Shown: positions 1 through 64,000 of the stretch, in pieces | Layout of the letters: every line of letters begins with the position of its first letter | Position numbering within the stretch: the first letter of the stretch is position 1 | NCBI GenBank assembly: GCA_018303825.1 | Contig: JAGVXK010000018.1 | Location: 5,840 to 69,839 of the forward strand | Source: Candidatus Pacearchaeota archaeon | Lineage (GTDB): Archaea; Nanobdellota; Nanobdellia; Pacearchaeales; GW2011-AR1 | Direction of reading: 5' to 3' | Length of the DNA stretch: 64,000 nt | Translations under genes and position numbers: made by a program | The notes under the pieces: model-generated | Databases searched by the model: none | Seen by the model: the letters and a program-made list of their open reading frames with translations, nothing else | What the model was told of the DNA's origin: nothing

Positions 1-407
1 CTTTGAATTCTAAGAAGACCGCTGCCGATATAGTCCTTGACTTTCCAATTAAAGTGGGACATGTGGTCCATAAGTCTTTCTTCCGGCTCTTCGAAAGACA
101 TGTATAAGCACTTCTTGCCCTGCTTGCATAACCCGTTAACTGCTGCAAGGCAGAATACTGTTTTTCCAGAACCGGCACCACCTTCAACAAGAATGGACAT
201 TCCCATAGGGATGCCATATTCTTTGTCAAATAACTTGTCAAATCCTTCTATTCCAGTATGCAAGAATTCGTCTATTCTTGTATCACCGTTGTGTTTTCTT
301 ATCTTATATTTTAATGGGATAACTTTCTTACCAGTAAACTTGCTTTTTATAAGAGATGCATGTTTTATACCCTCATCCGATTTTGCTTTTTTGGCGCCCT
401 CTTTCAT
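1..407 (-). CDS. KaiC/RadA-like RecA-superfamily ATPase, N-terminal part (gene runs off the window start)
   Basis: Own minus-strand translation from ATG at 407: MKEGAKKAKSDEG...GIEGFDKLFDKEYGIPMGMSILVEGGAGSGKTVFCL. Walker A GGAGSGKT. Absent from the track because no stop lies inside the window. Replaces antisense track ORF 37..450. Confidence 0.6.
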   Translation of the reverse strand, partial: MKEGAKKAKSDEGIKHASLIKSKFTGKKVIPLKYKIRKHNGDTRIDEFLHTGIEGFDKLFDKEYGIPMGMSILVEGGAGSGKTVFCLAAVNGLCKQGKKCLYMSFEEPEERLMDHMSHFNWKVKDYIGSGLLRIQ

Positions 408-430
408 AGTCTTATTTAGATTTTTAGTAT

Positions 431-1102
431 TTAAATATTCTCCCCTATAAGTGTTTTGAATTCACTTGTTTTCTTACCAAGAATGTTGTTTAGCTCTTTT
501 TCTGTCGCATTCACTATGTTTTTTATTGATTTGAATTTTTTTATCAATGCTTTGGCTTTTATCGGACCTACTCCTGGGAAGCCCTCTAAAATAAATTGAA
601 TTTGGTCCCTTTTTGACTTGAATGTTTGGGATTCCCGCAAGGAAGATTCTTTATTCTTTGTTTGTTTGGCTAAAACAAGGAGGTATTTAGCCGTATCCTG
701 CTCATTTTTTGTGAATATAATTGGAATTTGATATTCTAATGCTATTGAAAGCAAGAAACCACGAAATGCATTTTCATGGATAAATACCGGAGAATACTCT
801 ATATCTCCTTCTACTATCAATAGGTTTTGCCTGTATTGCTTTAGATCTTTTAATTGTGAGAAAATGCGCTTATTTATTATTGAGCTTTGCAAATCATTTA
901 TTGTCTTCCTTTCAACTGCAACGTCATTAACAAGGTAGTCTGCTATCTGAAGTTGTTTTAACTCTATTTCAGTTCCTAGGTTAATTAGTTCTGAAATTAC
1001 TAGAGAATTCTTTTCTCGATTATCTATGATTATCTTTGCTTTTTTATTTTCTTCGCTGTTCTTTTTTTCTTGTTTTTTCGAGAAGATATTGAAGAAGGTC
1101 AT
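431..1102 (-). CDS. XPF/Hef-type ERCC4 nuclease with C-terminal HhH2
   Basis: ERCC4 signature ADYLVNDVAVERKTINDL (ERKxxxD). C-terminal helix-hairpin-helix FPGVGPIKAKALIKKF. Confidence 0.8.
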   Translation of the reverse strand: MTFFNIFSKKQEKKNSEENKKAKIIIDNREKNSLVISELINLGTEIELKQLQIADYLVNDVAVERKTINDLQSSIINKRIFSQLKDLKQYRQNLLIVEGDIEYSPVFIHENAFRGFLLSIALEYQIPIIFTKNEQDTAKYLLVLAKQTKNKESSLRESQTFKSKRDQIQFILEGFPGVGPIKAKALIKKFKSIKNIVNATEKELNNILGKKTSEFKTLIGENI

Positions 1103-1103
1103 T

Positions 1104-2657
1104 TTATTTGAATTTATCCAAAGTGGGATTTTTGGATTTTAATTTGAGATTTTTCCTTACCTCTTCTATAGTTTTATACATCTTTTTTTCTCTTGCATTT
1201 GAAGCATAATGATGTATTTCATCTCTGCTGTCTTGAGTTACTAGAATAATCAGTTTTCCCGGCATTAATCTCGCAGTACGTCCGGCACGCTGGATTTTTC
1301 TGATAGCACTTGGAATTGGCTCATAGAATATAACGGCGGAAACTTCCGGGATATCAAGACCCTCTTCCCCAATTGATGTAGCTACAAGGACATTTAGCTC
1401 GTCATTTTTGAATTTATCTATAATTGCTTTTTGTTCTTTTTGATTTAAGCCTGTTGATATTCCCCTGCTTAGTTTCTTGGCTTGACCTATAAAGATGGAG
1501 GATTTAATTTTTGGATTTTGGTTCAGAAGATTAGAAATAGTTTGTCCGGTTTCCCTGAAATGGGCGAAGACAATTATCTTAGAGTTTTCATTATCCTTGA
1601 ATTCTTGTTCTACTAACTCTTTTAACTTGCTTAACTTTGGGTGTTCTATTTTGTTGGCTAAAAGATGCTGCAGCGAGATTCTTGCTGCGTTAAATTCTGG
1701 AAGAGAAACCAGGGTTTGAACAGCTCTGCTCTTCTTTTCATTTGAGTCTTGAATCATTTTGTTTAAATAATCATTTAATCCTGAAAGGGTTTGTGTTTCT
1801 AAAAGTTCTTGGGCATGTGAAATTTTAATTGCCTGAGCGCAAAGAGAAAGGCCGTGCATTGCTTGCCAGTTTTTTTGTGAGACCTGCATTCCCAGCCTGG
1901 TTTGAAGTTTAAGAAGGGCGATTTTATTTGCCGGACCGAAAAGGATGTTTTTCGTTCTTAATATCTCTACTCTTGAATCAAAGATTCTTTTTAATAGAAT
2001 GCGGATTTCCTGAAATTCAGGAGGAAAAGGAACATCTATTTTATCGAATTCACGCTCTTTAAGATATGGCTTTACATCTTCAGAATCCCTTGTTCTTAGT
2101 TCTATTTCGTTGATATTGAGGTGTTTGCAGATTTCTTCTACCTTCTTAGGGTCGTGACCCGGAGAAGCTGTAAGACCAAGAATTAATGGATGATGCGATT
2201 GTTCTTTGTAATTTTTGACAGCTTTTGTGTAATCATAATTTTTCAAGCAACGATGGGCTTCATCTATTATTAATAATGAGACTTCTTTCAAGTCATAAAG
2301 GTGATTATCTAGGTCGTTAGCAATACATTGGGGAGTTGAAAAGACAATTTCAGCTGTTTGAAAGAGTTTTTTTCTTTTTTCAGCAGGAACAGTTCCTGTG
2401 AAGAGGTCTAGCTGAGCATATAATTCTGGAAGTTGAGCTTTGTATGTTTCAAAGTGCTGTTCTACAAGGGGCTTGGTTGGGGCTAGGAAAAGGACCTTGC
2501 TTGTGGGATATTTTTTTATTCTTTCTATTGATAAAAGCAAGGCAATGAGGGTTTTTCCCAATCCTGTGGGAAGAACAACAAGGGTATTGCTATTTTTTGC
2601 GGTTTCAAGAATAGCTTTTTGATAGTCTCTAGGATTTAAGTTTATTATATTAGGCAT
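1104..2657 (-). CDS. hef: Hef/FANCM-like SF2 helicase (helicase half only)
   Basis: Motifs PTGLGKT (I), IIDEAH (II), LTASPG (III), QRAGRTAR (VI). Directly upstream of the ERCC4 nuclease gene. Confidence 0.8.
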   Translation of the reverse strand: MPNIINLNPRDYQKAILETAKNSNTLVVLPTGLGKTLIALLLSIERIKKYPTSKVLFLAPTKPLVEQHFETYKAQLPELYAQLDLFTGTVPAEKRKKLFQTAEIVFSTPQCIANDLDNHLYDLKEVSLLIIDEAHRCLKNYDYTKAVKNYKEQSHHPLILGLTASPGHDPKKVEEICKHLNINEIELRTRDSEDVKPYLKEREFDKIDVPFPPEFQEIRILLKRIFDSRVEILRTKNILFGPANKIALLKLQTRLGMQVSQKNWQAMHGLSLCAQAIKISHAQELLETQTLSGLNDYLNKMIQDSNEKKSRAVQTLVSLPEFNAARISLQHLLANKIEHPKLSKLKELVEQEFKDNENSKIIVFAHFRETGQTISNLLNQNPKIKSSIFIGQAKKLSRGISTGLNQKEQKAIIDKFKNDELNVLVATSIGEEGLDIPEVSAVIFYEPIPSAIRKIQRAGRTARLMPGKLIILVTQDSRDEIHHYASNAREKKMYKTIEEVRKNLKLKSKNPTLDKFK

Positions 2658-2808
2658 TAATTGTACTAATTTTTCGCATTTATAATAATTGTTGATTATT
2701 TATCAATGACATAATTACCTTTGAATACTTATTAATTTGCGCATTAACAATAGAATTAATTATTGTCTATCAAATGTTTGGCTATTTTGGTTGTTGGTTA
2801 ATACATGC

Positions 2809-3447
2809 TTAGGGAAGAACGAGGGCATAAACTGTGAAAATCAAAGTTATAATTCCAAGCGCGGAATAAAGAATTTTAGAACCGAAAAATATTTGTGTGC
2901 CATCAAGCTTTGAAATGGGAAGCATATTCCAGAAGGCATAGTATGCAGAGAATCTCCATAAAACATCGTCTGGGGAGATAAAGTATGTTACCAATGATAA
3001 TAATAACAGCGCAACTATTCCTGAAGCACCTATTAATCCATTATGCCAGTCTGTCATTTCTGTAAAAGAATAAAATCCGAATCTTTTTGCTGCCCTGATT
3101 TTTCTTGCTCTTGTTTCGTAGGTTAAAAGAGACATGAATTTTACGAATCCTAGGGAGAATAAGCTTAAAATTACTGAAAGTATAATCCCTAAAGGAATTT
3201 CCGTTTTAAAATGTTGGTGTGGTTTTAATCCATATCTAGACCACTTCCAAGTTTCATGCTCTATGTCTGCATCCAGAGAAAAAGCAATAATCTTTTTGGC
3301 AAGAATATTTATTCCAATTATTAATAGGGCGAAAAAAAGGAACTTTGGAAAAAGTGCAAGATTTATTTTTAATGGATAAACAAGAGAGATAATTAGTCCA
3401 AGAATTATTATCGCGGCGATAACATCTCTAACCTCTTTATATTCCAT
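2809..3447 (-). CDS. Polytopic membrane protein, site-2-protease (M50)-like C-terminus, no HExxH seen
   Basis: Several hydrophobic helices. NMLPISKLDGTQIF resembles the NxxPxxxLDG motif of M50 proteases. I could not find the HExxH zinc site. Confidence 0.35.
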   Translation of the reverse strand: MEYKEVRDVIAAIIILGLIISLVYPLKINLALFPKFLFFALLIIGINILAKKIIAFSLDADIEHETWKWSRYGLKPHQHFKTEIPLGIILSVILSLFSLGFVKFMSLLTYETRARKIRAAKRFGFYSFTEMTDWHNGLIGASGIVALLLLSLVTYFISPDDVLWRFSAYYAFWNMLPISKLDGTQIFFGSKILYSALGIITLIFTVYALVLP

Positions 3448-3591
3448 GATAATTTATGGAAAAGGCTTTATATAAATATTATTCTTCGGTGGAATATAGC
3501 TAAAATGTGCCTTTTTGCGATAGACCTCAATATATTATTATATATTTTCAAAAAACATAAAGTATAAAAAGGGGACATTATAGAAAAATGT

Positions 3592-3897
3592 ATGTTAAAG
3601 ATAAAAAAGATTAGCGAGGTTTTGGGAAAGCAAGTTTACACAAGCGAGGGCGATTTTCTTGGTGTTGTCGAAGAAGTCAATTTAGTTGATAACAAAATCG
3701 ATGGATGGAGAATTAGAGTTGGATCTGGATTCATGGGAAGCATAGGCGGGGCAAGAGGAGTTATAATTCCCCATCAATTTGTTAAGTCTATAGGAGATGT
3801 TTTTGTGGTTAATTCTGCTGCCTTTAGGGGCGTTGGAGTGAAAGATGAAATGCCCGTGGATGTTTCCTCTTCCAGCGATACAGACGATTTGATTTAA
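3592..3897 (+). CDS. PRC-barrel domain protein
   Basis: KKISEVLGKQVYTSEGDFLGVVEEVNLVDNKIDGWRI matches the PRC-barrel pattern from memory. Acidic, Ser-rich tail. Confidence 0.55.
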   Translation: MLKIKKISEVLGKQVYTSEGDFLGVVEEVNLVDNKIDGWRIRVGSGFMGSIGGARGVIIPHQFVKSIGDVFVVNSAAFRGVGVKDEMPVDVSSSSDTDDLI

Positions 3898-4149
3898 GAT
3901 TTTTTATTATAATTTCTATAAGGCAATAAGTTAATTTATAACGCTATTATTTTTTGTTGCAATGGGATTGCTTAATCAGGATAGTGTCAATAAAATATGA
4001 GAGGTTTAAATAAGCCTTTATAAGGGCTTTTGGGAAGTGCTATCGCATGTATTGTTGCGTCTTAGGGTGTTATCAACAATAAGAAGAAATTTAAACTATA
4101 AACGTGGAAAGGAAAACTATAAAATTGGTTGATTCTTATAAAATCTAAC

Positions 4150-4788
4150 ATGGAATATATTAAACCTGAATTTGAAAAAGAAGATTTCCATTGTCCTTTT
4201 TGTGGAGTTCATACTCACCAAATTTGGGGAGATATTTTAGAAAATGCGAGTATTGACGGTAGTGGTTGGCACCACATGCCTAATTTTAAAGGCGCCTTGT
4301 GCAATAAGTGTAAAGAAATCTCTATCTGGAAGAGCGGTAAATTAATTTACCCAGACAATCCAAACATATCTCCGCCAAATGAAGACTTAGAAGAAGATAT
4401 AAAGTTAGATTATAATGAAGCTGCGAGCATTGTTGAAAAATCTCCAAGAGCCGCAGCAGCTCTATTAAGATTGGCTATAGAAAAGTTATGCAAACAACAG
4501 CTTGGAGAAAAAGGAAAAGACCTTGATGAGTGTATAGGCAGTCTAGTAAAAAAAGGTTTGCCTGTAAAGATTAAAGAAGCATTAGATGTTGTAAGAGTAA
4601 TAGGAAACGAATCTGTTCATCCAGGAGAAATTAATCTTAATGATAATAAAGATGTGGCACATAAACTATTTGAGTTAGTTAATATTATTGCACAAGACAG
4701 GATAACACAACCAAAAGAAGTTTCAAAGTTATATAATTCATTGCCTCAGGATAAACTTGATGGGATTAATAATAGAGATAAAAAGTAA
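4150..4788 (+). CDS. Zn-ribbon + DUF4145-like protein
   Basis: CPFCGV...CNKCKE zinc ribbon. C-terminal SPRAAAALLRLAIEKL...VIGNESVHPGE resembles DUF4145. ATG at 4150 preferred over the TTG at 4129. Confidence 0.5.
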   Translation: MEYIKPEFEKEDFHCPFCGVHTHQIWGDILENASIDGSGWHHMPNFKGALCNKCKEISIWKSGKLIYPDNPNISPPNEDLEEDIKLDYNEAASIVEKSPRAAAALLRLAIEKLCKQQLGEKGKDLDECIGSLVKKGLPVKIKEALDVVRVIGNESVHPGEINLNDNKDVAHKLFELVNIIAQDRITQPKEVSKLYNSLPQDKLDGINNRDKK

Positions 4789-4798
4789 TTTATCATTC

Positions 4799-5677
4799 TT
4801 AAAGTTTAGACAATCTAATTAATCCAATCCATTTATTTACTCCTAAATCTAAGAACGGAATGGCTTCTTCTTGAGGAGTTTTATTATCTATTTCCTGATG
4901 TTTTCTAACATAGTTATAGTAGATTTCCATACCCTTCATTATCATCTTGGCAGAATATAAAGAACCATGAAAGCCACGCATTATTTTAGTTCTATCTCTT
5001 ATCGTGTTGTGCAACCTTTCTATCTTGTGGTTAAATCCTCTTTCGTCTGCTTTCACTCTGTTATGAATAGGCCTTTCTCCATTTTTGAATTTATTATTAA
5101 CTCCAAAAGAATATCGTAATGCTTTAGGATAAGAAAGTAAACAATCTGTTGTGATAACCTTTACAGGTTTAGTTATTATCTTTCTTCTATGCTTCAGTAT
5201 TCTTGTTATATCATCTAAAGTTCTGCTTTGAATAAATTCAGAACTTACAATAAATCTTGTAGAAGTGTCCATTACATCAACAAACCAATTTTGCCTTCCA
5301 AGACGCTTATACTCCATTTCATCACTCATTAACTCTTGTCCATTCTCAACTTGTAAGTTATCAGTTAATCTGCTCATCATTTGAGAATACTTTACAAGCC
5401 ATCTGTAAATAGTAGAATAATGACAGTTCTTAGGATAGAACATTTTAAGATGTGCCTGTATTTTTCTTAAAGACATTCCAGAATAATACATGTCTATTGA
5501 AGCTGTAACCTTATGCTCTGTGTTTTTCATCTTCCAGAAACCATCATCTATAGAAAATCTATTCTTGCAATTAGCGCACTTATATCTTTGAACATTACCT
5601 CTGTTTTTTGTTTCTCTAACTCCATCTTTCTTAATGCTTTTTCCGTTACATTTTTGGCAGATTATTTCTTGTCTCAT
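4799..5677 (-). CDS. DDE transposase, IS6/IS1-like, with N-terminal zinc ribbon
   Basis: CQKCNG...YKCANCKN zinc ribbon. DDE-like spacing SDEMEY / ITTDCLLSY / NHKIERLHNTIRDR. C-terminal YYNYVRKHQEIDNKTP. No terminal inverted repeats found. Confidence 0.55.
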   Translation of the reverse strand: MRQEIICQKCNGKSIKKDGVRETKNRGNVQRYKCANCKNRFSIDDGFWKMKNTEHKVTASIDMYYSGMSLRKIQAHLKMFYPKNCHYSTIYRWLVKYSQMMSRLTDNLQVENGQELMSDEMEYKRLGRQNWFVDVMDTSTRFIVSSEFIQSRTLDDITRILKHRRKIITKPVKVITTDCLLSYPKALRYSFGVNNKFKNGERPIHNRVKADERGFNHKIERLHNTIRDRTKIMRGFHGSLYSAKMIMKGMEIYYNYVRKHQEIDNKTPQEEAIPFLDLGVNKWIGLIRLSKL

Positions 5678-5794
5678 CTTATTATTACTCTTATAAGTTA
5701 TACTTAACTAAGTAAGTAGAAGTGTATAAACCTTTCGGTAGTAGAGTATAACCTAAATCGGTAAGTTTAAATACTTTAATAATATTAATTAATC

Positions 5795-5947
5795 ATGGCG
5801 GAAATAACCATACAAATAAAGGGGTATAAATGCGAGAGGTGTGAGCATGAGTGGGTTCCGAGAGCAAAAGAGTATCCTACTATCTGCCCCTCTTGTAAAT
5901 CTCCCTATTGGGATAAATTAAGAAGAAACGAGAGAGGTAAACAATGA
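5795..5947 (+). CDS. Small C4 zinc-ribbon protein, translationally coupled to the methyltransferase
   Basis: Own translation, 50 aa: MAEITIQIKGYKCERCEHEWVPRAKEYPTICPSCKSPYWDKLRRNERGKQ. Its stop overlaps the MTase ATG (ATGA at 5944-5947). Below the track size cutoff. Confidence 0.5.
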   Translation: MAEITIQIKGYKCERCEHEWVPRAKEYPTICPSCKSPYWDKLRRNERGKQ

Positions 5948-6840
5948 CAAACGGAACACAAACAAGCGATTTCGGAGTTTCGGCAAGAATAAATCATGAT
6001 TCATCAAAATTTTATAATTCAAAGATGTATCAGAAAATAAATGGAAACAGTAATGGACAAAAAGAACACTTTGAAGAGGAAAAACAAATTTTGCAACAAT
6101 TTTTAAATAAAATAATTTGTTCCTCAAGTGAAAATATGAAAGAATTACCCGATAACTCCGTTCATTTAATGATTACTTCTCCACCGTACAATGTAGGTAA
6201 AGAATATGACAAAGATTTAAGTTTAGAAGAATATCTAACTCTTCTAAGAAATGTTTTCAAAGATGTAAAGAGAGTTTTAGTAACTGGCGGTAGAGTTTGT
6301 ATTAATGTTGCCAATTTAGGAAGGAAACCTTATCTACCGCTTCATTCAGCAATTATTCAAATAATGACTGAATTAGGATTTTTAATGAGGGGAGAAATTA
6401 TATGGAACAAGTCTGCGAGCGCTGGAACTTCAACAGCATGGGGAAGTTGGAAAAGTGCTAAAAATCCTACTCTTAGAGATGTTCATGAATATATCTTAGT
6501 TTTTTCCAAAGATAACTACTCAAGGCCAAATAAAAAGAAAGATAGTATTAGTAAAGAAGAATTTATGGAATTCACTAAAAGTATCTGGACTTTTCCAGCT
6601 ACATCTGCAAGAAAAATTGGGCATCCTGCACCATTTCCCGAAGAATTACCAAGAAGATTAATAGAACTCTATTCATTCGAAGGCGATGTTATTCTTGACC
6701 CCTTTATTGGAAGTGGACAAACGGCAATAGCTTCTATAAAAACAAAAAGAAACTACGTTGGTTACGATATTGATAAGTCCTATTGTGAGCTAGCGGAAAA
6801 GAGAATAAAGGAAATAATAGAACAAACAAAATTAAGTTAG
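5944..6840 (+). CDS. Beta-class DNA amino-methyltransferase (N4-cytosine or N6-adenine)
   Basis: Motif IV MITSPPYN precedes motif I DPFIGSGQT. This order is typical of the N4/N6 MTase family (PF01555-like). Confidence 0.85.
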   Translation: MTNGTQTSDFGVSARINHDSSKFYNSKMYQKINGNSNGQKEHFEEEKQILQQFLNKIICSSSENMKELPDNSVHLMITSPPYNVGKEYDKDLSLEEYLTLLRNVFKDVKRVLVTGGRVCINVANLGRKPYLPLHSAIIQIMTELGFLMRGEIIWNKSASAGTSTAWGSWKSAKNPTLRDVHEYILVFSKDNYSRPNKKKDSISKEEFMEFTKSIWTFPATSARKIGHPAPFPEELPRRLIELYSFEGDVILDPFIGSGQTAIASIKTKRNYVGYDIDKSYCELAEKRIKEIIEQTKLS

Positions 6841-6843
6841 AAA

Positions 6844-7476
6844 CTATTCTTTCCAGAAATCAATCCATCTTTTATAAACATTATAAGGAATATCTTGTTT
6901 AATCCAATTTATTTTTATCTTTAATGTTTTATGATGCTGTAACATCTTTTGTATGGATTCTTTGCTAAATTCAACACCTCTTGGATTTGTTCCTGCCTTT
7001 GGCATTTTAAGATATTTTTCTTTGCCTAATGAGTTAAATATCTCTTTTTGTACATTCAATGGGATAAAAAATAAGCTGTCTTTATTTTCTCCCCACCAAA
7101 TTCTAATTAAGAGAATATCACATTTTGGAATATAGTTATCTATAAAATTCTTAGAACTTTCTGCATCAACCGTCCAAACAGCCTTAACTCCACCGTTTCC
7201 AGTTATAGTTTTTACAGACAAATTTTTACCAGCAACTATAACATCTGTTTCTGACTCAGTTATAGGTATTTCAGTATTAACATTTGCCTCACCAAACTTA
7301 TAGATTAATAACCCTCCAATTACTTTCTCTCTTAAAGAACCAACTTCCATACCTATCTTTCCAGCCCTAGAACTTTCAATTTCTGCGATTCTAAATAATC
7401 TGGGAAGTTTAGCTTGAATTTCAGAAACAGCAGTATTGTCTATAAATAACTCTTTAATATCTACAATTTTATTCAT
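6844..7476 (-). CDS. Probable type II restriction endonuclease, cognate of the adjacent MTase
   Basis: Convergent with the MTase, stops 3 nt apart. PD-(D/E)XK-like ESETD-x8-SVK. No family recognised. Confidence 0.45.
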   Translation of the reverse strand: MNKIVDIKELFIDNTAVSEIQAKLPRLFRIAEIESSRAGKIGMEVGSLREKVIGGLLIYKFGEANVNTEIPITESETDVIVAGKNLSVKTITGNGGVKAVWTVDAESSKNFIDNYIPKCDILLIRIWWGENKDSLFFIPLNVQKEIFNSLGKEKYLKMPKAGTNPRGVEFSKESIQKMLQHHKTLKIKINWIKQDIPYNVYKRWIDFWKE

Positions 7477-7546
7477 CCCAAAAACAAGAATAACTACTTT
7501 TTAATCCTTTTCAAAACACCCGAAGATGCAACAATACAGCTATCGC

Positions 7547-7560
7547 AAAAGGTTTAAATA
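7547..7560 (+). promoter_or_regulatory. BRE/TATA-like box AAAAGGTTTAAATA
   Basis: About 27 nt upstream of the ATG at 7582. Same motif recurs upstream of other genes (9393, 21149, 43749, 56481). Confidence 0.5.
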
Positions 7561-7581
7561 ATATGGAGTTTGAAGGAAGAT

Positions 7582-8088
7582 ATGGCTACATTATTACAAA
7601 GTCCTTTTTTTGTTGAGATGGTATTGCCTTTCTTGCTTGTGTTCACAATTGTCTTTGCAGTACTGCAGAAGTCTGAAATTCTCGGAAAGGGGAAGAAGCA
7701 GATAGACGCACTTGTTGCTCTTGCAATTGGCTTGATACTTGTTGCTTTTGGCAATTACGCCCAGATAATAGCGCAAATGAGCGCCTTTCTAGGTGTCGCA
7801 TTGGTCATCATATTAGTGTTCCTTCTTTTGACTGGAATATTCTATGAGCCCGGAAAATTCGAATTGCATAAAGGAGTTAAATATACTGGAATGGGTCTTG
7901 CTGCCTTAGCAGTAATTATAGCTGTTCTGTATTATACAAATAGCTTGGGATTTATAATTGATGCATTTAAAGGGGAAGGAAGCACATTATTAGTTAATGT
8001 GATATTTGTTGTCATAATCGTTGCGGCTGTTGCTGCCCTTATATGGGGTGGCGGAAAAGCCGAGGGTGGCAGCGGTGAGAAGAAGTAA
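7582..8088 (+). CDS. Membrane protein, paralog A of a tandem triplet
   Basis: N-terminal VLPFLLVFTIVFAVLQKSEILGKGKK shared with the next two ORFs. Multiple TM helices. Gly-rich tail. Confidence 0.55.
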   Translation: MATLLQSPFFVEMVLPFLLVFTIVFAVLQKSEILGKGKKQIDALVALAIGLILVAFGNYAQIIAQMSAFLGVALVIILVFLLLTGIFYEPGKFELHKGVKYTGMGLAALAVIIAVLYYTNSLGFIIDAFKGEGSTLLVNVIFVVIIVAAVAALIWGGGKAEGGSGEKK

Positions 8089-8199
8089 TTAACTTGGTTA
8101 TTCTGATAAATTCTGTTTTTTAATTGATTTATGGATTATTTTATTTATTGGTAAATATATTGACAAAATTATAGAAACATATTTAAATAAGGTTTTTAT

Positions 8200-8742
8200 A
8201 TGAATGATATGGCGATTACCAGCGTAGTAGATTTGCTCAATCAATGGGATAGAGTAGGGGCAGATTATGTTCTTACATTTTTGCTTGTTTTTGCAGTTGT
8301 TTTTGGCATTCTTACTGCGACAAATATTCTTGGGAAGAATAAGGGAGTTCATGTAATAATTGCTATGGTTATCGGCTTGATGTCCTTGAAGTTTGGAATG
8401 GCCACTGCCTTCTTTTCAGAAGTGTTTCCAAGAACGGCAGTTGCGATAGCAGTTATATTGGTAATTGTTATTTTGACTGCAGTTTTTGTTCCTAAAGAGC
8501 ATTGGGGAGGGTGGGCGATAGGGCTTTATTCCCTTGGAGGAGTTGCATTTATTTTTGTAATGTTTAATTCATTTTCAGCCTTAAGCTGGTTTGGTTCTAA
8601 CTGGTGGGGGGATTGGGGAGGGCTTCTGATTGGTGCCCTATTGATAATTGGGGTTATTATTGCAGTTGCAGTTTCTGGGAATGAGAGCAATCCGAATGTG
8701 ACGCCAAAGACTCCTTCCTTTGGTCCGCATTATGGCAGTTAA
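8200..8742 (+). CDS. Membrane protein, paralog B
   Basis: YVLTFLLVFAVVFGILTATNILGKNKG aligns with paralog A. Trp/Gly-rich segment WFGSNWWGDWGG. Start codon uncertain because a TATA-like box abuts 8200. Confidence 0.5.
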   Translation: MNDMAITSVVDLLNQWDRVGADYVLTFLLVFAVVFGILTATNILGKNKGVHVIIAMVIGLMSLKFGMATAFFSEVFPRTAVAIAVILVIVILTAVFVPKEHWGGWAIGLYSLGGVAFIFVMFNSFSALSWFGSNWWGDWGGLLIGALLIIGVIIAVAVSGNESNPNVTPKTPSFGPHYGS

Positions 8743-8749
8743 TTGAAAA

Positions 8750-9268
8750 ATGGTACAGGCAGATTTATCTTCAGTTGAATACATACTTCCTTTGCTTAGT
8801 TTTTTGCTTGTTTTTCTCGTCTGCTTGTTTTTGATTAAAAAAGCCAAGATGATAGAAAATTTATGGGTGGAAATTTTTGTTTCTTTCGCAATTGCTGCAA
8901 TATTTGTTGCCGCTGCAGGACCGAGGAATTTAATTTTGACTGTTATTCCCTGGTTTGCAATTTTAGTGATTGGGCTTTTTCTGGTGATGGCTATTGGCGG
9001 ATTTATAGGGCAGAAAGATTTTCCCAGCAAGGGAATTGGAATAGCTTTCATTGTTCTTTTGGCTATTATATTTATCATAGCAGCATTATTCGTCTTTTCT
9101 AAATACATAGGACCATATATTCCCGGGAATACTGGTCTTTCGGGAAATCCTGGAAATCCTGCCTTGCTTGGGTTTTTCGGCTGGCTTTATTCTCCTGCAG
9201 TAATTGGGGCCATTCTTCTTATTGGAGTTAGCGCAGCTGCTGCCTGGGTTGTTACAAAGAAAGGTTAA
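8750..9268 (+). CDS. Membrane protein, paralog C
   Basis: YILPLLSFLLVFLVCLFLIKKAK aligns with A and B. Polytopic. Confidence 0.5.
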   Translation: MVQADLSSVEYILPLLSFLLVFLVCLFLIKKAKMIENLWVEIFVSFAIAAIFVAAAGPRNLILTVIPWFAILVIGLFLVMAIGGFIGQKDFPSKGIGIAFIVLLAIIFIIAALFVFSKYIGPYIPGNTGLSGNPGNPALLGFFGWLYSPAVIGAILLIGVSAAAAWVVTKKG

Positions 9269-9426
9269 ACCTTTCTTGTTTTCTTTATTAATTTTTAAAA
9301 ATATATTTTGAATATGTTGATGTTTGTGCATCGAGGTTACATAGATAATTAATGGTTTGGGTGAAGAAACGATTAGATATATTTATACAGATAAAGGTTT
9401 AAATTGATAAATAGTTAAAACATTAT

Positions 9427-9939
9427 ATGAGAAGAGTGATAAGGGCTGCTGAAGTTATTTTTATCATTATCTTATTTTTTCTTTTACTGATTTGGACTTT
9501 AAGGGTTGTTTTGCCAAGACAGGTAGATGATGTCAGTCCGGGAATTTATTGTGAAAAGGAGATTATGGAAAAAAGCCGATATTTTTCAGTAATTCCCCTC
9601 TATAAAAATAAATCAATTGCAGATAATATTAGCTGGTGCAATGAGATTCTTGATTTAAATAAGACTCTGATTATGCATGGGGTTTATCATAGTTATAATG
9701 AACTTTTGGGAAATATGACTCTGGATGAAATAGAATTTGGAAAGGAAGAATTTAGGAAATGTTTTGGTTATTATCCTGAAATATTTGAGCCTCCGCAACT
9801 TGCGCTGTCAAAAGAAAATGCAAAGTTGTTGGAATCTTCCGGGTTGAGAATAAGGGCAGAGGGATTTAATTTATTTCATAAAGTTTATCATTGCAGTGAT
9901 AGCGGGAAATACTCCAATTCTTTTGTAGACAGACTCTGA
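9427..9939 (+). CDS. N-terminally anchored hypothetical protein
   Basis: Single N-terminal TM helix. LIMHGVYHSYNE is faintly reminiscent of DUF2334-type deacetylases. Promoter-like AAAGGTTTAAATT at 9393-9405. Confidence 0.35.
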   Translation: MRRVIRAAEVIFIIILFFLLLIWTLRVVLPRQVDDVSPGIYCEKEIMEKSRYFSVIPLYKNKSIADNISWCNEILDLNKTLIMHGVYHSYNELLGNMTLDEIEFGKEEFRKCFGYYPEIFEPPQLALSKENAKLLESSGLRIRAEGFNLFHKVYHCSDSGKYSNSFVDRL

Positions 9940-10053
9940 TAATATCCAATAATCAGAAGATTATTACCCAATATTCAATTAGCGCTAAAAATAATTCATG
10001 ACATTATCGGTTTTAAGATATTAATTGATATGGTTTAGGGATGAAGTTGGAGA

Positions 10054-10638
10054 TTATTTGTGATGCTTGTCCAAAAGAGATTTAAATGACTTCTGGGTTT
10101 CAATGACTTCTTTCCTTATATCTTCCACATTTGTCACATATTCCCCAACTTTTTGCAATACTGAAAGCTGTAGTCTATCCAGGATTTTTTCTATTCTTTT
10201 CATCCTTTCATCTAAGAAATCAATTTTTGCATCCACTATATTCTTAAAATCTATAACTTTCTCTAATTGATCTCTTATCTGAGCAAGTTTTTCAGTTACT
10301 ACTTGCTCTGAGATTTCAGTTATTGTATCTGGGCTATATGAGGGATATTGTGCATAATCTTGTCCATATTGCTGATAATCCTGCTGAGCAGGCATTGATT
10401 GTGGTCCATATTGCTGATAATCTTGCTGAGCTTGGTCTTGATAAGGAATTGGTGCAGAGGGAATTTCTTCCGGTTGACCTTGGTTTACTATAGATTGCTG
10501 CATATTGCTATCTCCATTAGACTGCTCTATTGGCTCCCCAATTGCGGATTTTATCATTTCTTGCTCTTCCCTGCTTGTTTCGTCTGCCATTTTTCTTTTT
10601 TTATTTACTATTTTTCTATTTTGTTCTAAAGAGGTCAA
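10054..10638 (-). CDS. Q/Y-rich low-complexity + coiled-coil protein
   Basis: Repeats QDYQQYGPQSMPAQQDYQQYGQDYAQY, with a near-identical DNA duplication around 10361-10432. C-terminal heptad-like region. Confidence 0.45.
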   Translation of the reverse strand: MTSLEQNRKIVNKKRKMADETSREEQEMIKSAIGEPIEQSNGDSNMQQSIVNQGQPEEIPSAPIPYQDQAQQDYQQYGPQSMPAQQDYQQYGQDYAQYPSYSPDTITEISEQVVTEKLAQIRDQLEKVIDFKNIVDAKIDFLDERMKRIEKILDRLQLSVLQKVGEYVTNVEDIRKEVIETQKSFKSLLDKHHK

Positions 10639-10915
10639 ATTGCCTTTGCAATATCATTAGTTCCTCTTTTCTTGCCAAGTTCGACAGTTGTTCTGACATC
10701 TTTTGAAGGAAATCTTTTATTTTTGACATGTCTTCTTTCAATGCCATGACCTCTTTTTTTATCTCTTGCACTCTGGAGAAATTTTTATCTCTTTCATCAA
10801 CAAGAGCATTCCCTATTAGGAGCAGGCGGTCTTTTAATAGGTTTTGCTTTTCCTCAAAATCCTTAAGCCTGAATATAGTGTCCTGATAAGGGTCATATCC
10901 CTGCTGGTCGTCCAT
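10616..10915 (-). CDS. Small coiled-coil protein
   Basis: 99 aa, charged heptad-like sequence. Overlaps the downstream ORF by 23 nt. Confidence 0.4.
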   Translation of the reverse strand: MDDQQGYDPYQDTIFRLKDFEEKQNLLKDRLLLIGNALVDERDKNFSRVQEIKKEVMALKEDMSKIKDFLQKMSEQLSNLARKEELMILQRQFDLFRTK

Positions 10916-10940
10916 GTCTATGGTAGTAAAAGGTAGTTTA

Positions 10941-10965
10941 AAATAGTTTTGTTACAAAACTATTT
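10941..10965. promoter_or_regulatory. Perfect 11-bp inverted repeat AAATAGTTTTG-tta-CAAAACTATTT
   Basis: Read directly. Lies 26 nt upstream of the minus-strand start at 10915, next to AAAGGTAGTTTAAAATA. Confidence 0.4.
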
Positions 10966-11205
10966 AAGTTTAGATTAACTCTTTTTTTAATGGTTTTTAC
11001 GTTAAAAGATTTTATGAAAAGGTATGATGAGCATAGAGAAAGAATACAGAGAGAGCTTTATAGAAAAGCCGATTTTGATGCTAATGGGGGAGGATGAATA
11101 TTATGAGGATTTTGGAAGAGAGGTAGAAGAACATCCGATCCATTCTCCCGGCAAAAGATATGGAATTAGGGCATCATAGAAACTTATTTAACTCGAGGTA
11201 TATAG

Positions 11206-13488
11206 TTGTTCTTGAAAATGGTGTTTAAAGAGGATGCTCCTGTTGGGGCTTTTGAAATTGAAAAGAAACAGGGGGAAGAGGTGTTATATGCTAATTATCT
11301 TAGAGCCAGCTTTGTTCCAAGCATAGCAGATAACCCCGCGATAATGGATTATGTCATAACCGTACTGGCAGACAATCCAAACATCTCCAGGATGGTATTT
11401 GTTCAGCAGAGGAATTACAACTATCCCTCTGAGCAAGTATTGATGCTTTCAGAGATAGCCGGAATTTATGTTTTCCTGACAAAACAAGAGAATATATTGT
11501 CTCCTGAAAAATTGAGCGTGTTTGGAAATGTACCCCAAATTTACCAGGAGATTAATTATTTTTTGACATTGCTAAGGCAAGACCCAATTGGCTCTTATTT
11601 TGAGCTAAAGAGAAGAATTAAGGAGGGAAGAGAGCAGATGGAAAAAAGTATGATGGGAAAATCAAGTTTTATGAATTATGTAAGGCTTTTAGAAAGAATT
11701 GTTCTTCTTTTGGAAAATTCAAAATTAATAAGATATGTCCTTGCAAATAATGAAACGTATATTCCCAATAGCAGGGAGATTTATAAAAAAATTTTTAGGT
11801 ATGATATTCTTCCTAATTTTAGCTTCACAAGATTAGTTGCACAGATACCCAAAGATGCCGAATTGATTGATCAGTATGAAATAGAAGATGATATGGAAAA
11901 TATAACTGTTACAATATTAAAGAGAAAGAATGAGGGCAAGTATTTTTATCATATTATGCCTCCAGAATACTCCTTATCAGAGGAGCAGCATATGCTTCTT
12001 ACTCTTGCTAGAAATGTTCTTGTCGAGCATAGGCCCAAGGCGGAGGAATTCACAGACCCGGAGAAGACAAGAAACGTTTTCATGAATGTTTCAAAAGGAT
12101 TGTTAACAGAATTATCTAATAGCAAAGGGATAAGCTTGAATTATCGTGAATTGAATAAATTAGCTTCTATTCTTGTCAGGCACACTCTTGGATTTGGTTT
12201 GATAGAAGTTTTGTTGAAGGATAATAAATTGCAGGACATTGTCCTTAATGCTCCTATCGCCCTGAATAATGTTTTTGTAAGACATGAAAAATATGATGAA
12301 TGTGTAACTAACATAGTGCCCAGCTTTGAAGATGCTGATTCATGGGCAGCAAAATTAAGACTGCAATCTGGGAGGCCATTAGATGAGGCGAATCCTGTTC
12401 TTGACACAGAACTATTGTTTGGGAATACAAGAGCGAGAGTTGCCGCAATAAAGGAGCCATTATCTCCGAATGGATTAGCATACGCAATCAGAAGGCACAG
12501 GGATGCTCCTTGGACTCTGCCATTATTTATAAAAAACAAGATGATTAATTCTTTTACAGCAGGTTTATTTAGTTTTCTTGTTGATGGAAGCAGAACTTTG
12601 CTTGTCGCAGGAACAAGGAGCTCAGGAAAAACTTCTCTGCTTGGAGCACTAATGCTCGAAATAATGCCCAAGTTCAGGGTTATTTTAATTGAAGACACTC
12701 TTGAACTTCCTGCTGATTCTTTGAGAAAAAATGGATACGATATATTAAGGATGAAAGTTAGGTCTGCTCTTGTGCAGGGAACAACCGAAGTAGAAGCAAG
12801 CGAAGGAATAAGAACAAGTTTGAGACTGGGAGATTCTGCGCTGATAGTTGGGGAAGTAAGAAGCGAGGAGGCAAAGGCGTTGTATGAGGCAATGAGAGTA
12901 GGAGCGTTGGCAAATGTTGTCGCAGGAACAATACACGGAGATTCGCCTTATGGAGTGTTTGACAGAGTGGTTAACGATCTTAATGTTCAGCCCACAAGCT
13001 TTAAAGCGACTGATTTAATTATTGTAGCTAATCCGGTAAAGACTCCCGATGGATTGCATTCATTAAGAAGAGTAGTGCAGGTAACAGAAGTAAGAAAACA
13101 CTGGCAAAAAGATCCATTGGAAGAAAGAGGATTTGTTGACTTGTTGAGATATAATGTGGAGAAAGATGAATTGGAGCCAACGCCTGAACTGATAAATGGA
13201 GATTCTGAAATAATAAAGGCTATAGCTGCAAGTGTCAAGGGATGGGCTGGAAATTGGGACGCTGTTTATGATAATATTATTCTTAGGGGGAAAATAAAGC
13301 AGGAAATTATAAATATTGCAGAGAAACTGAACAAGCCAGAAATGTTGGAAGCTCCTTTTAACACTATCTCAAACAATGCATTTCATTCTATAAGCGAAGA
13401 AGTAATGAAAGAATTTGGGCTTCCAGTAAGCGAGGAAATCTTTCCACGATGGAGAAAGTGGGCTTTGGACGAGGCTAAGAAATTTTAA
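11206..13488 (+). CDS. Type II/IV secretion-family ATPase (PilB/ArlI-like) with long N-terminal extension
   Basis: Walker A AGTRSSGKTS, Walker B-like RVILIEDTLE, GEVRSEEA motif. About 450 aa precede the ATPase core. Confidence 0.8.
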   Translation: MFLKMVFKEDAPVGAFEIEKKQGEEVLYANYLRASFVPSIADNPAIMDYVITVLADNPNISRMVFVQQRNYNYPSEQVLMLSEIAGIYVFLTKQENILSPEKLSVFGNVPQIYQEINYFLTLLRQDPIGSYFELKRRIKEGREQMEKSMMGKSSFMNYVRLLERIVLLLENSKLIRYVLANNETYIPNSREIYKKIFRYDILPNFSFTRLVAQIPKDAELIDQYEIEDDMENITVTILKRKNEGKYFYHIMPPEYSLSEEQHMLLTLARNVLVEHRPKAEEFTDPEKTRNVFMNVSKGLLTELSNSKGISLNYRELNKLASILVRHTLGFGLIEVLLKDNKLQDIVLNAPIALNNVFVRHEKYDECVTNIVPSFEDADSWAAKLRLQSGRPLDEANPVLDTELLFGNTRARVAAIKEPLSPNGLAYAIRRHRDAPWTLPLFIKNKMINSFTAGLFSFLVDGSRTLLVAGTRSSGKTSLLGALMLEIMPKFRVILIEDTLELPADSLRKNGYDILRMKVRSALVQGTTEVEASEGIRTSLRLGDSALIVGEVRSEEAKALYEAMRVGALANVVAGTIHGDSPYGVFDRVVNDLNVQPTSFKATDLIIVANPVKTPDGLHSLRRVVQVTEVRKHWQKDPLEERGFVDLLRYNVEKDELEPTPELINGDSEIIKAIAASVKGWAGNWDAVYDNIILRGKIKQEIINIAEKLNKPEMLEAPFNTISNNAFHSISEEVMKEFGLPVSEEIFPRWRKWALDEAKKF

Positions 13489-13492
13489 ATAA

Positions 13493-15661
13493 CTATCCAA
13501 CTAAACCTGAAAGAGAGATTGCTGCTAGCAAGGTCAGGGCTAAGATTGATATTAATGCAGTTGCAAGATAAAGATAAATTCCTCTTTTCAGGTATCTGGA
13601 AAGGTCATATTTTTCTCTCAAAGGGTCTTTTCCCGAATCTACTGTTACCAATGCAGCCGTAAGGATGAATATTATTTCAATAAGGTAGATTCCAATTGAA
13701 ACCTGGACATAGTATGGAGGAATCATTTTAGTTATGTCAAATATTGACAAGATGTTGCCTATATTTCCAAATTCTCCGGCAGCACTTGTGCCTCCAGCAA
13801 GCTCGGAAATAGCCTGAAGTTTGTTTAGAATAGTGGCTATCATTGAGGAAAGGCCGACAATTATTCCAGCGAGCAATGGTGCAAGGAAAGTCATGTTTGA
13901 TTTCATGTCTGAAACTATCTCTGCTAACAAATCTCTAAGTCTCTGGTTTATTTTTTGGATGTTCTTCACGTATTCTGATATTGACATTAAAGATCTTGCT
14001 GCAATCTGTAGACCTTTCTTTACAGATTCAACCAGGATTTTCATAGAAGTTGAAATCAATGAAGATGGATAGTATGAAAGAGCGCCTCTTTGTCTGTTGA
14101 ATATAGCTTCTTCCAGGGACATTCCAGTGCCTTGAATATTATGATTAACAAGAGAGAAGAAGCTGGAAGTTGTTTGTCCTGTTGTAGATTCTGCCACTTT
14201 GCTAAAAGCAATTTCCGCTGGAATTCCATCCCCAATTCTATTGCCAAGCTGAAATAATGAGTTTGTGAATTCTTCTTCCAGCTTTGCTGTTCCATCTCTT
14301 GCTTTTATTAATTCACGGGTTTTCAATTTATAAGCAATTGAGAAGAATAATGCTATGGACAGAGGGATGAAGAGACCGAGAATCATGGCAATTGGACCGA
14401 ATGGACCCACTGTTCCAGTGCCGACTGACTTAAAGTCAAACATTTTTGTGTCACCAAGAAGCTGAATGCCTAATTGAGTGAAACTGTAATCTTTTGCTAG
14501 CCCTAACCCCGATAGAATTCCTGATTGGAAGACGAAAGGAATTATTCCTATTATTAATAATGGGAATGAAACTAAGAATGCAATTAACCAGGGTCTTTTT
14601 GAGGCAAACTTATAATAATTTGGATTTAATTCCAAGACAGAGGTTTCACCATATCCTCCGGGTCTTTTTAGCAGGACTTCTGAAGTAAGGTAGAAGACAA
14701 AAAATGGAATTATTATGTTAAAAATCAAGAATATATGCTGCCATCTTAAAATTCCCTGAAGCAGAGTTGATGCCAAAGGAAGAAGAGCAAGACCAAGAGT
14801 AGGAAGAACTATTCCCAACATATAAATATTTGTCAATGGAGAGCGGATTTCACGGGAATATTTCAACATCTTTTCATAAACCCCATCAAGAATTATCTGA
14901 AGAGACTTTTCCAATATTTGGACTCTTCTTGACTCACTTGGCTCGAACAAAGAGGATTCTATTAAATGGAAAGATTCGATAAATTCGGGAGCATAATCTC
15001 TCCAGTTTTCTAAGTAATTGTCCATTGAGGATTTGATTGTTGAAAATTTTCCAATTTCTACATCATAAAATACTTTTTTGAAATCAAGAGCTAGAGGGCC
15101 TTCAAGATGTTCTGAAGCAAATTCTATTGCTTTTTCTAAATTAGATGTATGCTTCATGTAAACTACCATGTATAAAATTGCAGGAATCATTTGGGAGGAG
15201 GCTTTTAATCTCCAGGAATTTGCAATTCTTTGAGGAAGGGTATATGCGTAGTAAAAGATGAATACTCCGGTTATGATTCCTAGGAAGGCAAATAACAATA
15301 TATTTCCTATATCTGTATCAGGGTTTATCAGATAGATAGACAGGGAAGACAAGAGGGTTAAGAAGAAAACAACAATTAAAGATAACAACGCAAGAGTCAT
15401 TGCTTGACTTGCGGTTACATCTAAATGGGCTATTTTTAGGGATTTTTCTGTTCTTATTCTGTCTTTTTCAGAAGGTTTTATCTTTATTATGCCGCCAAGA
15501 GATTTCGCCCAGCGTTCATATTTTGTAAGTTTAGGAATCATTTCTTGCTTGAATTTTTCATAATCTCTGGAAGAGTTTGTTCTTTTCAAGCCCAGTTCAG
15601 ATTCTATCTTTTCTCCATATTTTTTCAAGATGTCTTCTGCTGAATTGGGTTTTATTTCCAT
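13493..15661 (-). CDS. Polytopic platform protein (TadC/ArlJ/PilC-like)
   Basis: 722 aa with many TM helices separated by soluble helical domains. Convergent with the ATPase, 4 nt apart. Family call rests on architecture and context. Confidence 0.6.
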   Translation of the reverse strand: MEIKPNSAEDILKKYGEKIESELGLKRTNSSRDYEKFKQEMIPKLTKYERWAKSLGGIIKIKPSEKDRIRTEKSLKIAHLDVTASQAMTLALLSLIVVFFLTLLSSLSIYLINPDTDIGNILLFAFLGIITGVFIFYYAYTLPQRIANSWRLKASSQMIPAILYMVVYMKHTSNLEKAIEFASEHLEGPLALDFKKVFYDVEIGKFSTIKSSMDNYLENWRDYAPEFIESFHLIESSLFEPSESRRVQILEKSLQIILDGVYEKMLKYSREIRSPLTNIYMLGIVLPTLGLALLPLASTLLQGILRWQHIFLIFNIIIPFFVFYLTSEVLLKRPGGYGETSVLELNPNYYKFASKRPWLIAFLVSFPLLIIGIIPFVFQSGILSGLGLAKDYSFTQLGIQLLGDTKMFDFKSVGTGTVGPFGPIAMILGLFIPLSIALFFSIAYKLKTRELIKARDGTAKLEEEFTNSLFQLGNRIGDGIPAEIAFSKVAESTTGQTTSSFFSLVNHNIQGTGMSLEEAIFNRQRGALSYYPSSLISTSMKILVESVKKGLQIAARSLMSISEYVKNIQKINQRLRDLLAEIVSDMKSNMTFLAPLLAGIIVGLSSMIATILNKLQAISELAGGTSAAGEFGNIGNILSIFDITKMIPPYYVQVSIGIYLIEIIFILTAALVTVDSGKDPLREKYDLSRYLKRGIYLYLATALISILALTLLAAISLSGLVG

Positions 15662-15897
15662 GAATTGCCTCTTTATTAAACAAAGATTAGAACAAAAAGG
15701 ATATTATAAATTATACGTTTTATTCGCATAAACTTCTATTAAACCAAGGGGCGATAACTGATTTTGCCATTGATATTTTATAATGTTAGCTTAACGAATT
15801 TTTATAGTTTATCATCGGTATTTTAATTTTTATTATCTTTTAAGTTGATAGAATTACATATAAATAGATTTAATAATCCATTTGATTTTGAATCTCA

Positions 15898-16053
15898 ATG
15901 AAGAAAAAAGGGGAAATTAGCACAGAGATGGTAGTCTGGATAGTAATAGCCATTCTTGTCCTGATTATATTTGTCGTGCTTTCCATTTATCTGAGGGCAA
16001 AGGGAATTGGAGCTATCGAGTTTGTGAAAAATATATTTAGGTTTGGGAGCTAA
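15898..16053 (+). CDS. Mini pilin-like protein (51 aa)
   Basis: Own translation: MKKKGEISTEMVVWIVIAILVLIIFVVLSIYLRAKG... TATA-like ACATATAAATAG about 27 nt upstream. Confidence 0.5.
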   Translation: MKKKGEISTEMVVWIVIAILVLIIFVVLSIYLRAKGIGAIEFVKNIFRFGS

Positions 16054-16054
16054 A

Positions 16055-16597
16055 ATGATAAAAATGAAAAAGATGAATAGGAGGGGAGAATCATCGGGAA
16101 ATGCGGTAATTTTAGGGCTGATTGTAGGTTTACTGGTTATAGTTATTGTCGGCATATTTTTTTTCAGAAATAATATTATTGAGCTGATTAGGAACATTCC
16201 CGGATATAGCGTTGATACGAGAGACAAGGAGGTTTCTGTCGATGTCCCTGCTTTAACCGGAGATAGTTTACTGTGTAATGCGGCTGCAGTGATTGCGACA
16301 ATAGACGGCGCAACCAGGGAGATTATATTCAAAATAGATGGGAAGGATGTTCGCCCAGGATTTAAAATCGACAATAAAAGGTATCAATGGACTGCTAATT
16401 GGGATAATCTTCTTTACATTAAATATACGAAAGGGATTGACAGTACTGTTGCTGTTTTGTCAGTTTATAAAAATGCAAAATTGATAAAGATTACGGAGTA
16501 TCCTTCGGATATTGTTGCTGCAAATTATCTTCAACAGCTGGAAAATACTTTTATCGCATATAATACTCCGAATTATATTTGCAGGATAAAAATATGA
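16055..16597 (+). CDS. Pilin-like protein with class-III-like signal
   Basis: MIKMKKMNRRGESSGNAVILGLIVGLLVIVIVGIFFF. Confidence 0.6.
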   Translation: MIKMKKMNRRGESSGNAVILGLIVGLLVIVIVGIFFFRNNIIELIRNIPGYSVDTRDKEVSVDVPALTGDSLLCNAAAVIATIDGATREIIFKIDGKDVRPGFKIDNKRYQWTANWDNLLYIKYTKGIDSTVAVLSVYKNAKLIKITEYPSDIVAANYLQQLENTFIAYNTPNYICRIKI

Positions 16598-17289
16598 ACA
16601 AGAAGGGAATTCTTATGCCTGAGGTGATGAAGATTATTATTGCGGTAGTCTGCATTCTTTTTTTGGTTATTCTTTCAGTTCAGTTGTATAATTTGTTTAA
16701 TTCAAAAACAAGAATTGAGCAGGCGAAAACAAATGCGGAAAATATTGCTTTGAGAATGAATGCTCTTGAAGAAGGAGAAAGCTTTACCTATCAATTGCTT
16801 TCTCCTTCTGGATATATTCTGACAGGATGGCCTATTGATTCAAAGCTCCCAAGCCAGTGTCTAAGCAAGGGATGGACGAATTGCATTTGCTTTTGCAAAT
16901 ATTCAAAAGATGCTAATTCTAATTTGAGGAGCGCAGCTCATGCATTCTTTGAAAATAATATTCTTACAAATTGGCTGGCAGAGATTAAATTAATTATCAC
17001 TTTAGGGCAAAGCCTTGACCCTGTTGGGGGTGTTTATGACAGCTGTCAAAGTAACCATGTCTGTACGGAAGTCAAGGGAAAGACTAATGTCAACAGTGCG
17101 AAGTTCAACGATGAATTGACTATCATGGAAGTGCTCAAGAAGATTAGAAAGTCCCAAAACGACCTTATTGAGTTTATTGTCAGAATGTCTGAGAGAAAGA
17201 TTTCCATAAGTGTAAATGATTTAATGCAATATAAGAAAGCAATCATAGTTTCACTAAAGGGAGGGGTTTACACAATAGAGCCCGAATAA
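16594..17289 (+). CDS. Pilin-like protein
   Basis: MNKKGILMPEVMKIIIAVVCILFLVIL. ATGA overlap with the previous stop. Confidence 0.6.
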   Translation: MNKKGILMPEVMKIIIAVVCILFLVILSVQLYNLFNSKTRIEQAKTNAENIALRMNALEEGESFTYQLLSPSGYILTGWPIDSKLPSQCLSKGWTNCICFCKYSKDANSNLRSAAHAFFENNILTNWLAEIKLIITLGQSLDPVGGVYDSCQSNHVCTEVKGKTNVNSAKFNDELTIMEVLKKIRKSQNDLIEFIVRMSERKISISVNDLMQYKKAIIVSLKGGVYTIEPE

Positions 17290-17290
17290 C

Positions 17291-17443
17291 ATGAAAATAT
17301 TTGATTTTTTTAGAGATTGTTTTGGGAGAAATAGAAAAGGAGAGGGGCACTTTGACACTTTCTTCAAGATTATTTTATGGCTGATTGTATTTGCAGTCTT
17401 GATTGTTGCTTTATACTTTCTTTTGAAGAGATTGACTGGATAA
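17291..17443 (+). CDS. Mini pilin-like protein (50 aa)
   Basis: Own translation: MKIFDFFRDCFGRNRKGEGHFDTFFKIILWLIVFAVLIVALYFLLKRLTG. Confidence 0.4.
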   Translation: MKIFDFFRDCFGRNRKGEGHFDTFFKIILWLIVFAVLIVALYFLLKRLTG

Positions 17444-17470
17444 AAATAAAAAGGAAGAATAATTAACAAA

Positions 17471-18616
17471 ATGATAAAGATGAGCAAAATGAATAGAAAA
17501 GGGGAATTGACAACAGGACAGATAATAAGTATCATACTTATCATCATAGGTTTTCTTGCTCTGCTTTGGTTTGTGGTTTATCAGCTTGGATTCTCTGGGA
17601 GGATAGACAAGGATACCTGTCATACAAGTGTTGTTTTAAGGGGCACTTTGCCGTCATTGGGCGGGGCAGAGCAATATGCTCCATTGAAATGCAAGGCTGA
17701 AAAAATATGCATCACAGCAGGATTTATCGGGGGAAATTGTGAGAGTGATTATGGGAATGAGAAAGGAATTACAAAAGTCAAAGTTAATGATATTGAACAA
17801 ATCCAGCAATTCATTGCGCAGGATATTGTTGAATGCTGGAATATAATGGGGCAGGGAAAGGTTAATTTATTCTCACAATGGATTGCTGGCACATATGGGA
17901 TAGGGAGTGTTTATCCTACTTGTGTTGTCTGTTCTAGAATTGCCTTTGATAGGGAGAAATTGAGCAATATTGGAATTAATTTAGGAGATATGGATTTGAA
18001 TAAGTATATGAGCACGCATTTAATTCCCGGGAAGACTATTACTTACACAGACTTTTTTGCTGGAGAAAATTCAAAGGTAAAAATTAGCGATACAATAACT
18101 TTGCCAAAAGGAACAACTATAAATGGAAAAACGAGTTTAATTGCTAGTGATGAAAATGTTCCGGTGCAAGAGCTTACACAAGAGGAAATAGATGCTCAAA
18201 TTGCAGAAGAGAGAAAAAATGCAGATTTGCAGTCAAGAGCATTTGCTATTTTATTTATGCAGATTAGCGCACCAACTCAATTTGGAAGCGCGGCTAACAT
18301 TGGAAAGACATTATTTGTTGGAGGAGTAAGTTCATTTGTATTGGCTCCTGGAGTCACCACTTCAGCTGTTAAAAGCGGAGCGAAGTTGTGCACTTCAGGA
18401 GGATGGGTTGGTCCTGCGGTATGCGGCGGATTATTGGCTTTAGTAGGAATTGCACAGCAGACAAATGTTGCGATAAACAGACAAGTGACTGCAGGGTATT
18501 GCGGGGATGTTTCGGTTGGAACAGATGCCAGAAATGGATGCTCTGCTGTAAGAACAGTTCATTACGATGTAAGTGAAATAAGCAATTATTGTTCTATAAT
18601 AGAAGGTATTCCTTAA
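17471..18616 (+). CDS. Large Cys-rich pilin-like protein (381 aa)
   Basis: MNRKGELTTGQIISIILIIIGFLALLWF. About a dozen Cys in the extracellular part. Confidence 0.6.
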   Translation: MIKMSKMNRKGELTTGQIISIILIIIGFLALLWFVVYQLGFSGRIDKDTCHTSVVLRGTLPSLGGAEQYAPLKCKAEKICITAGFIGGNCESDYGNEKGITKVKVNDIEQIQQFIAQDIVECWNIMGQGKVNLFSQWIAGTYGIGSVYPTCVVCSRIAFDREKLSNIGINLGDMDLNKYMSTHLIPGKTITYTDFFAGENSKVKISDTITLPKGTTINGKTSLIASDENVPVQELTQEEIDAQIAEERKNADLQSRAFAILFMQISAPTQFGSAANIGKTLFVGGVSSFVLAPGVTTSAVKSGAKLCTSGGWVGPAVCGGLLALVGIAQQTNVAINRQVTAGYCGDVSVGTDARNGCSAVRTVHYDVSEISNYCSIIEGIP

Positions 18617-18741
18617 TTAATTAAATGTATTTCTGTTAAGAAGTATGGTTAATTTTATTATTGCTATTTTATGATTTTTCATCTATTGAGTTAATAATTA
18701 AAAATAAGTAAATTTATAACCTGAAAGTGATTGGATAGGAA

Positions 18742-19164
18742 ATGAACAAAAGAGGAGAGATGATTGGTCTGGAAACTTTGCTGTTTTTCCTGCTTAATCT
18801 CGCATTTATGGTGGTTTTAATGATATTTATTTTGAATTCCAGCTATGGTGCATTGGTTTACGAGCAGACTTATGCAAAACAAATCGTGCTGTTAATAGAT
18901 GGGGCAAAAACAAATACAGATTTAGGAATTGATATGACTAATGCTATTGAAGTTGCTAGGAAATATATTTCCACAAATAAAGCAGAGACGAGCGATGAAA
19001 TATTGAAAAGAGCAATTATAATTGATAAGGAAAAAGGCACGATAACTGTCAGCTTGAGTGGCCGAGGAGGTTATAGCTATAAGTATTTTTCAGGATATGA
19101 TGTGAATCTTGAAACTGCAGGAGTTATATTGAAAATAAATGTGAGAGAAAAGGAAAATGCTTAG
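18742..19164 (+). CDS. Pilin-like protein
   Basis: MNKRGEMIGLETLLFFLLNLAFMVVLMIF. TATA-like AAATTTATAACC about 28 nt upstream. Confidence 0.6.
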   Translation: MNKRGEMIGLETLLFFLLNLAFMVVLMIFILNSSYGALVYEQTYAKQIVLLIDGAKTNTDLGIDMTNAIEVARKYISTNKAETSDEILKRAIIIDKEKGTITVSLSGRGGYSYKYFSGYDVNLETAGVILKINVREKENA

Positions 19165-19693
19165 TGTGAATAAAATGAACAAGAGGGGGGGAGAGAAGCT
19201 TCTTGCTATTTGGTGGTTTTTTGTCTTAATTGTCATTGGGGTGGGAATTGTTGCCGGAGTTCTGATATTTTATAATGCTAATGTTGATGCGAGGACCTTA
19301 GAAGCACAGGTTCTTTCAGAAAGGATATTCTCTTGTATTGTGAAAGATAACTTTTTTGATAAGGAAGTTATGAATAATTTTGATGCGATATACAAAAAAT
19401 GCGGATTAAATGATAAATTATTTACTGGAGACGGAGTTTTTTATTTTAAGATTAGTTTGTACGATGGAGATAATTTATTTTACGAAAAAAGCAGCGATTT
19501 GAAATCTTTTGAGACTGATTGTGCGATTGCTTCGGAGATGAAAAAGGCAGACTATTTTCCTCGATGTGTAAAAAGCAGCGAGAATGTTTTGTTTTATGAT
19601 AATAATGAATTGAAATCACTCAGACTTGAAGTTCTCGCTGGAAGCAATCAATTTGGAAGGAGGGTAAGTTTAGCAGAAAATGACAAAAATTAA
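19157..19693 (+). CDS. Pilin-like protein
   Basis: MNKRGGEKLLAIWWFFVLIVIGVGIVAGVLIF. Alternative start at 19175. Confidence 0.6.
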   Translation: MLSVNKMNKRGGEKLLAIWWFFVLIVIGVGIVAGVLIFYNANVDARTLEAQVLSERIFSCIVKDNFFDKEVMNNFDAIYKKCGLNDKLFTGDGVFYFKISLYDGDNLFYEKSSDLKSFETDCAIASEMKKADYFPRCVKSSENVLFYDNNELKSLRLEVLAGSNQFGRRVSLAENDKN

Positions 19694-20282
19694 AAACAAT
19701 AGCAAAACTAACAAAAGAGGGCAGATAGCAAGCACAATGACATGGATGACTGCGTTCATAATAATCTTTTTCATAATGATTTTATTTATTACATCAGTTA
19801 TTATTTTTTCCGGAACGAAAAAAATTCCAGTTGTGGGAAGTGGCGGAAATCAAATTGAAGTTGAGAAATATGCTGCGGGTGGTTATGCTTTGCAAAGACA
19901 GCTCAACAATTTTATAGTATCTGGGATCTCTTATAATAATGCCAAATCGGCCGTGTTAGACTTCCTTTTGAATATGAAAAGCCTGGAGGGAGAAGAAGCT
20001 AAGGTTTTGAAAGACTTCACTCTTTCCTATTTCAATACCATATCTTCCCAATGCCATGTGGTTTGTGTTAGTTATTATAAAAATAATGAATTAGACAATG
20101 CATTGTTTATGAATACTAAAAAATGCCCGGGCAATGATAAAAATTCTTTGGGAACATCTGTTGTTTCAAAATACGAATGCAAATATTTAGAAGATACATA
20201 CAGCAAGGAGAACATACTTTATACAAGTTTCACAAAAGATAATCTTAAAGTGAGTTTGTTTGAGGGGGCAGCAAATGGCTAA
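19680..20282 (+). CDS. Pilin-like protein
   Basis: TNKRGQIASTMTWMTAFIIIFFIMILF. Confidence 0.55.
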   Translation: MTKIKNNSKTNKRGQIASTMTWMTAFIIIFFIMILFITSVIIFSGTKKIPVVGSGGNQIEVEKYAAGGYALQRQLNNFIVSGISYNNAKSAVLDFLLNMKSLEGEEAKVLKDFTLSYFNTISSQCHVVCVSYYKNNELDNALFMNTKKCPGNDKNSLGTSVVSKYECKYLEDTYSKENILYTSFTKDNLKVSLFEGAANG

Positions 20283-21018
20283 ATTTGGCAGTTTTAATAG
20301 AATTGGGATGAACAAGAAGGGAGATGTTTCTGTGACTCTTCTCATCTTTATGGCTTTGTTTTTGGTTATAACCGCCTTGTATAGTTTTATGGTTTACAGC
20401 AGAATTAATACAAGCATTGCTGACCCAAGATTTTTGGAAAAAAGCTACCAAAAGGAAGAAATGTATAAAATTGAGATATTCACAAAAGGATATGAAAATA
20501 TAGTAAAAGATTATTATGATAAAACTCAAGATTATCTGTCCGGAAATGAATTAGAAGTGTCTGGCTTTCAAATCAAGGATGAAAATGGAAATGTTAAAAA
20601 CATAGATGCTAACAAGGACAAAGAAATGGTTAGTTTCATATCTAAGGAAGACTTTCCTATTTTTGACGAGATAACAATCAAAGACAAGCAATCAAGATGG
20701 TATTGGAGGATTGTTCCTGAATCTGTCAAAGATCAGCAGATAAAGGTTTTGATTAATTCTATTTACAAGCCGAAAATAGATGTCAAAATAAATCTTACTG
20801 AAATGGGGTTGCATGACTTTGATGAGATTGATTCTGCAGTTAATCAATGTAAGGATTCTGATAATGATAAAATAAGATATTGTTTATCTGAAAGATTGGG
20901 CAATTTCGATGTTTCAATAGATGTAAAAGATAATGTTAAAACTGCTTTATTCAATACAAAGAAGAAGTTTTACATAGACAACCAGTTAAGAAAGATAGAG
21001 ATTAGCGTAAAGTTATAG
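20275..21018 (+). CDS. Pilin-like protein
   Basis: MAKFGSFNRIGMNKKGDVSVTLLIFMALFLVITALYSF. ATG at 20275 preferred over the TTG at 20260. Confidence 0.55.
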   Translation: MAKFGSFNRIGMNKKGDVSVTLLIFMALFLVITALYSFMVYSRINTSIADPRFLEKSYQKEEMYKIEIFTKGYENIVKDYYDKTQDYLSGNELEVSGFQIKDENGNVKNIDANKDKEMVSFISKEDFPIFDEITIKDKQSRWYWRIVPESVKDQQIKVLINSIYKPKIDVKINLTEMGLHDFDEIDSAVNQCKDSDNDKIRYCLSERLGNFDVSIDVKDNVKTALFNTKKKFYIDNQLRKIEISVKL

Positions 21019-21030
21019 GCTTAGCACTGG

Positions 21031-21183
21031 TGGCAAAAAGGTTTGTAAGCGTTTTTGGAAAGACCTCGAGGAAGTTAAGGTTTTTGCTTTCGCAAAAAGG
21101 TTTATAATAAGATTTAGAAAATCTTAAGAAAGTCAAGGTTGCTAACGCAAAAGGTTTATAAATAAGTATTTGCTTTAAGAAAC
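21031..21183 (+). repeat. Three tandem 55-59 bp imperfect repeats, each carrying a GCAAAA(A)GGTTT(G/A)TAA BRE/TATA-like box
   Basis: GCAAAAAGG at 21033 and 21092, GCAAAAGG at 21147. Units share ...AAG(A/T)(T/C)AAGGTT. Last copy sits about 26 nt from the ATG at 21184. Confidence 0.6.
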
Positions 21184-21759
21184 ATGCTTAATAAAAGAGG
21201 ACAGGAAGGCGGCGGAGGCACTAGCCTTGGAATGATTATAAGTATAGTCTTATTGGTATTGATTCTCATCTTCGCAGCTTATGCTCTTACTTCCAGCGGG
21301 AGAGAGTTTCTCGCAAAAGTTTTCAACTTTAAGGGCGGCACCACATTAGATTCCGTAGTTTCTGGATGTGCACTTTCTGCTGATTCGCAGGCAACAGACA
21401 GTTTCTGCTCTGAATTGAAGTATGTCAATCTTGATGGAAAGGATCAGTATGTTACATGCGATTATCTCCGTTCTATTAATAAGCTGGATAAGAGTCTTGT
21501 GTGCCTCGGATTAAGCAAGGACCTCGCCAATAACTGTCTTGCTTTAAAGAAGACAGGGATTATGGTCAATGGAATTACTATTGTTGGGTTGGAAGTTTGT
21601 GTAAAGGATCCTAAACTGGGAGGTTCTACTTGTGAGCAGTTTGGTGGTGCTCAGAAGCTTGCTACCGAATGCACTACTCTTAAAGGGACAGTAATCTATT
21701 CTATGCTCGGTGCAGATAATAAACCTACGGGTTCTGTTTGTTGCAAACTTGTAGTTTAA
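21184..21759 (+). CDS. Cys-rich pilin-like protein, candidate major subunit
   Basis: MLNKRGQEGGGGTSLGMIISIVLLVLILIFAAYAL. 10 Cys in the mature part. Own monocistronic unit behind the triple promoter-like repeat. Confidence 0.6.
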   Translation: MLNKRGQEGGGGTSLGMIISIVLLVLILIFAAYALTSSGREFLAKVFNFKGGTTLDSVVSGCALSADSQATDSFCSELKYVNLDGKDQYVTCDYLRSINKLDKSLVCLGLSKDLANNCLALKKTGIMVNGITIVGLEVCVKDPKLGGSTCEQFGGAQKLATECTTLKGTVIYSMLGADNKPTGSVCCKLVV

Positions 21760-21817
21760 TTTAGTTTTATTTTTTGTTATTCATTAATTATTTAAAGGTG
21801 TTTTTTCTTTTCTATTA

Positions 21818-21961
21818 ATGGATTACGGGTTTTCTGAAAGAAGGAAGAATAAGAATGATAAAAGGGCTAAGTCCAGGTTTAACAAATTTAAAAGAGGCGG
21901 ACGGTTCAGAACTAGTAATGTTAATAATATTAATTCAACTGAGAATAAGGGTGAGAAATGA
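21818..21961 (+). CDS. Small highly basic peptide (47 aa), ATGA-coupled to the prepilin peptidase
   Basis: Own translation: MDYGFSERRKNKNDKRAKSRFNKFKRGGRFRTSNVNNINSTENKGEK. Confidence 0.3.
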   Translation: MDYGFSERRKNKNDKRAKSRFNKFKRGGRFRTSNVNNINSTENKGEK

Positions 21962-22815
21962 ATGAGTATTATTTCTTGTTTGCATTAGTATTAGTTTATG
22001 CACTGTTTGCTGTTGTTCAGGATTTAAAGAAAAAAGAAGTGGCTAATTGGCTTAATTTGTCTTTGATTGCTTTTGCCCTTGCCTATAGGGCCCTTTACTC
22101 GCTTTACATAAAAGATATGAACTTTTTCGTTTTTGGATTAGTTGGATTGATTGTGTTTTACATAGTTGGTTCAATATTCTACTATTCTAAGGCATTTGGA
22201 GGGGGGGACGTAAAATTATTGGCTGGAGTAGGGGTTATACTGCCTTTCAAGAGCTATTCTGGCGTTCTCTTTGTTTTATTGGAGTTTCTAATAATCTTGT
22301 TTTTTATCGGAGCAGTTTATACTTTGATTTATAGCATTGTTCTTGCATTTAAGAACAGGAAGATATTCAAGAAAGAATTTTCTTTATTATTTAAAAGATA
22401 TTGGAGATTTCTTCTAATTATAGCTACTTTTGCCATTCTTTTAGGGTTTTTCATAGGGGTTTTTAACTCGGGGGGGTTGGGAGTGGGAGTTGCGGTATTT
22501 TTTGTTCTTATTTCTATTTTATATGTTTATTTGAAGGCCTTAGATAAAGGAATGATAATTAAAATAAAACCAGACAAATTAACAGAAGGCGACTGGATAT
22601 TGCAGGATATAAAATTGAATGGATATATTGTTAAAAATACAGTTCATGGACTTACATTAAAAGATATTCAAATGTTGAGGAAGGCTAAAAAGGAGGTTTA
22701 TGTCAAGACAGGAATTCCTTTTGTTCCTGCCGTGTTTTTTGCTTTGTTAGTTATGGTATTCTTCTCTCTAGTTTTAAAGTCAGACCTTCTGATTTTGCTT
22801 TTTTCCCGATTTTAA
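21958..22815 (+). CDS. A24-family prepilin/preflagellin peptidase (PibD/FlaK-like)
   Basis: Polytopic. Two Asp motifs: AVVQDLKKKEV and FGGGDVKLLAGVG (GxGDxK). Confidence 0.75.
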   Translation: MNEYYFLFALVLVYALFAVVQDLKKKEVANWLNLSLIAFALAYRALYSLYIKDMNFFVFGLVGLIVFYIVGSIFYYSKAFGGGDVKLLAGVGVILPFKSYSGVLFVLLEFLIILFFIGAVYTLIYSIVLAFKNRKIFKKEFSLLFKRYWRFLLIIATFAILLGFFIGVFNSGGLGVGVAVFFVLISILYVYLKALDKGMIIKIKPDKLTEGDWILQDIKLNGYIVKNTVHGLTLKDIQMLRKAKKEVYVKTGIPFVPAVFFALLVMVFFSLVLKSDLLILLFSRF

Positions 22816-23389
22816 TTTTTTTTATTCTTTTTTTTACTATTTTTAATTTCTGCTCTAGTTCTTGGAGTTGCTTTTCATTTGCATCTGTTCTTGGAGATAG
22901 AAGATTTAGGGATTTATCATAAATAGGAATGACATTTATTATCATCTCTCCGAATTTGTATTCTGTCTGGATTTCAGATGATTTCGCCTCTAATTTTTTT
23001 GATATTCTTTTTGCTATCTTCTTGGAAAGGTTAAAGCACGAATTGGGAAGAGATTTTGCTTCAGTTACTGGTTTTTTTGGAATGATGACAATATGAGCAT
23101 TTGAAACTGGCTTAATGTCCAGAACAGCCAGGGCATCTTTGTTTTCCGCAATGACATATGCCTTGATATCTCCGTCGACGATTGAACGAAAAACTCCCTT
23201 CTGTGGTTTATTTGTGTTTCCAGATTTTTCCTGCTGCTGTTTTATCATGGCTTCCAATGCTTGCGGAGAAAGAGAGGCAATTTGGTTTAGTGCAGCTTCT
23301 TTTTGCTGTTGTGGAAGATCTTTAACCTGCTCTCTGAGCTGTTCTTTCAGTTCTTCTATCTGTTCGGGTGTTAGTGCCATTTTATTCAT
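22751..23389 (-). CDS. HIT-like domain protein lacking the histidine triad, with N-terminal coiled coil
   Basis: AYVIAENKDALAVLDIKPVSNAHIVIIPKKP fits the HIT fold. The expected HxHxHxx position reads GEMIINVIPIY. Confidence 0.4.
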   Translation of the reverse strand: MNKMALTPEQIEELKEQLREQVKDLPQQQKEAALNQIASLSPQALEAMIKQQQEKSGNTNKPQKGVFRSIVDGDIKAYVIAENKDALAVLDIKPVSNAHIVIIPKKPVTEAKSLPNSCFNLSKKIAKRISKKLEAKSSEIQTEYKFGEMIINVIPIYDKSLNLLSPRTDANEKQLQELEQKLKIVKKRIKKIKIGKKAKSEGLTLKLERRIP

Positions 23390-23454
23390 AGAAATGTGGG
23401 TTTTATATAGGTTACTAGGAGATGGTCATTACTTTGATTTAATCAGAATGATAA

Positions 23455-23730
23455 TTATCCGAAGGCTCTGCGGTAGTCTTCAATTGTGACCGATGAGACT
23501 TCTTTGATTGTTGACAATATTGATTCAATCGTGTCAGTGCCTTTTTGCTCATCCAAGGCGAATTTGATATATAATGCTTTAAGTCCAAAGGCAATTGGCT
23601 TTTCTTCGAATGAAAGATTTTTTGCTTCCTCTTTTTCCAATCTTGATTTTGCCTCCGTTTTTATGGTTTCCAAGTCAGAACTAGGGGATTCAGGCATCAA
23701 TTTTACTATTATAGAGACCACTGCAGCCAT
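23455..23730 (-). CDS. ef1b: Translation elongation factor aEF-1 beta
   Basis: 91 aa: MAAVVSIIVKLMPESP...EEKPIAFGLKALYIKF...VTIEDYRRAFG. Typical length and sequence. Confidence 0.8.
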   Translation of the reverse strand: MAAVVSIIVKLMPESPSSDLETIKTEAKSRLEKEEAKNLSFEEKPIAFGLKALYIKFALDEQKGTDTIESILSTIKEVSSVTIEDYRRAFG

Positions 23731-23826
23731 AGGCTGAATTGATTTTTTAGGTTTATAAACCTAATTAGTAAAAACTCTCCTAGCAAAAAAATAAAGTTAA
23801 AAATTAAAAAGATAAATTATGGAATT

Positions 23827-24006
23827 TTACTTCTTGAATAGGGCAATTAGCTCCCAGATGCCTGCCAATCCAACTAGTGCATAGATAATTGTTGTTACGA
23901 TTCCTAAACCACCTAAAACTCCCCCTCCATCGTTGAATGCTCCGATTCCCCAGTTAAGCGCACCAATTATGACTAGTATTCTTGCTACCCAATCAATTGT
24001 GTTCAT
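23827..24006 (-). CDS. DUF378-like small membrane protein (59 aa)
   Basis: Own translation: MNTIDWVARILVIIGALNWGIGAFN... ALNWG motif. Confidence 0.55.
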   Translation of the reverse strand: MNTIDWVARILVIIGALNWGIGAFNDGGGVLGGLGIVTTIIYALVGLAGIWELIALFKK

Positions 24007-24142
24007 TTTTAATAACCTCCTTTCAATACAATAAGTTATCTAAATTAATATTAATGGGTATTTAAAGGTTTTTGAAATATGTTTATCGAACATATCTTTG
24101 AGGTATCAAAATACTTTTAAAGAGGCGTTTTTTAGACATTGG

Positions 24143-25078
24143 ATGAACAACTATGGGCAACTGATTGCTAAGATTTCTGAATATGCAAAACTGAATAGTG
24201 ATGAGATTGAGAGAAGGGTGGAGGCAAAAAGAGCAAAGTTATCCGGATTGGTAAGCAAAGAGGGAGCAGCGCAGATAGTTGCAGCTGAATTGGGGATTAA
24301 TTTTGACAAGGAAAAAATGAAAATCTCTGAATTGGTTCAGGGAATGAAAAGGGCGAATATATTGGGAAAGATAATAGATGTTTCTCCGGTCAGGGAGTTT
24401 AATAAAAACAACCGGCAGGGGAAGGTTGTTAATTTGCTTGTTGCGGACGAGAGTTCAAATGTAAAGGTAGTTTTATGGGATACAAATCATATTAATTTAA
24501 TTGAAACTGGAAAGTTAAAGACAGGAGACATAGTTGAAATATCAAATGGAAATGTCAGAAACGGGGAATTACATTTGAGTTCATTTTCAGATATAAAACA
24601 GAGCAAACAAGAAGTTGGAAATGTTGTGACGAAGAAGATGTTCAATCAGAAAAAATTAATAGAAACTAAGGTCGGGGAGAGCCTGAAAACGAGGGCATAT
24701 ATTGTCCAGGTGTTTGACCCTCATTATTTTGAAATATGCCCTGAATGCAGAAGGAAAGCCAATGAGGGAGAATGCAGCGTGCACGGCAAGATAAATCCTA
24801 TTAAAAGAGCAATAATGAACATAATCTTAGATGACGGAACAGAGACAATAAGATCTGTCATAGTTGGGGAAAATATTAACCTTCTTGGCTTGGACGATGA
24901 GCAGATATTTTCATTGGAAAAGTTTGCAGAAAATAAAAATTCTCTTTTAGGAGAAGAAAAAATATTCTCGGGAAATGTACGGACAAATACTATGTTTAAT
25001 AATGCAGAGTTCAGCATAGAAAAAGTGGAAGGTGTTTCTGCAGATGAGCTGATTAAAGAGCTGCAGGCTAAGCAATAA
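24143..25078 (+). CDS. RPA-like single-stranded DNA-binding protein (OB folds + zinc finger)
   Basis: LSGLVSKEGAAQIVAAELGI N-terminus. OB-like VVNLLVADESSNVKVVLWD. Zinc finger CPECRRK...CSVHG. Confidence 0.7.
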   Translation: MNNYGQLIAKISEYAKLNSDEIERRVEAKRAKLSGLVSKEGAAQIVAAELGINFDKEKMKISELVQGMKRANILGKIIDVSPVREFNKNNRQGKVVNLLVADESSNVKVVLWDTNHINLIETGKLKTGDIVEISNGNVRNGELHLSSFSDIKQSKQEVGNVVTKKMFNQKKLIETKVGESLKTRAYIVQVFDPHYFEICPECRRKANEGECSVHGKINPIKRAIMNIILDDGTETIRSVIVGENINLLGLDDEQIFSLEKFAENKNSLLGEEKIFSGNVRTNTMFNNAEFSIEKVEGVSADELIKELQAKQ

Positions 25079-25274
25079 GTTTAAATTTAATGTTTTCTTT
25101 CTTTGGGAATGTTAATGAAAGTTCTTAGAAATAGGGCTTGGGAAGTCTTAGGCAAGATAAGGGTTGTTGGAGCAACTAGAACAAAGACCTTGGAGAGGAT
25201 AAGGTTTTTACCGAGGTAAAAATGTTAATTATATTTAAAAAACATAAGAAAAGTAGGGTTCACAAGGTGAAAAG

Positions 25275-25724
25275 ATGTTAATGAAAACACATTTGGCGAT
25301 AGGGGTTTTTCTTTTGGCTTTGTTTCTTCCGCATGTCAATTATGAATTTATCTTTTTGCCAGTTATTTTAATAGCTTCAATACTTCCAGACATTGACAGT
25401 GCATTTTCCACAGTTGGAAAGAATAGAATCTTTAGATTTTTGCAATGGGTGACAAAACACAGGGGAGTAATACACAGTTTTACACTATGCCTTATCATTT
25501 CAGTTATTTTTGCCATAATATATCCGCCTTTGGCATTTCCTTTCTTTTTAGGGTATGGAATACATTTGTTTGTTGATAGTTTTACAGTTGATGGGATAAG
25601 GCCTTTCTGGCCCTGGGGTGCAACCGTAAATGGAAAAGTAAGAACTGGAGGGAGTATAGAGTATTTAATCTTCGTAATATTTTGCGTTATTGATGTTGCA
25701 ATGATAATCAATTGGTTTTTGTAA
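25275..25724 (+). CDS. Membrane-bound metal-dependent hydrolase, YdjM/DUF457-like
   Basis: THLAIG, LPDIDS, HRGVIHS, HLFVDSFT in a 4-TM protein. Confidence 0.6.
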   Translation: MLMKTHLAIGVFLLALFLPHVNYEFIFLPVILIASILPDIDSAFSTVGKNRIFRFLQWVTKHRGVIHSFTLCLIISVIFAIIYPPLAFPFFLGYGIHLFVDSFTVDGIRPFWPWGATVNGKVRTGGSIEYLIFVIFCVIDVAMIINWFL

Positions 25725-26021
25725 TTATCTCTCAGCCTTGTAGTTTTTTCTATGAGAAGTTTCAGAATTTAGCCGTAATTCATATTTTTCTTCCTTTTGC
25801 ATAAGTTCAATAATTGAAGCAGACTCAAATCTCGCTAAAGGTTCATTACAAGGGGCATCTATGTATCCTACGAATTCTTCTAAGTGCATTATTGACGCCT
25901 TTTTCATATAAATAATATTATTTTCTAATTTATAATATTTTGTTTTATTAAAATAATATCTTTTTAGAAGTGTATTTTTGAGTAGTATAATCTTTATAAA
26001 TGAAGACATTGTGAAATTGGA

Positions 26022-27023
26022 ATGGCTAAAGAGGAAGAAGACAAAGAGGAAAAGAGAAAAGAAGGTAAAAAAGAGGAGGTGGGCCTTACAGATGTTCCTG
26101 GAATAGGCCCCGGCATTGCTGCGAAGCTTGAAAATGCAGGAGTTTATGATTTAATGGGCTTGGCTGTAATGAGTCCGGCGGTTTTGGCAGATACAGCCGG
26201 GGTAGGAGAGGCTGTTGCCAGAAAGGCAATTCAGGCAGCTAGAAATATGCTTAAACTTGGATTTGTTTCTGGAGATGAATTTGCAAAAAACAGGGAAAAT
26301 GTAAATAATGTTACAACTGGAAGTGTTAATTTGAACAATCTTCTGGGAGGAAAAGGGATAGAAACAAAAGCGATAACTGAGGCGTATGGTGCATATGGTA
26401 GTGGAAAGACACAGCTGGGTTTATGCCTGGCTGTGAACGTCCAGCTGCCAAAAGAACAAGGGGGGGCAAATGGAAAAGCAGTATTTATCGATACGGAAGG
26501 AACATTCAGGCCGAGCAGAATAAGGCAGATTGCAGAAGGAATAGGGGCAAATTCTGAAAAAGTGCTAAAAAATATTCTGGTTGCGAGGGCATTTAATTCA
26601 GACCATCAGATTTTATTATTGGATAAAGTAGGAGAGTTAATAAGGGATGGGGAACCTATTAAGTTGGTTATTATAGACTCTTTAACTGCGCATTTCAGAG
26701 CAGAATTCACAGGAAGAGGACAGCTGGCAGACAGACAGCATAAATTGAACAAGTATTTACATAGTTTGATGAAGCTGGCAGAGCAGTATAATCTTGCGAT
26801 TTATGTTACAAATCAGGTAATGGCAAATCCTGCAATGATGTTTGGAGACCCCACAACTCCTGTCGGGGGCAACATTTTAGGGCACGCCTCAACATATAGG
26901 GTATATTTAAGAAGGGGCAAGCAAGGTTCAAGAGTAGCAAAAATGATTGATTCTCCTAATCTTCCTGAAAATGAGTGCCAGTTTTGGCTAACAGAAAAAG
27001 GTTTGAAAGACGAAGAGGAATAA
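26022..27023 (+). CDS. radA: DNA repair and recombination protein RadA
   Basis: HhH VPGIGPGIAAKLENAG, Walker A GAYGSGKTQ, Walker B KLVIIDS, NQVMANP. Confidence 0.95.
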   Translation: MAKEEEDKEEKRKEGKKEEVGLTDVPGIGPGIAAKLENAGVYDLMGLAVMSPAVLADTAGVGEAVARKAIQAARNMLKLGFVSGDEFAKNRENVNNVTTGSVNLNNLLGGKGIETKAITEAYGAYGSGKTQLGLCLAVNVQLPKEQGGANGKAVFIDTEGTFRPSRIRQIAEGIGANSEKVLKNILVARAFNSDHQILLLDKVGELIRDGEPIKLVIIDSLTAHFRAEFTGRGQLADRQHKLNKYLHSLMKLAEQYNLAIYVTNQVMANPAMMFGDPTTPVGGNILGHASTYRVYLRRGKQGSRVAKMIDSPNLPENECQFWLTEKGLKDEEE

Positions 27024-27448
27024 TGCCAACTTTAGAACGAATAACGAAATGGAAAGAGGAAGCGGCTAGAAGGCAAAGTATACTTTACGAAAGAGTTTCT
27101 CAAATAAAGATGAATGAAACTTCTCAACAAGCTTCAAAAAGAAAATTAATGGGTTTAGAATGGAGTGAATTTCCAGTTTTATTGAAAGCCAGATGGCATA
27201 TTGATAACTGCTGGCATGATGGTAAACCTTTGAGGGAAGCTAAAATGAGTTGTTTTGAAAGCAGTTATGTTGGAGGAATGGATTTAAATCCAGGGTTTAT
27301 AAGATATCGAGAGGCAGCCATGCAGCATGAAATTCATTTTGAACAATGTCTCAAATGCAAATTGTTATATGCATTGCCTCCAAGTCCGAAGGATTTGGAG
27401 AGAAGAAGGAAGGTCAGAGAGATCATTTATGCCGGAAGTGGAAAATAA
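27023..27448 (+). CDS. Hypothetical Cys/His/Trp-containing protein, TAATG-coupled to radA
   Basis: 141 aa: MPTLERITKWKEEAARR...WHIDNCWHDGKPL...HFEQCLKCKLLY. No family recognised. Confidence 0.45.
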   Translation: MPTLERITKWKEEAARRQSILYERVSQIKMNETSQQASKRKLMGLEWSEFPVLLKARWHIDNCWHDGKPLREAKMSCFESSYVGGMDLNPGFIRYREAAMQHEIHFEQCLKCKLLYALPPSPKDLERRRKVREIIYAGSGK

Positions 27449-27457
27449 ATTTATAAT

Positions 27458-28609
27458 TTAATTAATTCTCTTTGAGTTTTCAAATATTTTTATATTTCTT
27501 TTTTTAAGTTCTTTGAAAAATATTTCTGGCGGGATTCCTATTTCTGGGGAAAAAGCACCCTTTTCAGTTATGTCTCCCTTTTTCACTAATTGTGCAAGAA
27601 TACTTGCGGGCATTCCAGTATCTATATTACAACCTGCGCTTTCCCAATGGTGCAATGTTGGAACAATGCTTTCCATTTGGATAAATTTCTTTTTTCCATT
27701 TTTTGTTCCATATATTCTTACCCAAAGATTTTCTTTTTCTTTGTATCCTTTAGGATATTTTATTCTTTTTAGCATTTGAGTTAAAAAGTTTATCGGCTTT
27801 ATTTTATTTCCATTAAAATTGATTTCTTCTTTGTCAGCAAATCCCAGTTTTATCAAATCTACTATCATTCTAAAGGAATGTTCCGGGAATCCTGCATAGA
27901 ATTTAATGTTTTTCAATCCTTTATTTGAAAAATAATGCAGAAAAGTATATTGTTCCGGATGTCTTACATACATTTCAGTTTCCTTTCCAATGGTGCGATG
28001 ATATTCTTTCATAGTAGTCTTAAGTGGTGTTTTGAACTCAAAATGCCTGTTTTTGACTACTGGGGCTGGGCTTGTAAATTCTTCAATTACACTCTCAATT
28101 GAGAAAGGAACGACAAATTCTTTTATATTAGAATCCCAGGCGAAACCTACATGAATTTCATTTATTTTATCAAATTTCTCTGAAGCATATCTTAGCATTA
28201 TGTTTCCTATTCCAGGAACAGAGCCTATACCTGTTATGCCAACAATATTTTTCTTTTTCATTTTTTTATTCAATGAAAATTGCTTTTTTGTCATTGGAAT
28301 TTCAGAACCAAGATCAATGCAATTTACTTTCAGTTTTGTGCACAGCTTAAATACTTGATAATTCCAGTCTCCTTCCATACAGTTGAGGACCACATTTGCT
28401 TTTGAGAATTTTATCGCTTTTCTTATCGTGTTAATTTTTGTAGCTTCGATATATCTAAATGCTGTTTTTTTATATTTTTTCAGTATATGTTCTATTCTAG
28501 ATTTGTCTCTTCCGCACAAAAGAACCGAATAATTACTTTCTAAAAGATCTCTTGTAGCTATTTTTCCCTGCATTCCTGTTGCGCCCAAAACAATAAAATC
28601 AAAACTCAA
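27458..28609 (-). CDS. Saccharopine-dehydrogenase-like NAD(P)-binding oxidoreductase
   Basis: N-terminal Rossmann FIVLGATGMQGKIATRDL. Overall layout resembles the saccharopine dehydrogenase family. Confidence 0.5.
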   Translation of the reverse strand: MSFDFIVLGATGMQGKIATRDLLESNYSVLLCGRDKSRIEHILKKYKKTAFRYIEATKINTIRKAIKFSKANVVLNCMEGDWNYQVFKLCTKLKVNCIDLGSEIPMTKKQFSLNKKMKKKNIVGITGIGSVPGIGNIMLRYASEKFDKINEIHVGFAWDSNIKEFVVPFSIESVIEEFTSPAPVVKNRHFEFKTPLKTTMKEYHRTIGKETEMYVRHPEQYTFLHYFSNKGLKNIKFYAGFPEHSFRMIVDLIKLGFADKEEINFNGNKIKPINFLTQMLKRIKYPKGYKEKENLWVRIYGTKNGKKKFIQMESIVPTLHHWESAGCNIDTGMPASILAQLVKKGDITEKGAFSPEIGIPPEIFFKELKKRNIKIFENSKRIN

Positions 28610-28675
28610 TTTATCACCTTTCCAGTATATGTAAAATAAGGTATATAAATTTTGTTTATGACCTAGAAAAAATTA

Positions 28676-29485
28676 TTAATTATTAGTTAAACTTTCTGGA
28701 GGGCTTTCAGGAGGTGTTTCCTGTGATGTTTCTTCTGATGCTTCATTATTGAAAAAGCCACTGAAGAAATTTCCAATTGATTCGAAAACATTTCCTATGG
28801 CATCCCCAATTTTTGCTGTAATAACTCCCGAACCTGTTCCAGGATTGTCTCCAAACTCCGCTGATGCATCAGCACATTCAATACTGACTATACATTCATA
28901 ACCTTCTCCAGAATCTCCCATTATAGGTTTTTCATAACAGTGCTCGCAGGTATTGCAGGCGCTTTTTGCCTCCTCAAGTTTTATTTCTGTTAAACAAGGC
29001 CCCGCGTATAAGTATTTGCATGACTTAGCACAGCTTTGGCATATTTCATTTCCTTTTTTTCTGCCCTCTCCTGCTTGGCAGATTAATCCCGGACTTTTGG
29101 AATTAACACAGTCTCTAATGCATTGTTCTTCTTCAGATTTTGCTTTAGGCTCTTTTATCATCCCGCATTCTTTATCGCATATAGCTTGATTTTTTTGCTG
29201 GCAGGGGAAATCAAACTCTCCGCATCCTTTTTGTACGCAAGTTTCAACACAGCTTTCTTCAGATGTCTGCTCAGGTTTGACTACGTTGCACTGCTGCTGG
29301 CATTTATTGCCATTAGCTTCCTTGCATGCCATATCATTGCTATCACATCCAACGCTGACACAAGACATCATACATGCTTGTTCTACTGCACTTGGACCTA
29401 TGCCTGAAATTTCGGAAGAGACTTTTCCAGTTAATCTGTTAAAGGTGCCATTATAGAAAAAAAGAGTTAAAACAATCAAAAACAA
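28676..29485 (-). CDS. Secreted or anchored Cys-rich modular protein
   Basis: Hydrophobic N-terminus. Repeated modules of the type C-x3-C-x4-C...C-x3-C (CMMSCVSVGC..., CVETCVQKGC..., CIRDCVNSKS...). Acidic, Pro-rich tail. Confidence 0.5.
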   Translation of the reverse strand: MFLIVLTLFFYNGTFNRLTGKVSSEISGIGPSAVEQACMMSCVSVGCDSNDMACKEANGNKCQQQCNVVKPEQTSEESCVETCVQKGCGEFDFPCQQKNQAICDKECGMIKEPKAKSEEEQCIRDCVNSKSPGLICQAGEGRKKGNEICQSCAKSCKYLYAGPCLTEIKLEEAKSACNTCEHCYEKPIMGDSGEGYECIVSIECADASAEFGDNPGTGSGVITAKIGDAIGNVFESIGNFFSGFFNNEASEETSQETPPESPPESLTNN

Positions 29486-29615
29486 GATTAACCCTGTTAA
29501 TGATTAACAACCTTTTTTGCATTCTAGTTTAGAGATTTTGGTCTTTAAAGATTTTTTCCTTTGCGATACATGCTGCTATAATGAATTGAACATCACTCTT
29601 AACTTTGAAAGTCAA

Positions 29616-29689
29616 CGCGTCCACGAGGAATTGCACCTCGAACCTTTTCCTCCGCAAGGAAATGCTCTATCTAATTGAGCTATGGACGC
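29616..29689 (-). tRNA. tRNA-Arg (anticodon GCG)
   Basis: Hand-folded cloverleaf: acceptor GCGTCCA/TGGACGC, anticodon loop TTGCGGA. The T-loop reads TGCAATT, which is non-canonical at position 55. Confidence 0.75.
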
Positions 29690-29723
29690 ATATCAGAATT
29701 AAAATTAAAGGGTTAATAAATTA

Positions 29724-30464
29724 TTAGAAGTGACGTTCAAGCTCTTTCTTATATGAATGAAGTTCCTCTTTATTAAACCAGAGGGCAATTTCTTTTTCTG
29801 TTGTTTCTCTATTATCAGAGGCGTGCACAAGGTTTCTTATGACTCTTTTCTTTTTGTCTGCTACAGCATAACTTTCAACAGAGATAAAATCTCCTCTTAT
29901 GGTTCCAGGGATGGCTTGTCTTGGTTCAGTATGGCCTAGAAGCTTTCTGGCTATTTCAATTGCGTGAGGTCCCTCAAGGACAAAGGCAATCACAGGACCT
30001 TCTTTTAAAAATGAGATTAACCAAGATTGGACAGCTTTTCCTAGCTCTTCTGGATTTTTATATTCCATAGGTTTATTGTCTTTATCGTGAACTGCTTTTG
30101 TTTTTGCAAATATATTTTTTGCCCATTCCATCTCAAATTCATTGCTTTTGACAAACTTCTCCTTTCCAGTTCCCTGAAAAGCCCATACATGCACTATCTT
30201 CCCACTCTTCCTTCTCACGCTCCCAATATCAATCAGATTTTCTTTCTTAGTATTCATTTCCATTCCTGTTTCTTCCTTAAATTCTCTTAAAGTTGTTTCC
30301 AACAGCTTTTCATTATCTCCTTTTCCATCTATTTCCACTCCTCCTTTTGGAATCCCATAATGGTCTTTATTCTTCCAATATGGTCCTCCGGGATGAGCTA
30401 AGAAAACCTTTATCTTTCCGCTATCGATGTAATACATTAGCAGTCCAGCTGATACTTCGACCAT
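29724..30464 (-). CDS. Chimeric NUDIX hydrolase / nucleoside-diphosphate-kinase C-terminal region
   Basis: N-terminal half: NUDIX box REFKEETG and SNEFEMEW. C-terminal half: NDK motifs GPVIAFVLEG, GTIRGDF, NLVHASD, EIALWF. Confidence 0.65.
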   Translation of the reverse strand: MVEVSAGLLMYYIDSGKIKVFLAHPGGPYWKNKDHYGIPKGGVEIDGKGDNEKLLETTLREFKEETGMEMNTKKENLIDIGSVRRKSGKIVHVWAFQGTGKEKFVKSNEFEMEWAKNIFAKTKAVHDKDNKPMEYKNPEELGKAVQSWLISFLKEGPVIAFVLEGPHAIEIARKLLGHTEPRQAIPGTIRGDFISVESYAVADKKKRVIRNLVHASDNRETTEKEIALWFNKEELHSYKKELERHF

Positions 30465-30497
30465 CCTAAACTTTAAAGTTACATATTAATAAACTTT

Positions 30498-30887
30498 TCA
30501 TGTGAACATACTAACTGAAAAGTAAGCAATTACACTTGCCAATACACCTATAAGAATACCAATTGCTCCTTTCTTCCAGCCTTTATCTAGATAATATGAA
30601 CAAACTACAAGCCCTATTAGTACTACAGAAGCAAAATAGGTATAAATTAAACTATCATAAAACAAAATGGTAAAAACAACAAGAACAAGTCCCCTTGCTA
30701 AATAACTGTTATATTTCCTGTAAACAAGTCCTAAAATCAGCAAAATTATTCCAGCAATCAAAAGTTGATAAACGAACTCCCAGTAAGGTCCAATCAAAGC
30801 CCTTCCAATAACAAGTGCATAAAAAATCCAGCTTCCAAGGGCAATAAAATCGCGTGCAGTTTCAATCTTCCAGCTTTGGGCAACCAT
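30498..30887 (-). CDS. Small polytopic membrane protein
   Basis: 129 aa with four hydrophobic helices. No family recognised. Confidence 0.4.
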   Translation of the reverse strand: MVAQSWKIETARDFIALGSWIFYALVIGRALIGPYWEFVYQLLIAGIILLILGLVYRKYNSYLARGLVLVVFTILFYDSLIYTYFASVVLIGLVVCSYYLDKGWKKGAIGILIGVLASVIAYFSVSMFT

Positions 30888-30939
30888 TTAAAACACAAAA
30901 ACCACAACTTTATTAACCTTCCTTAAACCTTTATTTATC

Positions 30940-32301
30940 ATGTTAGAAAAGCTGTCAAATGTATTAAAGAAAACAACAGATAAGATAGCTAATGCCATCT
31001 TTTTGGATAAAAACCTTGTTGATAGCATTGTTAAAGACCTTCAGAGAGCATTAATAGAAGCAGATGTAAATGTCTCCCTCGTCCTTGAATTAACTAAAAA
31101 AATCAAGCAGGCAGCCTTGGGTGAAAGAATAAAAGGAATAGAAAAGAAGGAGCACATAATCAAGCTCCTTCATGATGAATTAATCTCAATTCTAGGTCAA
31201 TCAAGAGAGATCAAACTTCAAAAAAAGAATACTTTTCTTTTTGTTGGGCTTTACGGACAAGGAAAAACAACAACAATCTCAAAAATAGCATCTTACTACG
31301 CAAAAAGAGGAAGTAAAGTCTGCGCAATTGGCCTCGATGTCCATAGACCTGCGGCACCAGAGCAACTAAAACAATTATGTGATAAATTAAACATTAAATG
31401 TTTTATAAACAAAGAAGAAAAAAATCCCATAAAAATATGGAATCAATATAGGGATGAATTAAAAGATTATGACCTTGTTCTAATAGACAGCGCAGGAAGA
31501 GACGCATTAAGCAAAGATTTAATCAAAGAAATAAAAGACATCTCGAAATTAACAAAACCAACAGAAACTTTTCTTGTAATGGCTGCTGATGTCGGTCAAG
31601 CTGCGAAAAAACAAGCCCAAGCTTTCAAGGAATCATGCAATATTACAGGAGCCATAATAACAAGAATGGACAGCACTGCAAAAGCAGGTGGTGCTCTCAC
31701 TGCTTGTGCAGAAGTCAGGGCCCCTGTTGTTTTTCTTGGCGTTGGTGAAAAATCTGCTGACCTTGAAACATTTGACCCTGAATCATTTTTATCAAGACTT
31801 CTGGGCATGGGTGATTTAAAAGCACTGATAGAAAAAATTCATTCAGTTGTTGACAAAGACAAAATGGAAAAGACGCAAAAAGCCTTAGAAGAAGGCAAGT
31901 TCACCTTAGATACCTTCTCCGAACAACTAGACTCAATGTCTGAGATGGGTTCATTTGACAAGCTTCTCGGTATGGTCCCTGGTCTTGGAAATGTCAAAGA
32001 CAAAATTCCACAAGAACAATTAGAATTACAACAAGAAAAAGTAAAACACTGGAAAGCCGCAATCAAATCAATAACAAAAGAAGAAAAAGAAAATCCTGAA
32101 TTATTGGAAAAAGAAACTTCAAGAATGGCAAGAATAGCCAAAGGCTCAGGCACCCACACATCAGATATAAGAATGCTTCTAAAACAATATAAAATGCTCA
32201 ATGAACTTATAAAGTCTCAGTCAACAATCGCGGAAAAAGGCCTTGACCAAAAAACAATGATGAAGCTAGCCAGAAAATTCGGCCGGAAGATGAAATTCTA
32301 A
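30940..32301 (+). CDS. srp54: Signal recognition particle protein SRP54
   Basis: GLYGQGKTTT, IDSAGR, ITRMDSTAKAGGAL. Met-rich C-terminal M domain. Confidence 0.95.
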   Translation: MLEKLSNVLKKTTDKIANAIFLDKNLVDSIVKDLQRALIEADVNVSLVLELTKKIKQAALGERIKGIEKKEHIIKLLHDELISILGQSREIKLQKKNTFLFVGLYGQGKTTTISKIASYYAKRGSKVCAIGLDVHRPAAPEQLKQLCDKLNIKCFINKEEKNPIKIWNQYRDELKDYDLVLIDSAGRDALSKDLIKEIKDISKLTKPTETFLVMAADVGQAAKKQAQAFKESCNITGAIITRMDSTAKAGGALTACAEVRAPVVFLGVGEKSADLETFDPESFLSRLLGMGDLKALIEKIHSVVDKDKMEKTQKALEEGKFTLDTFSEQLDSMSEMGSFDKLLGMVPGLGNVKDKIPQEQLELQQEKVKHWKAAIKSITKEEKENPELLEKETSRMARIAKGSGTHTSDIRMLLKQYKMLNELIKSQSTIAEKGLDQKTMMKLARKFGRKMKF

Positions 32302-32308
32302 AATCAAC

Positions 32309-32911
32309 ATGAAACAAATAATAGACAGGGGAGCAGAAGCCATTCTAATAAAACAAGGAAAAAACTTAATCAAAGACAGAATAAAAAAATCCTATAGACT
32401 TCCAATCATTGATGAGAGATTGAGAAAGCAAAGAACAAAGAAAGAATCTCGCCTCTTAATCAAAACTTCAAAGTTAATTCCAGTTCCAAAACTGATAAAG
32501 TCCGATGACAAAGAAAAAATAGAAATGGAATTCATCAATGGTAAAAAACTCTCAGATAATTTGGGTAAATTAAAAAATGCTGATGAAGTATGCAAAAAAA
32601 TAGGGGAAAACATTGCAAAACTCCACGATAATAATATTGTCCACGGAGATTTGACAACATCAAATATGATTTATTCAAATGATAAAGTTTATTTTATTGA
32701 TTTTGGCCTTTCATTTGAATCTTCAAAGATAGAAGACCGTGCAGTAGATTTGCATTTAATAAAACAAGCTTTAGAAGCAAAACATTTTGATCATTACAAT
32801 GAATTTTTCAAAGCAATCCTAGAAGGATACAAACAATCAAAAGACCATAAATTGACTCTGAAAAGATTGGAAGCCGTTGAAAAACGAGGAAGATACAAAC
32901 GAGCTTATTGA
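32309..32911 (+). CDS. bud32: Bud32/PRPK atypical kinase (KEOPS subunit)
   Basis: RGAEAILIK, HGDLTTSNMI, FIDFGLS. 200 aa. Confidence 0.85.
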   Translation: MKQIIDRGAEAILIKQGKNLIKDRIKKSYRLPIIDERLRKQRTKKESRLLIKTSKLIPVPKLIKSDDKEKIEMEFINGKKLSDNLGKLKNADEVCKKIGENIAKLHDNNIVHGDLTTSNMIYSNDKVYFIDFGLSFESSKIEDRAVDLHLIKQALEAKHFDHYNEFFKAILEGYKQSKDHKLTLKRLEAVEKRGRYKRAY

Positions 32912-33796
32912 ACAATAGTATAGCTGGTCAATCAGTAGATTTATATATTTCTTCATCTTCATTTAATCGTGAGATTAGTATCCAAAAAAAAAAGAAACAA
33001 AGAGAATTAATCGACAAAGAAAAAAATACTTTAAACCTTAGCTTTCCAAAGCTAGCGAAAAGATTAAACATAAAACCAGGTAAGTTGACAGGATTTTACT
33101 ATGATAATGTTCTCATGCCAGAAGACCTATTTCAAAAATTTATCCTAAAATAAAAATATAAAAAATTCATCATCGATAAAAAAGATGAAAATTGGGGAAG
33201 ATCAAAAGGGGGCAAAAATTCTCAAGGAAGGTATATTAAAAAAATAGAATTACCACCAGAATCGGTGAAGTTGGCAGAATTTTTTGGAATTATGCTCGGA
33301 GATGGAAACCTAACTAAAATAAAAAAGTACAAAATAGCTAACTATCAAATAAGAGTTGTTGGAGACTCTCGATATGACAAAGAATATCTAATAAACTACG
33401 TTCAACCCCTGATAAAACAACTATTTGGAGGAGTTAAAGTCAACATCAAAAAACAAAATTTTAAGAATGGTCTAAATGTTACAGCATATGGATTAAGATT
33501 AGTCGAATTTTTAGAAAGTAAGGGATTTAAACCTGGAGATAAAATAAGAAATCAAACAACAATTCCAAGTTGGGTAAAAACAAATCCAAAATTTCTTAGA
33601 GCTTGTTTATGCGGATTATATGATACTGACGGTTCTGTTTACAAATTGACTAATCAAAATTCTTTTCAATTTAGCTTCAGAAACTACAATTTCACCCTTA
33701 TCAATGATGTACGAAATAGCCTTCTTTCCATGAATATCAATTGCTCAAAAATCTCGAAAGGCAATGAGATAACTATAACCAAAAAGTCTGAATTAC
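32908..33796 (+). pseudogene. LAGLIDADG endonuclease gene disrupted by an in-frame TAA (33151-33153) and an IS insertion; 3' remainder at 34919..34995
   Basis: Two LAGLIDADG motifs: FFGIMLGDGNL and LCGLYDTDGSV. ORFs 32908..33153 and 33265..33807 share a frame with only one stop between them. Removing the IS and one TSD copy restores ...KKSELRKFLNEVGFHNSKHLNKIKMWNLAL*, 322 codons in total. Confidence 0.75.
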
Positions 33797-33841
33797 GGTT
33801 CTGTTAAATTAAAAGGTGATATTTTGTCTAAACAAAATATC

Positions 33842-34672
33842 TTACCTTGACTGAATTATCATAGGAATCTGCTCCCATTCTATCTTGACTTCTTCTTTCT
33901 CTCCGTGTGGCATGAGATAATTGTAGTGCATCGCAAAGAAATCAATCCAAATATTTGCTGTCTTAAAACTTTTTAACCCTCGACAAACGTGAAGCCAGAG
34001 AGCAAAAAATCCGTTTATTCTTTCTATTTTGTTGTTGCTCAACAACAAAATTCTTTTATCTATTACAACTCCCTTCTTTTCAAAATGTGCAACAACATGT
34101 TTAACATTTCTTCTAAAAATCTTTGTTGCAGATTTATATCCCTGTAAACCATCTGTAACAATAACTCTTGGATTAAATCCGGTTCTTTCTCTTGCTTTTC
34201 TCAAAACTATCTTCGCACTTTCAGCATCTCTTCCATTGCTGACGTGAACAGCAATGATGTTACTGTCCGAATCAGAAACAACCCATAAATAAGCAAAGTC
34301 ATCTTTGCTTTTTCTAACTCTGATAAATTTTTCATCAACATGCCAAATATCTGTGAAATTAATCAGTTTTTTCTTTTCAATCTCGGAAAGCTTTGGATAA
34401 AATTTCATTATCCAATTGTAAACTGAAACGTGAGTCGTTTTGTAAAATTTTAGTTTTTTAATTACTCTCTTTACATCTCGTAAAGAGAGAGTATATGAAC
34501 GCAAATATAGTGCATTCATAATAATATTTTTTGGGGTTCTCATTCTTGCGAATATTCCTTTTTCGCAAAATCTTCTTTTACAATCTTTACATTTATAACG
34601 CTGAATACTCTTATTATCATGTCCATTCTGGACAAAATTGGAAGAGGAGCAGTAGGTGCAACAATCTATCAT
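33842..34672 (-). CDS. IS6-family DDE transposase with N-terminal zinc ribbon
   Basis: CTYCSS...YKCKDCKRRF, WHVDEKFIRV, VTDGLQGYKSA, NNKIERINGF. Confidence 0.8.
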   Translation of the reverse strand: MIDCCTYCSSSNFVQNGHDNKSIQRYKCKDCKRRFCEKGIFARMRTPKNIIMNALYLRSYTLSLRDVKRVIKKLKFYKTTHVSVYNWIMKFYPKLSEIEKKKLINFTDIWHVDEKFIRVRKSKDDFAYLWVVSDSDSNIIAVHVSNGRDAESAKIVLRKARERTGFNPRVIVTDGLQGYKSATKIFRRNVKHVVAHFEKKGVVIDKRILLLSNNKIERINGFFALWLHVCRGLKSFKTANIWIDFFAMHYNYLMPHGEKEEVKIEWEQIPMIIQSR

Positions 34673-34681
34673 CCTCTTCTA

Positions 34682-34840
34682 ATTTTATTCTACTATCACA
34701 AGGTAAACATCTTTTCCAAGATGTTCTTTAGGGCAATCCACTTTGGCACTCGTGCCAAATGGAGTAACTTTCCTCTTTAGAAAACCCCGGATATTCTTTA
34801 CGTTCAGTTCTGTTTTTGGATTTAATTTAATTATCTTCAT
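34682..34840 (-). CDS. Small transposase-associated protein, DUF2080-like (52 aa)
   Basis: Own translation: MKIIKLNPKTELNVKNIRGFLKRKVTPFGTSAKVDCPKEHLGKDVYLVIVE. The FG(T/N)SAKV..PKE..GK.V pattern recalls DUF2080. Confidence 0.5.
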
Positions 34841-34985
34841 ATATCTTATAGATATCTCATATATTTAAGCTTTTCTGTGCTTATTCATCACCCGTTAACT
34901 TTACAGAACCTGAATTACGAAAGTTTTTAAATGAAGTAGGTTTTCACAACTCTAAGCACCTTAACAAAATAAAGATGTGGAATTT

Positions 34986-35058
34986 AGCCCTGTAGTCTAG
35001 CGGTCTAGGATTCGACCCTTTGGCGGTCGAGACCCCGGTTCGAATCCGGGCGGGGCTA
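34986..35058 (+). tRNA. tRNA-Gln (anticodon TTG)
   Basis: Acceptor AGCCCTG/CGGGGCT, anticodon stem CGACC/GGTCG with loop CTTTGGC, T-arm CCCGG-TTCGAAT-CCGGG. Confidence 0.85.
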
Positions 35059-35066
35059 TTCATAAA

Positions 35067-35485
35067 ATGAAAATAAGAAGAGGAAAAATCGCGGATTTAA
35101 ATGAATGCATCAAGATAGGAAAAGTTCCAGAACTTCATTATTTATATAAAAGTTCAGATAAAATGGCCAAGAGATATTTAAAAGAATATATTGTTAAGGG
35201 GGATCTGGTTTTAGCAGAAGAAAATGGTAAAATCGCAGGGTTTATCAGTGGAGAACCAATGAGAGATAATCATTACTGGATTGATGCACTTGTTGTAAAA
35301 AAAGAAATGTGAAGAAAAGGTATAGAAAAAAACTTATTAATAAATTTAAAAAAATAGTGAAAAAGAAGGGTGCTAAGAAAATATATCTCATGGCTGCTTT
35401 ATTTAATAAAAAAACCATAAAATTCTATGAATCTATTAGAATGATTAAAGGAAAAGAATTTATTGAGTTTTCAAAATATATTTAA
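35067..35485 (+). pseudogene. GNAT acetyltransferase with an in-frame TGA (35310) and a frameshift in an A-run (about 35348-35354)
   Basis: Frame 0: ...WIDALVVKKEM*RKGIEKNLLINLKK. Shifted frame: IVKKKGAKKIYLMAALFNKKTIKFYESIRMIKGKEFIEFSKYI*. Joined, these give a typical GNAT motif A and C-terminus. Confidence 0.7.
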
Positions 35486-35635
35486 TTATATCTGTATACC
35501 TGAATCCTTAACATTCTTGCTATGCTGGTCCATTTCTCCCCTCATCAAGCAATCCCAGCACGGCCTAATAGTTCCATCTGCTTGTTTTATTCTCTTCGTC
35601 CCATGACATTTAGGGCATTTCTCTCCAAATTCCAT
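35486..35635 (-). CDS. Small C4 zinc-ribbon protein (49 aa)
   Basis: Own translation: MEFGEKCPKCHGTKRIKQADGTIRPCWDCLMRGEMDQHSKNVKDSGIQI. Confidence 0.45.
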   Translation of the reverse strand: MEFGEKCPKCHGTKRIKQADGTIRPCWDCLMRGEMDQHSKNVKDSGIQI

Positions 35636-35709
35636 GCATACTTAATTAATTTGCAATATTAAAGCTTTATTATACTAAATAACAACAGGCAAAGAATAAG
35701 ATGTATAAG

Positions 35710-36255
35710 TTAAATAATTTCAAAAACTCTTATCTCGCACAAAGCCAGGGGATAAACCTTTTTTAACTTAAGAGAAAGTTCTTTCTGCACCTTATTGGAC
35801 ATTATATCTCCAAAGATTTCTTTTGTGGTTCTTGCTTTTGCATATCCGTCTAAGAATTTTTTTGCTTCAACTCTTATAGAATTTCTTATAGCTCTTGAAA
35901 CTTTATTTCTGGTTATCATGAATGGTTTTATTCTTGCCTTCCCATCTCTTGATTCTGTTTCAAAAGAGTCCTCAATATAATCTGTTCCTGTTCTAATCAT
36001 TCTTCTTATATAAGAACCTGTAAGAGATAATGAAATAGGTTCTCCGACGAGAGCATTATTCTCAACTTTAACCCTTAATTTTAATTCTAAGCTCTTTCCC
36101 CTTAAATTCCTGGTCAAATCAAGTTTGATTATCTTTCCATTCAACTCTTCTATTGTTGTTCCATAAAGCTGCATCTTTGCATTTGTGAGACCTGATTTCA
36201 CATCAAAAAACTGTTTCTTTACATTTTTCTTTGCTTTTACTTGTTCAGTTGCCAT
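35710..36255 (-). CDS. rps3ae: Ribosomal protein S3Ae (eS1)
   Basis: Length and sequence pattern: ...LTGSYIRRMIRTGTDYIEDSFETESRDGKARIKPFMIT...KKVYPLALCEIRVFEI. Confidence 0.85.
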   Translation of the reverse strand: MATEQVKAKKNVKKQFFDVKSGLTNAKMQLYGTTIEELNGKIIKLDLTRNLRGKSLELKLRVKVENNALVGEPISLSLTGSYIRRMIRTGTDYIEDSFETESRDGKARIKPFMITRNKVSRAIRNSIRVEAKKFLDGYAKARTTKEIFGDIMSNKVQKELSLKLKKVYPLALCEIRVFEII

Positions 36256-36256
36256 T

Positions 36257-36583
36257 TTACTTTGATATTTTCTCCCCTATTTCAATTCTTGATGATCTTA
36301 TTGCGCTTCTAAGCCCTTTCATTTTTCCACACACCTTGCATTTATATAATAAACTAATTCTCTTTGTAATTTTCGCCTTCATTTTCCAGTCTTTTGTTCC
36401 TTTCTTGCTTCTCTTCCCCCAATTTCCAATTCCCTGTAAGCTCCTTAATTTGATTCTCGTTGGTGAACCTCTTGATAATGGATGAGAAGAAGATCTGGAT
36501 TTCTGCTTAGCAGTAGCTATCGTTTGTATAGTATGTTTTCTACAATAAGGACAATATCTTTTGGTTTCTTTCGGTAACTTCAT
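36257..36583 (-). CDS. rpl44e: Ribosomal protein L44e (eL42)
   Basis: MKLPKETKRYCPYCRKHT...YKCKVCGK zinc ribbon. Basic composition. Confidence 0.85.
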   Translation of the reverse strand: MKLPKETKRYCPYCRKHTIQTIATAKQKSRSSSHPLSRGSPTRIKLRSLQGIGNWGKRSKKGTKDWKMKAKITKRISLLYKCKVCGKMKGLRSAIRSSRIEIGEKISK

Positions 36584-36980
36584 AGCGATTGTTCTCCAGA
36601 GCTATGAAGCCCAAAAATTCTTAATTTTTGTTGTTTCATGTTAATTGGCCAAATTAGCTAACCTTCCCTTGGCCAGAAAAGGGTGTGCTATTGCTTTATC
36701 AAAACTTAAAGTAATTCAAGAGACAAAAGATAGTTTAAAAAGCTTACTATAACGCTAGTATCTCCGATAGACCTGAAATTATGATAAACGAGAGATAAAT
36801 AGAAGTTAAAAGGTTCTTGTTAAGATAATAATGATAATAAAAATCGCCAGAATATATGAATTTTTTGTCAAATATGTCTTTCCATTAATTAGTGACTAAA
36901 ACTCATCAGAGATACTGAACGCAAAAAAATTGCAAGCCGCAAACCGCAAGCTTTTTAATGTCCCTTTTCAAGATACGTCT

Positions 36981-37337
36981 ATGAATGAGACGGAAAAACT
37001 AGAAAAACCAGGCTGGCTGAAAACAAAACCTGTAGAATTAGAAAAAACAATAATCGAATTCGCTAAACAAGGGAAAACCTATTCTAAGATAGGAATTATT
37101 TTAAGAGACCAACATGGAATTCCAAAATCGAAATTACTCGGAAAGAGGATATCTGAAATAGTTAAAGAAAATAAAATAACAATAAAGGCAGAAGAAGAAA
37201 GAGTAAAAAATAAAATTTCAGGACTGAATTCTCATATAGAAAAGCATAAGCATGATAAAAAGGCAAAAAAATCTTTGATGAAAAATTCTTGGATAATGCA
37301 CAAGGAAGAAGTAGCCAAAGCCATAATGCAAAATTAA
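36981..37337 (+). CDS. rps15: Ribosomal protein S15 (uS15, S13e type)
   Basis: Core GKTYSKIGIILRDQHGIPKSK (LRDxxGIP) and HIEKHKHDKKAKKSL. ATG at 36981 preferred over the TTG at 36930. The usual basic N-terminus is missing. Confidence 0.7.
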   Translation: MNETEKLEKPGWLKTKPVELEKTIIEFAKQGKTYSKIGIILRDQHGIPKSKLLGKRISEIVKENKITIKAEEERVKNKISGLNSHIEKHKHDKKAKKSLMKNSWIMHKEEVAKAIMQN

Positions 37338-37420
37338 ACAGCGAATTTTGTAACTCTACAGAGTAACTAAATCTTTTTAAGCTAACTAAATTTTACTTCA
37401 AAGTAAAAAAGAAGGTGAAA

Positions 37421-38737
37421 ATGTTAAATGCAATTAAAACAGCCATTGAAAGCTTGGATAATCTAAGCAAAGAAAAGCCTATTAAAGTAATAAGCCATTA
37501 TGATGCTGATGGCATCACCTCGGCAGCCATTTTCTCAAAGGCATTGCAAAGATGGCATAAACATTTTTCCATGCAAATAGTCAAGGGATTAGAAGAAGAT
37601 TTCATAAAAAATCTTCCAGAGGACCATATTCTTATCTTTCTTGACCTCGCCTCGAATAGCTTGGAATATTTAAAAGAAAAGAAAACAAAAATATTTATTT
37701 TGGACCATCATGAAATAACACAAAATATTCCAGAAAACACCACAATAATTAATCCCTTGTTACAAAAAAGAGAAATGATCTCCTCAGCCGGGATATGCTA
37801 TTTATTTGCAAAGACCATTTCTCGGGAAAACCTGGATCTTGCCAGTCTTGCAATCATAGGGATGATTGGTGATATCCTAGAAAAAAATATAGGAAAAACA
37901 TACAATGAAATTCTCAGAGATGCAGAAACATTAATTAGAAAGGGTCCATTGATTTATCCTTCTACAAGACCATTAGACAAAGCCTTGGAATACTCATCAA
38001 ACCCATATATTCCAGGGGTTACTGGCTCCTATCGCGGCGCCCTAGAACTTCTAAGAGATTCTAACATAATCAAAACTGGCAGCACATACAAAGCATTATA
38101 CGAGCTTACGGAAGAAGAAATGTCCAGATTAATAACAGCCATAATGTTGAAAATCCATTCAATACAAGATTCGGAAAAGATGCTTGGAAACATATATCTA
38201 ATAAAATTCTTTAATAGAATGGAAGATGCCAGAGAATTATCTGCATTGATAAATGCCTGCTCAAGAATGAATCATTCTTCAGTAGCCCTTGGTTTTTGCC
38301 TTGGCAATAAATCATGCAAAGAAAGAGCAGAAAAAATATATGTAGAATACAGGCAGCATCTCGTTTCTGCATTAAGATTCGTTGAAGAATCAGAAAAAAT
38401 ATCTGGAGAAAATTATACCATCATAAATGCAAAAGATTCTGTCAAAGACACTATAATCGGCACAGTAGCCTCCATATTATCTCATTCACCTATATACAAA
38501 GAGGGCACCATTATAATTGCCCTTGCCTATGACCAGGATAAAATAAAGGTTTCAGCTAGAATCGCTGGAAAACAAGGCAGAAATGTCCGGGATGTCCTCA
38601 ATCAAGTAGTTGTTCCCCTTGGGGGAGAAGTCGGAGGGCATCCAAATGCTGCGGGATGCCTGATTTCCAAAGAGAAAGAAGCCCTGTTCATCTCCGAGTT
38701 AAGAAAAGTCCTGGATATTGAACTTGTAAAGATTTAA
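37421..38737 (+). CDS. RecJ/GAN-like DHH phosphoesterase
   Basis: SHYDADGITS, ILDHHE (DHH motif), GGEVGGHPNAAG (DHHA1 GGH). Confidence 0.8.
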   Translation: MLNAIKTAIESLDNLSKEKPIKVISHYDADGITSAAIFSKALQRWHKHFSMQIVKGLEEDFIKNLPEDHILIFLDLASNSLEYLKEKKTKIFILDHHEITQNIPENTTIINPLLQKREMISSAGICYLFAKTISRENLDLASLAIIGMIGDILEKNIGKTYNEILRDAETLIRKGPLIYPSTRPLDKALEYSSNPYIPGVTGSYRGALELLRDSNIIKTGSTYKALYELTEEEMSRLITAIMLKIHSIQDSEKMLGNIYLIKFFNRMEDARELSALINACSRMNHSSVALGFCLGNKSCKERAEKIYVEYRQHLVSALRFVEESEKISGENYTIINAKDSVKDTIIGTVASILSHSPIYKEGTIIIALAYDQDKIKVSARIAGKQGRNVRDVLNQVVVPLGGEVGGHPNAAGCLISKEKEALFISELRKVLDIELVKI

Positions 38738-38761
38738 AACCTCATTCTTTCATTCATTTTT

Positions 38762-38935
38762 ATGGTAAAGGGAAAATTCCTAAAAGTAGAATGTCCTAGA
38801 TGCAAAAAAAAATATACTATATACAACAAACCTTCCATGACGGTAAGATGCAGCAAATGCAATTACATTATAAGCAGACCAAGCGGGGGAAAAGCTAGGC
38901 TAAGAGCTCTGGTGAAAAAAGTATTATGGCGTTGA
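38762..38935 (+). CDS. rps27e: Ribosomal protein S27e
   Basis: Own translation, 57 aa: MVKGKFLKVECPRCKKKYTIYNKPSMTVRCSKCNYIISRPSGGKARLRALVKKVLWR. C4 ribbon. Confidence 0.85.
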   Translation: MVKGKFLKVECPRCKKKYTIYNKPSMTVRCSKCNYIISRPSGGKARLRALVKKVLWR

Positions 38936-39627
38936 AAACAGGGGATTTAGTTTTGTGCACTGTTGCAAAAATAGAAGGTACAACTGTATTTGTAAATGTA
39001 GAAGAAGAAAATATGCAGGGAACCATTGTCTTTTCTGAAATAGCTGCAGGAAGAATTAGAAACATAAGAGAATATGCAGTTCCAAACAAAAAAATAGTTT
39101 GCAAGGTTCTAAAAATATATCCGGATCATACTGAACTCACTTATAGGAGGGTAACTGGAAGCGAAAGAGAGGCAATTATGGAAAAGCACAAGCAGGAGCA
39201 GACTTTCAAGACAATGTTAAAACAAGTCACCAAAACTCCAGAATCAATAATAACAAAGATAAAAGAAAATTACACAATTCAGGATTTTCTAGCAAAAGTA
39301 AAGGAAGACATTAAATTAATCGAACAATTCTTCAAAAAAGAAGAGTCTCTTATTCTTTCAAAAATGCTCACTGACAAAAAAGAAAAGCCGAAAGAAGCAA
39401 AGAAAAAATTTATATTAAGATCTGATTCAGATTCTGGAGTAAATGATATAAAATCAATTTTGAATGTAAAAGATGTAAAAATTTCCTACCTTGGCTCCTC
39501 GCAATTCGCAATTTCATGCATCGGCAGGGATTTCAAGGAAGCCAATCAAAAGCTAGACAAAGCGATAGAAGAAATAAAAGCAAAAGCCAAGGACAAAAAA
39601 GCCTTTTTTGAATTGAAAGAAAAATGA
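38926..39627 (+). CDS. eif2a: Translation initiation factor aIF2 alpha
   Basis: S1 domain GDLVLCTVAKIEGTTVFVNVEE... Sits in the conserved archaeal S27e / aIF2alpha / Nop10 gene string. Confidence 0.8.
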   Translation: MALKTGDLVLCTVAKIEGTTVFVNVEEENMQGTIVFSEIAAGRIRNIREYAVPNKKIVCKVLKIYPDHTELTYRRVTGSEREAIMEKHKQEQTFKTMLKQVTKTPESIITKIKENYTIQDFLAKVKEDIKLIEQFFKKEESLILSKMLTDKKEKPKEAKKKFILRSDSDSGVNDIKSILNVKDVKISYLGSSQFAISCIGRDFKEANQKLDKAIEEIKAKAKDKKAFFELKEK

Positions 39628-39646
39628 TAATTAAATAAAATCAAAG

Positions 39647-39781
39647 ATGAATCTAAAATTCTACATCAATAAAGAAGGCGGGAAAGTTTACACATTAAAA
39701 GAATCAATAGAAGGCAAGAAAACAGAAGACGCACATTATAAATTTATTAAAATAAAATCCTTGAAGGAATTCAAATCTTAA
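39647..39781 (+). CDS. nop10: Nop10-like H/ACA RNP protein without zinc-ribbon cysteines (44 aa)
   Basis: Own translation: MNLKFYINKEGGKVYTLKESIEGKKTEDAHYKFIKIKSLKEFKS. Position immediately after aIF2alpha. Confidence 0.6.
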   Translation: MNLKFYINKEGGKVYTLKESIEGKKTEDAHYKFIKIKSLKEFKS

Positions 39782-40368
39782 ATTAAACTCTTTTGAGCAA
39801 TTTCTTTTTTGACAATTTCCATATCCTTGTCCCATTCAGCAATCAAAGTTCTATTGTATATAATTGCTGCAGGATGAAATAAAGGTATTAATTTTATCTT
39901 CAAGCCAAGAAAATCAAGAATCTTCACTTTCCCATGAACACTTGTAATCCCTAGTTGAGAATCCATCTTGTCAACCTCGCCATTCGCAAGAAAAAATTTA
40001 GTAGCATAATTTCCCAAAGAACATATTACTTTTGGCTTCATCTCCTTTATCTGTTTGATAAGCCAGGGAGTATGCGCCTTTATCTCATCAATCAAAGGAT
40101 TTCTGTTTTCAGGAGGGCGGCACTTCAATATATTTGTAATATAAATATCATTCAAAGAAAGACCTACTTCCTCAAGTAATTTATCAAGATTTTTTCCGGC
40201 AACGCCGATAAAAGGCAGCCCTTGCTCATCTTCATTCCTTCCAGGGGCCTCCCCAATGAAAAGAATTTCTGCTTTCTCATTCCCTTTTCCTATAACAACA
40301 TTCTTGCAATTCTTGCATATTTCAGTTGCCTTTGCAAGAGCAATTGGATCAATTCCGCTGTCTTCCAT
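39778..40368 (-). CDS. udg: Uracil-DNA glycosylase, family 4
   Basis: GEAPGRNEDEQGLPFIGVAG and FHPAAIIYN motifs. Confidence 0.85.
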   Translation of the reverse strand: MEDSGIDPIALAKATEICKNCKNVVIGKGNEKAEILFIGEAPGRNEDEQGLPFIGVAGKNLDKLLEEVGLSLNDIYITNILKCRPPENRNPLIDEIKAHTPWLIKQIKEMKPKVICSLGNYATKFFLANGEVDKMDSQLGITSVHGKVKILDFLGLKIKLIPLFHPAAIIYNRTLIAEWDKDMEIVKKEIAQKSLI

Positions 40369-40402
40369 CCAAATTCTATAAATAAGATATTAATAAAATT
40401 TG

Positions 40403-40609
40403 CTATCTCACAACATTAGAACTTTCCCCTATTTTTCCCTTTTCTCTGTAGGGATTTCCCAATCTTCGCGAAGCTTCAAGAATACCATAATAATTTTTAA
40501 TATTGATTCCAGGACAAGTTCTCCGTATAGCTTCATGAACTGTAAACTCCTTATTGAAGTCGTATTCGACAGCTTCCAATTCTTTCTCGACACTGATAAT
40601 CCTTGTCAT
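40403..40609 (-). CDS. Hypothetical small protein
   Basis: 68-aa ORF, no family recognised. Confidence 0.25.
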   Translation of the reverse strand: MTRIISVEKELEAVEYDFNKEFTVHEAIRRTCPGINIKNYYGILEASRRLGNPYREKGKIGESSNVVR

Positions 40610-40646
40610 TCAATTTCAGAAATATACTGGTATATAAAATATTATC

Positions 40647-40686
40647 GTGACATCCTCCTAGCCCTAAACGGCTAGGAGGATGTCAC
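40647..40686. other. Perfect 17-bp GC-rich hairpin GTGACATCCTCCTAGCC-ctaaac-GGCTAGGAGGATGTCAC
   Basis: Read directly. Lies between divergently transcribed genes, just downstream of TATATAAAAT (40632-40641). Confidence 0.6.
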
Positions 40687-40771
40687 TTAACATATTTAAT
40701 CGCTAATTTATTCCTTGCTCTGCAACAGACGTTTTAGATATCTTTAAGAACTTTGTTTTTGATTTTATTTT

Positions 40772-41119
40772 ATGATTGTTGGGTATTTTGACAGAGATTT
40801 TTTTTACAGATTAGGCAATAAACACCCTGTGGTGAGGTTAAAGGCATTTGAGTTAAAAGACAGAATACCTTTTATGGTTGCTGAAGGAAGGTTTTATCGT
40901 TTTAGAACTAAAGATGAGCTAATGGAAACTGCTGTAGGGTTAAAGGCTAATGTAATTGCTTCGGGAGCAGGGGGAGATGTTGGGAGCTATTTTTATTTCT
41001 TTAAAAAAGAAGGTATAATTGGGGCTGAAGATGATGAGGGGTCTCTTGATGCGCTTCTTGATGGAGCAGGAAGGCCAGGACTGAAGAAAGTTGTTGCTGG
41101 AAATGTGGTTCTTATTTGA
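40772..41119 (+). CDS. Hypothetical protein
   Basis: 115-aa ORF, no family recognised. Confidence 0.35.
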   Translation: MIVGYFDRDFFYRLGNKHPVVRLKAFELKDRIPFMVAEGRFYRFRTKDELMETAVGLKANVIASGAGGDVGSYFYFFKKEGIIGAEDDEGSLDALLDGAGRPGLKKVVAGNVVLI

Positions 41120-41143
41120 TTAAATGTTCATGAAGAATTGATA

Positions 41144-42454
41144 TCACAATCCTAGTTTTTCCAATACCTTCCTTGGATTAAATATTTCCAAATCATCATA
41201 GCCTTGTCCGATACCCAAGTAATATATTGGTTTTTTGGTAACATAGCTAACAGAAAGTATGGCTCCGCCTTTTTCATCAATGTCACTCTTTGTCAAGATC
41301 GAACCATCAATACCAATAGCGTCGTTAAAAGTTTGCGATTGGGAGATAACGTCATTTCCAGTAATTGATTCACCGACAAAAATCTTGAGGTCTGGTTTGG
41401 AGACTCGGACAATCTTTTCCATTTCTTTGAGAAGATTTGTTTTGGTATACATCCTTCCAGCAGTATCTATCAGCACCACATCAACTTTATGTTGTTTAGC
41501 ATACTTTATTGTGTCAAATGCGACTGATGCTGGATCACCCCCATAATCATGCATTATAATTGGGACATTTATTTTTTCAGCATGTGTCTTTAATTGCTCT
41601 ATTGATGCTGCTCTGAATGTATCCCCTGCTGCAAGAACAGAAGAGATACCATCTTTCTTTAGTTTATGCGCTAATTTTGCTATGCTTGTTGTTTTGCCTG
41701 AGCCATTGATACCGAAAAAGAGGATTACATATGGCTCATTATTCTTATTTTTTTCTTTTATTTGCTCAATTAGATTTGGAGGTTCAATTAAAACTGATAG
41801 GATTGCATCTTTAAGAGATTGGACTATTGTTTCTTGGATTTTATTTTTCTTTATTTCCTTATTTACCAAGGATGCTCTTAATGATTCACGGATTTTGTCT
41901 ACTGCTTCTAAGGCGGTGTTGTTCTCTAATAAGGTTATTTCAAGGTCTTGGAAGGCGTCATCAAAGTCTTCTTCTTTTAACTTTGAAGTTGAAAGTTTGT
42001 TCGCTAATTTTGTGAAGAAATTTTCTTTCTTTTCGATATCTGTTATAATGATTTGCTCTTCTTTTTCTCCCTTTTTCTTTTTGCCGAAAGACCACCATGA
42101 TTTCTTTTTTTCTCCTTTTTCTTGTTCCTCTTTTTGTTCTAGTTCTATATTTTCCTCTTCTATTTTTGTCTCTGCCTCTTCTTGCTTTATTTCTTCTATT
42201 GCTGCCTGAACTTTGACATCTGGGGATGTTGTGTCTATGCCTTCTTGTTTAATATCTTGCATGACTTTTTCTGTTGTTTCCCTTTCTTGTGTTATTTCTT
42301 CGATAGACTTTTCTTTTTTAACGTGCTTTTGTCTGACTTGTTTTTTAGCCTTGGCTGGCTTTGCCTTTTTTTCCTTCTCTTTCTTCGTTTTTTTTGGTTT
42401 TTCTTCTTCTTTTGCAAGCCAAGAAGAGAACTTTTTCTTTAAAGATTCAAACAT
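41144..42454 (-). CDS. ftsY: SRP receptor FtsY
   Basis: K/E-rich N-terminus. NG domain FFGINGSGKTTS, DTAGR, LTKSDIDEKGGA. Confidence 0.95.
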   Translation of the reverse strand: MFESLKKKFSSWLAKEEEKPKKTKKEKEKKAKPAKAKKQVRQKHVKKEKSIEEITQERETTEKVMQDIKQEGIDTTSPDVKVQAAIEEIKQEEAETKIEEENIELEQKEEQEKGEKKKSWWSFGKKKKGEKEEQIIITDIEKKENFFTKLANKLSTSKLKEEDFDDAFQDLEITLLENNTALEAVDKIRESLRASLVNKEIKKNKIQETIVQSLKDAILSVLIEPPNLIEQIKEKNKNNEPYVILFFGINGSGKTTSIAKLAHKLKKDGISSVLAAGDTFRAASIEQLKTHAEKINVPIIMHDYGGDPASVAFDTIKYAKQHKVDVVLIDTAGRMYTKTNLLKEMEKIVRVSKPDLKIFVGESITGNDVISQSQTFNDAIGIDGSILTKSDIDEKGGAILSVSYVTKKPIYYLGIGQGYDDLEIFNPRKVLEKLGL

Positions 42455-42505
42455 AATTATTGTAGAAATATCAAGGTTATAAAGGTTATTTTTGGGCTTG
42501 TTTGA

Positions 42506-43081
42506 TCAGACTCTTAGATTGTATACAAAGACTTTGTCATAAGGGATAAACCAGCTTGTTGTTTCTCTTATTGAAGATTTTTCCATTATTTTTCTGAATA
42601 ATCTAATCGAATTACCATGAGCTGAGATGGCTACATTAATTTTGTTTTTTTTCATATATATTTTTAGGAATTTTATGAATGATGCAACACGGGTTTCTAC
42701 CATTGCGAAAGATTCTCCTTTGGGTGGCGGAACATAGAATGAGCGATGCCATATTTCAAATTGTTCATTTCCATATTTTTTTATAATTTTATCATGAGAA
42801 AGCCCCTGTAATTTACCATAACCTCTTTCAATCATCCTGTCGTCTTTGATGAGAGTTTTGCATTCAGGATGATATTTAAGAACTTTTTTGAGGGTTTGCT
42901 TTGACCTTTTTAATCTTGTATAAAACGCAACTTGGAATTTCCTATTTTTTAATATTTTTGCTATCTTTTGCGCTTGTTTTTTTCCTAAATTGGTTAAACC
43001 AGGATTGTGAAAGCCGGTAAATTTTTTATCTCTGTTGTATGTTGTCTGCCCGTGCCTAAATAGATATATTTTAAGATTCAT
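42506..43081 (-). CDS. Histidine phosphatase (phosphoglycerate-mutase-like) family protein
   Basis: IYLFRHGQTTYN (RHG) and SAHGNSIR. ATG at 43081 preferred. Confidence 0.75.
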   Translation of the reverse strand: MNLKIYLFRHGQTTYNRDKKFTGFHNPGLTNLGKKQAQKIAKILKNRKFQVAFYTRLKRSKQTLKKVLKYHPECKTLIKDDRMIERGYGKLQGLSHDKIIKKYGNEQFEIWHRSFYVPPPKGESFAMVETRVASFIKFLKIYMKKNKINVAISAHGNSIRLFRKIMEKSSIRETTSWFIPYDKVFVYNLRV

Positions 43082-43183
43082 ATTGTTCCCTTTTAATTGG
43101 ATAATCTTTTGGGATATATAATAGTTATGATTAGTTTTTTGGAGAATAATCATTTTTATAAACTACTTTTGTGCTGTATTTTT

Positions 43184-43741
43184 ATGCTAGGCTATAATGA
43201 TTTGTATGAAATATTAAGAAAAGAGAAATATTCCGAGGTTCTGCAGCAATTGCCGAAAGATTTTGTTGGCGATTTTTCTGAATATGTAACAGATAAAATA
43301 CGCGAATCTAATAAAGAAGATGATTTATTTCAGGAGAACGTTATAAAGAGCAAGAAACAGCTTGAGAATTCGGTTGCTATTTTTAAGGAACTTATGAGGT
43401 TAAGGAAGAGAAAAATTCTTAGCTTGGTTTTTGTCGCTACAGAGACCGGAATAATGAAAAGAGATTATGAAAATATGCTTCAGACAGAAAGAGAAATTTT
43501 TGATAAGTTAGTTAAGGCATTTGAAGATGGAGATAAAGAGATGAATTCTATTTTAAACGGGAGAAAGAAACATGAGGAAAAAAACAGGATGATAATGTTC
43601 ATCAATGATGTTGAGCAGTTTGTTGACTTAAACGGAAAAGTTATGGGGCCCTTTAGCGCCGGGGAGCTTGTTAACTTGGAATCAGAGGTTGCAGATATAT
43701 TTGTGCAGAGCGGGAAAGCAAGTTTTGTTGATGAAGCGTAA
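43184..43741 (+). CDS. GINS-subunit-like replication protein
   Basis: YNDLYEILRKEKYSEVLQQLPKDF...AIFKELMRLRKRKILSL pattern recalls archaeal GINS proteins (from memory). ATG at 43184 preferred. Confidence 0.5.
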   Translation: MLGYNDLYEILRKEKYSEVLQQLPKDFVGDFSEYVTDKIRESNKEDDLFQENVIKSKKQLENSVAIFKELMRLRKRKILSLVFVATETGIMKRDYENMLQTEREIFDKLVKAFEDGDKEMNSILNGRKKHEEKNRMIMFINDVEQFVDLNGKVMGPFSAGELVNLESEVADIFVQSGKASFVDEA

Positions 43742-43783
43742 TCAATAAGTAAGGTTTTTATAGGGGTTTTTCTTCAATTGTCT

Positions 43784-44110
43784 ATGGCAAAAAGAGCTGG
43801 TAAAAAAGAAGATGACTCTAAGCTGTATGCTTTTCTAAGTATTTTATTGACTGTAATAGGATTTATTATTGCATATGCTGTCAAGAAGAATGACAAATAT
43901 GTAATGTTTTATGCTAAACAAGGGCTTGTACTTTTTATAGGTTCAGTTATTATTTGGGTTGTATCTATGATTCCGATTATTATGTTTATCGCCTGGATTG
44001 CCTGGATAGGATGGCTTGTTTTGTGGATAATTGGAATAGTATATTCTTTGAGTGGGGAAATGAAAGATATTCCTATCGTTGGAGTTTACGCTGATAAGTT
44101 TAATTTCTGA
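43784..44110 (+). CDS. Small membrane protein (DUF4870-like)
   Basis: LYAFLSILLTVIGFIIAYAVKKNDKYVMFYAKQGLVLFI. Promoter-like GTAAGGTTTTTATAGG at 43749-43764. Confidence 0.4.
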   Translation: MAKRAGKKEDDSKLYAFLSILLTVIGFIIAYAVKKNDKYVMFYAKQGLVLFIGSVIIWVVSMIPIIMFIAWIAWIGWLVLWIIGIVYSLSGEMKDIPIVGVYADKFNF

Positions 44111-44213
44111 GAATCCATAGATTTCTTTGTCTGTATTCTCTTTGAATGATTTTAAAGTGTCTTTGGTTTTCTAGGACTTTTTTGGCTTTTTTAAATTTCT
44201 TTAGTTTTGTTTC

Positions 44214-44678
44214 CTATCGTTGCTTATCAAATTCTTTGGAATTTATGTTCAGTCTTGGATCTCGATAGTTTAGGGGCTTTAATGATGGTTCCAAAATTAT
44301 GATTAAGCTGTCTTTTTTTGAAATTCTTATCAACTCTTCAAGGGCTATATTGTGGTCTTTTACAAAGTGCCAAGAAAATGAATAGAATATTATATCAAAT
44401 TTCTTGTCAAAAGGGATTTTTTCAGCTTTTCCTACTTTGAATTTAACATTAGGTATTTTTATCTTTTTTGCAAGCGAAATATATTCTTTGTCTAGATCTA
44501 TACCATAATACTGTTTCACAAAGGGAGACAATAAGACTGCAAATCTGCCGTTTCCGCAACCAATATCTAAAAAGTTGCATTGGGGCAAGTTCTTATATTT
44601 ACTCATTATTTTAATTAAATGGTTTCTAAGAATAATGTTGTTCTTATCAAGTTTTGTCGAAAAAAGAATATTGTTCAT
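44214..44678 (-). CDS. Class I SAM-dependent methyltransferase
   Basis: Motif I FLDIGCGNGRF. ATG at 44678 preferred. Confidence 0.7.
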   Translation of the reverse strand: MNNILFSTKLDKNNIILRNHLIKIMSKYKNLPQCNFLDIGCGNGRFAVLLSPFVKQYYGIDLDKEYISLAKKIKIPNVKFKVGKAEKIPFDKKFDIIFYSFSWHFVKDHNIALEELIRISKKDSLIIILEPSLKPLNYRDPRLNINSKEFDKQR

Positions 44679-44780
44679 ATAAAAGCCTCTAACAGGCTGA
44701 GAACTTTTTCTAAATCCCCTTATGGGATTTGAACTCACGTTCTTTTACAAGTATAGTTTTATTTATGTTTTCCTCTTTAT

Positions 44781-45011
44781 TTACTTTGCTATTTTGTAGT
44801 GTTTAGGTTTTTGCCCTCTTTCTGAGCGATCCGTATTAACATATTGTGCGTAAGCTCTTCTTCTTAGTTGTGGCATGGTATGCCCTTTCCTGTGGGCAAT
44901 TTCCTGCAGATCTGCTACTAGTTCACTATCAACATCAATACATTTTTTTGAGAATAGTTTCCATAGATCTGACTCTATAAAGAAACTAACCTGCCTCTTT
45001 GGTACTGCCAT
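44781..45011 (-). CDS. Small ribbon-helix-helix-like protein
   Basis: KRQVSFFIESDLWKLFSKKC fits a beta-strand plus helix RHH start. Weak call. Confidence 0.3.
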   Translation of the reverse strand: MAVPKRQVSFFIESDLWKLFSKKCIDVDSELVADLQEIAHRKGHTMPQLRRRAYAQYVNTDRSERGQKPKHYKIAK

Positions 45012-45083
45012 GTAGTTATCTACAAATCTTTATATATAAGTAAATACTAGAAACCTACATATCTACATTAGTAGAGAGGTACC

Positions 45084-45863
45084 ATGACTAAATTAAGTTA
45101 CGAGAAAAATATTCACGAAGATTACTATGTTAGAGAAAATATGGGGCAAGCTATAAGATACAAATGGTTTGCTGATAAATATTTTAATAATACTAAAGGT
45201 AAAAAGATTCTTGAAATAGGATGTGGTGACGGTGGTGTTGTTCAATTTCTAAAAAAAGATAATGATATCTATGCAGCAGATATATCAAAAAAAGGAGTTG
45301 AATTTCTAAAGAGAAAAGGAATAAAAGCTTATTTAGTAGATATTAGTGAAGAAAAACTACCTTTTGAAGATGGTAAATTCGATTGCGTAATAATTTTAGA
45401 AACTTTAGAACATCTAAAGTCGCCTCAATTTGCGATAGAAGAAATACAAAGAGTGTTAAAAAGAAATGGTATGATGATCGCTTCAACACCGAATCCCAGA
45501 ACAACGCATAAACTTATGTATCCGTCATTATTTAGGTTTAGAAATTTTAGAAATTATCTTGAGAATAATAGATTTTATATAAAAGAAACAACAACTTATG
45601 GCATATGTCCCCCATTTTGGAAGTATTTGAGGTCTACTGTTGAAAAGAAATATCTTAAAGATAAATCTAAATTAGTAAGTAAAGATGACAGCAATGTGAC
45701 GATTTTATCTAAGTTAGCAAGGTTATTATCTAGTGATTTTTTCGGGATGATAAAACCAAAAATTTATGGATGGAGCTTTATTTTTGTTTGTATTAACATT
45801 AATCCTATGGGTGCTAAGGCACTGTATACTGAAATTGCAAATGAAACAAAAAAGGCTTATTGA
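45084..45863 (+). CDS. Class I SAM-dependent methyltransferase
   Basis: Motif I ILEIGCGDGGVV, then DCVIILETLEHL. Confidence 0.7.
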   Translation: MTKLSYEKNIHEDYYVRENMGQAIRYKWFADKYFNNTKGKKILEIGCGDGGVVQFLKKDNDIYAADISKKGVEFLKRKGIKAYLVDISEEKLPFEDGKFDCVIILETLEHLKSPQFAIEEIQRVLKRNGMMIASTPNPRTTHKLMYPSLFRFRNFRNYLENNRFYIKETTTYGICPPFWKYLRSTVEKKYLKDKSKLVSKDDSNVTILSKLARLLSSDFFGMIKPKIYGWSFIFVCININPMGAKALYTEIANETKKAY

Positions 45864-45930
45864 TTAATCTTTAATGTAATTATAAACCTCAATTTCTCTT
45901 CTAAAAATAAGAACGAAAGGTTTTTAAGAT

Positions 45931-46227
45931 TTAGTTATGTATGATAGTTATATACTCCCCAGTATTGCTTCGGTAAGACTGGGCTTTTAATACTCTTTCT
46001 TTTATATCTATTAATTGTAAAATAAAACCTTTATGATATCTGTCATGAAAATATTTCATAGAAATTGCTTGATTAATGAACTGTGAACGGATCTTTCCAT
46101 TCTTCAAGCTTCTAAGATATCCTAAAGTCTCGCCATCCAAGCTGCACCTAAAACTTATTGTTGGTTGTAGTCTCATGCTGTTGGGCTTTTCCCTTTTTCT
46201 TCTGCCTCTGTATGCGTCTCTAAACAT
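45931..46227 (-). CDS. Ribbon-helix-helix-like DNA-binding protein
   Basis: TISFRCSLDGETLGYLRSLKNGKIRSQFINQAISM. Confidence 0.35.
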   Translation of the reverse strand: MFRDAYRGRRKREKPNSMRLQPTISFRCSLDGETLGYLRSLKNGKIRSQFINQAISMKYFHDRYHKGFILQLIDIKERVLKAQSYRSNTGEYITIIHN

Positions 46228-46378
46228 TGTATTACACTGCTCCCCTTTCAGAAGTTACTTTTTTCTGCAATGAATTTTTTTCTTTGATTTTCATTGTTTT
46301 TCGTTCTTTAACGTTCATTTTTTATCGTTCTCTTGAATAGGACTAGAATTCTATTCCAATCCTAAAAAAAGAAGAAAA

Positions 46379-46621
46379 CTACAAGTCAAATCTCCCCTGC
46401 GTAATATGAGAACTCATTCCAGTCCTAAACTTGCAAGCAGCCCACAAGTCCTTTAGCAGTTGCTGCTTCGGACTGAAGCTTATGCAAGGAAGTCGAGAAA
46501 CCCCTTCTTTCTTACATTTAATTAAATATGAAGAATTATCGTCTTTACAGACAGGGCAAATTGTAACTCCAATTATGCACCCGTATTTTCTGCACTTTAT
46601 TATTGATCTGCTCTTTTGCAT
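46379..46621 (-). CDS. Small Cys-rich hypothetical protein
   Basis: 80 aa with CRKYGC...CPVC...C...C. Confidence 0.3.
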   Translation of the reverse strand: MQKSRSIIKCRKYGCIIGVTICPVCKDDNSSYLIKCKKEGVSRLPCISFSPKQQLLKDLWAACKFRTGMSSHITQGRFDL

Positions 46622-46685
46622 TTAGCCTCTTTTTGCAAAAGAACATATAGTTCACATCCCACTTTGGGTTTTAGAAATTTCTCAA

Positions 46686-46776
46686 AGCCTCCAGAGGGGA
46701 TTGAACCCTCGACCCTCAGTTCGTTTGGTCTTTGCGGACGTACAAAACTGATGCTCTACCACTGAGCTATGGAGGC
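46686..46776 (-). tRNA. tRNA-Thr (anticodon TGT) with a 19-nt intron after position 37
   Basis: Acceptor GCCTCCA/TGGAGGC, D-arm GCTCAGTGGTAGAGC, anticodon stem TCAGT/ACTGA enclosing TTTGTA[CGTCCGCAAAGACCAAACG]A, T-arm GAGGG-TTCAATC-CCCTC. Confidence 0.8.
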
Positions 46777-46859
46777 ATAATAGAACCTTAGTTCTATTAT
46801 TTCTATAAAAGGCAAACGGTTAAAAAGCTTTTGTTTCTCTTAATTTTGCAGTTTATCAT

Positions 46860-46930
46860 GGCCTTATGGTTCAGTGGCAAAACACCTCTTTGACGTGGAG
46901 GGGTCCGCGGTTCGATTCCGCGTAAGGCCA
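46860..46930 (+). tRNA. tRNA-Val (anticodon GAC)
   Basis: Acceptor GGCCTTA/TAAGGCC, anticodon arm CCTCT-TTGACGT-GGAGG, T-arm CGCGG-TTCGATT-CCGCG. Confidence 0.85.
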
Positions 46931-47035
46931 TTTATTCTCTTTTTTCCTTTTTTGTTTTGTTATCATTCTAAAGTATATAATAAGATTTATATAATTGTAA
47001 TATATAGTTTGCATTGTATATATCAGAGGATAATT

Positions 47036-47506
47036 ATGAGACTAATAGTTTTAATTCTTTTCTTGTCTTTGATTTTTATAGGCTCACTTGTTATTGTTAA
47101 TGCAAATGATATTCTTACAGTGGAAGCGAATATTTTTGGTTTAGAACCTCCAAGAATAAGCGTAAATGTGCCCGATTATATTTTTGTAGGAAATGCTTCG
47201 AAAGAAACTGAAACAGATAAAGTAAGAGTCGATATTAATAATACTGGCAATGTGGCGATTGTAATCAGTCCGGAATTAGTCAATGAAAGTGATGAGATAT
47301 TTAGTAATTTATATTTTGCAAGAAGGGCTGCTGATAGCTATAAGAGGATTGGAAGCTGGAGCATGAATGTATCTGCCCCAACTGCTGGAGGAGTTGAGTC
47401 TGATTATATGTACATGAAATTAGATCTTAGGAATTTTGATGGGAATATAACTGAAGACAGGATTGGGAAAAGGGCAGATGTAAGATTCATTGCAACAGCA
47501 CAATAA
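47036..47506 (+). CDS. Secreted beta-rich protein, TasA/camelysin-like
   Basis: Signal MRLIVLILFLSLIFIGSLVIVNA, then NDILTVEANIFG. Ends GKRADVRFIATAQ*, like the F-x-A-T-Q C-terminus of TasA-family proteins (from memory). The track start at 46874 lies inside tRNA-Val. Confidence 0.5.
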   Translation: MRLIVLILFLSLIFIGSLVIVNANDILTVEANIFGLEPPRISVNVPDYIFVGNASKETETDKVRVDINNTGNVAIVISPELVNESDEIFSNLYFARRAADSYKRIGSWSMNVSAPTAGGVESDYMYMKLDLRNFDGNITEDRIGKRADVRFIATAQ

Positions 47507-47549
47507 ATAATATAAATTAGTAAATTGTGACTATTCAAAGGTTGATTCA

Positions 47550-48158
47550 ATGGGGGAAATTAAAAATATTAAATTGATATTTATTTCTTTATCAATTTTA
47601 TTCTTCTTTTTATTGCTTTTTGAATATGTTGATGCATTTGAAATGAGCGTTTCTCCCCCTTCAATTGACTTTAGCTTGGGAATTGCTCAAAGAGAGTGTA
47701 TGACAATTGATATTTCTCTTAGTAAGCCAGGATTTGTATATGTTGGTGATTATTGGAGCGAAGAAGATATAAAGGATTTAGACTTTTATGTTTTTAATGC
47801 AAGGGAAATGAATCTTCTGCCTAATTACACTGAAAGGATGTTCATCAGCAGCAATAGAAGTGTTAATTTTTGTATTCTAGGAGCAGAAAATGGAATTTAT
47901 CGCGGTGTTTTAACTGTTGAGCCAGAAAATAGAAATCTCAAAGTTGGAATCTGGCTGAATGTTAAGATTAGCACAGAGAAGGATAACAATATTAGTGAGC
48001 AGAATTTTAAGAGTATAACTGGCAGTATAGTTAGTGGTGATAATAAATTGGATTTTGGCATCATTATGCTTTTCGGGATGATAATTGTGAATCTTCTTCT
48101 GCTTATTCTTTTGTTTTTATTGTTTAGGCTGAAGAAAAGAAGAATAGAAGAAGTGTAA
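47550..48158 (+). CDS. Surface protein with N-terminal signal and C-terminal TM anchor plus basic tail
   Basis: Signal or TM IKLIFISLSILFFFLLLF. FEMSVSPPSIDFSL...GIYRGVLTVEP beta-sandwich-like. C-terminal IIMLFGMIIVNLLLLILLFLLFRLKKRR. Confidence 0.5.
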   Translation: MGEIKNIKLIFISLSILFFFLLLFEYVDAFEMSVSPPSIDFSLGIAQRECMTIDISLSKPGFVYVGDYWSEEDIKDLDFYVFNAREMNLLPNYTERMFISSNRSVNFCILGAENGIYRGVLTVEPENRNLKVGIWLNVKISTEKDNNISEQNFKSITGSIVSGDNKLDFGIIMLFGMIIVNLLLLILLFLLFRLKKRRIEEV

Positions 48159-48266
48159 AAGGTATAAAATAGCAAGATATAGTTTAGTTAGTTACTAAGT
48201 AATTAATTTAATAAGAAAGGTTTTTATACTAATTTATCCAGTATTTTCAGGACAAAAGAGGCCCAA

Positions 48267-48401
48267 ATGAAGAAATATCTGCTTTTAATTGAAGATGAAA
48301 GCCTATGGGAAAGATTTAAAGAAATAATTGACCGAGATATAAATAGTGAAATAATGAATTTAATCAAAATCAAGATAAAAAATGGCAAGGAGAGGAAATG
48401 A
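48267..48401 (+). CDS. Small protein (44 aa), ATGA-coupled to the 611-aa ORF; possibly RHH-like
   Basis: Own translation: MKKYLLLIEDESLWERFKEIIDRDINSEIMNLIKIKIKNGKERK. Confidence 0.35.
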   Translation: MKKYLLLIEDESLWERFKEIIDRDINSEIMNLIKIKIKNGKERK

Positions 48402-50233
48402 TAAATAATAAAAGAGCACAGCTGGCAATATTTGTTATTATTGCAATAGTATTGGTCGCCGGGATAGGAGCTTACTTTTTGATAAAAGGCAAGATTGGAC
48501 CTGGTGCAGTCAGTTCTGAGTTTTCAAGTGTTTATGAATATTATTCTTCATGCATTCAGGAAAAGACCTCTCAAGCTGTTGATATAGCGGGAAGCCAGGG
48601 CGGGAAAATAGATGTTGGCAATTACATTCTTGGAAGCGAGTATGCTCCATTTTCTTCCCATTTGAACTTTTTGGGTTTTCCAGTCCCCTATTGGTTTTAT
48701 GTTTCTGGAAATGGGGTTGTAAAAGAGAATGTCCCTTCTAAGGGCGATATACAGAATGAAATTGCTGATTACATAGAGAATAATATTGGAAATTGTGATT
48801 ACGAATCTTTTTATGCAAAAGGTATAACTATTAAATTTGGAAATCCTGTTGTAAAGGCAACTATTAATGATAACAGCGTTTCTGTTAGTGTGAGTGCAAA
48901 AGTTGTAGTTAGCAAAGGTGGTCAGACTTCCAGCAAAAACTCGTATAGTGTTAATGTGAACAGCAAATTTGGAAAGTTTTATGATATCGCCCAAAATATT
49001 TATAATAAAGAAAAGATTGATGCATTTTTGGAAAATTACACAGTTGATGTTTTAAGATTATATGCTCCTGTTGATGGTGTTGAAACAAGCTGTAGCCCTA
49101 AGGTCTGGAAAACATTGGATGTTGAAAATGATTTGAAAGATGGTTTAGAGGCAAACATTGCCGCGATTAAGTTCAGGAGTACAGGGGACAAGTATTTTGT
49201 TGCCGGAAATGTTGATGAGAATGTTAATTTGATTTATTCAAGGAATTGGCCGACCAAACTGCAGATTATCGGAAATAATGTTGATAATGCTTTGATGATT
49301 GCACAGCCTCTTGGAAGCGAGCAGGGATTGAATTTGATGGGATTCTGCTATATTCCATATCATTTTGTTTATGATTTAAGTTTCCCAGTAATGGTGCAGA
49401 TTTATGATGATAACGAAATCTTCCAGTTTCCAGTGGTTGTTATAATAGATAAGAATGTTCCCAGAACAGCAGAACTTGTTAATTATTCACAAGAACAAGA
49501 TTTTGATCTGTGTGTATTTAAAACGCAGGATGCCACAATTGGAATTTACAATGTTGATTTGAATAGAGTTAATGCAAATCTTACCTACAAGTGTTTGAAT
49601 CAGGAATGCAATCTTGGAGAAACAACCAATGGGGAGTTTACAGGGAAGGTTCCTGCTTGTGTAAATGGACTGGTGGTTGCAAGAGCAAATGGATATGCTG
49701 AGAAGAAACAAATATTCTCAACTAATTCTGAATCTAGCACACAATTAATTTTAGACAGGGAATATAATGTAGAAGTCAGTGTAGATGTTGGTTTAAAGGA
49801 ATTCAATCAAAATGCCATTATTGCTTTTGAAAATAACGATACAGGGCAGATAGTAAGTGCTATTCTTCCAGGTGTTAAAAATGTCAAATTGACAGAAGGC
49901 AATTATCTTATCAAGGTTTATGCTTACGGGAATTCAAGCATAGTTATTCCAGAAAGCAAGAAGACAGAATGCAGAGATATTCCTAAACCAGGTATATTTG
50001 GATTCTTTGGAGGCACTGAGGAGAAATGCTTTGATGTGACCATTCCAAGTACAAGAGTAGATTCTGCTCTGATTGGTGGTGGAAAAGTATATACATATTT
50101 CTTGACAAGTGATTTGGAAAAAGGAAAAATAAAATTAAAAGCAGATGAATTGCCGAAACCAACAACCATTGAACAACTACAATACAATTTTGAAAGTTTC
50201 GATTCATTAAATTTGGGGGTTGAATTTGAATAA
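48398..50233 (+). CDS. Large extracellular protein (611 aa) with class-III-like signal
   Basis: MINNKRAQLAIFVIIAIVLVAGIGAYFLI resembles the N(K/R)(K/R)G(E/Q) pilin signals at 16-21.7 kb. No family recognised for the rest. Confidence 0.6.
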   Translation: MINNKRAQLAIFVIIAIVLVAGIGAYFLIKGKIGPGAVSSEFSSVYEYYSSCIQEKTSQAVDIAGSQGGKIDVGNYILGSEYAPFSSHLNFLGFPVPYWFYVSGNGVVKENVPSKGDIQNEIADYIENNIGNCDYESFYAKGITIKFGNPVVKATINDNSVSVSVSAKVVVSKGGQTSSKNSYSVNVNSKFGKFYDIAQNIYNKEKIDAFLENYTVDVLRLYAPVDGVETSCSPKVWKTLDVENDLKDGLEANIAAIKFRSTGDKYFVAGNVDENVNLIYSRNWPTKLQIIGNNVDNALMIAQPLGSEQGLNLMGFCYIPYHFVYDLSFPVMVQIYDDNEIFQFPVVVIIDKNVPRTAELVNYSQEQDFDLCVFKTQDATIGIYNVDLNRVNANLTYKCLNQECNLGETTNGEFTGKVPACVNGLVVARANGYAEKKQIFSTNSESSTQLILDREYNVEVSVDVGLKEFNQNAIIAFENNDTGQIVSAILPGVKNVKLTEGNYLIKVYAYGNSSIVIPESKKTECRDIPKPGIFGFFGGTEEKCFDVTIPSTRVDSALIGGGKVYTYFLTSDLEKGKIKLKADELPKPTTIEQLQYNFESFDSLNLGVEFE

Positions 50234-53200
50234 TGGCCTTTAGAAAAGCCCAGGGAAAGCTAAGGTTCATTAGTGAAAGGACGATGGTCAATAAATTGTT
50301 GATGTTGATGTTAATTGTTATAATTGGATTGGTACTTGGAGCTAATTATGTGGGTGCGGATTATACTTCTTCATTCGCAGGATATGGCAGCAGCTATTCA
50401 AGCGCAAGTTATCAATACCAACCAAGCTTTCAGACTTACTATGGAAATGATGTGAATACTTATTGGCCCATATTAAATGATAAAGATGTCTGCAAAGCAA
50501 GGCAGGATATGCTTTTACAAGTATCACCTGCAGGATGCCAGCCAATGGTTGTGAGAAGCGATTTATTGGCTGATCAGAATGTGCCGGTATTTTGCCAGAT
50601 TGATGCACTGCAGGTTAATCCTTTGATTGACATAAAAGAAATCAAAAACATAAATTTCAGAGGAAATTATCCCAAAGAAGTTGCAGGAGTTGGATTTCAT
50701 CCAGCAAGGGCTGCATTGAATACAAGAGACAGGCTTCTAGGAAGTCCATTAATAAATAACATTGGATATGTGGTAGTTATCCTTAAACAAACTAAGAACG
50801 AGAGCTCATTGCCTAAATTCGTTAATCTGACTTTGACTGGAAAGTTAGAATATAATGCAGGAAATGCATATGGAATAGGCACAAATGAATTTTATCTTGA
50901 GCCTACAGATGATAATCAATGGGAAAATGCGAAGATCGCGAATAGTTTTTGGAATGGAAGATATTTCATAAGATTATATGATGTCGATGAAACTTCTGCT
51001 TTAGTCTCGATATATGATGGGGACAGGGAAATTTCTAAGACGAGAATAAAACTTGGAGAGACTTCAGCTCCAATGTATCTTCCTGGAAGTTACTGTTCTT
51101 TTGGTCTGACGACAACTTATACAGGGCTTGCACAGTCTGATAAAAAAGCCAGAATAGAGATAAGCGATGAAAAAGGAACAAATAATCTTGATGTTTATCA
51201 GGGAAGCGAGTTTTTGAATGGAAGATGCAGAGTGAGCGAGATATTAGTAGATTCACAGACAGGAAGCACGGGAAGTGTAAAGATTGCATGCGATAGTGAT
51301 TTGATAAAATTGGAAATGAGGCCAAATCTATATGTTGAGAATCTGCCGTATGGAAGAACAAGTTTCAATGACATAGGAGCGAATAAGCAGGAATGCAAAG
51401 TTGATTTCAACGATGAAAAGAGTTATAGAATAACAAGAGATGTGGTTAAGGAAGCCAGCGGTGATTCTTATAGTTCCTGGACTACTTTGGAGATTTACAG
51501 TAATGATAAAAAAGATTGGACAAGTAGTTTCAGCTTGGATGATGCAACTAAAGACAAGATAAGGAATGCACTTGCGAATGCATGTGATTTCAGAGATGAT
51601 AAATTCTTGACTTCTGATGGAAAAACAGTCAATGATGTTGCAGAGAAAGCGTTCAATGATGCAATTGATTCATATGAAGAAGTTGCGAAGGATTATACTT
51701 CTGAGAGACAGGCTGCTACAGAGGGAGTTGCCAGATATGGAGAACTGGCATTAAGAGCTGCTCTTGATTTGGTTCAAGAGGCAACTTCAAAGAATTACGC
51801 AAAGAAGGAAACAAAATCAAGGTTATTGAATTTGTTCATTAGTTTATATCCTGAGAGTGCAAAGTTATATCAGAGCCAGAGGGATGCACTATATCAATTA
51901 GATTCTAGTATCTCAACTAAATCTGTGAATGTCGATAATAAGTTCAGGACAATAAGACTTGTAAGCTTAAATAATCCTGAAAGCGCAAATGAAAAGGCGA
52001 AGGCTAAGTTTACTTATGGCGGCAGAATTCTTGAATTAGTTAAAGGAGAAGCTAAGCCATTAAAGACAAATGCAATGATTAATGTCACAAGCTTCGATGC
52101 TTTGCATGCAACTATAAGAACCAACTGCGTTACAAAGGATAATGGATATGAAATAAAGACTGAAAGCGGGAAGCCAGTCTATCAGTCTTCTATAACTCTC
52201 AGCCTTGGAGAAAGCGAGAATGTGTGCGGAGAGCCTCTTGTCTTCAAAGATACTGATTTGAAGAAAGTTGCTAAGATAAGAATCAGCCCTACTGCGTATG
52301 GCCCTGAAACAGAGACAAATATATCTGTCAAGATTGGAATTGAAAAGAGAGCAATACAATTGAGTCCTGAAAAGACAAAAGATATGATTCTTAATATAAA
52401 TAAGAGCATACAAAAATGGGAAAGCATTTCAAAGAGTTTAGTAAAGGTAGAAACAGGGTTGAAGGCAGCTTGTTTTGCAACTTCTGCTGTGCTGACTGTC
52501 AAGACTTTCCTTTATGGGATAGATGGAACTGCCACCGCAAGACAGAAAGTGATGACTGGAGATTATGGGTGGAACAAGAGATGCAACGATGCGATAACTA
52601 AGAAGTGGCTTGATGTAAATGCAAATGGTGGAGAATTTGAACAGGGAATAGACAAGAATGTTAATTATGGAAGCATAATACAATGCATAAATGATAATAC
52701 TGCATCAATTGAAAAGGATGTTCAAACTACGAAGAATGCTCTGGTAGATACAAATAAAGTTGTGAAGGTTGCTCAGGATAGCGCCACCACTAAGGGAATA
52801 TTAAATCAAGATTTGGCTACCAAGGCAATGATAGATAAAATAGGAGCAGACTGCAAGCAATTTATAGAATTGCTTCCTGCAGTTGTTAGAGATTCAAAGA
52901 CTACAATTTATCCAGTTACATTATCTCAATCTAGAGATATTTATGCGAATTGCCTGATGCTGAAACAGAATCCGAATGATCAGAATGCTCTTCTTTCTAT
53001 GAAATCATTTTCAGAAAATGCGAAAAATACAATGACAGATTATGAGAAATTTGCAAGGTCTCAGGCATCAAATGATATTCTCCCTATAAATACTGGAACT
53101 GGAACAGCATTGAAAGGGAAGTTCTACCCAATTGTAGGAAATACCATTGGAGAAATACCAGTAAGCGGGGCGAGCATACCAGCAGGAGCAACTCATGCAG

Positions 53201-56200
53201 TAAGATTAGATAATCCCGCAACTATAGAATATGATAATGGCATCTGGGGCAAAGTATCTATTGGAGCACCATTTATAGTTGTTGGAACAGAATTGAATGG
53301 GAAGTTGCGACCTCTCGATGTATTCAAGTATGAACCTAAGTTTGAAAATGGAAAAGTGACTTCTGCAGTTATTTCTCAGATACCAAGTGAGAGTTATCAG
53401 GGTTCTAGTGGTGCTAGTTTGTTTATGTCAAAAAATGGCTATACAGGATTTGAAGAATTCGGGCAAGGACTTTATGGAAATACTATAAGAGAACAGGACA
53501 GAGCAGTATTATATTTTATATCTGGGCCCGATAAGGATTTGCCAAGCCAGGTTCCATTTGATGTTAACAATGGATGGTATGTAAAGGTTCAGGCGAGTTC
53601 ATTTAGTCTTGGGAGCAATGCAGTAAAGAGTTATGATGCTTCTGGATTGCCTAAAGACTGGCAGATATGCAATGTTGGAAGCGATGGAATGATAGGAAGT
53701 AATGATGATTGCCAGGCATTTAATCAGGCTTCTCTTGGAGCTACTATTCTTGGATTAGATGCAAAAACTTCGCAGGATTTGGTGCAGAAGTCCCAAAAAG
53801 CAATTTTGGATGCTGCTTCTCAAAAGAATACAAATACAAAACAAGTGAGCATATTTGGGCAGCCAATGAGAGTTGATTTCCAGAATCCAATGGAGAATGT
53901 ACAATGCTCTAACTTTATGACTGCCGGAGATTGTAAATTATTATTCAATGTCTGCGACCCAGTTATATGTCCTGCGAGCAGATGCAATCTTGGAGGGGCT
54001 TATAGGGTAGCGAATGTTCAACAGACAGGAATTGTGGGCTCTGCATTATTGTGTTTGCCAAATGCAAGAGAAGGAATTCTTCTTCCTGTTTGCGTTTCGG
54101 GAATTAGAAATGGAATCGATGCTTATGTTTCTTTATTGAAACAACATAGAGATTGTTTACAGCAGAATTTAGACACTGGAGAATTAGTTGGAGTTTGCGA
54201 TGAAATACAATCTATTTATACTTGCGAGTTCTTCTGGAGACAGGTGGCTCCTATTGCTAGTATGTTATTGCCTAAATTGGTTGAAAATGTTTATTCTGGA
54301 GGACAGGGAACAGGTGTTAATGGGGGAGGAGAATATTTATTCGTTCCTCAAGCATGGGATAATGCAAAGAATAGCATGGACTACTTTACTAATTATTATG
54401 CGGAGAATACATTTAAAGCATTCCAAATAAGAAGTGTTGAAGAAGCAGGAACAGAAGTTTGCAGAGGATTTGTTTCTTTGAAAGCTCCAACATCTATAAA
54501 GACTTTATTAGAACCGGATAGTCCTCCTCAGTTTTATGCAAGATTTGATTCAACCACTTTCTCGACGGTAACTGTGCCTGCCACTGCACAGTATAAAGTA
54601 TTTTACTTTATCAATGCAGGAAATGATGCAGGAGTTTATTATTCAGTTTATTTGAAGAGTCCTCCTGAATCAGGATATTATTATTCAAATCCAACAATTC
54701 AGATAGCAAATGGATATATTTCTAAAGGACAAAGTTCGAGTCAGACTTTGGATAAGACTGCTCCTGAAGGATATAAAGAGCTATGTGTAAGAATAAATAA
54801 TGAAGAAGAATGCGGGTTCAAACAGGTTTCAACAGACTTCAGCGTAAATTATCTTAGAGACCAGTACGCAAAAGACCAGCTTACTAACACAAATATTCAA
54901 ACTCAGGCAGAATGTGTATCTGGAACATCTAGTCTTGCAGCTGTTGGGGCTAATTTGAACTTGCAGTCTGCCGCTCAGGAGGCGGCAATGCCTGATATTT
55001 CTCAGAGAGGGATAGTAAGAATATGTGCAACATTGAATCCTGGAGGTAGCACAGACCCTACAAGATATATTCCTGTTGGAATTTGCGGCGATGCTAATTT
55101 GAAGTGCTGGCTCGACAAGACAAGTGTAAACAATGCAATAACTGATGCTAATCTCGGAGTGAAGAATGCAACCTTACAAGAGTTAGAGCAAACGAATATT
55201 GATGCTCTTATTGCACAAGGAGAAATTCTAAATAATGAAGTGGCTGTTTCAAGCATAAAAGAAATAAATAACAGAAAAGATATTTTAAGGGCGAATTTAG
55301 ATTCTAATAAGAATATTATCAGCGATGCACAAGCCTTGGAATTGTCAATTAATGATTTGTATGGCAAGCTGGTATTGAATAATCATAAGGCATGGCTGTT
55401 GCTTATAAGGGCTGAGGTAAAAGCAATGGAAGCTGAATATTATATGAAGAATATAGCTACAAAGACATTACCTTTAAGCAGAGTCAGCAGCACAACAACC
55501 GCTGGAATAACACAAACACATAGCATAAGTTTTGCCCAGGATATAGATGCTGCAACAGGAATGGATGTCACAAGAATATTTATAGATAGAAACCCTGACA
55601 GTTATTATTATATCTATAATGATCCTGAAAGAGGAAATATATTATACACTAATAAAATAAGTGGACCAAATACTCAAGAAGATAATCAGGTTGGAACAGT
55701 AGACAGAAGCAATATAATACAAGTTTATGCGAGTTATGCAGGAGATACAGATTTAAGCGTAATAAATGGGCAGAGATTAACATTTGATAATTCTGGAATT
55801 CCGCAAGCATTAACAGTGAAAACAACTGCTCCTGCGGCGTCAGCAGCTGCAACAACTGCAAATGAATTAGTATTTACTTTCCAAGATGGCACAATTTCTT
55901 GGAACTTAGAATATAGATTTCACAATGGTAAATGGCAGGCTACAAATGGGGGTGTACTTACAACAATACCTAATCCTTTACCACAAAGTTATAGAGATGC
56001 GTTTACTGCTACCACTGTTGCAAGTATGGAAAAACTTTCTAAAGCAAGTTCGCTTCAGGAAGGATTGAAGATATTAATAGATAGAACATTGGCAAATAAT
56101 GAAGGAGGATGGTTTGCAAATACTGATTTACTTGCTGGCAAATTCGATTTGGATAGTAAGGGAGAGTTTACAAGTTCTTCTATTAGTGGGATTAATTCCA

Positions 56201-56388
56201 TTTATCGATATGGTTCGAATGGGTGGGAATATTATGCTTCAGGCACAAATCGTGTCTGGATTCCGGTAAAGGATTTAGTTATTTCTAAGGATAAGATGAA
56301 TCTTGTTTTTGACAGTGATAAGACTCTTGTTAATCAATTATCAAATCAAGATTTCTATGGTGGTGCGTTGATATTGTTTAGTTCTTAA
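50233..56388 (+). CDS. Giant surface protein (2051 aa), function unknown
   Basis: Uninterrupted 6.1-kb ORF in AT-rich DNA. N-terminal TM or signal MVNKLLMLMLIVIIGLVLGANYVGA. Cys-rich, hydrophobic core near 53900-54300. TAATG overlap with the upstream gene. Confidence 0.75.
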   Translation: MAFRKAQGKLRFISERTMVNKLLMLMLIVIIGLVLGANYVGADYTSSFAGYGSSYSSASYQYQPSFQTYYGNDVNTYWPILNDKDVCKARQDMLLQVSPAGCQPMVVRSDLLADQNVPVFCQIDALQVNPLIDIKEIKNINFRGNYPKEVAGVGFHPARAALNTRDRLLGSPLINNIGYVVVILKQTKNESSLPKFVNLTLTGKLEYNAGNAYGIGTNEFYLEPTDDNQWENAKIANSFWNGRYFIRLYDVDETSALVSIYDGDREISKTRIKLGETSAPMYLPGSYCSFGLTTTYTGLAQSDKKARIEISDEKGTNNLDVYQGSEFLNGRCRVSEILVDSQTGSTGSVKIACDSDLIKLEMRPNLYVENLPYGRTSFNDIGANKQECKVDFNDEKSYRITRDVVKEASGDSYSSWTTLEIYSNDKKDWTSSFSLDDATKDKIRNALANACDFRDDKFLTSDGKTVNDVAEKAFNDAIDSYEEVAKDYTSERQAATEGVARYGELALRAALDLVQEATSKNYAKKETKSRLLNLFISLYPESAKLYQSQRDALYQLDSSISTKSVNVDNKFRTIRLVSLNNPESANEKAKAKFTYGGRILELVKGEAKPLKTNAMINVTSFDALHATIRTNCVTKDNGYEIKTESGKPVYQSSITLSLGESENVCGEPLVFKDTDLKKVAKIRISPTAYGPETETNISVKIGIEKRAIQLSPEKTKDMILNINKSIQKWESISKSLVKVETGLKAACFATSAVLTVKTFLYGIDGTATARQKVMTGDYGWNKRCNDAITKKWLDVNANGGEFEQGIDKNVNYGSIIQCINDNTASIEKDVQTTKNALVDTNKVVKVAQDSATTKGILNQDLATKAMIDKIGADCKQFIELLPAVVRDSKTTIYPVTLSQSRDIYANCLMLKQNPNDQNALLSMKSFSENAKNTMTDYEKFARSQASNDILPINTGTGTALKGKFYPIVGNTIGEIPVSGASIPAGATHAVRLDNPATIEYDNGIWGKVSIGAPFIVVGTELNGKLRPLDVFKYEPKFENGKVTSAVISQIPSESYQGSSGASLFMSKNGYTGFEEFGQGLYGNTIREQDRAVLYFISGPDKDLPSQVPFDVNNGWYVKVQASSFSLGSNAVKSYDASGLPKDWQICNVGSDGMIGSNDDCQAFNQASLGATILGLDAKTSQDLVQKSQKAILDAASQKNTNTKQVSIFGQPMRVDFQNPMENVQCSNFMTAGDCKLLFNVCDPVICPASRCNLGGAYRVANVQQTGIVGSALLCLPNAREGILLPVCVSGIRNGIDAYVSLLKQHRDCLQQNLDTGELVGVCDEIQSIYTCEFFWRQVAPIASMLLPKLVENVYSGGQGTGVNGGGEYLFVPQAWDNAKNSMDYFTNYYAENTFKAFQIRSVEEAGTEVCRGFVSLKAPTSIKTLLEPDSPPQFYARFDSTTFSTVTVPATAQYKVFYFINAGNDAGVYYSVYLKSPPESGYYYSNPTIQIANGYISKGQSSSQTLDKTAPEGYKELCVRINNEEECGFKQVSTDFSVNYLRDQYAKDQLTNTNIQTQAECVSGTSSLAAVGANLNLQSAAQEAAMPDISQRGIVRICATLNPGGSTDPTRYIPVGICGDANLKCWLDKTSVNNAITDANLGVKNATLQELEQTNIDALIAQGEILNNEVAVSSIKEINNRKDILRANLDSNKNIISDAQALELSINDLYGKLVLNNHKAWLLLIRAEVKAMEAEYYMKNIATKTLPLSRVSSTTTAGITQTHSISFAQDIDAATGMDVTRIFIDRNPDSYYYIYNDPERGNILYTNKISGPNTQEDNQVGTVDRSNIIQVYASYAGDTDLSVINGQRLTFDNSGIPQALTVKTTAPAASAAATTANELVFTFQDGTISWNLEYRFHNGKWQATNGGVLTTIPNPLPQSYRDAFTATTVASMEKLSKASSLQEGLKILIDRTLANNEGGWFANTDLLAGKFDLDSKGEFTSSSISGINSIYRYGSNGWEYYASGTNRVWIPVKDLVISKDKMNLVFDSDKTLVNQLSNQDFYGGALILFSS

Positions 56389-56480
56389 TGATATTGTTGA
56401 ATATATTAAAAGTGTGAGATGCGGGGACTAAACCCTGCATTGGTTGGCATTTTAATGGGTTTGATTTTCTCTTGTGATAA

Positions 56481-56495
56481 GTAAGGTTTAAATAG
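56481..56495 (+). promoter_or_regulatory. BRE/TATA-like box GTAAGGTTTAAATAG
   Basis: About 27 nt upstream of the ATG at 56516. Confidence 0.5.
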
Positions 56496-56521
56496 CATAT
56501 GTATTATTTTTACATATGCTA
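56493..56521. promoter_or_regulatory. Perfect 11-bp inverted repeat TAGCATATGTA-n7-TACATATGCTA, candidate ArsR operator
   Basis: Read directly. Lies between the TATA-like box and the ArsR gene; the right arm contains the start codon. Confidence 0.55.
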
Positions 56522-56890
56522 CAAAGATACATATTAGAGCATGCTCATAAACATGGATTGTCTGAGAATGAGATTTATTTCACATATAAAATCTTTTTTG
56601 GCACGCTTGTTTCAGAGTCGAGATTAAGGATAATCAATCTTTTGAGAAGTGGGGAAAAGAATGTCTCAGAGATAATAAAAGAATTGAATATGAATCAATC
56701 AAATGTATCGCATGATCTTTTCAGGCTAAAAAAATGTGGTTTTGTACTCGTTGAGGCTAAAAAGCAATATAGATATTATAAGCTTAATGAAAAGACAATT
56801 AGACCACTTATGGCTTTGATAGATAAACACATGGCCGAATATTGCATCCACATATTCAGAGCAGACAAGGAGACTAAAAATGGAGAATAA
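56516..56890 (+). CDS. ArsR/SmtB-family winged-helix regulator
   Basis: RLRIINLLRSGEKNVSEIIKELNMNQSNVSHDLFRLKKCGFV. Confidence 0.8.
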   Translation: MLQRYILEHAHKHGLSENEIYFTYKIFFGTLVSESRLRIINLLRSGEKNVSEIIKELNMNQSNVSHDLFRLKKCGFVLVEAKKQYRYYKLNEKTIRPLMALIDKHMAEYCIHIFRADKETKNGE

Positions 56891-57371
56891 AAATGTTGGA
56901 TGGATGTTATTAGGAATATCTGTTGTAATAGGAGTATTTATCTTTTTATTCAATAGCACATTGATGGGGGCTGTAAAAAATGCCTGTTTTATACAGCACG
57001 GAGATTTCAAATCTTGCGAGATGTATGACAGTGTGAATTATCAGACTTATTTTGCTCTTGGTATCACGGGTATAATGGTAATTGTCAGTTTGTTTCTGAT
57101 ATTCTCGAAGTCGAACGAAAAGATAATAGTCAAGAAAGTAAAAGAGAAGAAGATTCAAAAAGAAGTCAATCTTTCATCTTTTAGACCTGAAGAAAAGCAA
57201 GTTTATAATCTTGTCAAAGAAAATGGTGCTATTTTTCAGGGAGATTTAATTGAAAAGACTGAATTTAGCAAAGCCAAAATGACAAGGATTGTTGACAAAC
57301 TTGAGGGCAGCGGTCTTGTGGAAAGAAAAAGAAGGGGCATGACGAATGTTGTCGTGCTAAAGGAAGATTAA
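56880..57371 (+). CDS. Membrane-anchored MarR/TrmB-like winged-helix protein
   Basis: Two N-terminal TM helices flanking CFIQHGDFKSCEMY. C-terminal EKQVYNLVKENGAIFQGDLIEKTEFSKAKMTRIVDKLEGSGLVERKRRG. Confidence 0.6.
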   Translation: MENKNVGWMLLGISVVIGVFIFLFNSTLMGAVKNACFIQHGDFKSCEMYDSVNYQTYFALGITGIMVIVSLFLIFSKSNEKIIVKKVKEKKIQKEVNLSSFRPEEKQVYNLVKENGAIFQGDLIEKTEFSKAKMTRIVDKLEGSGLVERKRRGMTNVVVLKED

Positions 57372-57386
57372 TAAGATGGAGAAATC

Positions 57387-57629
57387 ATGAAAGAAAAAGA
57401 AAGCAATATTGTCCTTGCAGTAGTGATTGTTTTAGTTATCTTGTTATTTTTTGGAGGATTTGGCATGATGGGTTTTTGGGGAGCAGGAATGATAAGTGGA
57501 TTTTTTGGTGGATTTGGGTTTATGTGGATATTTGGATGGATGATTACGATATTAATATTAGTGGCTCTAATCCTATTCATTTTGTGGTTAGTTAAACAGT
57601 TACAAGGAGGTAAAAAGAAAAATGGGTGA
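57387..57629 (+). CDS. Small Gly/Phe/Met-rich membrane protein
   Basis: GGFGMMGFWGAGMISGFFGGFGFMWIFGWMI. Confidence 0.45.
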   Translation: MKEKESNIVLAVVIVLVILLFFGGFGMMGFWGAGMISGFFGGFGFMWIFGWMITILILVALILFILWLVKQLQGGKKKNG

Positions 57630-57885
57630 TAAATTAGATGCGAAAAAGGCAGGATTAGCTTTGGCTATTGTAGCAGGTATTGCTTATATTGCCTGTGCGA
57701 TATTAGTTGCAGTTGCGCCGCTGGGAACAGTCAATGTGCTCGGGGCCTTATTTCATGGGATAGATATAAGCGAGATAGCAACTACACCAACTCTTGGAAG
57801 AACATTTTTGGGATTGATTGAGATATTTGTACTTGGTTATATTCTCGGCTGGTTGTTCGGAGTTATTTACAATAAAATAAAGTAG
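57622..57885 (+). CDS. Small membrane protein (DUF5676-like, from memory)
   Basis: 87 aa, two or three TM helices. ...AYIACAILVAVAPLGTVNVLGALFHGIDISEI. Confidence 0.4.
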   Translation: MGDKLDAKKAGLALAIVAGIAYIACAILVAVAPLGTVNVLGALFHGIDISEIATTPTLGRTFLGLIEIFVLGYILGWLFGVIYNKIK

Positions 57886-57929
57886 TTTTGCGAACATTTA
57901 TATTTGTTATTTTTTATATATTTGCAAAG

Positions 57930-58643
57930 ATGACAGAATTAAGTAATTTTTTTAATCCTTGGATGGTATTTAGCATGATATTTTTACTAATTTGGATTAT
58001 ATTTTTTGTTTTCGCTAAAAAATCGAGGAAAGAGATGTTTTTGACAAGCATTCTAACAGCTCCATTTGGTTTAACAGAGATTTTATTTGTTCCCGAATAT
58101 TGGAACCCTCCATCTTTATTCAATCTCGCAGCAAAAACACGATTTGATATAGAAAGCATAATATGGTGTTTTGCTGTCGGAGGAATTGCAGCAATTTTAT
58201 TTGAATCTATATTCAAAGTAAGACACATTAAAATGAAGGACAAAGAGAGGCATAAAACAAGGCATAAATGGCACTTATTTACTTTAATATTGCCAATTCC
58301 AGTATTTTTAATTTTATTTTTCACTACATCACTAAATCCTATCTATACTTCAAGCATTTCAATGCTTGCTGGTGCAATTGGCTCACTCTATTGCCGTCCT
58401 GATTTAAAGAGAAAAATACTTTTTGGAGGTTTGTTATTTTTAGTTTTGTACTTTATAGCTTTCTTTTTGCTCGTTTTATTTTATCCAGGAATAGTAGAAA
58501 GTGTCTGGAACTTAAATGCTATATCTGGAATTCTTGTTCTTGGAGTGCCGTTAGAAGAATTAATATTTGCATTTACTTTTGGCATGATGTGGAGCAGCGT
58601 TTATGAGCATATTAGATGGTATAAATTATTGAGTTACCATTAA
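57930..58643 (+). CDS. Polytopic membrane protein
   Basis: About 7 TM helices. VPLEELIFAFTFG weakly recalls the PxEE motif of lycopene-cyclase-domain proteins. ATG at 57930 preferred. Confidence 0.4.
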   Translation: MTELSNFFNPWMVFSMIFLLIWIIFFVFAKKSRKEMFLTSILTAPFGLTEILFVPEYWNPPSLFNLAAKTRFDIESIIWCFAVGGIAAILFESIFKVRHIKMKDKERHKTRHKWHLFTLILPIPVFLILFFTTSLNPIYTSSISMLAGAIGSLYCRPDLKRKILFGGLLFLVLYFIAFFLLVLFYPGIVESVWNLNAISGILVLGVPLEELIFAFTFGMMWSSVYEHIRWYKLLSYH

Positions 58644-58731
58644 ACTATTTGTGACTAATTTCTTCTTTTAAAATGTATGGTGGAACTAGTTCCGCAAAAG
58701 TGCATATATAATTCAATTTCTTGGAAAAGTC

Positions 58732-59454
58732 ATGGAACACGAAAAATATCATGCTGAAGAGCATGACGATATGAAAGGAGGAAAAAAGTCCAACACTGAG
58801 ACTACAGTCCAGTATGTTATAATTGCGGTGCTTGTGATCTTACTTATTTACAGTGGAGTAAAGATATACGGAGCGGGCAGTTCTAGCATATCAGGAAATG
58901 TCGCTATGGATTTAGGCACAGTTTCTGCTTTAGATGTATTGCCAAAGGGAACACCTGCTGTTTATGGAAAAGAGCTTGGAGTATCATATAATGATGTCTC
59001 TGTAAGCAATCCGCAATTAGCAGATGCTACAATGCAAAAACTGGCAAAATATGAGGATATGCAATTAAATAGCGCGCAAATGGAGAGATACATAAGAATT
59101 GGGAGCTCGATTGCATGTGAGTATTGTTGCGGTGCTCAAACACTTGTCTTTGAGAATGGAGAAAGAGCTTGTGGATGTGCTCATAGTTATGCTATGAGAG
59201 GATTAGCAAAATATTTGCTAACTAAGCATCCCGATATAAGTGATATAGAAATCCTAAACGAACTAGGGAAATGGAAAGTTTTGTTCTTCCCAGGAGTTCA
59301 CGAGCAAAAAGCTGAAGTTTTGAAAGCAAATGGAATTGACTACACAAATCAAACTGTAGGATATATCTATCTTGCCTCAAACATATACCGGGGCGCAGAA
59401 AATCAGGCAACTGCAAGTTCAAGCGGAGGTAGTCAGATGGTTGGCGGATGCTAA
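58732..59454 (+). CDS. TM-anchored extracytoplasmic protein with CxYCCG...CGCxH motif and C-terminal MVGGC
   Basis: His-rich N-terminus MEHEKYHAEEHDD, one TM helix, CEYCCGAQTLVFENGERACGCAHS. Ends SSSGGSQMVGGC*. Confidence 0.65.
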   Translation: MEHEKYHAEEHDDMKGGKKSNTETTVQYVIIAVLVILLIYSGVKIYGAGSSSISGNVAMDLGTVSALDVLPKGTPAVYGKELGVSYNDVSVSNPQLADATMQKLAKYEDMQLNSAQMERYIRIGSSIACEYCCGAQTLVFENGERACGCAHSYAMRGLAKYLLTKHPDISDIEILNELGKWKVLFFPGVHEQKAEVLKANGIDYTNQTVGYIYLASNIYRGAENQATASSSGGSQMVGGC

Positions 59455-59514
59455 TAGGGGCTTTTATTTTTTTATTTTTCCCTTAGCATACAATTAAATA
59501 AAACAAGAGAAAAA

Positions 59515-59763
59515 ATGGATTGCTGTAATACAAAACAAAACACAAAGAAAGAAAACAGAGAAGAAAACATGAAAGGAGGTAGGGACATGACAAAGATTAA
59601 CAAAAATGTTCTGCTGTGGATTATAATTGGAGCACTAGTGATAGCCACAATATTCCTGACATTTAAAGCTTCATCGATAGGTACAAGTTCCGCACAAGCG
59701 ACAGCGTCAGCTGCCAGAACCGTAGCATCAACTGCATCTAGTGGAATGGTCGGAGGTTGCTAA
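59515..59763 (+). CDS. Small TM-anchored protein ending in MVGGC
   Basis: MDCCNTKQ...MKGGRDMTKINKNVLLWIIIGALVIATIFLTF, Ser/Ala/Thr linker, ends ASSGMVGGC*. Alternative start at 59569. Confidence 0.6.
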   Translation: MDCCNTKQNTKKENREENMKGGRDMTKINKNVLLWIIIGALVIATIFLTFKASSIGTSSAQATASAARTVASTASSGMVGGC

Positions 59764-59770
59764 AATTAAT

Positions 59771-60022
59771 ATGGAAATAAGAAAAAGCACATTATTATGG
59801 ATTGCAATCGGAGTATTGTTTTTAGCAGTGCTTTTTTTGATGTATAAAGCATCAACTATCTCTGGAAACGCAGTTTCTAGTTCTGGAAAGCTAGATACAA
59901 GTAGTTGGTCAGAAAATGAAAAGATGAATTATGAGATGCATGGAACAATTCCTGCAAGACTGCAAGGAAAAGTAGCATCATCTAGTGCATCAAGCGGAGC
60001 GGGAATGGTCGGAGGATGCTAA
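59771..60022 (+). CDS. Small TM-anchored protein ending in MVGGC
   Basis: MEIRKSTLLWIAIGVLFLAVLFLMYKAS..., ends SSASSGAGMVGGC*. The track start at 59741 overlaps the previous gene in another frame and was not used. Confidence 0.6.
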   Translation: MEIRKSTLLWIAIGVLFLAVLFLMYKASTISGNAVSSSGKLDTSSWSENEKMNYEMHGTIPARLQGKVASSSASSGAGMVGGC

Positions 60023-60079
60023 CAAAATTTAAACTTTTTATTTTTATTTTTTAATTTAATATTGAGAATTAAACACAAA

Positions 60080-60637
60080 ATGATAAAGATGAACATACGA
60101 AATAAGCAAGATAAAAACTATAAATTATTTGGATTTTTAATTTTAATACTATTCGGGATAATCACAGTTATACCTGGTGTTATGGCTCATTGCCCTCTTT
60201 GCACTGCAGCTACGGTCATTGGTGTAGGGGTAACAAGATCACTAGGATGGGATGATTCTATTGTAGGAGTATTTATAGGAGCAATGATAGTCTCTTTAGC
60301 TTTATGGGTGAATAATCTGCTAAAAAAGAAAAATATTGGAGGAGGCAATGCCATTCTAAGAATAATTAGCATAGTATTGCTTACCATTGCTCTTACCTTT
60401 TTGAGCTTTTATTATGCAGGAATATTCGGTCCAGCTAACATTTATAGGATATTCGGTATGGAGAAGATTACTTTTGGTGCAATATCCGGAGGCGTCGTAA
60501 GCTTGGCTACTTTTTGGATTAGCAATGAAATAAAGAGAAAGAACAATGGAGATGTTTTGTTCAATTATCAGACTATGGCTATTACATTTAGTGCATTGAT
60601 ACTTAACGCTTTAATATTTTGGATGGTGTTCAGATGA
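60080..60637 (+). CDS. Polytopic membrane protein with CxxC at the first TM helix
   Basis: VMAHCPLCTAATVIGVGV. Five predicted TM helices. Confidence 0.55.
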   Translation: MIKMNIRNKQDKNYKLFGFLILILFGIITVIPGVMAHCPLCTAATVIGVGVTRSLGWDDSIVGVFIGAMIVSLALWVNNLLKKKNIGGGNAILRIISIVLLTIALTFLSFYYAGIFGPANIYRIFGMEKITFGAISGGVVSLATFWISNEIKRKNNGDVLFNYQTMAITFSALILNALIFWMVFR

Positions 60638-61131
60638 AAACTAAAAACTTCATTAAAATAATACTTAAGATAAAAGAAAAGAATGAACTAGATTTATCAG
60701 CAGGAGAAGATTTAAGCATAGCCTTAATGAATCTTGTAAGCCTGGAAGAGCATTCTTTCTTTAGTTATGTCAAAACAAAAGATGAAAAGTTTCTTGAGAT
60801 ACTTGAAACATGCAGAGAATTAAGAAAAAGACTGCTTGCTAAATTAGTCAACAAAGATGAGAGCGAGACATGGTGCATGAGCAAGCACTTACTTGCTTCC
60901 AGCATGAGGATGTATGAAATCGGGAACAGACTCTTACATGAAAATAATATTGAAGAAGCTAAAAAATTATATACGGATGCAGCAGAACTATATGCTCTAT
61001 TTTGGAAACTTAATTTTGATAAAAATATGAGCAAGAAAGATACAATAAAGAGTTATGTGAGCTATAAAGATAAAGAAAAGAAGAGTGTTTTCTCTGGAAT
61101 TAAAAAACTGTTGGAGTGTTGTAAAGAATGA
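60634..61131 (+). CDS. Soluble helical protein ending in a CC pair
   Basis: ATGA overlap with the upstream gene. ...ALMNLVSLEEHSFFSY... Ends KKLLECCKE*. Confidence 0.5.
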   Translation: MKTKNFIKIILKIKEKNELDLSAGEDLSIALMNLVSLEEHSFFSYVKTKDEKFLEILETCRELRKRLLAKLVNKDESETWCMSKHLLASSMRMYEIGNRLLHENNIEEAKKLYTDAAELYALFWKLNFDKNMSKKDTIKSYVSYKDKEKKSVFSGIKKLLECCKE

Positions 61132-61583
61132 AAGAACATCACTATAATTATTTGTGGGCTGGAATTATATTAATATCTATACTCGGAACTTTCTTTCTAA
61201 TTAAGATGACTTATGCCAATCCTCTCAATCTGCCAAATTATGCATTTACTAAACAGGCTATAAAGGAAGCTTATTCGTATGCAAAATTAAATGAAAGTGA
61301 ACTTGACGGATTGCCTTGCAATTGCGGATGTATGATTGACGTAGCAGGTCATAGCGATGGATTACATTCAAGAGGATTGATAGATTGCTTTATGCAGGGA
61401 GATATAAACAATGGAGGCAAATGGGATAGTCATGCAAGTGAATGCGGATTATGTTATGAAGATGCGCTTTATGCAAAAAATCTGTATGAACAGGGAAAAG
61501 CCAAAGAAGATATTAAGCAAGCATTAGAAGCAAAATATGTGGCACAGACAATAAGCAACAACACAGTTTATGGGACAAAATAA
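61128..61583 (+). CDS. TM-anchored PCYCGC-motif-family-like protein
   Basis: LPCNCGCMIDVAGHSDGLHSRGLIDCF...HASECGLCYEDA resembles PCYCGC-motif (lipo)proteins (PF13798, from memory). Confidence 0.6.
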   Translation: MKEHHYNYLWAGIILISILGTFFLIKMTYANPLNLPNYAFTKQAIKEAYSYAKLNESELDGLPCNCGCMIDVAGHSDGLHSRGLIDCFMQGDINNGGKWDSHASECGLCYEDALYAKNLYEQGKAKEDIKQALEAKYVAQTISNNTVYGTK

Positions 61584-61584
61584 A

Positions 61585-61785
61585 ATGAATCATAAAGAAA
61601 AACACAATCATGGTATTGGGCATATGATAAAAATGGCTTTAGCCTGCATTATACCTTTCGCAATTATCCTTATACTCCTGCTTTTTGGCGTATCAAGTAA
61701 ATGGACAACAATTTGGGCTATCGGACTCATGATATTTCTTCATGTCTTGATGATGAAAGATCATTTTAGAGGAGACCCAAAGTAA
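61585..61785 (+). CDS. DUF2933-like His-rich small membrane protein
   Basis: MNHKEKHNHGIGHMIKMALACIIPFAIILILLLFG...LMIFLHVLMMKDH. Confidence 0.55.
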   Translation: MNHKEKHNHGIGHMIKMALACIIPFAIILILLLFGVSSKWTTIWAIGLMIFLHVLMMKDHFRGDPK

Positions 61786-61788
61786 AAA

Positions 61789-62214
61789 ATGGAAATTAAG
61801 AAATCTATTGTGTATGGAATATTGTCTGGATTAGGAATACTTTTATTCTTCCTTGCTATTTTAACTACATTTAAAGGTTATGGAATTGCAGTATATGAAT
61901 TCAAAAGATTATGGTATTGGCTTATCCCTTTGGCAATAGGTTTTGGAACTCAGATTGGCTTATATTTCTCAATAAAACACGATGCCATTATGAAAGCAGG
62001 AGTTAAGGCATCTGGGACAGTTTCTGGAGGTTCTATGGTTGTTTGCTGTAGCCATTATCTATTAAGCATAATTCCTATAATTGGCGTAACAGGGCTAACA
62101 GAGTTTTTAATGGCTTATCAAAAAGGATTTTTTGCCATAGGAATTACTTCAAGTATAGCTGGAATTCTCTTGATGTTAAATCATAAAAGAAAGATGAAAG
62201 GAGGATTATGCTAA
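61789..62214 (+). CDS. Four-TM membrane protein with intramembrane SGGSMVVCC motif
   Basis: GTVSGGSMVVCCSHYLLSIIPIIG. The vicinal Cys pair recalls MerT/MerF-type transporters, by analogy only. Confidence 0.5.
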   Translation: MEIKKSIVYGILSGLGILLFFLAILTTFKGYGIAVYEFKRLWYWLIPLAIGFGTQIGLYFSIKHDAIMKAGVKASGTVSGGSMVVCCSHYLLSIIPIIGVTGLTEFLMAYQKGFFAIGITSSIAGILLMLNHKRKMKGGLC

Positions 62215-62505
62215 ATGGAAGAGAAAGAGACAATACATATCAATGGAAAAGTAATCGGCGTAATAGTTATTTTATTGCTTCTTGTATCAGGCACTTTTTG
62301 GATATTCATTCTTCAAAAACAAGCTCATACCTCGCCAAATACGGGCGGAAACAGCAATACTGGTTTGACAACTGCTCCAGCGGATGATAAATATAGTAAT
62401 TTACCTGAGAAATGCAGACCACCGGCAGGAACAGATATAACCCAATGGAAAGAACATTTAGGGCATCATGCGGAATTTCAAGAGTGTTTAAAATATTTCC
62501 CATAG
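62215..62505 (+). CDS. TM-anchored small protein with Cys/His C-terminal domain
   Basis: One TM helix, then ...EKCRPPAGTDITQWKEHLGHHAEFQECLKYFP. Confidence 0.45.
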   Translation: MEEKETIHINGKVIGVIVILLLLVSGTFWIFILQKQAHTSPNTGGNSNTGLTTAPADDKYSNLPEKCRPPAGTDITQWKEHLGHHAEFQECLKYFP

Positions 62506-62514
62506 AAATTTAAA

Positions 62515-62736
62515 ATGCATAAACTAAAAATAAAAATAACTGGCTTGTATTGCGCAAGATGTGCTGAACAAATCTCTAAAATGATGTATGAGAAATTCAA
62601 AATAAAAAGGATAAACTTAGAAATGCAAGACCATATAATGGTTATATCCTCAAATTCAAGTATATTGCGGGGCAGATTAAATAAAGAGATAGAAAAGATG
62701 GGTTACGGCCCGATTAGCTTTTTGAAAGTTGACTGA
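62515..62736 (+). CDS. Heavy-metal-associated (HMA) domain protein
   Basis: MHKLKIKITGLYCARCAEQISK: a CxxC in the position of GMTCxxC within a 73-aa beta-alpha-beta-beta-alpha-beta-sized protein. Confidence 0.65.
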   Translation: MHKLKIKITGLYCARCAEQISKMMYEKFKIKRINLEMQDHIMVISSNSSILRGRLNKEIEKMGYGPISFLKVD

Positions 62737-62955
62737 AAAAATTTCTATAAAAGAGTATTTTAGTGCCTTTAAAGAGTTAGTGATTAGCCCATTTATCAGT
62801 CAGTGTGAATATTGCAAAAAGAGATTAAAAAAGGCCAATGTATAGAAAGAGTTGTTTTAGTTTACTGGGCAAGAGTAAACAGAAAAAAATACTTTTGTAA
62901 TTTAAAGCATGCAGATTTATACGAAAAAAGTAAGGGCTTATTGGGGTACAGATAA
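62729..62955 (+). pseudogene. Frameshifted small Cys-motif ORF (TRASH/zf-FCS-like) closing the operon
   Basis: TTG at 62729: MTEKISIKEYFSAFKELVISPFISQCEYCKKRLKK, then a frame change at A-run 62827-62832 gives GQCIERVVLVYWARVNRKKYFCNLKHADLYEKSKGLLGYR*. Confidence 0.3.
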
Positions 62956-62965
62956 ACCAGCCGGA

Positions 62966-63049
62966 TGCGGGGACTAGGATTCGAACCTAGGAAGGCACTA
63001 AGCCATCAGGTCCTAAGCCTGACCCGTTAGACCGCTCCGGCATCCCCGC
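62966..63049 (-). tRNA. tRNA-Leu (anticodon TAG) with long variable arm
   Basis: Acceptor GCGGGGA/TCCCCGC, anticodon arm GTCAGG-CTTAGGA-CCTGAT, T-arm TAGG-TTCGAAT-CCTA. Confidence 0.8.
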
Positions 63050-63158
63050 ACACATATGCGGGGTTTAGATGTTATAAAAAGCTTTTCTTTATCAACGAGC
63101 TGTAAAGTTAACGACACCCATTAGATAGATTTTTATAGGCAGAAAGAAGGAATTTGAG

Positions 63159-63728
63159 ATGGCTAAAGGCAATAATCAAGATAGTGTTGTTTCTGATGAA
63201 GAGAATGAAAGAATAGCAGAATTAATTAGATATTCTGAGAATCTTGGATGTTATTTTGAAAAAAATTCTTTAGATTACGACACTATTAATTTTCTTGCTG
63301 TTGGAAAGGTAATTGCCTGCTTAAATCAATATCGGGGAAGAAATGGTGCGGATATTAGGACTATGCTACGCACAGCGGTATATAGGGGATTTATTGATGT
63401 TCATAGAAGAAGAAGTAGGGAAGTGAGCCTTGATGAAGTTGATTCTGATGGAAGAAAAAAATTTGATTTTGACGAGGAATCTCGTTTAGATCAAAGAAGG
63501 GATTCATATCAGAGAGATTTTCTTTTAGAAAATGTGATAAGGGAAGCGATGTCAAAATTACCTCAAAGGCATAGAACTATCTTAGAATTAAGATTTTATC
63601 AGGGAATGACTTATTCTGAAATTGCCAGACTATTAGGTAGGAAGCAGTCAACTATAGGAACAAATATCTATTATGGTATAAAAAATCTTAAGAGGATATT
63701 AGCTGGTAAAATTGATTTTAGAAGTTAA
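63159..63728 (+). CDS. Bacterial-type sigma-70/ECF-like protein (regions 2 and 4)
   Basis: Region-4-like LPQRHRTILELRFYQGMTYSEIARLLGRKQSTIGTNIYYGIKNLKRIL. Region-2-like RTAVYRGFIDVHRRRSRE. Confidence 0.6.
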   Translation: MAKGNNQDSVVSDEENERIAELIRYSENLGCYFEKNSLDYDTINFLAVGKVIACLNQYRGRNGADIRTMLRTAVYRGFIDVHRRRSREVSLDEVDSDGRKKFDFDEESRLDQRRDSYQRDFLLENVIREAMSKLPQRHRTILELRFYQGMTYSEIARLLGRKQSTIGTNIYYGIKNLKRILAGKIDFRS

Positions 63729-64000
63729 TTATTTCTTGGCAGATGCCTTCTCTGTGGCTGCAACTTTTGCCTTTAATTTATCCTCAAAGCCAAGCCTGTC
63801 TATAAGTTCTTTGTATCTATTTCTGATTGTGACTTCTGTTATGCCTGCTACGTCTGCTACTTCTCTCTGTGTTTTCTTTTCATCATTCATCAATGCTGCT
63901 ACATATAATGCGGCTGCTGCAATGCCCGCCGGACCTCTTCCTGATGTCAACTCTGAGATATCTGCTTTCTTTAGAATCTTAAGAGCTTCATTCTGTGTTT
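63729..64000 (-). CDS. tfb: Transcription initiation factor TFB, C-terminal part (gene continues beyond window end)
   Basis: ...[54 protein letters not shown]. The frame stays open to position 64000. Confidence 0.9.

Follow-up and report, generated by a model that had tools for sequence, protein, structure and literature searches.

A lineage-specific putative envelope module of Pacearchaeota and Woesearchaeota encoding a membrane-anchored protein and a secreted giant

Downstream of a tRNA-Val gene of a Candidatus Pacearchaeota archaeon, a tetramer array, a promoter-like box and the three genes g3, g4 and g5 are best explained as a lineage-specific envelope module of Pacearchaeota and Woesearchaeota that is single copy and inherited vertically. 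The analysis covered a 64,000-nt stretch of contig JAGVXK010000018.1 (assembly GCA_018303825.1), hereafter the window (Table 1). Judged from sequence, both g4 and g5 are shown to be exported proteins, and we favour, at a probability of about 45%, a constitutive envelope complex in which g4 would serve as the membrane anchor and g5 would be a giant, rich in cysteine and without an anchor, whose outer end varies.

Table 1. Features of the locus (positions in the window)
Feature	Position	Strand	Basis or remark
tRNA-Val(GAC)	46859..46931	+	ARAGORN and Rfam; marks the conserved 5' limit of the locus
g1, 156-aa secreted beta-rich protein, gene 1 of the optional g1-g2 cassette	47036..47506	+	ORF, signal-like N-terminus
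g2, 202 aa, signal, beta-rich body, C-terminal TM helix, basic tail	47550..48158	+	ORF, alignment A4
T-W-A-S tetramer array, about 9 tandem units (TTAG/TAAG/TTAC/TAAC)	48179..48215	.	Abuts the promoter
BRE/TATA-like box AATAAGAAAGGTTTTTATA	48210..48228	+	46 nt upstream of the g3 ATG
Purine-rich AAAGAGG	48255..48261	+	Downstream of the BRE/TATA-like box
g3, 44-aa protein, putative small regulator	48267..48401	+	ORF, homologs
g4, 611-aa extracellular protein, pilin-type (class-III-like) N-terminal signal/anchor helix	48398..50233	+	Homologs, AF2
g5, 2051-aa giant, Sec-secreted, anchorless, cysteine-rich	50233..56388	+	Homologs, Sec-type signals

A preliminary description of this DNA had proposed a single operon of five co-directional genes. 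All five ORFs were found on the + strand as claimed, and the overlaps of ATGA between g3 and g4 and of TAATG between g4 and g5 were both read in the sequence. The ORFs are thus real, but they form two modules, g1-g2 and g3-g4-g5, and not a single obligatory operon, because g3-g4-g5 have a BRE/TATA-like box of their own. For g1, the ATG at 47036 is the realistic start because a longer GTG-initiated ORF from 46874 runs into tRNA-Val; in the NCBI annotation g5 starts at Met18 (50284), giving 2034 aa. Searches against Pfam, NCBIfam, PHROGs, PADLOC and PDB sequences, and for specific Foldseek similarity, gave no match for any of the five products.

Relatives of g4 were detected in 441 species-level genomes, all belonging to Pacearchaeota, Woesearchaeota or Nanoarchaeota, and g5 came next after g4 at all 82 loci with enough sequence. 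The module was single copy at each locus examined, with housekeeping genes on its flanks, and a + strand tRNA-Val(GAC) gene was located just 5' of it in about 50 of 60 related loci. Synteny was very strong for g3-g4-g5, but the g1-g2 part of the proposed cluster was present at only 16 of 84 loci. Among related loci, the genes overlapped or were separated by 10 nt or less at 98% of 56 g3/g4 junctions and 94% of 67 g4/g5 junctions, and the overlaps evidently exceed chance. Since start and stop codons overlap in nearly every genome, coupled translation is suggested; the adjacency and overlapping junctions of g4 and g5 also suggest that their products interact. Over the same 29 loci, identity was 48.8% for g4, 42.6% for g5 and 52.6% for FtsY. 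This housekeeping-like conservation of the g4/g5 core agrees more readily with a fixed structural machine than with a host-tracking adhesin.

The core would be transcribed from a dedicated promoter. By analogy with archaeal promoter architecture, we infer that the BRE/TATA-like box is the promoter of g3-g4-g5. Across an alignment of 63 upstream regions its columns hardly vary, the median TATA-to-ATG distance is 46 nt, and the spacing between the array and the TATA box follows a fixed 4-nt register. The array, a putative operator or upstream promoter element, is the single such site in the window, where 0.10 overlapping matches would be expected and 8 were observed. Related loci totalling 1.27 Mb contained 69 arrays, and each of the 69 lay 5' of g3 at a distance of 32-236 nt. 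Because the loci lacking g3 have one distinct promoter in common, the independent events should be few, and the co-occurrence of g3 and array could reflect a small number of joint deletions of adjacent DNA.

The single-copy g3 was found at 72 of 84 loci, always immediately upstream of g4, and shows the highest conservation in the module, with 57-83% identity, the pattern MKKYLLLIEDExLWExFK...DINSEI... and a divergence per codon position of 0.25/0.13/0.54. The upstream array would be a binding site, most simply for this small basic-tailed protein. CopG and omega of pSM19035, ribbon-helix-helix proteins that bind repeat arrays, offer a parallel: g3 is similarly short (about 45 aa), has a pattern resembling strand-helix-helix and ends in a basic tail, and its gene also adjoins a phased short-repeat array at its own promoter. 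The likeness has no HMM or hhalign support, however; g3 gave no match to Pfam, PDB or CopG and no detectable likeness to DNA-binding families. The putative N-terminal strand of g3 is unusually hydrophobic, fully so in contrast to CopG/omega, and the repeat unit is 4 nt against 7-13 nt for the CopG/omega arrays.

The N-terminus of g4 reads MINNKRAQLAIFVII, and at least 1867 full-length homologs were found at 50-60% identity, with 10 invariant cysteines. The class-III-like N-terminus claimed for g4 was upheld, with a [KR][GA]Q motif and a hydrophobic helix in 109 of 120 homologs and a Peptidase_A24 gene at 21958 in the window. In archaeal proteins with class III signals, such as type IV pilins and the sugar-binding proteins of the Sulfolobus bindosome, the hydrophobic helix likewise follows directly on such a motif, and the genome carrying g4 also encodes a prepilin peptidase. 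Unlike type IV pilins, g4 has a far larger ectodomain of about 580 aa and no pilin family match, and its gene is unlinked to any type IV filament locus. The A24 prepilin peptidase would trim g4, which would then be kept in the membrane by its hydrophobic helix; alternatively, the signal anchor could stay uncleaved, with the motif simply as its positive end. The AF2 model of g4 (pLDDT 75.5) consisted of a TM helix, an alpha/beta domain and C-terminal beta-sandwich domains, the last of which would act as a stalk, and Foldseek retrieved generic beta-sandwich surface or stalk proteins only, SlaB among them.

In the proposed complex, g4 would hold the anchorless g5 at the cell surface. Only one hydrophobic segment is present in g5, together with 34 cysteines, of which 29 are invariant in alignment A2. 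Its homologs, at least 648 proteins of 1700-2765 aa, have ordinary Sec-type signal peptides and no recurrent Pfam domain, and g5 itself, described earlier as an ORF without a nameable domain, indeed gave nothing in Pfam or NCBIfam. One homolog (P0110) carries a fused trypsin-like domain. Conserved blocks were located at aa 51-350, 650-800 and 1100-1650, and variation is confined to the C-terminal 300 residues (1750-2051). The cysteine-rich, strongly conserved core would be the structural body, and the fast-changing end an exposed contact surface. Disulfide-bonded ectodomains are likely for g4 and g5 because their many invariant cysteines point that way. Conservation in g5 peaks at aa 1243-1451, a region of moderately hydrophobic, cysteine-flanked helices that AF2 modelled with low confidence. 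An AF2 model of a g5 segment (pLDDT 65.6) combined long helices with beta-sandwiches in a mosaic and had no Foldseek match below E 0.1. All 120 g5 homologs showed a 2-fold depletion of N-glycosylation sequons; this paucity and the richness in cysteine and helices are both atypical of archaeal envelope or S-layer proteins.

The g1-g2 cassette is evidently an accessory module independent of the core. In some genomes, this one included, it lies between tRNA-Val and the core, and in other genomes the cassette occurs also at other sites. A g1 gene (505 representative clusters in the family) was found at 16 of 84 loci, every time between tRNA-Val and g4, and g2 was the gene after g1 at 13 loci and likewise in L085 and L086, two unrelated contexts. 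With its signal-like N-terminus, g1 is predicted to be a small beta-sandwich protein, secreted and probably N-glycosylated, and g2 its membrane-anchored, beta-rich partner. The architecture described for g2, a signal, a beta-rich body, a C-terminal hydrophobic helix and a basic tail (LKKRRIEEV), was borne out, with a conserved motif ITGxxV and the invariant residues P36, C50, W69 and C108 (alignment A4), but no family of the Gram-positive cell-surface-complex kind was matched, and Pfam and PDB searches with g2 were negative. For g1, which ends in DVRFIATAQ, the suggested relation to TasA/camelysin found no similarity in Pfam, NCBIfam, PDB profile or hhalign searches. A TasA/ABP-like fibre, in which g1 would polymerise by donor-strand exchange and g2 would be a TapA/AbpB-like membrane anchor, is a doubtful though tenable reading. 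Both tasA-tapA and abpA-abpB code first for a small glycosylated, beta-rich subunit secreted through Sec and then for a beta-sandwich anchor, and AbpA is recognisable as TasA-like only with very sensitive methods (PMC9245690). The g1-g2 pair resembles TasA-TapA of Bacillus and AbpA-AbpB of Pyrobaculum in this order of a small secreted beta-rich protein and a beta-rich membrane-associated partner; the 3-fold enrichment of N-X-S/T sequons in g1 and the conserved segment D-T-x-T-V/F-E-A-N-I directly after its signal also agree with such a fibre. In contrast, PF12389 and the NCBIfam models did not match g1, no TasA, AbpA or CalY appeared in PDB profile searches, hhalign gave a probability of 0.2% against an approximate TasA sequence, TasA and AbpA are both larger than mature g1 (about 130 aa), and SipW is absent with g1-g2. 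The sole remote link of g1 was to generic Ig-like ASH/DUF1573/CARDB repeats.

For the core, a two-component S-layer, with g5 as the outer lattice and g4 as the membrane stalk, is unlikely. As in SlaA/SlaB of Sulfolobales, a large anchorless protein exported by the Sec route is encoded next to a smaller beta-sandwich protein anchored in the membrane, and g4-g5 would, like that pair, be a constitutive, lineage-wide envelope component; no locus examined has more than one copy of the module, 441 species-level genomes of the lineage carry it, and SlaB (8qox_B) matched g4 with E 7.7e-5. That match has a TM of about 0.12 and is common to many beta-sandwich proteins, however, and neither sequence nor specific fold relates the two pairs, g5 having no match at all. 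The TM of SlaB is C-terminal, but the anchor helix of g4 is of the pilin type and sits at the N-terminus; the present module also includes a dedicated mini-gene and a promoter array. Archaeal S-layer proteins are usually heavily N-glycosylated, and identity of 40-50% over a very broad clade, as seen here, is unusual for them; the sequon depletion, the 34 cysteines and the high helical content of g5 are likewise against an S-layer. Less probable still is that g4 is a large A24-cleaved minor pilin at the tip or base of the pilus encoded at 11-22.8 kb, presenting g5 as a tip adhesin in the manner of the bacterial minor-pilin/PilY1 complex. The N-K/R-K/R-G/A-Q/E motif and helix of g4 are those of the eight pilin-like genes at 16-21.7 kb, g4 being the sole protein with this N-terminus outside that cluster; the motif is conserved across the g4 family, a peptidase and an ATPase are encoded in the window, and a pilin-like protein might serve to display a very large, anchorless non-pilin with a variable end. 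This analogy is functional only, without homology. No genomic link to the type IV pilus machinery emerged, since pilus ATPase, peptidase and pilin homologs were absent within 10 kb of g4 at all 84 loci; g4 did not match pilin Pfam families, and the pair lies among housekeeping genes with its own putative regulator and promoter. Class III signals are also carried by non-filament surface proteins, e.g. the Sulfolobus sugar-binding proteins.

An effector role is similarly improbable: here g5, acting as a toxin, a pore or a factor for scavenging nutrients, would either be released freely or enter a host membrane, with g4 as its partner in export or activation and not as a permanent anchor. The lack of an anchor in g5, the helices of aa 1243-1451 beyond AF2 placement, an avoidance of sequons that would suit a protein needing to refold or insert, and the trypsin-like fusion would be in agreement with it. 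However, g5 shows no likeness to toxins, pore-formers or enzymes: the Foldseek matches to ClyA and IpaD had probabilities no higher than 0.13 with E values over 0.5, and no catalytic domain was found in Pfam or NCBIfam. Effectors are, moreover, rarely conserved at the level of FtsY or fixed in position. A provirus or mobile element integrated at tRNA-Val, suggested by unannotated genes directly 3' of a tRNA gene, is effectively refuted by synteny: the order from tRNA-Val to the module is kept in about 50 of 60 diverged genomes. No integrase, repeat, PHROGs hit or phage-record match, and no viral, defence or mobile-element signal, was found at the locus, the GC content of the module is like that of the rest of the window, and housekeeping genes flank it.

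The constitutive envelope complex of g4 and g5 would be a spike or lattice element of the envelope and not a pilus filament. A module that matches nothing with known function is kept at one chromosomal spot in hundreds of genomes of uncultured Pacearchaeota and Woesearchaeota.

The last three of the five plus-strand ORFs that follow tRNA-Val(GAC), g3-g4-g5, form a real and widespread surface module, so far uncharacterised, in a major lineage of uncultured archaea. The three genes are conserved and coupled, their products are exported and rich in cysteine, and a promoter element is dedicated to them. The preliminary description had placed five co-directional ORFs (g1 to g5) at 46.9-56.4 kb of the window. 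All five exist, the quoted N- and C-terminal features were all found, and both the ATGA and the TAATG junction claimed are present in the sequence. The locus tags here are J4217_02965-02980 (Candidatus Pacearchaeota genome). The listed ATG is the realistic start of g1 because a longer GTG ORF overlaps the tRNA, and the NCBI record of an identical g5 protein starts at Met18, giving 2034 aa.

Coordinates of the genes and other features of the window
Feature	Position	Strand	Length	Remark
Type IV filament locus	11206..22815			T2SSE ATPase, Peptidase_A24 and eight pilin-like ORFs
Peptidase_A24 gene	21958..22815			E 7e-14
91-nt tRNA	46686..46776	-	91 nt	'tRNA-???' in ARAGORN; 62 bits in Rfam
tRNA-Val(GAC)	46859..46931	+		upstream of g1
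g1	47036..47506	+	156 aa	starts at ATG 47036
g2	47550..48158	+	202 aa
T-W-A-S array	48179..48215			sole site in the window; 8 overlapping matches vs 0.10 expected
Array with BRE/TATA-like box	48179..48228			stop codons in all six frames
g3	48267..48401	+	44 aa
g4	48398..50233	+	611 aa
g5	50233..56388	+	2051 aa
Inverted repeat, then T-rich stretch	56420..56475			after g5 stop
ArsR-type HTH gene	56516			next after g5
ORF with Sigma-70 region 4 HTH domains, and PCYCGC-motif protein nearby	63159..63728 and 61128..61583			E 3e-13 for the Sigma-70 domains

The operon probably ends after g5, at the inverted repeat; this GC-rich short repeat (TGCGGGG...CCCTGCA) is followed by a T-rich stretch, and the next gene has its own AAGTAAGGTTTAAATA box. 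A scan for bacterial-type promoters and terminators is uninformative for an archaeon. An Rfam scan of 45.5-57.5 kb detected two tRNAs and nothing else. The 91-nt tRNA is probably intron-containing; related loci have, in that position, either a tRNA-Tyr(GTA) some 90 nt long or a tRNA-Thr(TGT). Sigma-70 region 4 HTH domains are encoded elsewhere in the window, in an archaeal genome.

A relative of g4 was encoded in 441 genomes when one genome per GTDB species was scanned. At least 1867 homologs of g4 (about 610-650 aa, 50-60% identity, full length) and at least 648 of g5 (1700-2765 aa) were collected, all of them unnamed proteins from Pacearchaeota, Woesearchaeota or Nanoarchaeota. Gene presence was scored in 84 fetched loci. 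All 84 carry g4; g5 was present in 82, the contig breaking off at the g4 stop in both exceptions, and g3 in 72, with 57-83% identity and always directly upstream of g4. The synteny named earlier as a check holds for g3-g4-g5. The g3/g4 junction is overlapping or no longer than 10 nt in 98% of cases and the g4/g5 junction in 94%, ATGA being the commonest form. One locus, L053, has roughly 190 nt extra between g3 and g4.

The module keeps a constant chromosomal site: about 50 of 60 loci have tRNA-Val(GAC) immediately upstream, tRNA-Leu(TAG) is often found downstream, and the neighbours are housekeeping genes, including those for FtsY, SRP54, phosphoglycerate mutase, GINS, TFIIB, S8e, LSm and RNase Z. 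In one common set of 29 loci, g3 was 69.3% identical to its counterpart in the window, FtsY 52.6%, g4 48.8% and g5 42.6%. A provirus inserted at the tRNA is ruled out by synteny, and searches of phage records with g4 and g5 (tblastn) gave no relatives. The trio is neither viral nor mobile.

The trio is unrelated to known families. None of g1 to g5 matched Pfam, NCBIfam, PHROGs or PADLOC, in line with the earlier statement that the giant g5 has no nameable domain. PDB sequence-profile searches with g1 (two alignments), g2, g3, g4 and g5 profiles gave nothing significant, nor did Pfam scans of the individual members of the g1, g2 and g3 families. No description of the five families was found in the literature. 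Castelle et al. 2021 (PMC8204110) note only that Pacearchaeota and Woesearchaeota share lineage-specific families of unknown function, most of which are extracellular.

The g4 alignment shows a conserved N-terminus, xxKRGQ plus a hydrophobic helix. Ten cysteines are invariant, and NFLGFPVPYW and GFCYxPYHFVYD are examples of its motifs; Q8 of g4 is conserved in at least 90% of the alignment. The pilin-type signal ascribed to g4 is supported: a FlaFind-type motif, [KRDE][GA][ALIFQMVED] before a hydrophobic helix, occurs in 109 of 120 homologs, mostly as RGQ, KGQ, KAQ or RAQ, while most of the remaining homologs are mis-started or carry GGQ or IGQ variants. It is indeed the motif of the pilin-like cluster at 16-21.7 kb, to which it is otherwise confined within the window and which lies near the T2SSE ATPase and Peptidase_A24 genes. 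The eight pilin-like ORFs of this filament locus start N-K/R-K/R-G-E/Q/D, and none has a Pfam match. In the AF2 model of g4 (pLDDT 75.5), helices 5-29 and 40-66 come first, residues from about 100 to 355 form an alpha/beta domain, and beta-sandwich domains occupy 370-610. Foldseek comparison of this model with PDB and BFVD returned only generic multi-beta-sandwich surface proteins at TM 0.1-0.2, including the B. anthracis TIE protein, Gram-positive pilins, SlaB and phage tail proteins.

The g5 protein has 34 cysteines, its single hydrophobic segment is N-terminal, and its homologs have ordinary Sec-type signals. Conserved blocks cover aa 51-350, 650-800 and 1100-1650, and the C-terminus (1750-2051) is variable. 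A few homologs (P0110, P0113) carry extra C-terminal domains, a trypsin-like peptidase (PF00089/PF13365) or DUF4347, which fits a modular, exposed C-terminus. In the AF2 model of aa 640-1760 (pLDDT 65.6), beta-sandwiches alternate with long helices; its low-confidence part is exactly aa 1243-1451, the most conserved, cysteine-rich stretch. Foldseek comparison of this segment with PDB gave nothing below E 0.1. The possibility that g5 is a murein-transglycosylase giant was considered and rejected, no such domain being found. N-X-S/T sequons occur at about half the expected frequency in the g5 family, below expectation in each of 120 homologs.

The small gene g3 is present in single copy, and its divergence at codon positions 1/2/3 (0.25/0.13/0.54) follows a coding pattern. 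In L037, the intact g3 is preceded, at about 9820..9950, by a truncated duplicate of its start. Of 70 loci, 63 could be aligned upstream of g3 on the box AATAAGnAAGnTTTATATA, at a median of 46 nt before the ATG. About nine T-W-A-S tetramers precede this box in strict 4-nt register with it; distal units tend to end in C and proximal units in G, giving a pseudo-palindrome. Within 1.27 Mb of related loci we detected 69 arrays, every one of which lies upstream of g3. The array accompanies g3 in 69 of 71 loci vs 0 of 11 loci without g3. In seven loci lacking both g3 and the array (L001, L006, L016, L018, L027, L044 and L045), a highly conserved other promoter/leader, AAAAAAGGTTTATATATTCGGTTTTnTTGTTTAG, lies upstream of g4. 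Since most loci without g3 have a different conserved promoter in common, few independent losses are indicated, and the AAAAAAGGTTTATATATTCGGTTTTnTTGTTTAG loci suggest a sub-clade in which the regulatory region may have been replaced once. The g3 protein shows a strand-helix-helix-like pattern with a basic tail. Among 26 g3 members, no RHH family (CopG/Arc/MetJ) was found at E<=10, no RHH chain appeared in the PDB profile search, and hhalign against CopG gave a probability of 1%. We propose that g3 may read the tetramer array, a putative operator.

The two upstream genes had been described as part of one five-gene unit. They constitute a separate cassette, g1 being found in 16 and g2 in 13 of the 84 loci, and both also in unrelated neighbourhoods. 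Near the core the cassette always sits between tRNA-Val and the core. In L085 and L086, g1 homologs of greater divergence lie in unrelated neighbourhoods, each with a g2-like gene after it. An exhaustive profile search with g1 yielded 505 representative clusters, nearly all of 150-180 aa. The sole large match was a 3213-aa protein of HYDIN/ASH/DUF1573/CARDB Ig-like repeats, at g1 positions 45-82; a motif there is common to many beta-sandwich families and cannot discriminate between them. Sequons are about 3 times as frequent as expected in the g1 family, the opposite bias to the g5 family.

The likeness of g1 to TasA, and with it a TasA/ABP-like fibre, is unsupported, the fibre keeping a low but not negligible probability. 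Neither PF12389 (Peptidase_M73, TasA/camelysin) nor the NCBIfam SipW-cognate models matched g1 or 16 family members at E<=1, PDB profile searches with both g1 alignments listed no TasA, AbpA or CalY chain at E<=10, and hhalign against TasA gave a probability of 0.2%. The g1-g2 arrangement resembles the tasA-tapA and abpA-abpB gene pairs (PMC9245690). The g2 protein is membrane-anchored and its gene always follows g1, but it has no detectable homology. A signal peptidase gene (SipW) was sought and not found at the locus, and hhalign indicated no relationship between g1 and g2. The comparison of g2 with Gram-positive cell-surface-complex proteins likewise found no family-profile match, as g2 and 13 homologs had no hit in Pfam, DUF916/DUF3324/WxL included. 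The ITGxxV motif (I/L-T-G-x-x-V) conserved in g2 and 13 homologs precedes the C-terminal TM helix and the basic tail by a few residues and could be a sorting or processing signal. On present evidence g1 should not be named TasA-like, nor g1-g2 merged with the core.

Concerning the function of the trio, we tentatively favour a constitutive envelope complex, with a probability of roughly 0.45. The g4 protein would be processed by the A24 peptidase and would hold g5, which lacks an anchor of its own, at the surface; in g5 the conserved core would be structural and the variable end exposed. This reading overlaps with three others. A two-component S-layer proper of the SlaA/SlaB type is unlikely. 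The gene for a large secreted protein that lacks an anchor lies next to one for a stalk protein held in the membrane, which recalls SlaA/SlaB in architecture only. The g4-SlaB Foldseek match is generic (TM about 0.12), g5 had no hit in the PDB profile search or, for its modelled segment, in Foldseek, and its cysteine richness and helical content argue against an S-layer. Abundant N-glycosylation sites would be expected of such an S-layer; g5 is depleted in sequons, the window protein having 6 vs 22 expected, which also counts against this reading.

A pilus tip complex appears more doubtful still. The class III-type motif of g4 and the prepilin peptidase in the same genome agree with a pilin-like protein, but g4 matched no pilin family in Pfam, and no T2SSE ATPase, A24 or pilin homolog was found within 10 kb of g4 in the 84 loci, in none of which the module is linked to pilus genes; the suggested cooperation with the type-IV-pilus machinery is thus far unsupported. 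To g5 as a released or host-directed factor we assign a similarly low probability. Least probable, and speculative, is a conserved Pacearchaeota/Woesearchaeota host-contact machine, in which a fixed pilin-anchored g4 stalk would carry g5, the invariant, cysteine-rich helical core would engage or penetrate the partner envelope, and the variable C-terminus would set partner specificity, all switched by a new operator type, the phased T-W-A-S array read by the 44-aa protein.

Few uncultured archaea are as widespread as Pacearchaeota and Woesearchaeota. As a structure at the core of their envelope or of their contacts, the trio is a prime candidate because it occurs in hundreds of species at a fixed position with SRP-receptor-like conservation, and because it combines a pilin-anchored protein with a secreted giant of 2,000 residues whose fold is not recognised. 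Proteomics, labelling for cryo-ET and structure determination find specific targets in it. A compact candidate cis/trans regulatory pair is provided by the tetramer-array promoter together with the 44-aa gene in a lineage for which we know of no study of regulation. If the host-contact reading were true, the trio would represent a class of apparatus for archaeal cell-cell interaction that has not been described before.

Follow-up and report, generated by a model that had tools for sequence, protein, structure and literature searches.

What is the function of a compact series of small membrane proteins, many of them unmatched in Pfam, in the chromosome of a groundwater archaeon of the Pacearchaeota (DPANN), and do its genes form a unit at all? 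The stretch in question is a 6.5-kb chromosomal islet that carries one copy of the cassette, at positions 56481-62955 of the window (the whole 64,000-nt stretch of DNA analysed). It contains 15 intact open reading frames (ORFs) and one frameshifted ORF, all on the plus strand, with tight junctions at 60634 and 61128 (ATGA) and at 62212-62217 (TAAATG). Intergenic gaps are mostly -34 to +15 nt, and the only larger ones lie upstream of g6 (88 nt), downstream of g6 (60 nt), and downstream of g8 (39 nt). This layout agrees with a preliminary description of the DNA, as do the Cys/Met/His motifs quoted there, all of which we found in the translations. The stretch is a tRNA-flanked islet, bracketed by a tRNA-Leu and a 13-bp copy of its 3' end:

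56418-56430, plus strand: left direct repeat GATGCGGGGACTA, which copies the 3' end of the tRNA-Leu and is the proposed left islet border
62963-63050, minus strand: tRNA-Leu(UAG), whose 3'-terminal 13 nt (62964-62976) are the right direct repeat

The repeat occurs in two exact copies in the window compared to 0.01 expected, and the left copy lies 30 nt past the stop codon of an upstream 2,051-aa ORF. This structure had been missed in the preliminary description. A sister island carries a 35-nt tRNA-Val repeat, and no integrase was found in either the islet or the sister island.

The cysteine content of the islet products is 1.84% compared to 1.31-1.36% in the remaining window, and CC pairs number 4 in 2,013 aa compared to 4 in 15,370 aa. 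Taken alone, this cysteine enrichment is modest; the decisive evidence is the conservation of motifs and gene order in dozens of species. From g6 onward, the stretch contains the following genes:

58732-59454, plus strand: g6, signature protein, 240 aa
59515-59763, plus strand: g7, MVGGC-tail protein, 82 aa, grouping with g6 by BLAST
59741-60022, plus strand: g8, another protein with an MVGGC tail, probably starting at the ATG at 59771
60062-60637, plus strand: g9, polytopic membrane protein, probably starting at the ATG at 60080
60619-61131, plus strand: g10, soluble helical protein ending LLECCKE, probable start ATG at 60634
61128-61583, plus strand: g11, membrane-anchored extracytoplasmic PCYCGC-family protein (Pfam PF13798, 5e-16), motif PCNCGC…C…H…CGLC
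61570-61785, plus strand: g12, 71 aa, two TM helices, His-rich N-terminus, H..MM..H motif, resembling DUF2933
61789-62214, plus strand: g13, 4-TM protein, 141 aa, invariant S..SM..CC.H at the start of TM3
62215-62505, plus strand: g14, single-pass protein with small outside domain C-x(n)-HLGHH-x(n)-C
62515-62736, plus strand: g15, small CopZ-like HMA protein, GLYCARC
62729-62955, plus strand: g16, frameshifted TRASH/FCS-like ORF, CEYC…FCNLKH

Relatives of g6 were found in 248 GTDB species; the family has 2,268 matches among the 90%-identity clusters and, at 50% identity, forms 290 clusters. The top 80 loci carry DPANN labels (Pace-, Woese-, Nano-, Micr-, and Aenigmatarchaeota), save three that are given simply as "archaeon" and one from a "Methanosarcinales" bin. 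The recurrent order is g2, g6, MVGGC protein, g9, g10 or a TM-ECCK protein (optional), PCYCGC protein (optional), g13, and g14. Among the 80 loci, g2 was identified in 67, in each case beside g6, g9 in 63, MVGGC proteins in 63, g13 in 52, and g14 in 47, these counts being approximate since ORF calling in related loci was crude and the clustering relied on BLASTP single linkage. A comparison of the neighbourhood across archaeal genomes had been proposed in the preliminary description; gene order and co-occurrence are kept and the motifs are near-invariant. The cassette is a real co-inherited unit kept across DPANN archaea.

Pfam profile searches matched g1 (HTH_5), g2 (DUF7343/MarR), g4 (DUF5676), g5 (Lycopene_cyc), and g11 (PCYCGC), and none of g6, g7/g8, g9, g10, g13, and g14; the three products searched against the PDB (g6, g9, and g13) had no match among solved structures. 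The family labels given earlier were thus confirmed by Pfam for ArsR and PCYCGC. The HMA label of g15 is weak in Pfam (E 0.0035, under Pfam's cutoff) but backed by BLASTP (8e-8 to a related-locus HMA protein with a recorded PF00403 match). The DUF2933 label fared less well: g12 itself was unmatched, and two members of a mixed scan set including 16 g12-family proteins matched DUF2933 (7e-7). The H..MM motif is present in 15/15 g12 relatives. The frameshift in g16 is found in two independent assemblies; adding one A to the A5 run near 62815 yields a 75-aa TRASH-like ORF, and intact homologues occur in 8/80 loci.

Motif conservation is pronounced in the core proteins. In g6, the His-rich N-terminus is cytoplasmic, and a single TM helix leads to an all-alpha domain on the outside, which holds the invariant CEYCCGA-x12-CGCAHSYAMRGLAKYLL; a Ser-rich linker then connects to the C-terminal QMVGGC. 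The C..CC of g6 was found 142 times among the 150 most distant family representatives. The smaller g7 has a cytoplasmic MDCC at its N-terminus and a single TM helix, from which an Ala/Ser-rich linker leads to the C-terminal GMVGGC. In related loci, xMVGGC ends 71 of 85 g6-length ORFs and 78 small proteins. In g9, an N-terminal signal or anchor is followed by A-HCPLC-T, which is invariant and lies at the outer face, and then by four TM helices; HCPLC is kept in 58/66 family members. The g10 slot is elsewhere filled by a 4-TM protein with the end (I/V)ECCK(K/N)W; 28 loci have the g10 form only, 27 the 4-TM form only, and none both, and the CC tail is retained in 26/28 and 25/27, respectively. 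The M..CC.H motif of g13 is found in 51/52 members and the His motif of g14 in 21/48.

Reading of the sequences for the positive-inside pattern, with the helices of g13 taken from its structure model, suggests that g6, g11, g14, the MVGGC tails, and HCPLC face outside, and MDCC, ECCK, and the CC of g13 inside, the last probably in the cytoplasmic leaflet. Foldseek returned no neighbours for g13 or for the AF2 model of g6. The structure models are moderate (pLDDT 64.9, for g6, and 74.3), and as the Cys loop of g6 scores only ~52, its site geometry cannot be read from the model.

The stretch had been regarded as an ArsR-led operon, and ArsR indeed heads it with its own promoter:

56487-56494, plus strand: TATA-like box TTTAAATA, preceding the ArsR ATG by ~22-29 nt, its register being kept in related loci L006 and L010
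56493-56521, no strand: perfect palindrome TAGCATATGTA-N7-TACATATGCTA, overlapping the ArsR start codon
56516-56890, plus strand: g1, ArsR/SmtB-type regulator, 124 aa (Pfam HTH_5, 2.6e-14)
56880-57371, plus strand: g2, membrane-anchored wHTH regulator, 163 aa (Pfam DUF7343, 2.7e-11)
57387-57629, plus strand: g3, Gly/Met-rich small membrane protein, 80 aa, accessory, in 34/80 loci
57622-57885, plus strand: g4, DUF5676 protein, 87 aa, two TM helices (Pfam 8.9e-21), in 32/80 loci
57888-58643, plus strand: g5, lycopene-cyclase-domain membrane protein (Pfam Lycopene_cyc, 2.5e-18), true start probably ATG at 57930, in 12-13/80 loci
58682-58693, no strand: palindromic operator GGAACTAGTTCC, the local form of the family-wide GAAACTAGTTTC, in which both half-sites are changed symmetrically
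58704-58711, plus strand: TATA-like box ATATATAA, preceding the g6 ATG by ~21-28 nt, core cassette promoter

Both the TATA box and the palindrome reported at the ArsR start are present. The palindrome is unique in the window even at 3 mismatches (shuffles expect 0), and its core, ATATGTA-N7-TACATAT, is kept upstream of the ArsR orthologues in L006 and L010; it is probably the ArsR autoregulatory operator. The TATA-to-ATG spacing would imply a leaderless or near-leaderless transcript. Candidate ligands of g1 are N-terminal His residues, Cys74, and His105-x4-Cys110-x-His112, and these Cys/His positions are kept in ~20 orthologues. ArsR is found in only 26/80 related loci, where it is usually the first gene of an ATPase module, and g3 elsewhere accompanies this ArsR/HMA/ATPase module. 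Pairing of g4 with g5 was seen only within the clade of the window, and g3 and g5 lie outside the conserved core.

The core, however, starts at g6. The exact 12-mer GAAACTAGTTTC occurs in 57/91 loci, mostly ~50 nt ahead of g6 and directly next to the TATA box, for which TTATATAA or TTAAATAA stands at the equivalent position in most loci; the variant GGAAC..GTTCC is shared by the window, L011, L012, L015, and L016. Second copies of GAAACTAGTTTC precede g9, DUF411, or a Met-rich GKCCG membrane protein, which in two mapped loci, L026 and L027, is followed by a cupredoxin-sized ORF. As the core possesses a separate TATA box along with a deeply conserved operator, the cassette is not simply ArsR-led. 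The constant partner of g6 is g2, not ArsR. In g2, two TM helices surround the outside loop CFIQHGDFKSC and are followed by a cytoplasmic DUF7343/MarR domain; the loop fits C..HG..C in 41/83 members, and the DNA-reading region is near-invariant.

The neighbourhood in relatives points to copper. A DUF411/CopG-family protein (Pfam 1.1e-24) occupies a fixed slot in 39/80 loci, with C.CC in 38/39. It takes the slot of PCYCGC, and the two are mutually exclusive (38 loci with DUF411 only, 19 with PCYCGC only, 1 with both). CopG, a periplasmic protein of copper resistance, uses CxCC to bind a Cu4 cluster and is active under anaerobic conditions (PMC7558416). P-type ATPases lie within 10 kb of the cassette in 35/80 loci, and 26 of 33 of these nearby ATPases carry the Cu(I) signature CPC / YN(x4)P / MxxSS. 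The CopZ-like HMA partners in relatives carry MHCASC, and all 14 neighbours of 118-175 aa that were tested are Cupredoxin_1. The window itself had been described as devoid of a pump, MerA, CDF, or multicopper oxidase. Indeed, tblastn found no P1B ATPase in the window, and none of the other three families appears among the genes called and annotated with Pfam over roughly 12.5-28.6 kb and 31-64 kb; but since Cu(I)-type P1B ATPases are nearby in relatives, the lack of a pump is local to this window. CopG and cupredoxin are likewise missing from the window, and the copper link is therefore borrowed from relatives.

Thiol-redox or sulfur chemistry instead of copper handling would fit equally well with part of this neighbourhood: DsbA-like proteins are found near the cassette in 35/80 loci and multi-thioredoxin proteins in 8/80, and roughly a third of the 120 best g9 family matches have an extra C-terminal rhodanese domain, which would be located outside. 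A cysteine desulfurase lies upstream in 16/80 loci, which speaks against the copper reading. Vicinal CC pairs are better known in mercury and arsenic handling than in copper, and we count them against it as well. On the other side stand the DUF411 exchange, the ATPases, the CopZ-like partners, and the cupredoxins, through which the soft-metal interpretation of the preliminary description, partly supported overall, gains ground and narrows towards Cu(I). Our functional reading draws wholly on gene neighbourhood and motif chemistry, from which we infer metal identity, binding, flow direction, and regulator-operator pairing. By association, we consider the chances about even that the cassette is a thiolate-based capture and relay module for copper or soft metals; its role would most probably be defence against copper(I), possibly also other thiophilic metals, at and across the cytoplasmic membrane.

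In such a copper module, the flexible [M/Q]VGGC tails of g6, g7, and g8 would provide tethered metal sites outside, as would HCPLC of g9 and three domains: CxxCC…CxCxH in g6, PCYCGC in g11, and the Cys/His domain in g14. Such sites might capture Cu(I) and hand it among themselves, so that the metal would be buffered or immobilised and kept from entry or re-entry. At the inner face, g13 (CC-x-H) and g9 could connect these outside sites with the cytoplasmic pool and the CopZ-like g15, as could MDCC of g7, ECCK of g10, and the His-rich ends of g6 and g12. None of our results supports the extracytoplasm-to-cytoplasm direction suggested earlier. ArsR (g1) may sense cytoplasmic metal and bind the palindrome at the putative leaderless promoter of g1-g5, and g2 may sense an outside signal by its Cys/His loop and bind the GGAACTAGTTCC operator beside the g6 TATA box.

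Searches of Pfam, NCBIfam, the PDB, and the literature gave no described system of like composition, in line with the preliminary description. Carried by ~250 species of DPANN archaea, usually with copper-export genes alongside, the cassette probably represents an undescribed form of surface handling of toxic copper.

The islet comprises 15 intact ORFs and one frameshifted ORF, numbered g1 to g16 in order, all of which lie on the plus strand and the majority of which abut or overlap. A preliminary description of this region had listed a series of Cys/Met/His motifs together with a TATA box and a palindrome at the start of the ArsR gene, and we found every one of them in the window.

Features of the islet and its borders
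56418-56430: exact second copy of the 13-nt 3' end of tRNA-Leu
56487-56494: TATA box at the ArsR start
56493-56521: perfect palindrome at the ArsR start, TAGCATATGTA-N7-TACATATGCTA, unique in the window
56,516-62,955, plus strand: g1 to g16
58682-58693: palindrome GGAACTAGTTCC upstream of g6
59455-59514: T-rich run after g6, TTTTATTTTTTTATTTTT
60023-60061: T-rich run after g8, TTTTTATTTTTATTTTTT
62963-63050, minus strand: tRNA-Leu(UAG), the right border

The islet is flanked by ordinary chromosomal genes (SRP54, ribosomal proteins, GINS, TFIIB, LSM) and is not distinguishable from its surroundings in base composition. Exact look-ups identified metagenome contigs from the Rifle aquifer that carry the identical sequence; the g6 protein is named "hypothetical protein, Candidatus Pacearchaeota archaeon" by NCBI. 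The cysteine content is modestly raised (1.84% versus ~1.3% elsewhere in the window) and CC pairs are about eight-fold enriched, the latter based on small numbers, so that the window by itself provides weak evidence.

The surroundings contain several further unusual genes. Immediately upstream of the islet are a 611-aa and a 2,051-aa ORF (48398-56388, plus strand), neither of which has a Pfam match; the larger one, with an N-terminal TM helix and ~34 cysteines, is probably a surface protein. Just past tRNA-Leu and adjoining TFIIB (from 63729, minus strand), a 189-aa protein (63159-63728, plus strand) carries bacterial-type sigma-70 region 4 domains (Sigma70_r4_2 3.4e-13, weak ECF-sigma match), a family that is unusual for an archaeal genome. 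Beside tRNA-Val (46859-46931, plus strand), ARAGORN reported a 91-nt "tRNA-???" with a two-base anticodon call (46686-46776, minus strand), which may represent an archaeal tRNA with an intron or of some other atypical kind; a comparable odd call occurs in the related locus L033 at 20183-20273.

Family calls for islet genes
g1: ArsR/SmtB-type regulator; HTH_5 (PF01022), 53.3 bits versus a cutoff of 22, E 2.6e-14
g2: two TM helices, then a winged helix; DUF7343 (PF24034), 43.6 bits versus 27.6; MarR, 30.7 versus 24.6
g4: DUF5676; Pfam
g5: lycopene-cyclase domain; Pfam
g11: PCYCGC family (PF13798), 59.4 bits versus a cutoff of 25, 5e-16; motif PCNCGC

The C.CGC motif is kept in 19/20 orthologues of g11, a member of a family whose function is unknown (PMC13068155). 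The product of g15 matches the Pfam HMA model weakly (18.1 bits, under the cutoff of 24.8) and resembles a 71-aa protein of locus L005 with a recorded PF00403 domain (BLASTP E 8e-8); its first loop contains a CxxC in GLYCARC (residues 10-16), which reads MHCASC in the neighbourhood homologues. The g12 protein of the window has no match to DUF2933 (PF11666) at E<=0.1; this domain was matched by two proteins (7e-7, not named in the output) in a mixed set of 133, of which 16 belong to the g12 family; the pattern H..MM..H is found in 15/15 proteins of the g12 family. The frameshift in g16 is the same in two independent assemblies, and one additional A in an A5 run yields a 75-aa TRASH-like ORF with CEYC-x26-FCNLKH, for which Pfam gives only a weak zf-FLZ match (E 0.028); an intact relative has no Pfam match. 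No Pfam or NCBIfam match was obtained for g3, g6, g7, g8, g9, g10, g13, and g14, nor, in single-protein and whole-family scans, for TM-ECCK, a 4-TM protein replacing g10 in other lineages, or for a Met-rich membrane protein with a GKCCG motif. In g1, Cys74, His105-x4-Cys110-x-His112 and N-terminal His/Cys residues are conserved, which, along with the conserved palindrome, is only suggestive of a putative metal-sensing site and its operator.

Among clusters at 90% identity, g6 has 2,268 relatives, of which the best 120 are 67-100% identical and without exception unnamed, and a profile search of 1.84 billion representatives returned 290 g6 clusters at 50% identity. A scan of one genome per GTDB species identified 248 species with a g6 relative. 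For the best 80 loci, of which many are truncated contigs, ORFs were called and clustered and the cluster representatives were annotated; their labels are Pace-, Woese-, Nano-, Micr- or Aenigmatarchaeota, except for three that read just "archaeon" and one "Methanosarcinales" bin.

Gene families in the best 80 loci with a g6 relative
g2 family: 67/80
g9 family: 63/80
MVGGC-tail proteins (such as g7 and g8): 63/80
g13 family: 52/80
g14 family: 47/80
DUF411: 39/80
DsbA-like: 35/80
P-type ATPase, within 10 kb: 35/80
g10 family: 28/80
TM-ECCK: 27/80
ArsR: 26/80
PCYCGC: 20/80

The canonical order starts with g2, which is often divergent, followed by g6, one or two MVGGC-tail proteins, an optional DUF411 protein, g9, and either g10 or the 4-TM protein ending in ECCK, and closes with an optional PCYCGC protein, g13, and g14. 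Frequent after g14 are g4, the Met-rich GKCCG protein, a cupredoxin, ArsR, g3, HMA, and a P-type ATPase. The genes g3 and g5, which had been counted as core members in the preliminary description, do not hold as such. The terminal motif xMVGGC-COOH is found in 71/85 ORFs of g6 length and in 78 small proteins besides, AHCPLC in 58/66 g9 proteins, M..CC.H in 51/52 g13 proteins, CC tails in 26/28 g10 and 25/27 TM-ECCK proteins, and C..CC in 142 of the 150 most divergent g6 representatives. A check on motif conservation and gene co-occurrence thus revealed near-invariant motifs and an order that recurs in the 80 loci. Among long g6 relatives, one FKBP fusion was the only fusion, and it is uninformative.

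Two pairs of components are exchanged for one another. DUF411 and PCYCGC proteins, which alike have an N-terminal anchor and face outward, are mutually exclusive (38 loci with DUF411 only, 19 with PCYCGC only, one with both), and g10 and TM-ECCK, which have nothing but the ECCK tail in common, never occur together. This swapping of parts indicates a shared role.

The region had initially been described as a single ArsR-led operon, a view that we had to abandon, as the core cassette, starting at g6, has its own promoter and a different operator. In the 88-nt gap before g6, ATATATAA lies about 21-28 nt ahead of the ATG, with the palindrome GGAACTAGTTCC directly upstream. The ArsR promoter probably drives g1-g5; its TATA box and ATATGTA-N7-TACATAT across the ArsR ATG are kept in the orthologous islands of the related loci L006 and L010. 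The exact 12-mer GAAACTAGTTTC occurs in 57/91 loci, mostly ~50 nt upstream of g6, compared to a chance expectation of ~0.002 per locus, and further operator copies precede the GKCCG protein, g9 or DUF411. The operator of the window is a variant with a symmetric change in both half-sites that is common to L011, L012, L015, and L016; covariation of operator and g2 is difficult to judge with the variant found in only 5-6 loci. The obvious candidate for binding the g6 operator is g2, which constantly accompanies g6 and whose DNA-reading region varies as little as the operator does. The T-rich runs after g6 and after g8 may be archaeal terminators or attenuators, or internal transcript ends, that set the level of g6-g8 apart from that of g9-g16.

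According to the sequence-based topology predictions, the C..HG..C loop of g2, the domain and tail of g6, the tails of g7 and g8, the HCPLC motif of g9, g11, and g14 would be located outside, and the His-rich N-termini of g6 and g12, the MDCC of g7, and the entire g10 with its ECCK tail inside. Sequence and structural model of g13 together place its CC-x-H at the predicted cytoplasmic end of TM3. A V-x-A motif that precedes HCPLC in g9 could be a signal-peptidase site, cleavage at which would leave His N-terminal. At the BLAST level, g7 and g8 come out as paralogues of g6, whose Cys domain they do not have. AF2 models show an all-alpha ectodomain for g6 (residues 80-225 mostly at pLDDT 80-90, Cys loop ~52) and four TM helices for g13 (pLDDT 74). 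Foldseek searches against the PDB assigned no fold to either model (best E-values 2.5 and 2.6), and PDB sequence searches with the g6, g9, and g13 profiles returned nothing meaningful. A common origin of g6 and the PCYCGC domain was rejected, because the profile-profile alignment covers TM helices only (probability 16%). We regard g6, g9, and g13 as new families, on whose binding-site geometry no claim can be made. The sole name from any source for the g13 family, "Cu+-exporting ATPase", was given by JGI to the 143-aa homologue P0209, which is far too short for an ATPase; the label is probably an annotation artefact.

We also considered the MVGGC end as a ubiquitin-like GG-type sulfur carrier, as a CaaX-type processing site or as a sorting signal. 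These ideas were dropped, since the MVGGC proteins are single-pass proteins with low-complexity linkers and no matching processing enzyme is recurrent. An ICMT/PEMT-family membrane methyltransferase is encoded among small C-terminal-cysteine proteins in the sister island (L006:3646-4260, L007:3537-4187); the gene was seen in this L006/L007 island alone, and the neighbour families that recur in the 80 loci do not include it.

The neighbourhood of the related cassettes points to copper. CopG, a DUF411 protein, is a periplasmic copper-resistance protein that binds a tetranuclear copper cluster via CxCC and Met residues, acts anaerobically, and is linked to copA and cus genes (PMC7558416). In 39/80 related cassettes, a fixed slot is taken by a DUF411 protein that has CxCC with Met residues beside it. 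We additionally found the signature CPC, YN(x4)P, and MxxSS in 26/33 neighbouring ATPases examined, a combination by which Cu(I)/Ag(I) pumps are recognised among P1B ATPases; their small HMA partners carry MHCASC. All of the tested neighbours of 118-175 aa (14/14) were Cupredoxin_1 proteins. The window contains neither a P-type ATPase (tblastn across 64 kb with five neighbourhood ATPases) nor a DUF411 domain with CxCC (Pfam). The lack of a pump noted in the preliminary description was thus borne out for the window, but it is not a defining trait, as an ATPase accompanies 35/80 related loci.

That CopG is exchanged into the cassette and that CopA, CopZ, and cupredoxins are linked to it suggest that the metal itself is the point; the cassette is best read as a system for extracytoplasmic copper handling made nearly wholly of uncharacterised families. 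We propose, with middling confidence, that it serves as an outer-face module for Cu(I) capture and buffering that is linked to the cytoplasmic face and dually controlled by ArsR and g2. The preliminary description had suggested a thiophilic-metal relay leading into the cytoplasm. A thiophilic-metal system remains the best reading, narrowed to copper by the neighbourhood, whereas the inward direction does not hold. Overall, the observation was confirmed and much strengthened by the comparative data, and its interpretation was partly supported.

A bolder version of the copper reading, which we consider rather unlikely, is an ATP-free metal translocation machine, in which Cu(I) would be passed from thiolate to thiolate across the membrane to a sink on the outside. 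The single-pass paralogues g6, g7, and g8, with CC/His cytoplasmic ends and flexible outside [M/Q]VGGC-COOH tails acting like fishing lines, would relay Cu(I) together with g9 (HCPLC) and g13 (CC-x-H) to the PCYCGC or CopG copper cluster as the sink; in rhodanese-fused forms, sulfane sulfur might trap the metal as copper sulfide. This machine would be under the control of g2, a membrane-tethered one-component regulator reading outside metal directly.

Several neighbours keep a thiol or sulfur-chemistry reading alive, namely rhodanese domains, DsbA-like and multi-thioredoxin proteins, and a cysteine desulfurase. About one third of the best 120 g9-family matches, and 7/62 members scanned from related loci, have a C-terminal rhodanese domain, which we infer from the positive-inside pattern to be outside the cell. 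DsbA/Thioredoxin_4 proteins are found in 35/80 loci and a multi-thioredoxin protein in 8/80; the desulfurase (NifS) lies upstream of the cassette in 16/80, in some cases along with IscU. On these grounds, g9, g13, DsbA-like proteins, and the Cys-tail proteins could form an extracytoplasmic disulfide or persulfide relay that acts on surface cysteines by oxidation, reduction or persulfidation, e.g. those of the Cys-rich giant surface proteins of DPANN archaea, with the copper proteins as clients or electron acceptors rather than as the point of the system. The recurrent module led by a g2 paralogue, with DUF302, a PGCxACG TM protein, DsbA, and a cupredoxin, would fit such a relay, and redox state could be sensed by the outside Cys pair of g2. 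However, neither g9 (one CxxC) nor g13 (one CC) showed similarity in Pfam, PDB sequence or fold searches to DsbB, VKOR or CcdA/DsbD, oxidoreductases with two essential Cys pairs, and a disulfide relay would be poorly served by vicinal CC pairs and single terminal cysteines. The Pfam scan of the islet proteins in the window yielded neither DsbA-like nor rhodanese matches, and the exchange with CopG and the copper-gene linkage speak for the metal. We therefore regard the relay as unlikely, although it ranks first among the rivals, followed by copper acquisition and then by mer-like uptake.

Upstream of g2 in the 16 NifS-bearing loci (L034, L037, L073, L074, L082, L089, and others), a short ArsR-type regulator accompanies the class-V aminotransferase (NifS/IscS-like), and an IscU-like protein is encoded elsewhere in the locus in six of them; this proximity could mean that copper stress is connected with Fe-S assembly, or that the genes share a position on the chromosome. 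The module led by the g2 paralogue (L010, L013, L029, L038, L067; e.g. L029:10251-14877) encodes DUF302, a TM protein of ~200 aa that carries PGC(A/T)ACG within a helix, a cupredoxin, and one or two DsbA-like proteins, and may be a separate thiol or copper unit under the same regulator family. Some neighbouring Cupredoxin_1 proteins end in Cys/Gly tails, e.g. SSCG..GGGCGCGGG (L029:14398-14877, L037:14420-14938, L065:14334-14855), a further flexible thiol tail in cassette neighbourhoods. The Met-rich 227-aa membrane protein MTGMMIGMTIGM…GKCCGVMG (L026:13812-14542, L027:14007-14738, L030:13324-14055), whose CC motif is kept in 19/19, has its own GAAACTAGTTTC operator, and the next gene in L026 and L027 is a cupredoxin-sized ORF. 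The window does not encode a GKCCG protein.

Cupredoxins bear on another explanation, according to which scarce copper would be scavenged and loaded into neighbouring cupredoxins instead of being defended against in excess. Cupredoxin_1 proteins are common neighbours; in three loci a second g6-type operator stands directly upstream of the GKCCG protein, followed by the cupredoxin-sized ORF in both loci whose next ORF was mapped (L026, L027); and scavenging would be well served by tethered tails of high affinity. A transfer of copper from CopG to cuproproteins has also been proposed (PMC7558416). Yet the window keeps the full cassette without a cupredoxin, the linked CopA is efflux-type and comes with an ArsR repressor, and the Cys/Met-rich tails of the cupredoxin-like proteins resemble resistance proteins more than electron carriers. 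Such acquisition and cuproprotein maturation thus appear quite improbable.

The Cys pairs at both membrane faces and inside TM3 of g13 are also reminiscent of an uptake relay for Hg(II) or for Cd, Ag or Au, in which metal would pass from outside cysteines via intramembrane and cytoplasmic Cys pairs to detoxification or storage, as in the order MerP, MerT, MerA. Archaeal mer loci pair an ArsR-type regulator with a TRASH-domain metallochaperone, and the island has the ArsR-type g1 and the TRASH-like g16; in one related locus (L008), a Pfam MerT protein is encoded 6 kb away. Against this, MerA, MerB, and MerP were found neither in the annotated part of the window nor in any surveyed neighbourhood, no component matches the MerT/MerC Pfam models, and no Pyr_redox domain was detected in the islet or the annotated flanks. 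Uptake without a reductase would do harm, and the recurrent neighbours are copper rather than mercury genes, which makes this explanation very improbable.

The borders of the islet suggest past mobility. The 13-nt 3' end of tRNA-Leu, GATGCGGGGACTA (at 62964), recurs exactly in the short stretch that separates ArsR from the giant ORF upstream, and the L006 sister island, from ArsR through a small HMA-like ORF, is bounded by tRNA-Val(CAC) and a 34/35-nt copy of its 5' half. Both islands share with integrase-less, att-flanked tRNA islands (cis-mobilisable elements, remnant integrative elements) a tRNA at one end and a partial-tRNA direct repeat at the other. In L010 (3659-3900), tRNA-Met is followed by two tandem ~45-nt units ending in the tRNA 3' end (…CCACCCCCGCTATT), just before ArsR, which look like stacked att remnants. 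Neither island has an integrase (Pfam), and the annotated flanks contain no recombinase family; a virus-borne cassette is not supported either, with zero viral contigs carrying g6. Metagenome scans for an empty tRNA-Leu site and for the tRNA itself returned nothing, the source contig included. In many other genomes, the cassette adjoins NifS with no tRNA nearby. In our reading, the cassette is an ancient DPANN module that moved as an integrase-less, att-flanked islet in the clade of the window. The sole mobile-element genes within the annotated part of the window are a DDE transposase (IS66/IS240 families) and a LAGLIDADG-like ORF amid housekeeping genes (~33842-34672, minus strand), near tRNA-Gln (34985-35059).

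DPANN archaea have tiny genomes, and their membrane biology is mostly unknown. They are single-membrane and mostly anaerobic cells that are not known to have extracytoplasmic copper systems (Cus, CueO). The retention of six to seven Pfam-less families in ~250 species, with near-invariant Cys motifs and operator, implies an important function. If the copper reading is true, the cassette would illustrate how such single-membrane cells cope with Cu(I), and the orphan PCYCGC proteins, standing in for CopG, would be given a functional context for the first time. Metal biology would then gain three elements, namely the MVGGC motif at a tethered C-terminus, a wHTH sensor that is bound to the membrane and paired with a defined operator, and an HCPLC membrane protein fused to rhodanese. 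With an operator that is defined and soluble domains that are small, the cassette allows the hypothesis to be tested directly.

As had already been suspected, no recognised system of this composition emerged from Pfam, NCBIfam, PDB, and literature searches (the latter on PCYCGC, DUF5676, MVGGC, and DPANN with copper). Several known systems are nevertheless similar in part. As in Scs (suppressor of copper sensitivity) and Dsb-type thiol systems, Cys proteins in and outside the membrane are accompanied in the related loci by thioredoxin-fold proteins of the DsbA kind, with copper genes close by; however, no homology of g9 and g13 to DsbD, ScsB, CcdA, DsbB or VKOR emerged, and the islet contains no thioredoxin-fold gene. 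The Mer relay (MerP CxxC, MerT Cys pairs) follows the same logic of small membrane proteins with cysteines outside, within, and at the cytoplasmic face, but no relationship to it by sequence or family was found, MerA is missing, and the neighbours here are copper genes. With CopA/CopZ cop operons, the islet shares an ArsR-type regulator, a palindromic operator, and a small HMA-like protein, and relatives have a P-type ATPase within 10 kb in 35/80 loci, with the Cu(I) signature in 26/33; in contrast, the window has no ATPase, and its core is under a separate promoter and a different operator. Bacterial cop/cus loci have no counterpart of g6, the MVGGC tails, g9, g13, and g14. Compared to CopG (DUF411) systems with copA/cusCBA, the window has a PCYCGC-family protein in the place of DUF411, whereas in 39/80 relatives DUF411 itself occupies this fixed slot, membrane-anchored and facing outward like g11.

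Follow-up and report, generated by a model that had tools for sequence, protein, structure and literature searches.

A cysteine-tailed set of large and small membrane proteins, apparently shared by DPANN archaea and some CPR bacteria

Why do three adjacent membrane-anchored proteins of one archaeal genome end in the same five residues, with a cysteine in last place? The question arises from 64 kb of a Candidatus Pacearchaeota contig (hereafter the window, meaning the whole stretch of DNA analyzed), in which we found 100% identity to the hypothetical proteins J4217_03010 and J4217_03020. An earlier note, made from the sequence alone, had described three neighboring ORFs with a common TM helix and linker layout, each ending in MVGGC-stop. 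We rechecked sequence and codons, and the description was borne out, with the coordinates of the ORF listing unchanged:

58732..59454, + strand: ORF1 ("Ta", large tail protein), 240 aa, ending ...SGGSQMVGGC-stop
59116..59184, + strand: Cys5-His centre of ORF1, C-E-Y-C-C ... C-G-C-A-H, residues 129-151
59437..59454, + strand: tail 1 (ORF1), ATG GTT GGC GGA TGC TAA
59515..59763, + strand: ORF2 ("Tc", minimal tail protein), 82 aa, starting MDCC, ending ...ASSGMVGGC-stop
59746..59763, + strand: tail 2 (ORF2), ATG GTC GGA GGT TGC TAA
59771..60022, + strand: ORF3 ("Td", small tail protein), 83 aa from the ATG, ending ...SGAGMVGGC-stop
60005..60022, + strand: tail 3 (ORF3), ATG GTC GGA GGA TGC TAA

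ORF1 comprises a His-rich cytoplasmic N terminus, a single TM helix (approximately residues 26-43), a helical extracytoplasmic domain, a Ser/Gly linker and MVGGC-COOH; its six cysteines lie at positions 129, 132, 133, 147, 149 and 240. In ORF2, the MDCC N terminus is followed by a TM helix, a Ser/Ala/Thr linker without further cysteine and the tail. ORF3 consists of a TM helix, the conserved Met/His core of Td proteins (D-T-x-G-W-[ST]-E-N-E-K-M-N-Y-E-M-H-G-T-I-P-A-R), a linker and MVGGC-COOH, and its sole cysteine is the final residue. An upstream GTG at 59741 is also a possible start for ORF3 in the ORF listing; the database orthologue P0121 begins at the ATG. All three ORFs combine an N-terminal TM helix and an outward C terminus with the last residues [MQ]-V-G-[GSADE]-C. 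Across the 64-kb window, GTNGGNGGNTGYTAR matched three times, once at the end of each of these ORFs and nowhere else; shuffles gave an expectation of 0.04 matches.

We then followed the tail beyond this locus. The database held 2268 relatives of ORF1, forming 274 clusters at 50% identity, and nearly all full-length members end in [LM]P-x-[MQ]-V-G-G-C-COOH. Across the family, which is detectable down to ∼30% identity, the terminal cysteine does not vary and is in every case the final residue; in the ORF1 family alignments, V-3 is kept in at least 90% of sequences and G-2 is invariant. The methionine is replaced by Gln in 27 of the 150 best representative clusters and by Trp in a few, together about a quarter. 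It is therefore not essential, the core of the tail appears to be V-G-x-C-COOH, and since Gln or Trp can take the place of Met, the tail by itself offers no more than one thiol as a ligand. Methionine is no obligatory part of the Met-x-Gly-Gly-Cys ligand set proposed in the earlier note.

Scanning species-representative genomes with a DNA pattern placed the tail in at least ∼95 loci. The 120 loci listed by the scan are a lower bound, and about 20 of them, in unrelated bacteria and typically in ORFs of 5-30 aa, match by chance. Among the matches listed, the hosts are nearly all DPANN archaea, together with some CPR bacteria and one Desulfobacterales record. Operons typical of DPANN also occur in certain records named "uncultured Methanosarcinales" or "Nealsonbacteria", and these names may be binning or naming artefacts. 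The earlier note had taken a lack of recurrence outside this locus as grounds for dropping the idea; the tail was found elsewhere, and that objection falls away.

Could the shared ending have arisen by chance, through faulty annotation or by a recent duplication of DNA? Nothing but the shortness of the motif speaks for such an origin, to which we assign virtually no probability and which is refuted by three window matches against 0.04, by thousands of homologues that end alike, and by synonymous encoding. In the related loci listed, at least 189 MVGGC tails are written in at least 80 distinct 15-nt strings; the stop codon follows the cysteine directly in 189 of 189, and all three stop codons are used. 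This diversity argues for selection on the peptide, as the earlier note had proposed, and not for a DNA copy. In the fetched loci, 185 of the 191 GGC-ending ORFs came from the one T family set, so that the tail appears to occur only in this set; a generic sorting or processing tag, the second of which the earlier note had also considered, is for the same reason unlikely.

The tail did not prove to be peculiar to three paralogues, but is part of a pair of large and small proteins, the large one with a Cys5-His domain to which the earlier note had not drawn attention. Among the loci listed, a small tailed gene lies directly downstream of 64 of the 73 large genes that have room downstream; two tailed genes were counted in at least 65 loci and three in at least 13. 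The order ORF1-ORF2-ORF3, a large Cys5-His protein and then two small tailed proteins, matches this proposed T family set. ORF1 therefore appears to be a large member, and ORF2 and ORF3 small members, of a set of membrane proteins not described before; judging by the sequences, the set is shared by DPANN archaea and some CPR bacteria, with Desulfobacterales represented by at least one record. In 107 small proteins, a TM helix was found in 102, the linker is 52% S+G+A+T, and the terminal cysteine is the only extracytoplasmic cysteine (0 others). Their N termini contain 3.4 K/R compared to 1.4 in the 15 residues past the TM helix. From the TM and K/R counts, the T proteins are predicted to be single-pass, N-in/C-out; their cytoplasmic N termini are His-rich or carry CC.

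In the large-protein family, C129, C132, C133, C147, C149, H151, G238 and C240 (ORF1 numbering) are invariant. AF2 modeled ORF1 as a helical protein, with a pLDDT of 87.4. Its final 20 residues have a pLDDT of 74-79, which is above expectation for a free low-complexity tail and is only suggestive. Foldseek of this confident model against the PDB gave a best E-value of only 1.7 and no match, and a sequence-profile search of the PDB likewise gave none; the Cys5-His domain is thus a putatively new helical domain without a match among solved structures. In Pfam and NCBIfam scans, neither ORF1-3 nor a sample of 112 family members gave anything above noise. Neither the MVGGC ending nor the T family set is described in Pfam, NCBIfam, the PDB or the literature searched, in which queries on the tail variants, the ORF1 CEYCCG, the Td core, DPANN copper or C-terminal cysteine found nothing relevant, in keeping with the earlier note's failure to recognize the ending from any described family.

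Variants of the large protein bear on what the tail might do. Three tail-less large proteins (L084, L098 and L113) still have a tailed small neighbor, as if the arm were supplied in trans. In two Uhrbacteria large proteins, the Cys tail is replaced by G-H-x-T-H-G-G-A-G-x-D-G-M-H-G. The Cys5-His domain and tail are fused to a CPxC multi-TM domain in L012, L105 and P0357, and there is an FKBP_C fusion.

The tail genes of the window sit in a larger cluster:

56516..56890, + strand: ArsR-family regulator, head of the cluster
56880..57371, + strand: membrane-anchored MarR-type winged-helix regulator, Cys 36 and 46 between two hydrophobic segments
60062..60637, + strand: six-helix CPLC membrane protein, with an invariant H-C-P-L-C directly behind its first hydrophobic segment
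60619..61131, + strand: 170-aa protein without TM helix, ending LLECCKE
61128..61583, + strand: TM-anchored PCYCGC/CYCXC-family protein (PF13798, E 5e-16)
61570..61785, + strand: His-rich 2-TM mini-protein, recurrent in related loci
61789..62214, + strand: multi-TM protein with the SGGSMVVCCSHY motif (CC-S-H-Y family), ending KGGLC
62215..62505, + strand: 96-aa TM protein, W-K-E-H-L-G-H-H ... E-C near its end
62515..62736, + strand: weak HMA-like protein, CxxC (C-A-R-C), E 0.0035, below the Pfam cut-off

Several of these neighbors recur. Among the loci listed, the membrane MarR-type regulator adjoins Ta in 30 of 44; the family of the 60062 protein lies downstream in 24 of 44 Ta loci and was found in at least 33 loci in all. 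Every one of the 207 homologues of this CPLC protein is annotated as hypothetical, and its fold assignment was abandoned, with an AF2 pLDDT of only 70.6 and no meaningful Foldseek match. A [DE]CC[KR]E(W) ending occurs in 17 of 19 members of the 60619 family. The CC-S-H-Y family of the 61789 protein is a conserved operon partner (at least 28 loci) that ends in KGG(L)C and is usually paired with the 62215 protein; neither it nor the CPxC membrane domains matched Pfam. The SGGSMVVCC string that the earlier note had pointed out is present in the 61789 product, but its likeness to the tail is by itself weak evidence. A 2051-aa Cys-rich surface protein is encoded just upstream of the tail genes; tblastn found neither DUF411 nor a thioredoxin-repeat protein in the window.

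Elsewhere, two types of operon that carry the pair can be told apart. Type-A operons contain CopG/DUF411, membrane proteins with CPxC and partners with a terminal CC; of the partners that can be identified, CopG/DUF411 is found most often (in 20 of 44 Ta loci, among the loci listed). CopG is reported to aid anaerobic Cu resistance via a CxCC-bound tetranuclear Cu cluster (PMC7558416). Type-B operons have the order Tb - Tc - thioredoxin-like CxxC repeats - CcdA, frequently with a TM-anchored thioredoxin-like protein that has a CxxT active site, and include lipoproteins with true N-terminal lipoboxes as well as small lipoproteins ending in G-G-G-C-G. They hold no unambiguous metal gene and, by gene content, look like a redox pathway. 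Raw counts in 100 real loci were 24 for DUF411/CopG-like, 13 for GMxCxxC HMA, 12 for P-type ATPases and 8 for YHS.

We tentatively propose that the tail is a swinging arm whose thiol may pass a soft, Cu(I)-like metal between Cys centres outside the membrane, a reading that we consider quite possible. We infer the movement of the arm, its docking on Cys centres and the identity of its cargo. The flexible Ser/Gly/Ala tether would hold one reactive thiolate a few nanometres above the membrane, beside a free carboxylate and often a Met thioether. The arm could then reach the Cys-rich centres of its partners: the CxxCC...CxCxH of the large subunit, CPxC membrane proteins (60062 in the window) and the CopG/DUF411 or thioredoxin-like/CcdA proteins of related loci. 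The cargo would most likely be a thiophilic metal ion, acquired outside the cell and handed over by ligand exchange, and the thioredoxin-like/CcdA module might keep the arm thiols reduced. We favor a metal because the neighbors include ArsR, PCYCGC and HMA-like proteins in the window and CopG, P-type ATPases and YHS elsewhere, and because the N termini are His-rich or CC, Td has its Met/His core and partners end in CC or GG(L)C. The soft-metal hand-off to membrane CC/CxxC proteins suggested in the earlier note is consistent with the same genes and with the CPxC neighbors. More broadly, the MVGGC-COOH proteins, the Cys5-His domain and the CPxC and CC-S-H-Y membrane proteins might make up an unrecognized extracytoplasmic thiol machine shared by DPANN and CPR, which we regard as possible, with some doubt.

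Alternatively, the cargo of the same arm may be disulfides or electrons. In a pure thiol-disulfide relay, the terminal cysteine would make transient mixed disulfides and shuttle electrons among Cys5-His, CPxC and thioredoxin-like/CcdA proteins, perhaps as an extracytoplasmic oxidative-folding, isomerization or reducing pathway for quinone-poor ultra-small cells. Such a relay would operate in the manner of the C-terminal CGC arm of Erv2p or the GCUG arm of mammalian thioredoxin reductase. An arm with a single cysteine fits this chemistry, as do the type-B gene order, often with the CxxT protein, and the Cys-rich surface protein just upstream in the window; the FKBP fusion points to protein folding and against the metal reading. 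The lack of an unambiguous metal gene in type-B operons and of DUF411 in the window also counts against a metal. We nevertheless judge both the relay and this role for it rather unlikely. CC and CxC motifs, typical of metal-thiolate sites and not of disulfide catalysts, are what the partners carry in place of CxxC; the cytoplasmic ends are His-rich or CC; and the neighborhoods contain genes for CopG, YHS, HMA and P-type ATPase proteins. We saw no evident terminal oxidant or flavin/quinone site, and the ORF1 model matched no Erv, DsbB or VKOR structure. The swap to a His/Met tail in Uhrbacteria would keep metal ligation but not disulfide chemistry, and therefore favors a metal.

The remaining readings give the tail a more local part. 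It could mainly be an internal ligand or lid, serving to complete or to gate a metal or Fe-S site at CxxCC...CxCxH of the large protein, while the small proteins compete for or regulate that site and carry no cargo; tail and six-residue centre are co-invariant, the pLDDT of the tail is moderate and the small genes adjoin the large one. We find this decidedly unlikely, as proteins with only a TM helix, linker and tail are equally conserved, often two per operon, and certain large proteins have no tail. Invariance at the extreme C terminus also recalls sorting signals, and a processing or attachment tag, with the cysteine lipidated or cross-linked to the envelope as a second anchor, would suit the true lipoproteins of type-B operons and a sequence, M-V-G-G-C, that we take to match the loose PROSITE lipobox pattern. 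Such a tag is very unlikely: besides the restriction to one family set, the proteins are already TM-anchored, a hydrophilic linker and not a hydrophobic h-region precedes the tail, no TM or basic segment follows it, unlike in LPXTG, PGF-CTERM and GlyGly-CTERM, and the tabulated neighborhoods show no conserved candidate for a sortase, peptidase or transferase. By analogy with SoxY, in which a Gly-flanked cysteine sits on the C-terminal arm of an extracytoplasmic protein (PMC5336275), the arm might instead carry sulfane sulfur (persulfide or polysulfide), and small lipoproteins ending in G-G-G-C-G would be in line with this. Here, however, we found no SoxY/SoxZ domain and, in the window and the tabulated neighbors, no gene of the sox, dsr or rhodanese kind, and the ORF1 model is helical, not an Ig-like sandwich. 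To our knowledge, DPANN and CPR are not sulfur oxidizers, and we hold a sulfur carrier to be most improbable.

A large part of microbial diversity belongs to DPANN and CPR, and the majority of the conserved surface proteins in these groups are without an assigned function. A five-residue curiosity has become a defined module in many genomes, with a new domain built on a six-residue centre, partner mini-proteins and two operon types. Should the arms prove to carry copper or disulfides, they would account for the way in which cells that lack a periplasm, quinones or the usual Cus/Dsb systems guard or fold a Cys-rich surface. The thiol machine, if real, might fill a gap in ultra-small, quinone-poor cells as their missing system for metal detoxification or disulfide handling at the surface. 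It would cross the domain boundary between DPANN archaea and CPR bacteria and work with minimal carriers.

How does the set compare with known systems? Several candidates were rejected. Beta-grasp precursors (QbsE, ThiS, MoaD), of which the earlier note was reminded by the GG-Cys end, are ruled out because the T proteins are anchored by an N-terminal TM helix, have an outward, extracytoplasmic C terminus, are helical in the model and match no such family. LPXTG, PGF-CTERM, GlyGly-CTERM and PEP-CTERM signals are excluded by the stop directly after the cysteine, with no TM or basic cluster beyond it, and a sorting signal on many unrelated cargoes by the 185 of 191 ORFs in one set and the lack of a conserved peptidase or sortase in the neighborhoods. 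CaaX prenylation requires Cys fourth from the C terminus, and here it is last; an N-terminal lipobox is incompatible with a C-terminal motif behind a hydrophilic linker; and for the HMA metallochaperones (PF00403, GMxCxxC), ORF1-3 gave no match and G-M-V-G-G-C has a single cysteine.

Closer likenesses lie among the neighbors. The PCYCGC (PF13798)/CYCXC protein at 61128, four genes downstream, is TM-anchored and extracytoplasmic with clustered C-x-C and then His, but lacks a cysteine tail. Homology to ORF1 was rejected: 0 of 112 Ta/Tb members matched PF13798 at E<=1, profile-profile comparison with hhalign gave a probability of 1% and BLASTP E = 18, and ORF1 is not in CYCXC (NF041379), whereas its neighbor does match the PCYCGC family. 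CopG/DUF411 is likewise an extracytoplasmic Cys-cluster (CxCC) protein linked to anaerobic copper resistance; it is a neighbor and not a homologue, is absent from the window, and has a thioredoxin-like fold, in contrast to the helical Ta model.

As for mobile arms, in SoxY the cysteine of a C-terminal GGCGG arm carries pathway intermediates (PMC5336275). Like the T proteins, SoxY is extracytoplasmic with one functional cysteine in a Gly-flanked flexible C-terminal peptide, and its arm swings into partner sites; unlike them, it is a soluble beta-sandwich with a SoxZ partner and has Cys third from the end. The T proteins are TM-anchored, helical or domain-less, and end on the cysteine (V-G-G-C-COOH, not G-G-C-G-G); no SoxY family was found in ORF1-3 by Pfam or NCBIfam, and no SoxZ or sox gene nearby. 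The C-terminal CGC arm of Erv2p and the GCUG-COOH arm of mammalian thioredoxin reductase are flexible redox arms that connect a buried Cys centre to partners. Both are flavoenzymes with a dithiol or selenenylsulfide pair, without a structural match to the Ta model. The Mer relay comprises the CxxC of MerP, the TM CC pair of MerT and the C-terminal CC arm of MerA. Profile scans of the window detected no Mer family, and the T set differs in its one-Cys arm and in partners from uncharacterized families; what it may share with Mer is the exchange of a thiophilic metal between Cys pairs outside, within and inside the membrane, and a flexible C-terminal Cys arm. If the swinging-arm reading is true, the T proteins add to these systems a very small kind of carrier, consisting of an anchor, a tether and one thiol.

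Re-reading the open reading frames of the window, we recovered the three adjacent genes and the architecture that the earlier note had described, and the five codons of the tail (the C-terminal MVGGC) differed synonymously exactly as it had given them.

58732-59454: ORF1, 240 aa; His-rich N-terminus, one transmembrane (TM) helix at about residues 26-43, outward domain, end ...SGGSQMVGGC
59515-59763: ORF2, 82 aa; MDCC start, TM helix, Ser/Ala/Thr linker, end ...ASSGMVGGC
59771-60022: ORF3, 83 aa from the ATG that is the start in database orthologues; TM helix, end ...SGAGMVGGC

The degenerate pattern GTNGGNGGNTGYTAR matched three times in the 64-kb window, always at the ends of ORF1-3 (0.04 matches expected from shuffles). 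The source genome is a Candidatus Pacearchaeota (DPANN), and the hypothetical proteins J4217_03010 and J4217_03020 are 100% identical to ORF1 and ORF3.

The MVGGC ending proved far more general than was visible from the window alone. It terminated 116 of the 120 best of 2268 ORF1 relatives (E ≤ 0.01) and 116 of the 120 best of 134 ORF3 relatives, which also share the core D-T-x-G-W-T-E-N-E-K-M-N-Y-E-M-H-G-T-I-P-A-R. An exhaustive HMMER search covering 1.84 billion representatives returned 274 ORF1-related clusters; among the best 150, 106 ended in GGC (MVGGC 69, QVGGC 27), MVG[ASDE]C and WVG[DE]C variants occurred, and the remainder were mostly fragments. The consensus is [LM]P-x-[MQ]-V-G-G-C-COOH. 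Residues C129, C132, C133, G143, C147, C149, H151, G157, P187, G238 and C240 were invariant in a 112-sequence alignment, and V237 was kept in at least 90%. Together, cluster ends and alignment indicate that the Met is dispensable, unlike the Val, the terminal Cys and the Gly at the second position ahead of that Cys.

A pattern search for recurrence beyond the locus, as the earlier note had proposed, revealed the tail to be widespread in DPANN archaea and present in some CPR bacteria. Scanning species-representative genomes for G-M-V-G-G-C-stop gave at least 120 loci, and about 95 of the 120 listed contained genuine TM-anchored ORFs. Nearly all genuine loci among these were labelled Woese-, Pace-, Nano-, Aenigm-, Micr- or Iainarchaeota; CPR bacteria were represented by Paceibacterota, Uhrbacteria, Peribacteria and the Patescibacteria group. 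Burarchaeum, Magasanikbacteria and one Desulfobacterales MAG came in addition from cluster look-ups; the 51-kb tail-bearing contig of this MAG has typical bacterial genes. Records named 'uncultured Methanosarcinales' or 'Nealsonbacteria' (L002, L006, L040, L055, L063, L079, L109, L114; L014/L119) have typical DPANN-type operons, so that their names may stem from misbinning or mislabelling. The 189 MVGGC tails in the listed loci were encoded by 80 distinct 15-nt strings and followed by TAA (146), TAG (26) or TGA (17), which argues for selection on the peptide, as had been proposed from the window, and for a true stop codon.

Within about 0.9 Mb of fetched sequence, the tail is borne by one family set only (T): 185 of 191 GGC-ending ORFs belonged to it, and the other six were chance. 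Its large members carry a Cys5-His centre (C-E-Y-C-C...C-G-C-A-H, residues 129-151 of ORF1).

Ta: ORF1-like, ending ...Y-R-G-I-E-x-G-x-x-S-G-G-MVGGC
Tb: Cys5-His domain as in Ta, ending ...L-P-G-MVGGC
Tc: ORF2-like; TM helix, linker and tail, nothing else
Td: ORF3-like; Met/His core
Fusion: Cys5-His domain and tail joined to a multi-TM CPxC domain (L012, L105, P0357)
Fusion: Cys5-His domain and tail joined to an FKBP domain (P0291, P0515)

The Desulfobacterales locus (contig DRHF01000376.1, L121 7075-9416) encodes a 471-aa FKBP_C, Cys5-His and MVGGC protein; the gene two positions upstream specifies a secreted DUF1573 protein that also closes on Gly-Cys (...K-P-I-E-G-C).

Among 107 small tailed proteins, 102 had a TM helix, and the K/R count was 3.4 before the helix versus 1.4 after it, indicating an N-in/C-out topology. 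Their linkers were 52% S+G+A+T, and in all 107 the last residue was the only Cys beyond the helix; a cytoplasmic N-terminal CC pair occurred in 17 of the 107 Tc-type proteins. On the outside of the membrane, the tail presents a single invariant thiol as the free tip of a flexible tether. The ORF1 domain was modelled by AlphaFold as mostly helical (pLDDT 87.4, pTM 0.76); Foldseek (best E 1.7) and a sequence-profile search found no match in the PDB, and no Pfam family was found in any of 112 large members. Sequence comparison ruled out kinship of ORF1 with the nearby PCYCGC protein. Three Ta proteins in the listed loci have no tail, each beside a small neighbour that retains it. In two Uhrbacteria Tb proteins (L042 5671-6387, L066 1223-1996), which keep the Cys5-His centre, G-H-x-T-H-G-G-A-G-x-D-G-M-H-G stands where the Cys tail would be; both genes again adjoin one for a small protein that has the Cys tail.

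In the listed loci, a small tailed gene lay directly downstream of the large one on the same strand in 64 of 73 cases with downstream room; 65 loci had two tailed genes and 13 had three, as does the window. Two operon types, A and B, recurred. Type A, to which the window belongs, is usually ordered as follows.

1: membrane-anchored MarR regulator, two Cys between its two hydrophobic segments
2: Ta
3: Tc and/or Td
4: DUF411/CopG (20 of 44 listed loci; absent from the window)
5: H-C-P-L-C membrane protein (24 of 44 listed loci)
6: 170-aa protein or CxxC membrane protein, each ending E-C-C-K-x-(W)
7: CC-S-H-Y membrane protein, ending K-G-G-(L)-C

Frequent companions are DUF5676, a His-rich 2-TM protein, Met-rich proteins and YHS proteins ending C-C-H. 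The window set is flanked by an ArsR regulator, the PCYCGC protein and a weak HMA-like protein, and we noted the following neighbours.

50233-56388 (+): 2051-aa protein with many Cys and an N-terminal TM or signal segment, probably a giant protein of the cell surface; its gene immediately precedes the metal/thiol cluster
56880-57371 (+): MarR-type winged-helix regulator, two N-terminal hydrophobic segments with Cys 36 and 46 in the loop between; homologues adjoin Ta in 30 of 44 listed loci; might sense thiol-reactive signals from outside as a one-component regulator
57387-57885 (+) and 57888-58643 (+): three genes between the regulators and ORF1, for an 80-aa Gly/Phe/Met-rich membrane mini-protein, a DUF5676 2-TM protein (E 9e-21; DUF5676 in 12 related loci among those listed) and a lycopene-cyclase-domain protein (PF18916, E 2.5e-18)
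60619-61131 (+): 170-aa partner ending LLECCKE; 17 of 19 relatives end [DE]CC[KR]E(W), and the alternative CxxC protein ends ECCKKW in 12 of 13
61789-62214 (+): CC-S-H-Y membrane protein ending KGGLC
63159-63728 (+): 189-aa protein with sigma-70 region 4 (PF08281, E 3e-13; weak ECF match); a bacterial-type sigma-like protein is unusual for a DPANN archaeon
63729-63950 (-): adjoining 3' end of a TFIIB gene, at the window edge

Type B runs Tb - Tc - thioredoxin-like CxxC repeats - CcdA, often with a TM-anchored thioredoxin-like protein with a CxxT active site and a small lipoprotein with G-G-G-C-G. The former (L006, L028, L032, L043, L076 and others) has a VKOR-associated-type domain with mostly W-C-Q-Y-T; a few members keep W-C-x-[YH]-C. 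The lipoproteins (L006 4243-4374, L028 781-948, L032 3778-3951, L109 333-530 and others) combine an N-terminal lipobox, a Pro-rich linker and P-I-G-G-G-C-G at or near the C-terminus; lying between Tb and the thioredoxin-like gene, they are a second type of tethered, Gly-flanked Cys.

The tail was always accompanied by proteins with clustered Cys motifs, and was sometimes fused to them. We reasoned that the terminal-Cys tether would act as a swinging arm reaching into the Cys centres of its partners, the simplest mechanism to use the invariant thiol, the tether, the Cys-rich partners and the fusions together. We ranked lower the readings in which the tail serves the Cys5-His centre as an internal ligand, marks the protein for lipidation or attachment, or carries sulfur in the manner of SoxY. 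The main rival is an arm serving purely as a thiol-disulfide relay, to which the type B operons and the FKBP fusion point.

We favour a thiophilic, Cu(I)-like metal as the cargo. Partner motifs are CC, CxC and CxCC, whereas disulfide catalysts have CxxC; the cytoplasmic ends bear His-rich stretches or CC pairs, and Td and some Tb proteins have Met/His motifs, all of which favour such a metal. So does the Uhrbacteria His/Met-rich Gly tail, which keeps metal ligation and cannot keep disulfide chemistry. The loci also contain genes for CopG/DUF411, YHS proteins, GMxCxxC proteins and P-type ATPases (24, 8, 13 and 12 per 100 listed loci, respectively), consistent with the same cargo; CopG is reported to aid anaerobic copper resistance via a CxCC-bound Cu4 cluster (PMC7558416). 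In such a metal-carrying arm, the thioredoxin-like/CcdA module would hold the thiols reduced. The earlier note's metal-capture idea is supported in part: the Met is not needed, and the unit consists of a large protein, with its new Cys5-His domain, and a small one.

The tail lacks the defining features of an LPXTG/PGF-CTERM-type sorting signal and of a CaaX box, as do the T proteins those of the HMA domain and the PCYCGC protein. A likeness to beta-grasp sulfur carriers, raised earlier, also failed on the defining features of those carriers. The earlier note did not recognise the motif from any described family, and searches of Pfam, NCBIfam and the PDB, and of the literature open to searching, yielded no description of it or of the T families. 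It is possible, and we hold this tentatively, that the T set is a distinct DPANN/CPR-wide system of its own. By analogy, the nearest functional counterparts would be C-terminal cysteine arms. MerA ends in CC, Erv2p has a C-G-C tail and thioredoxin reductase a G-C-U-G end. SoxY has the arm G-G-C-G-G (PMC5336275), to which the P-I-G-G-G-C-G of the lipoproteins is close. T proteins stand outside these four families in domain, fold, Cys position and gene context, and we rate the set, on analogy, as falling among the thiol carrier arms of extracytoplasmic metal or redox handling.
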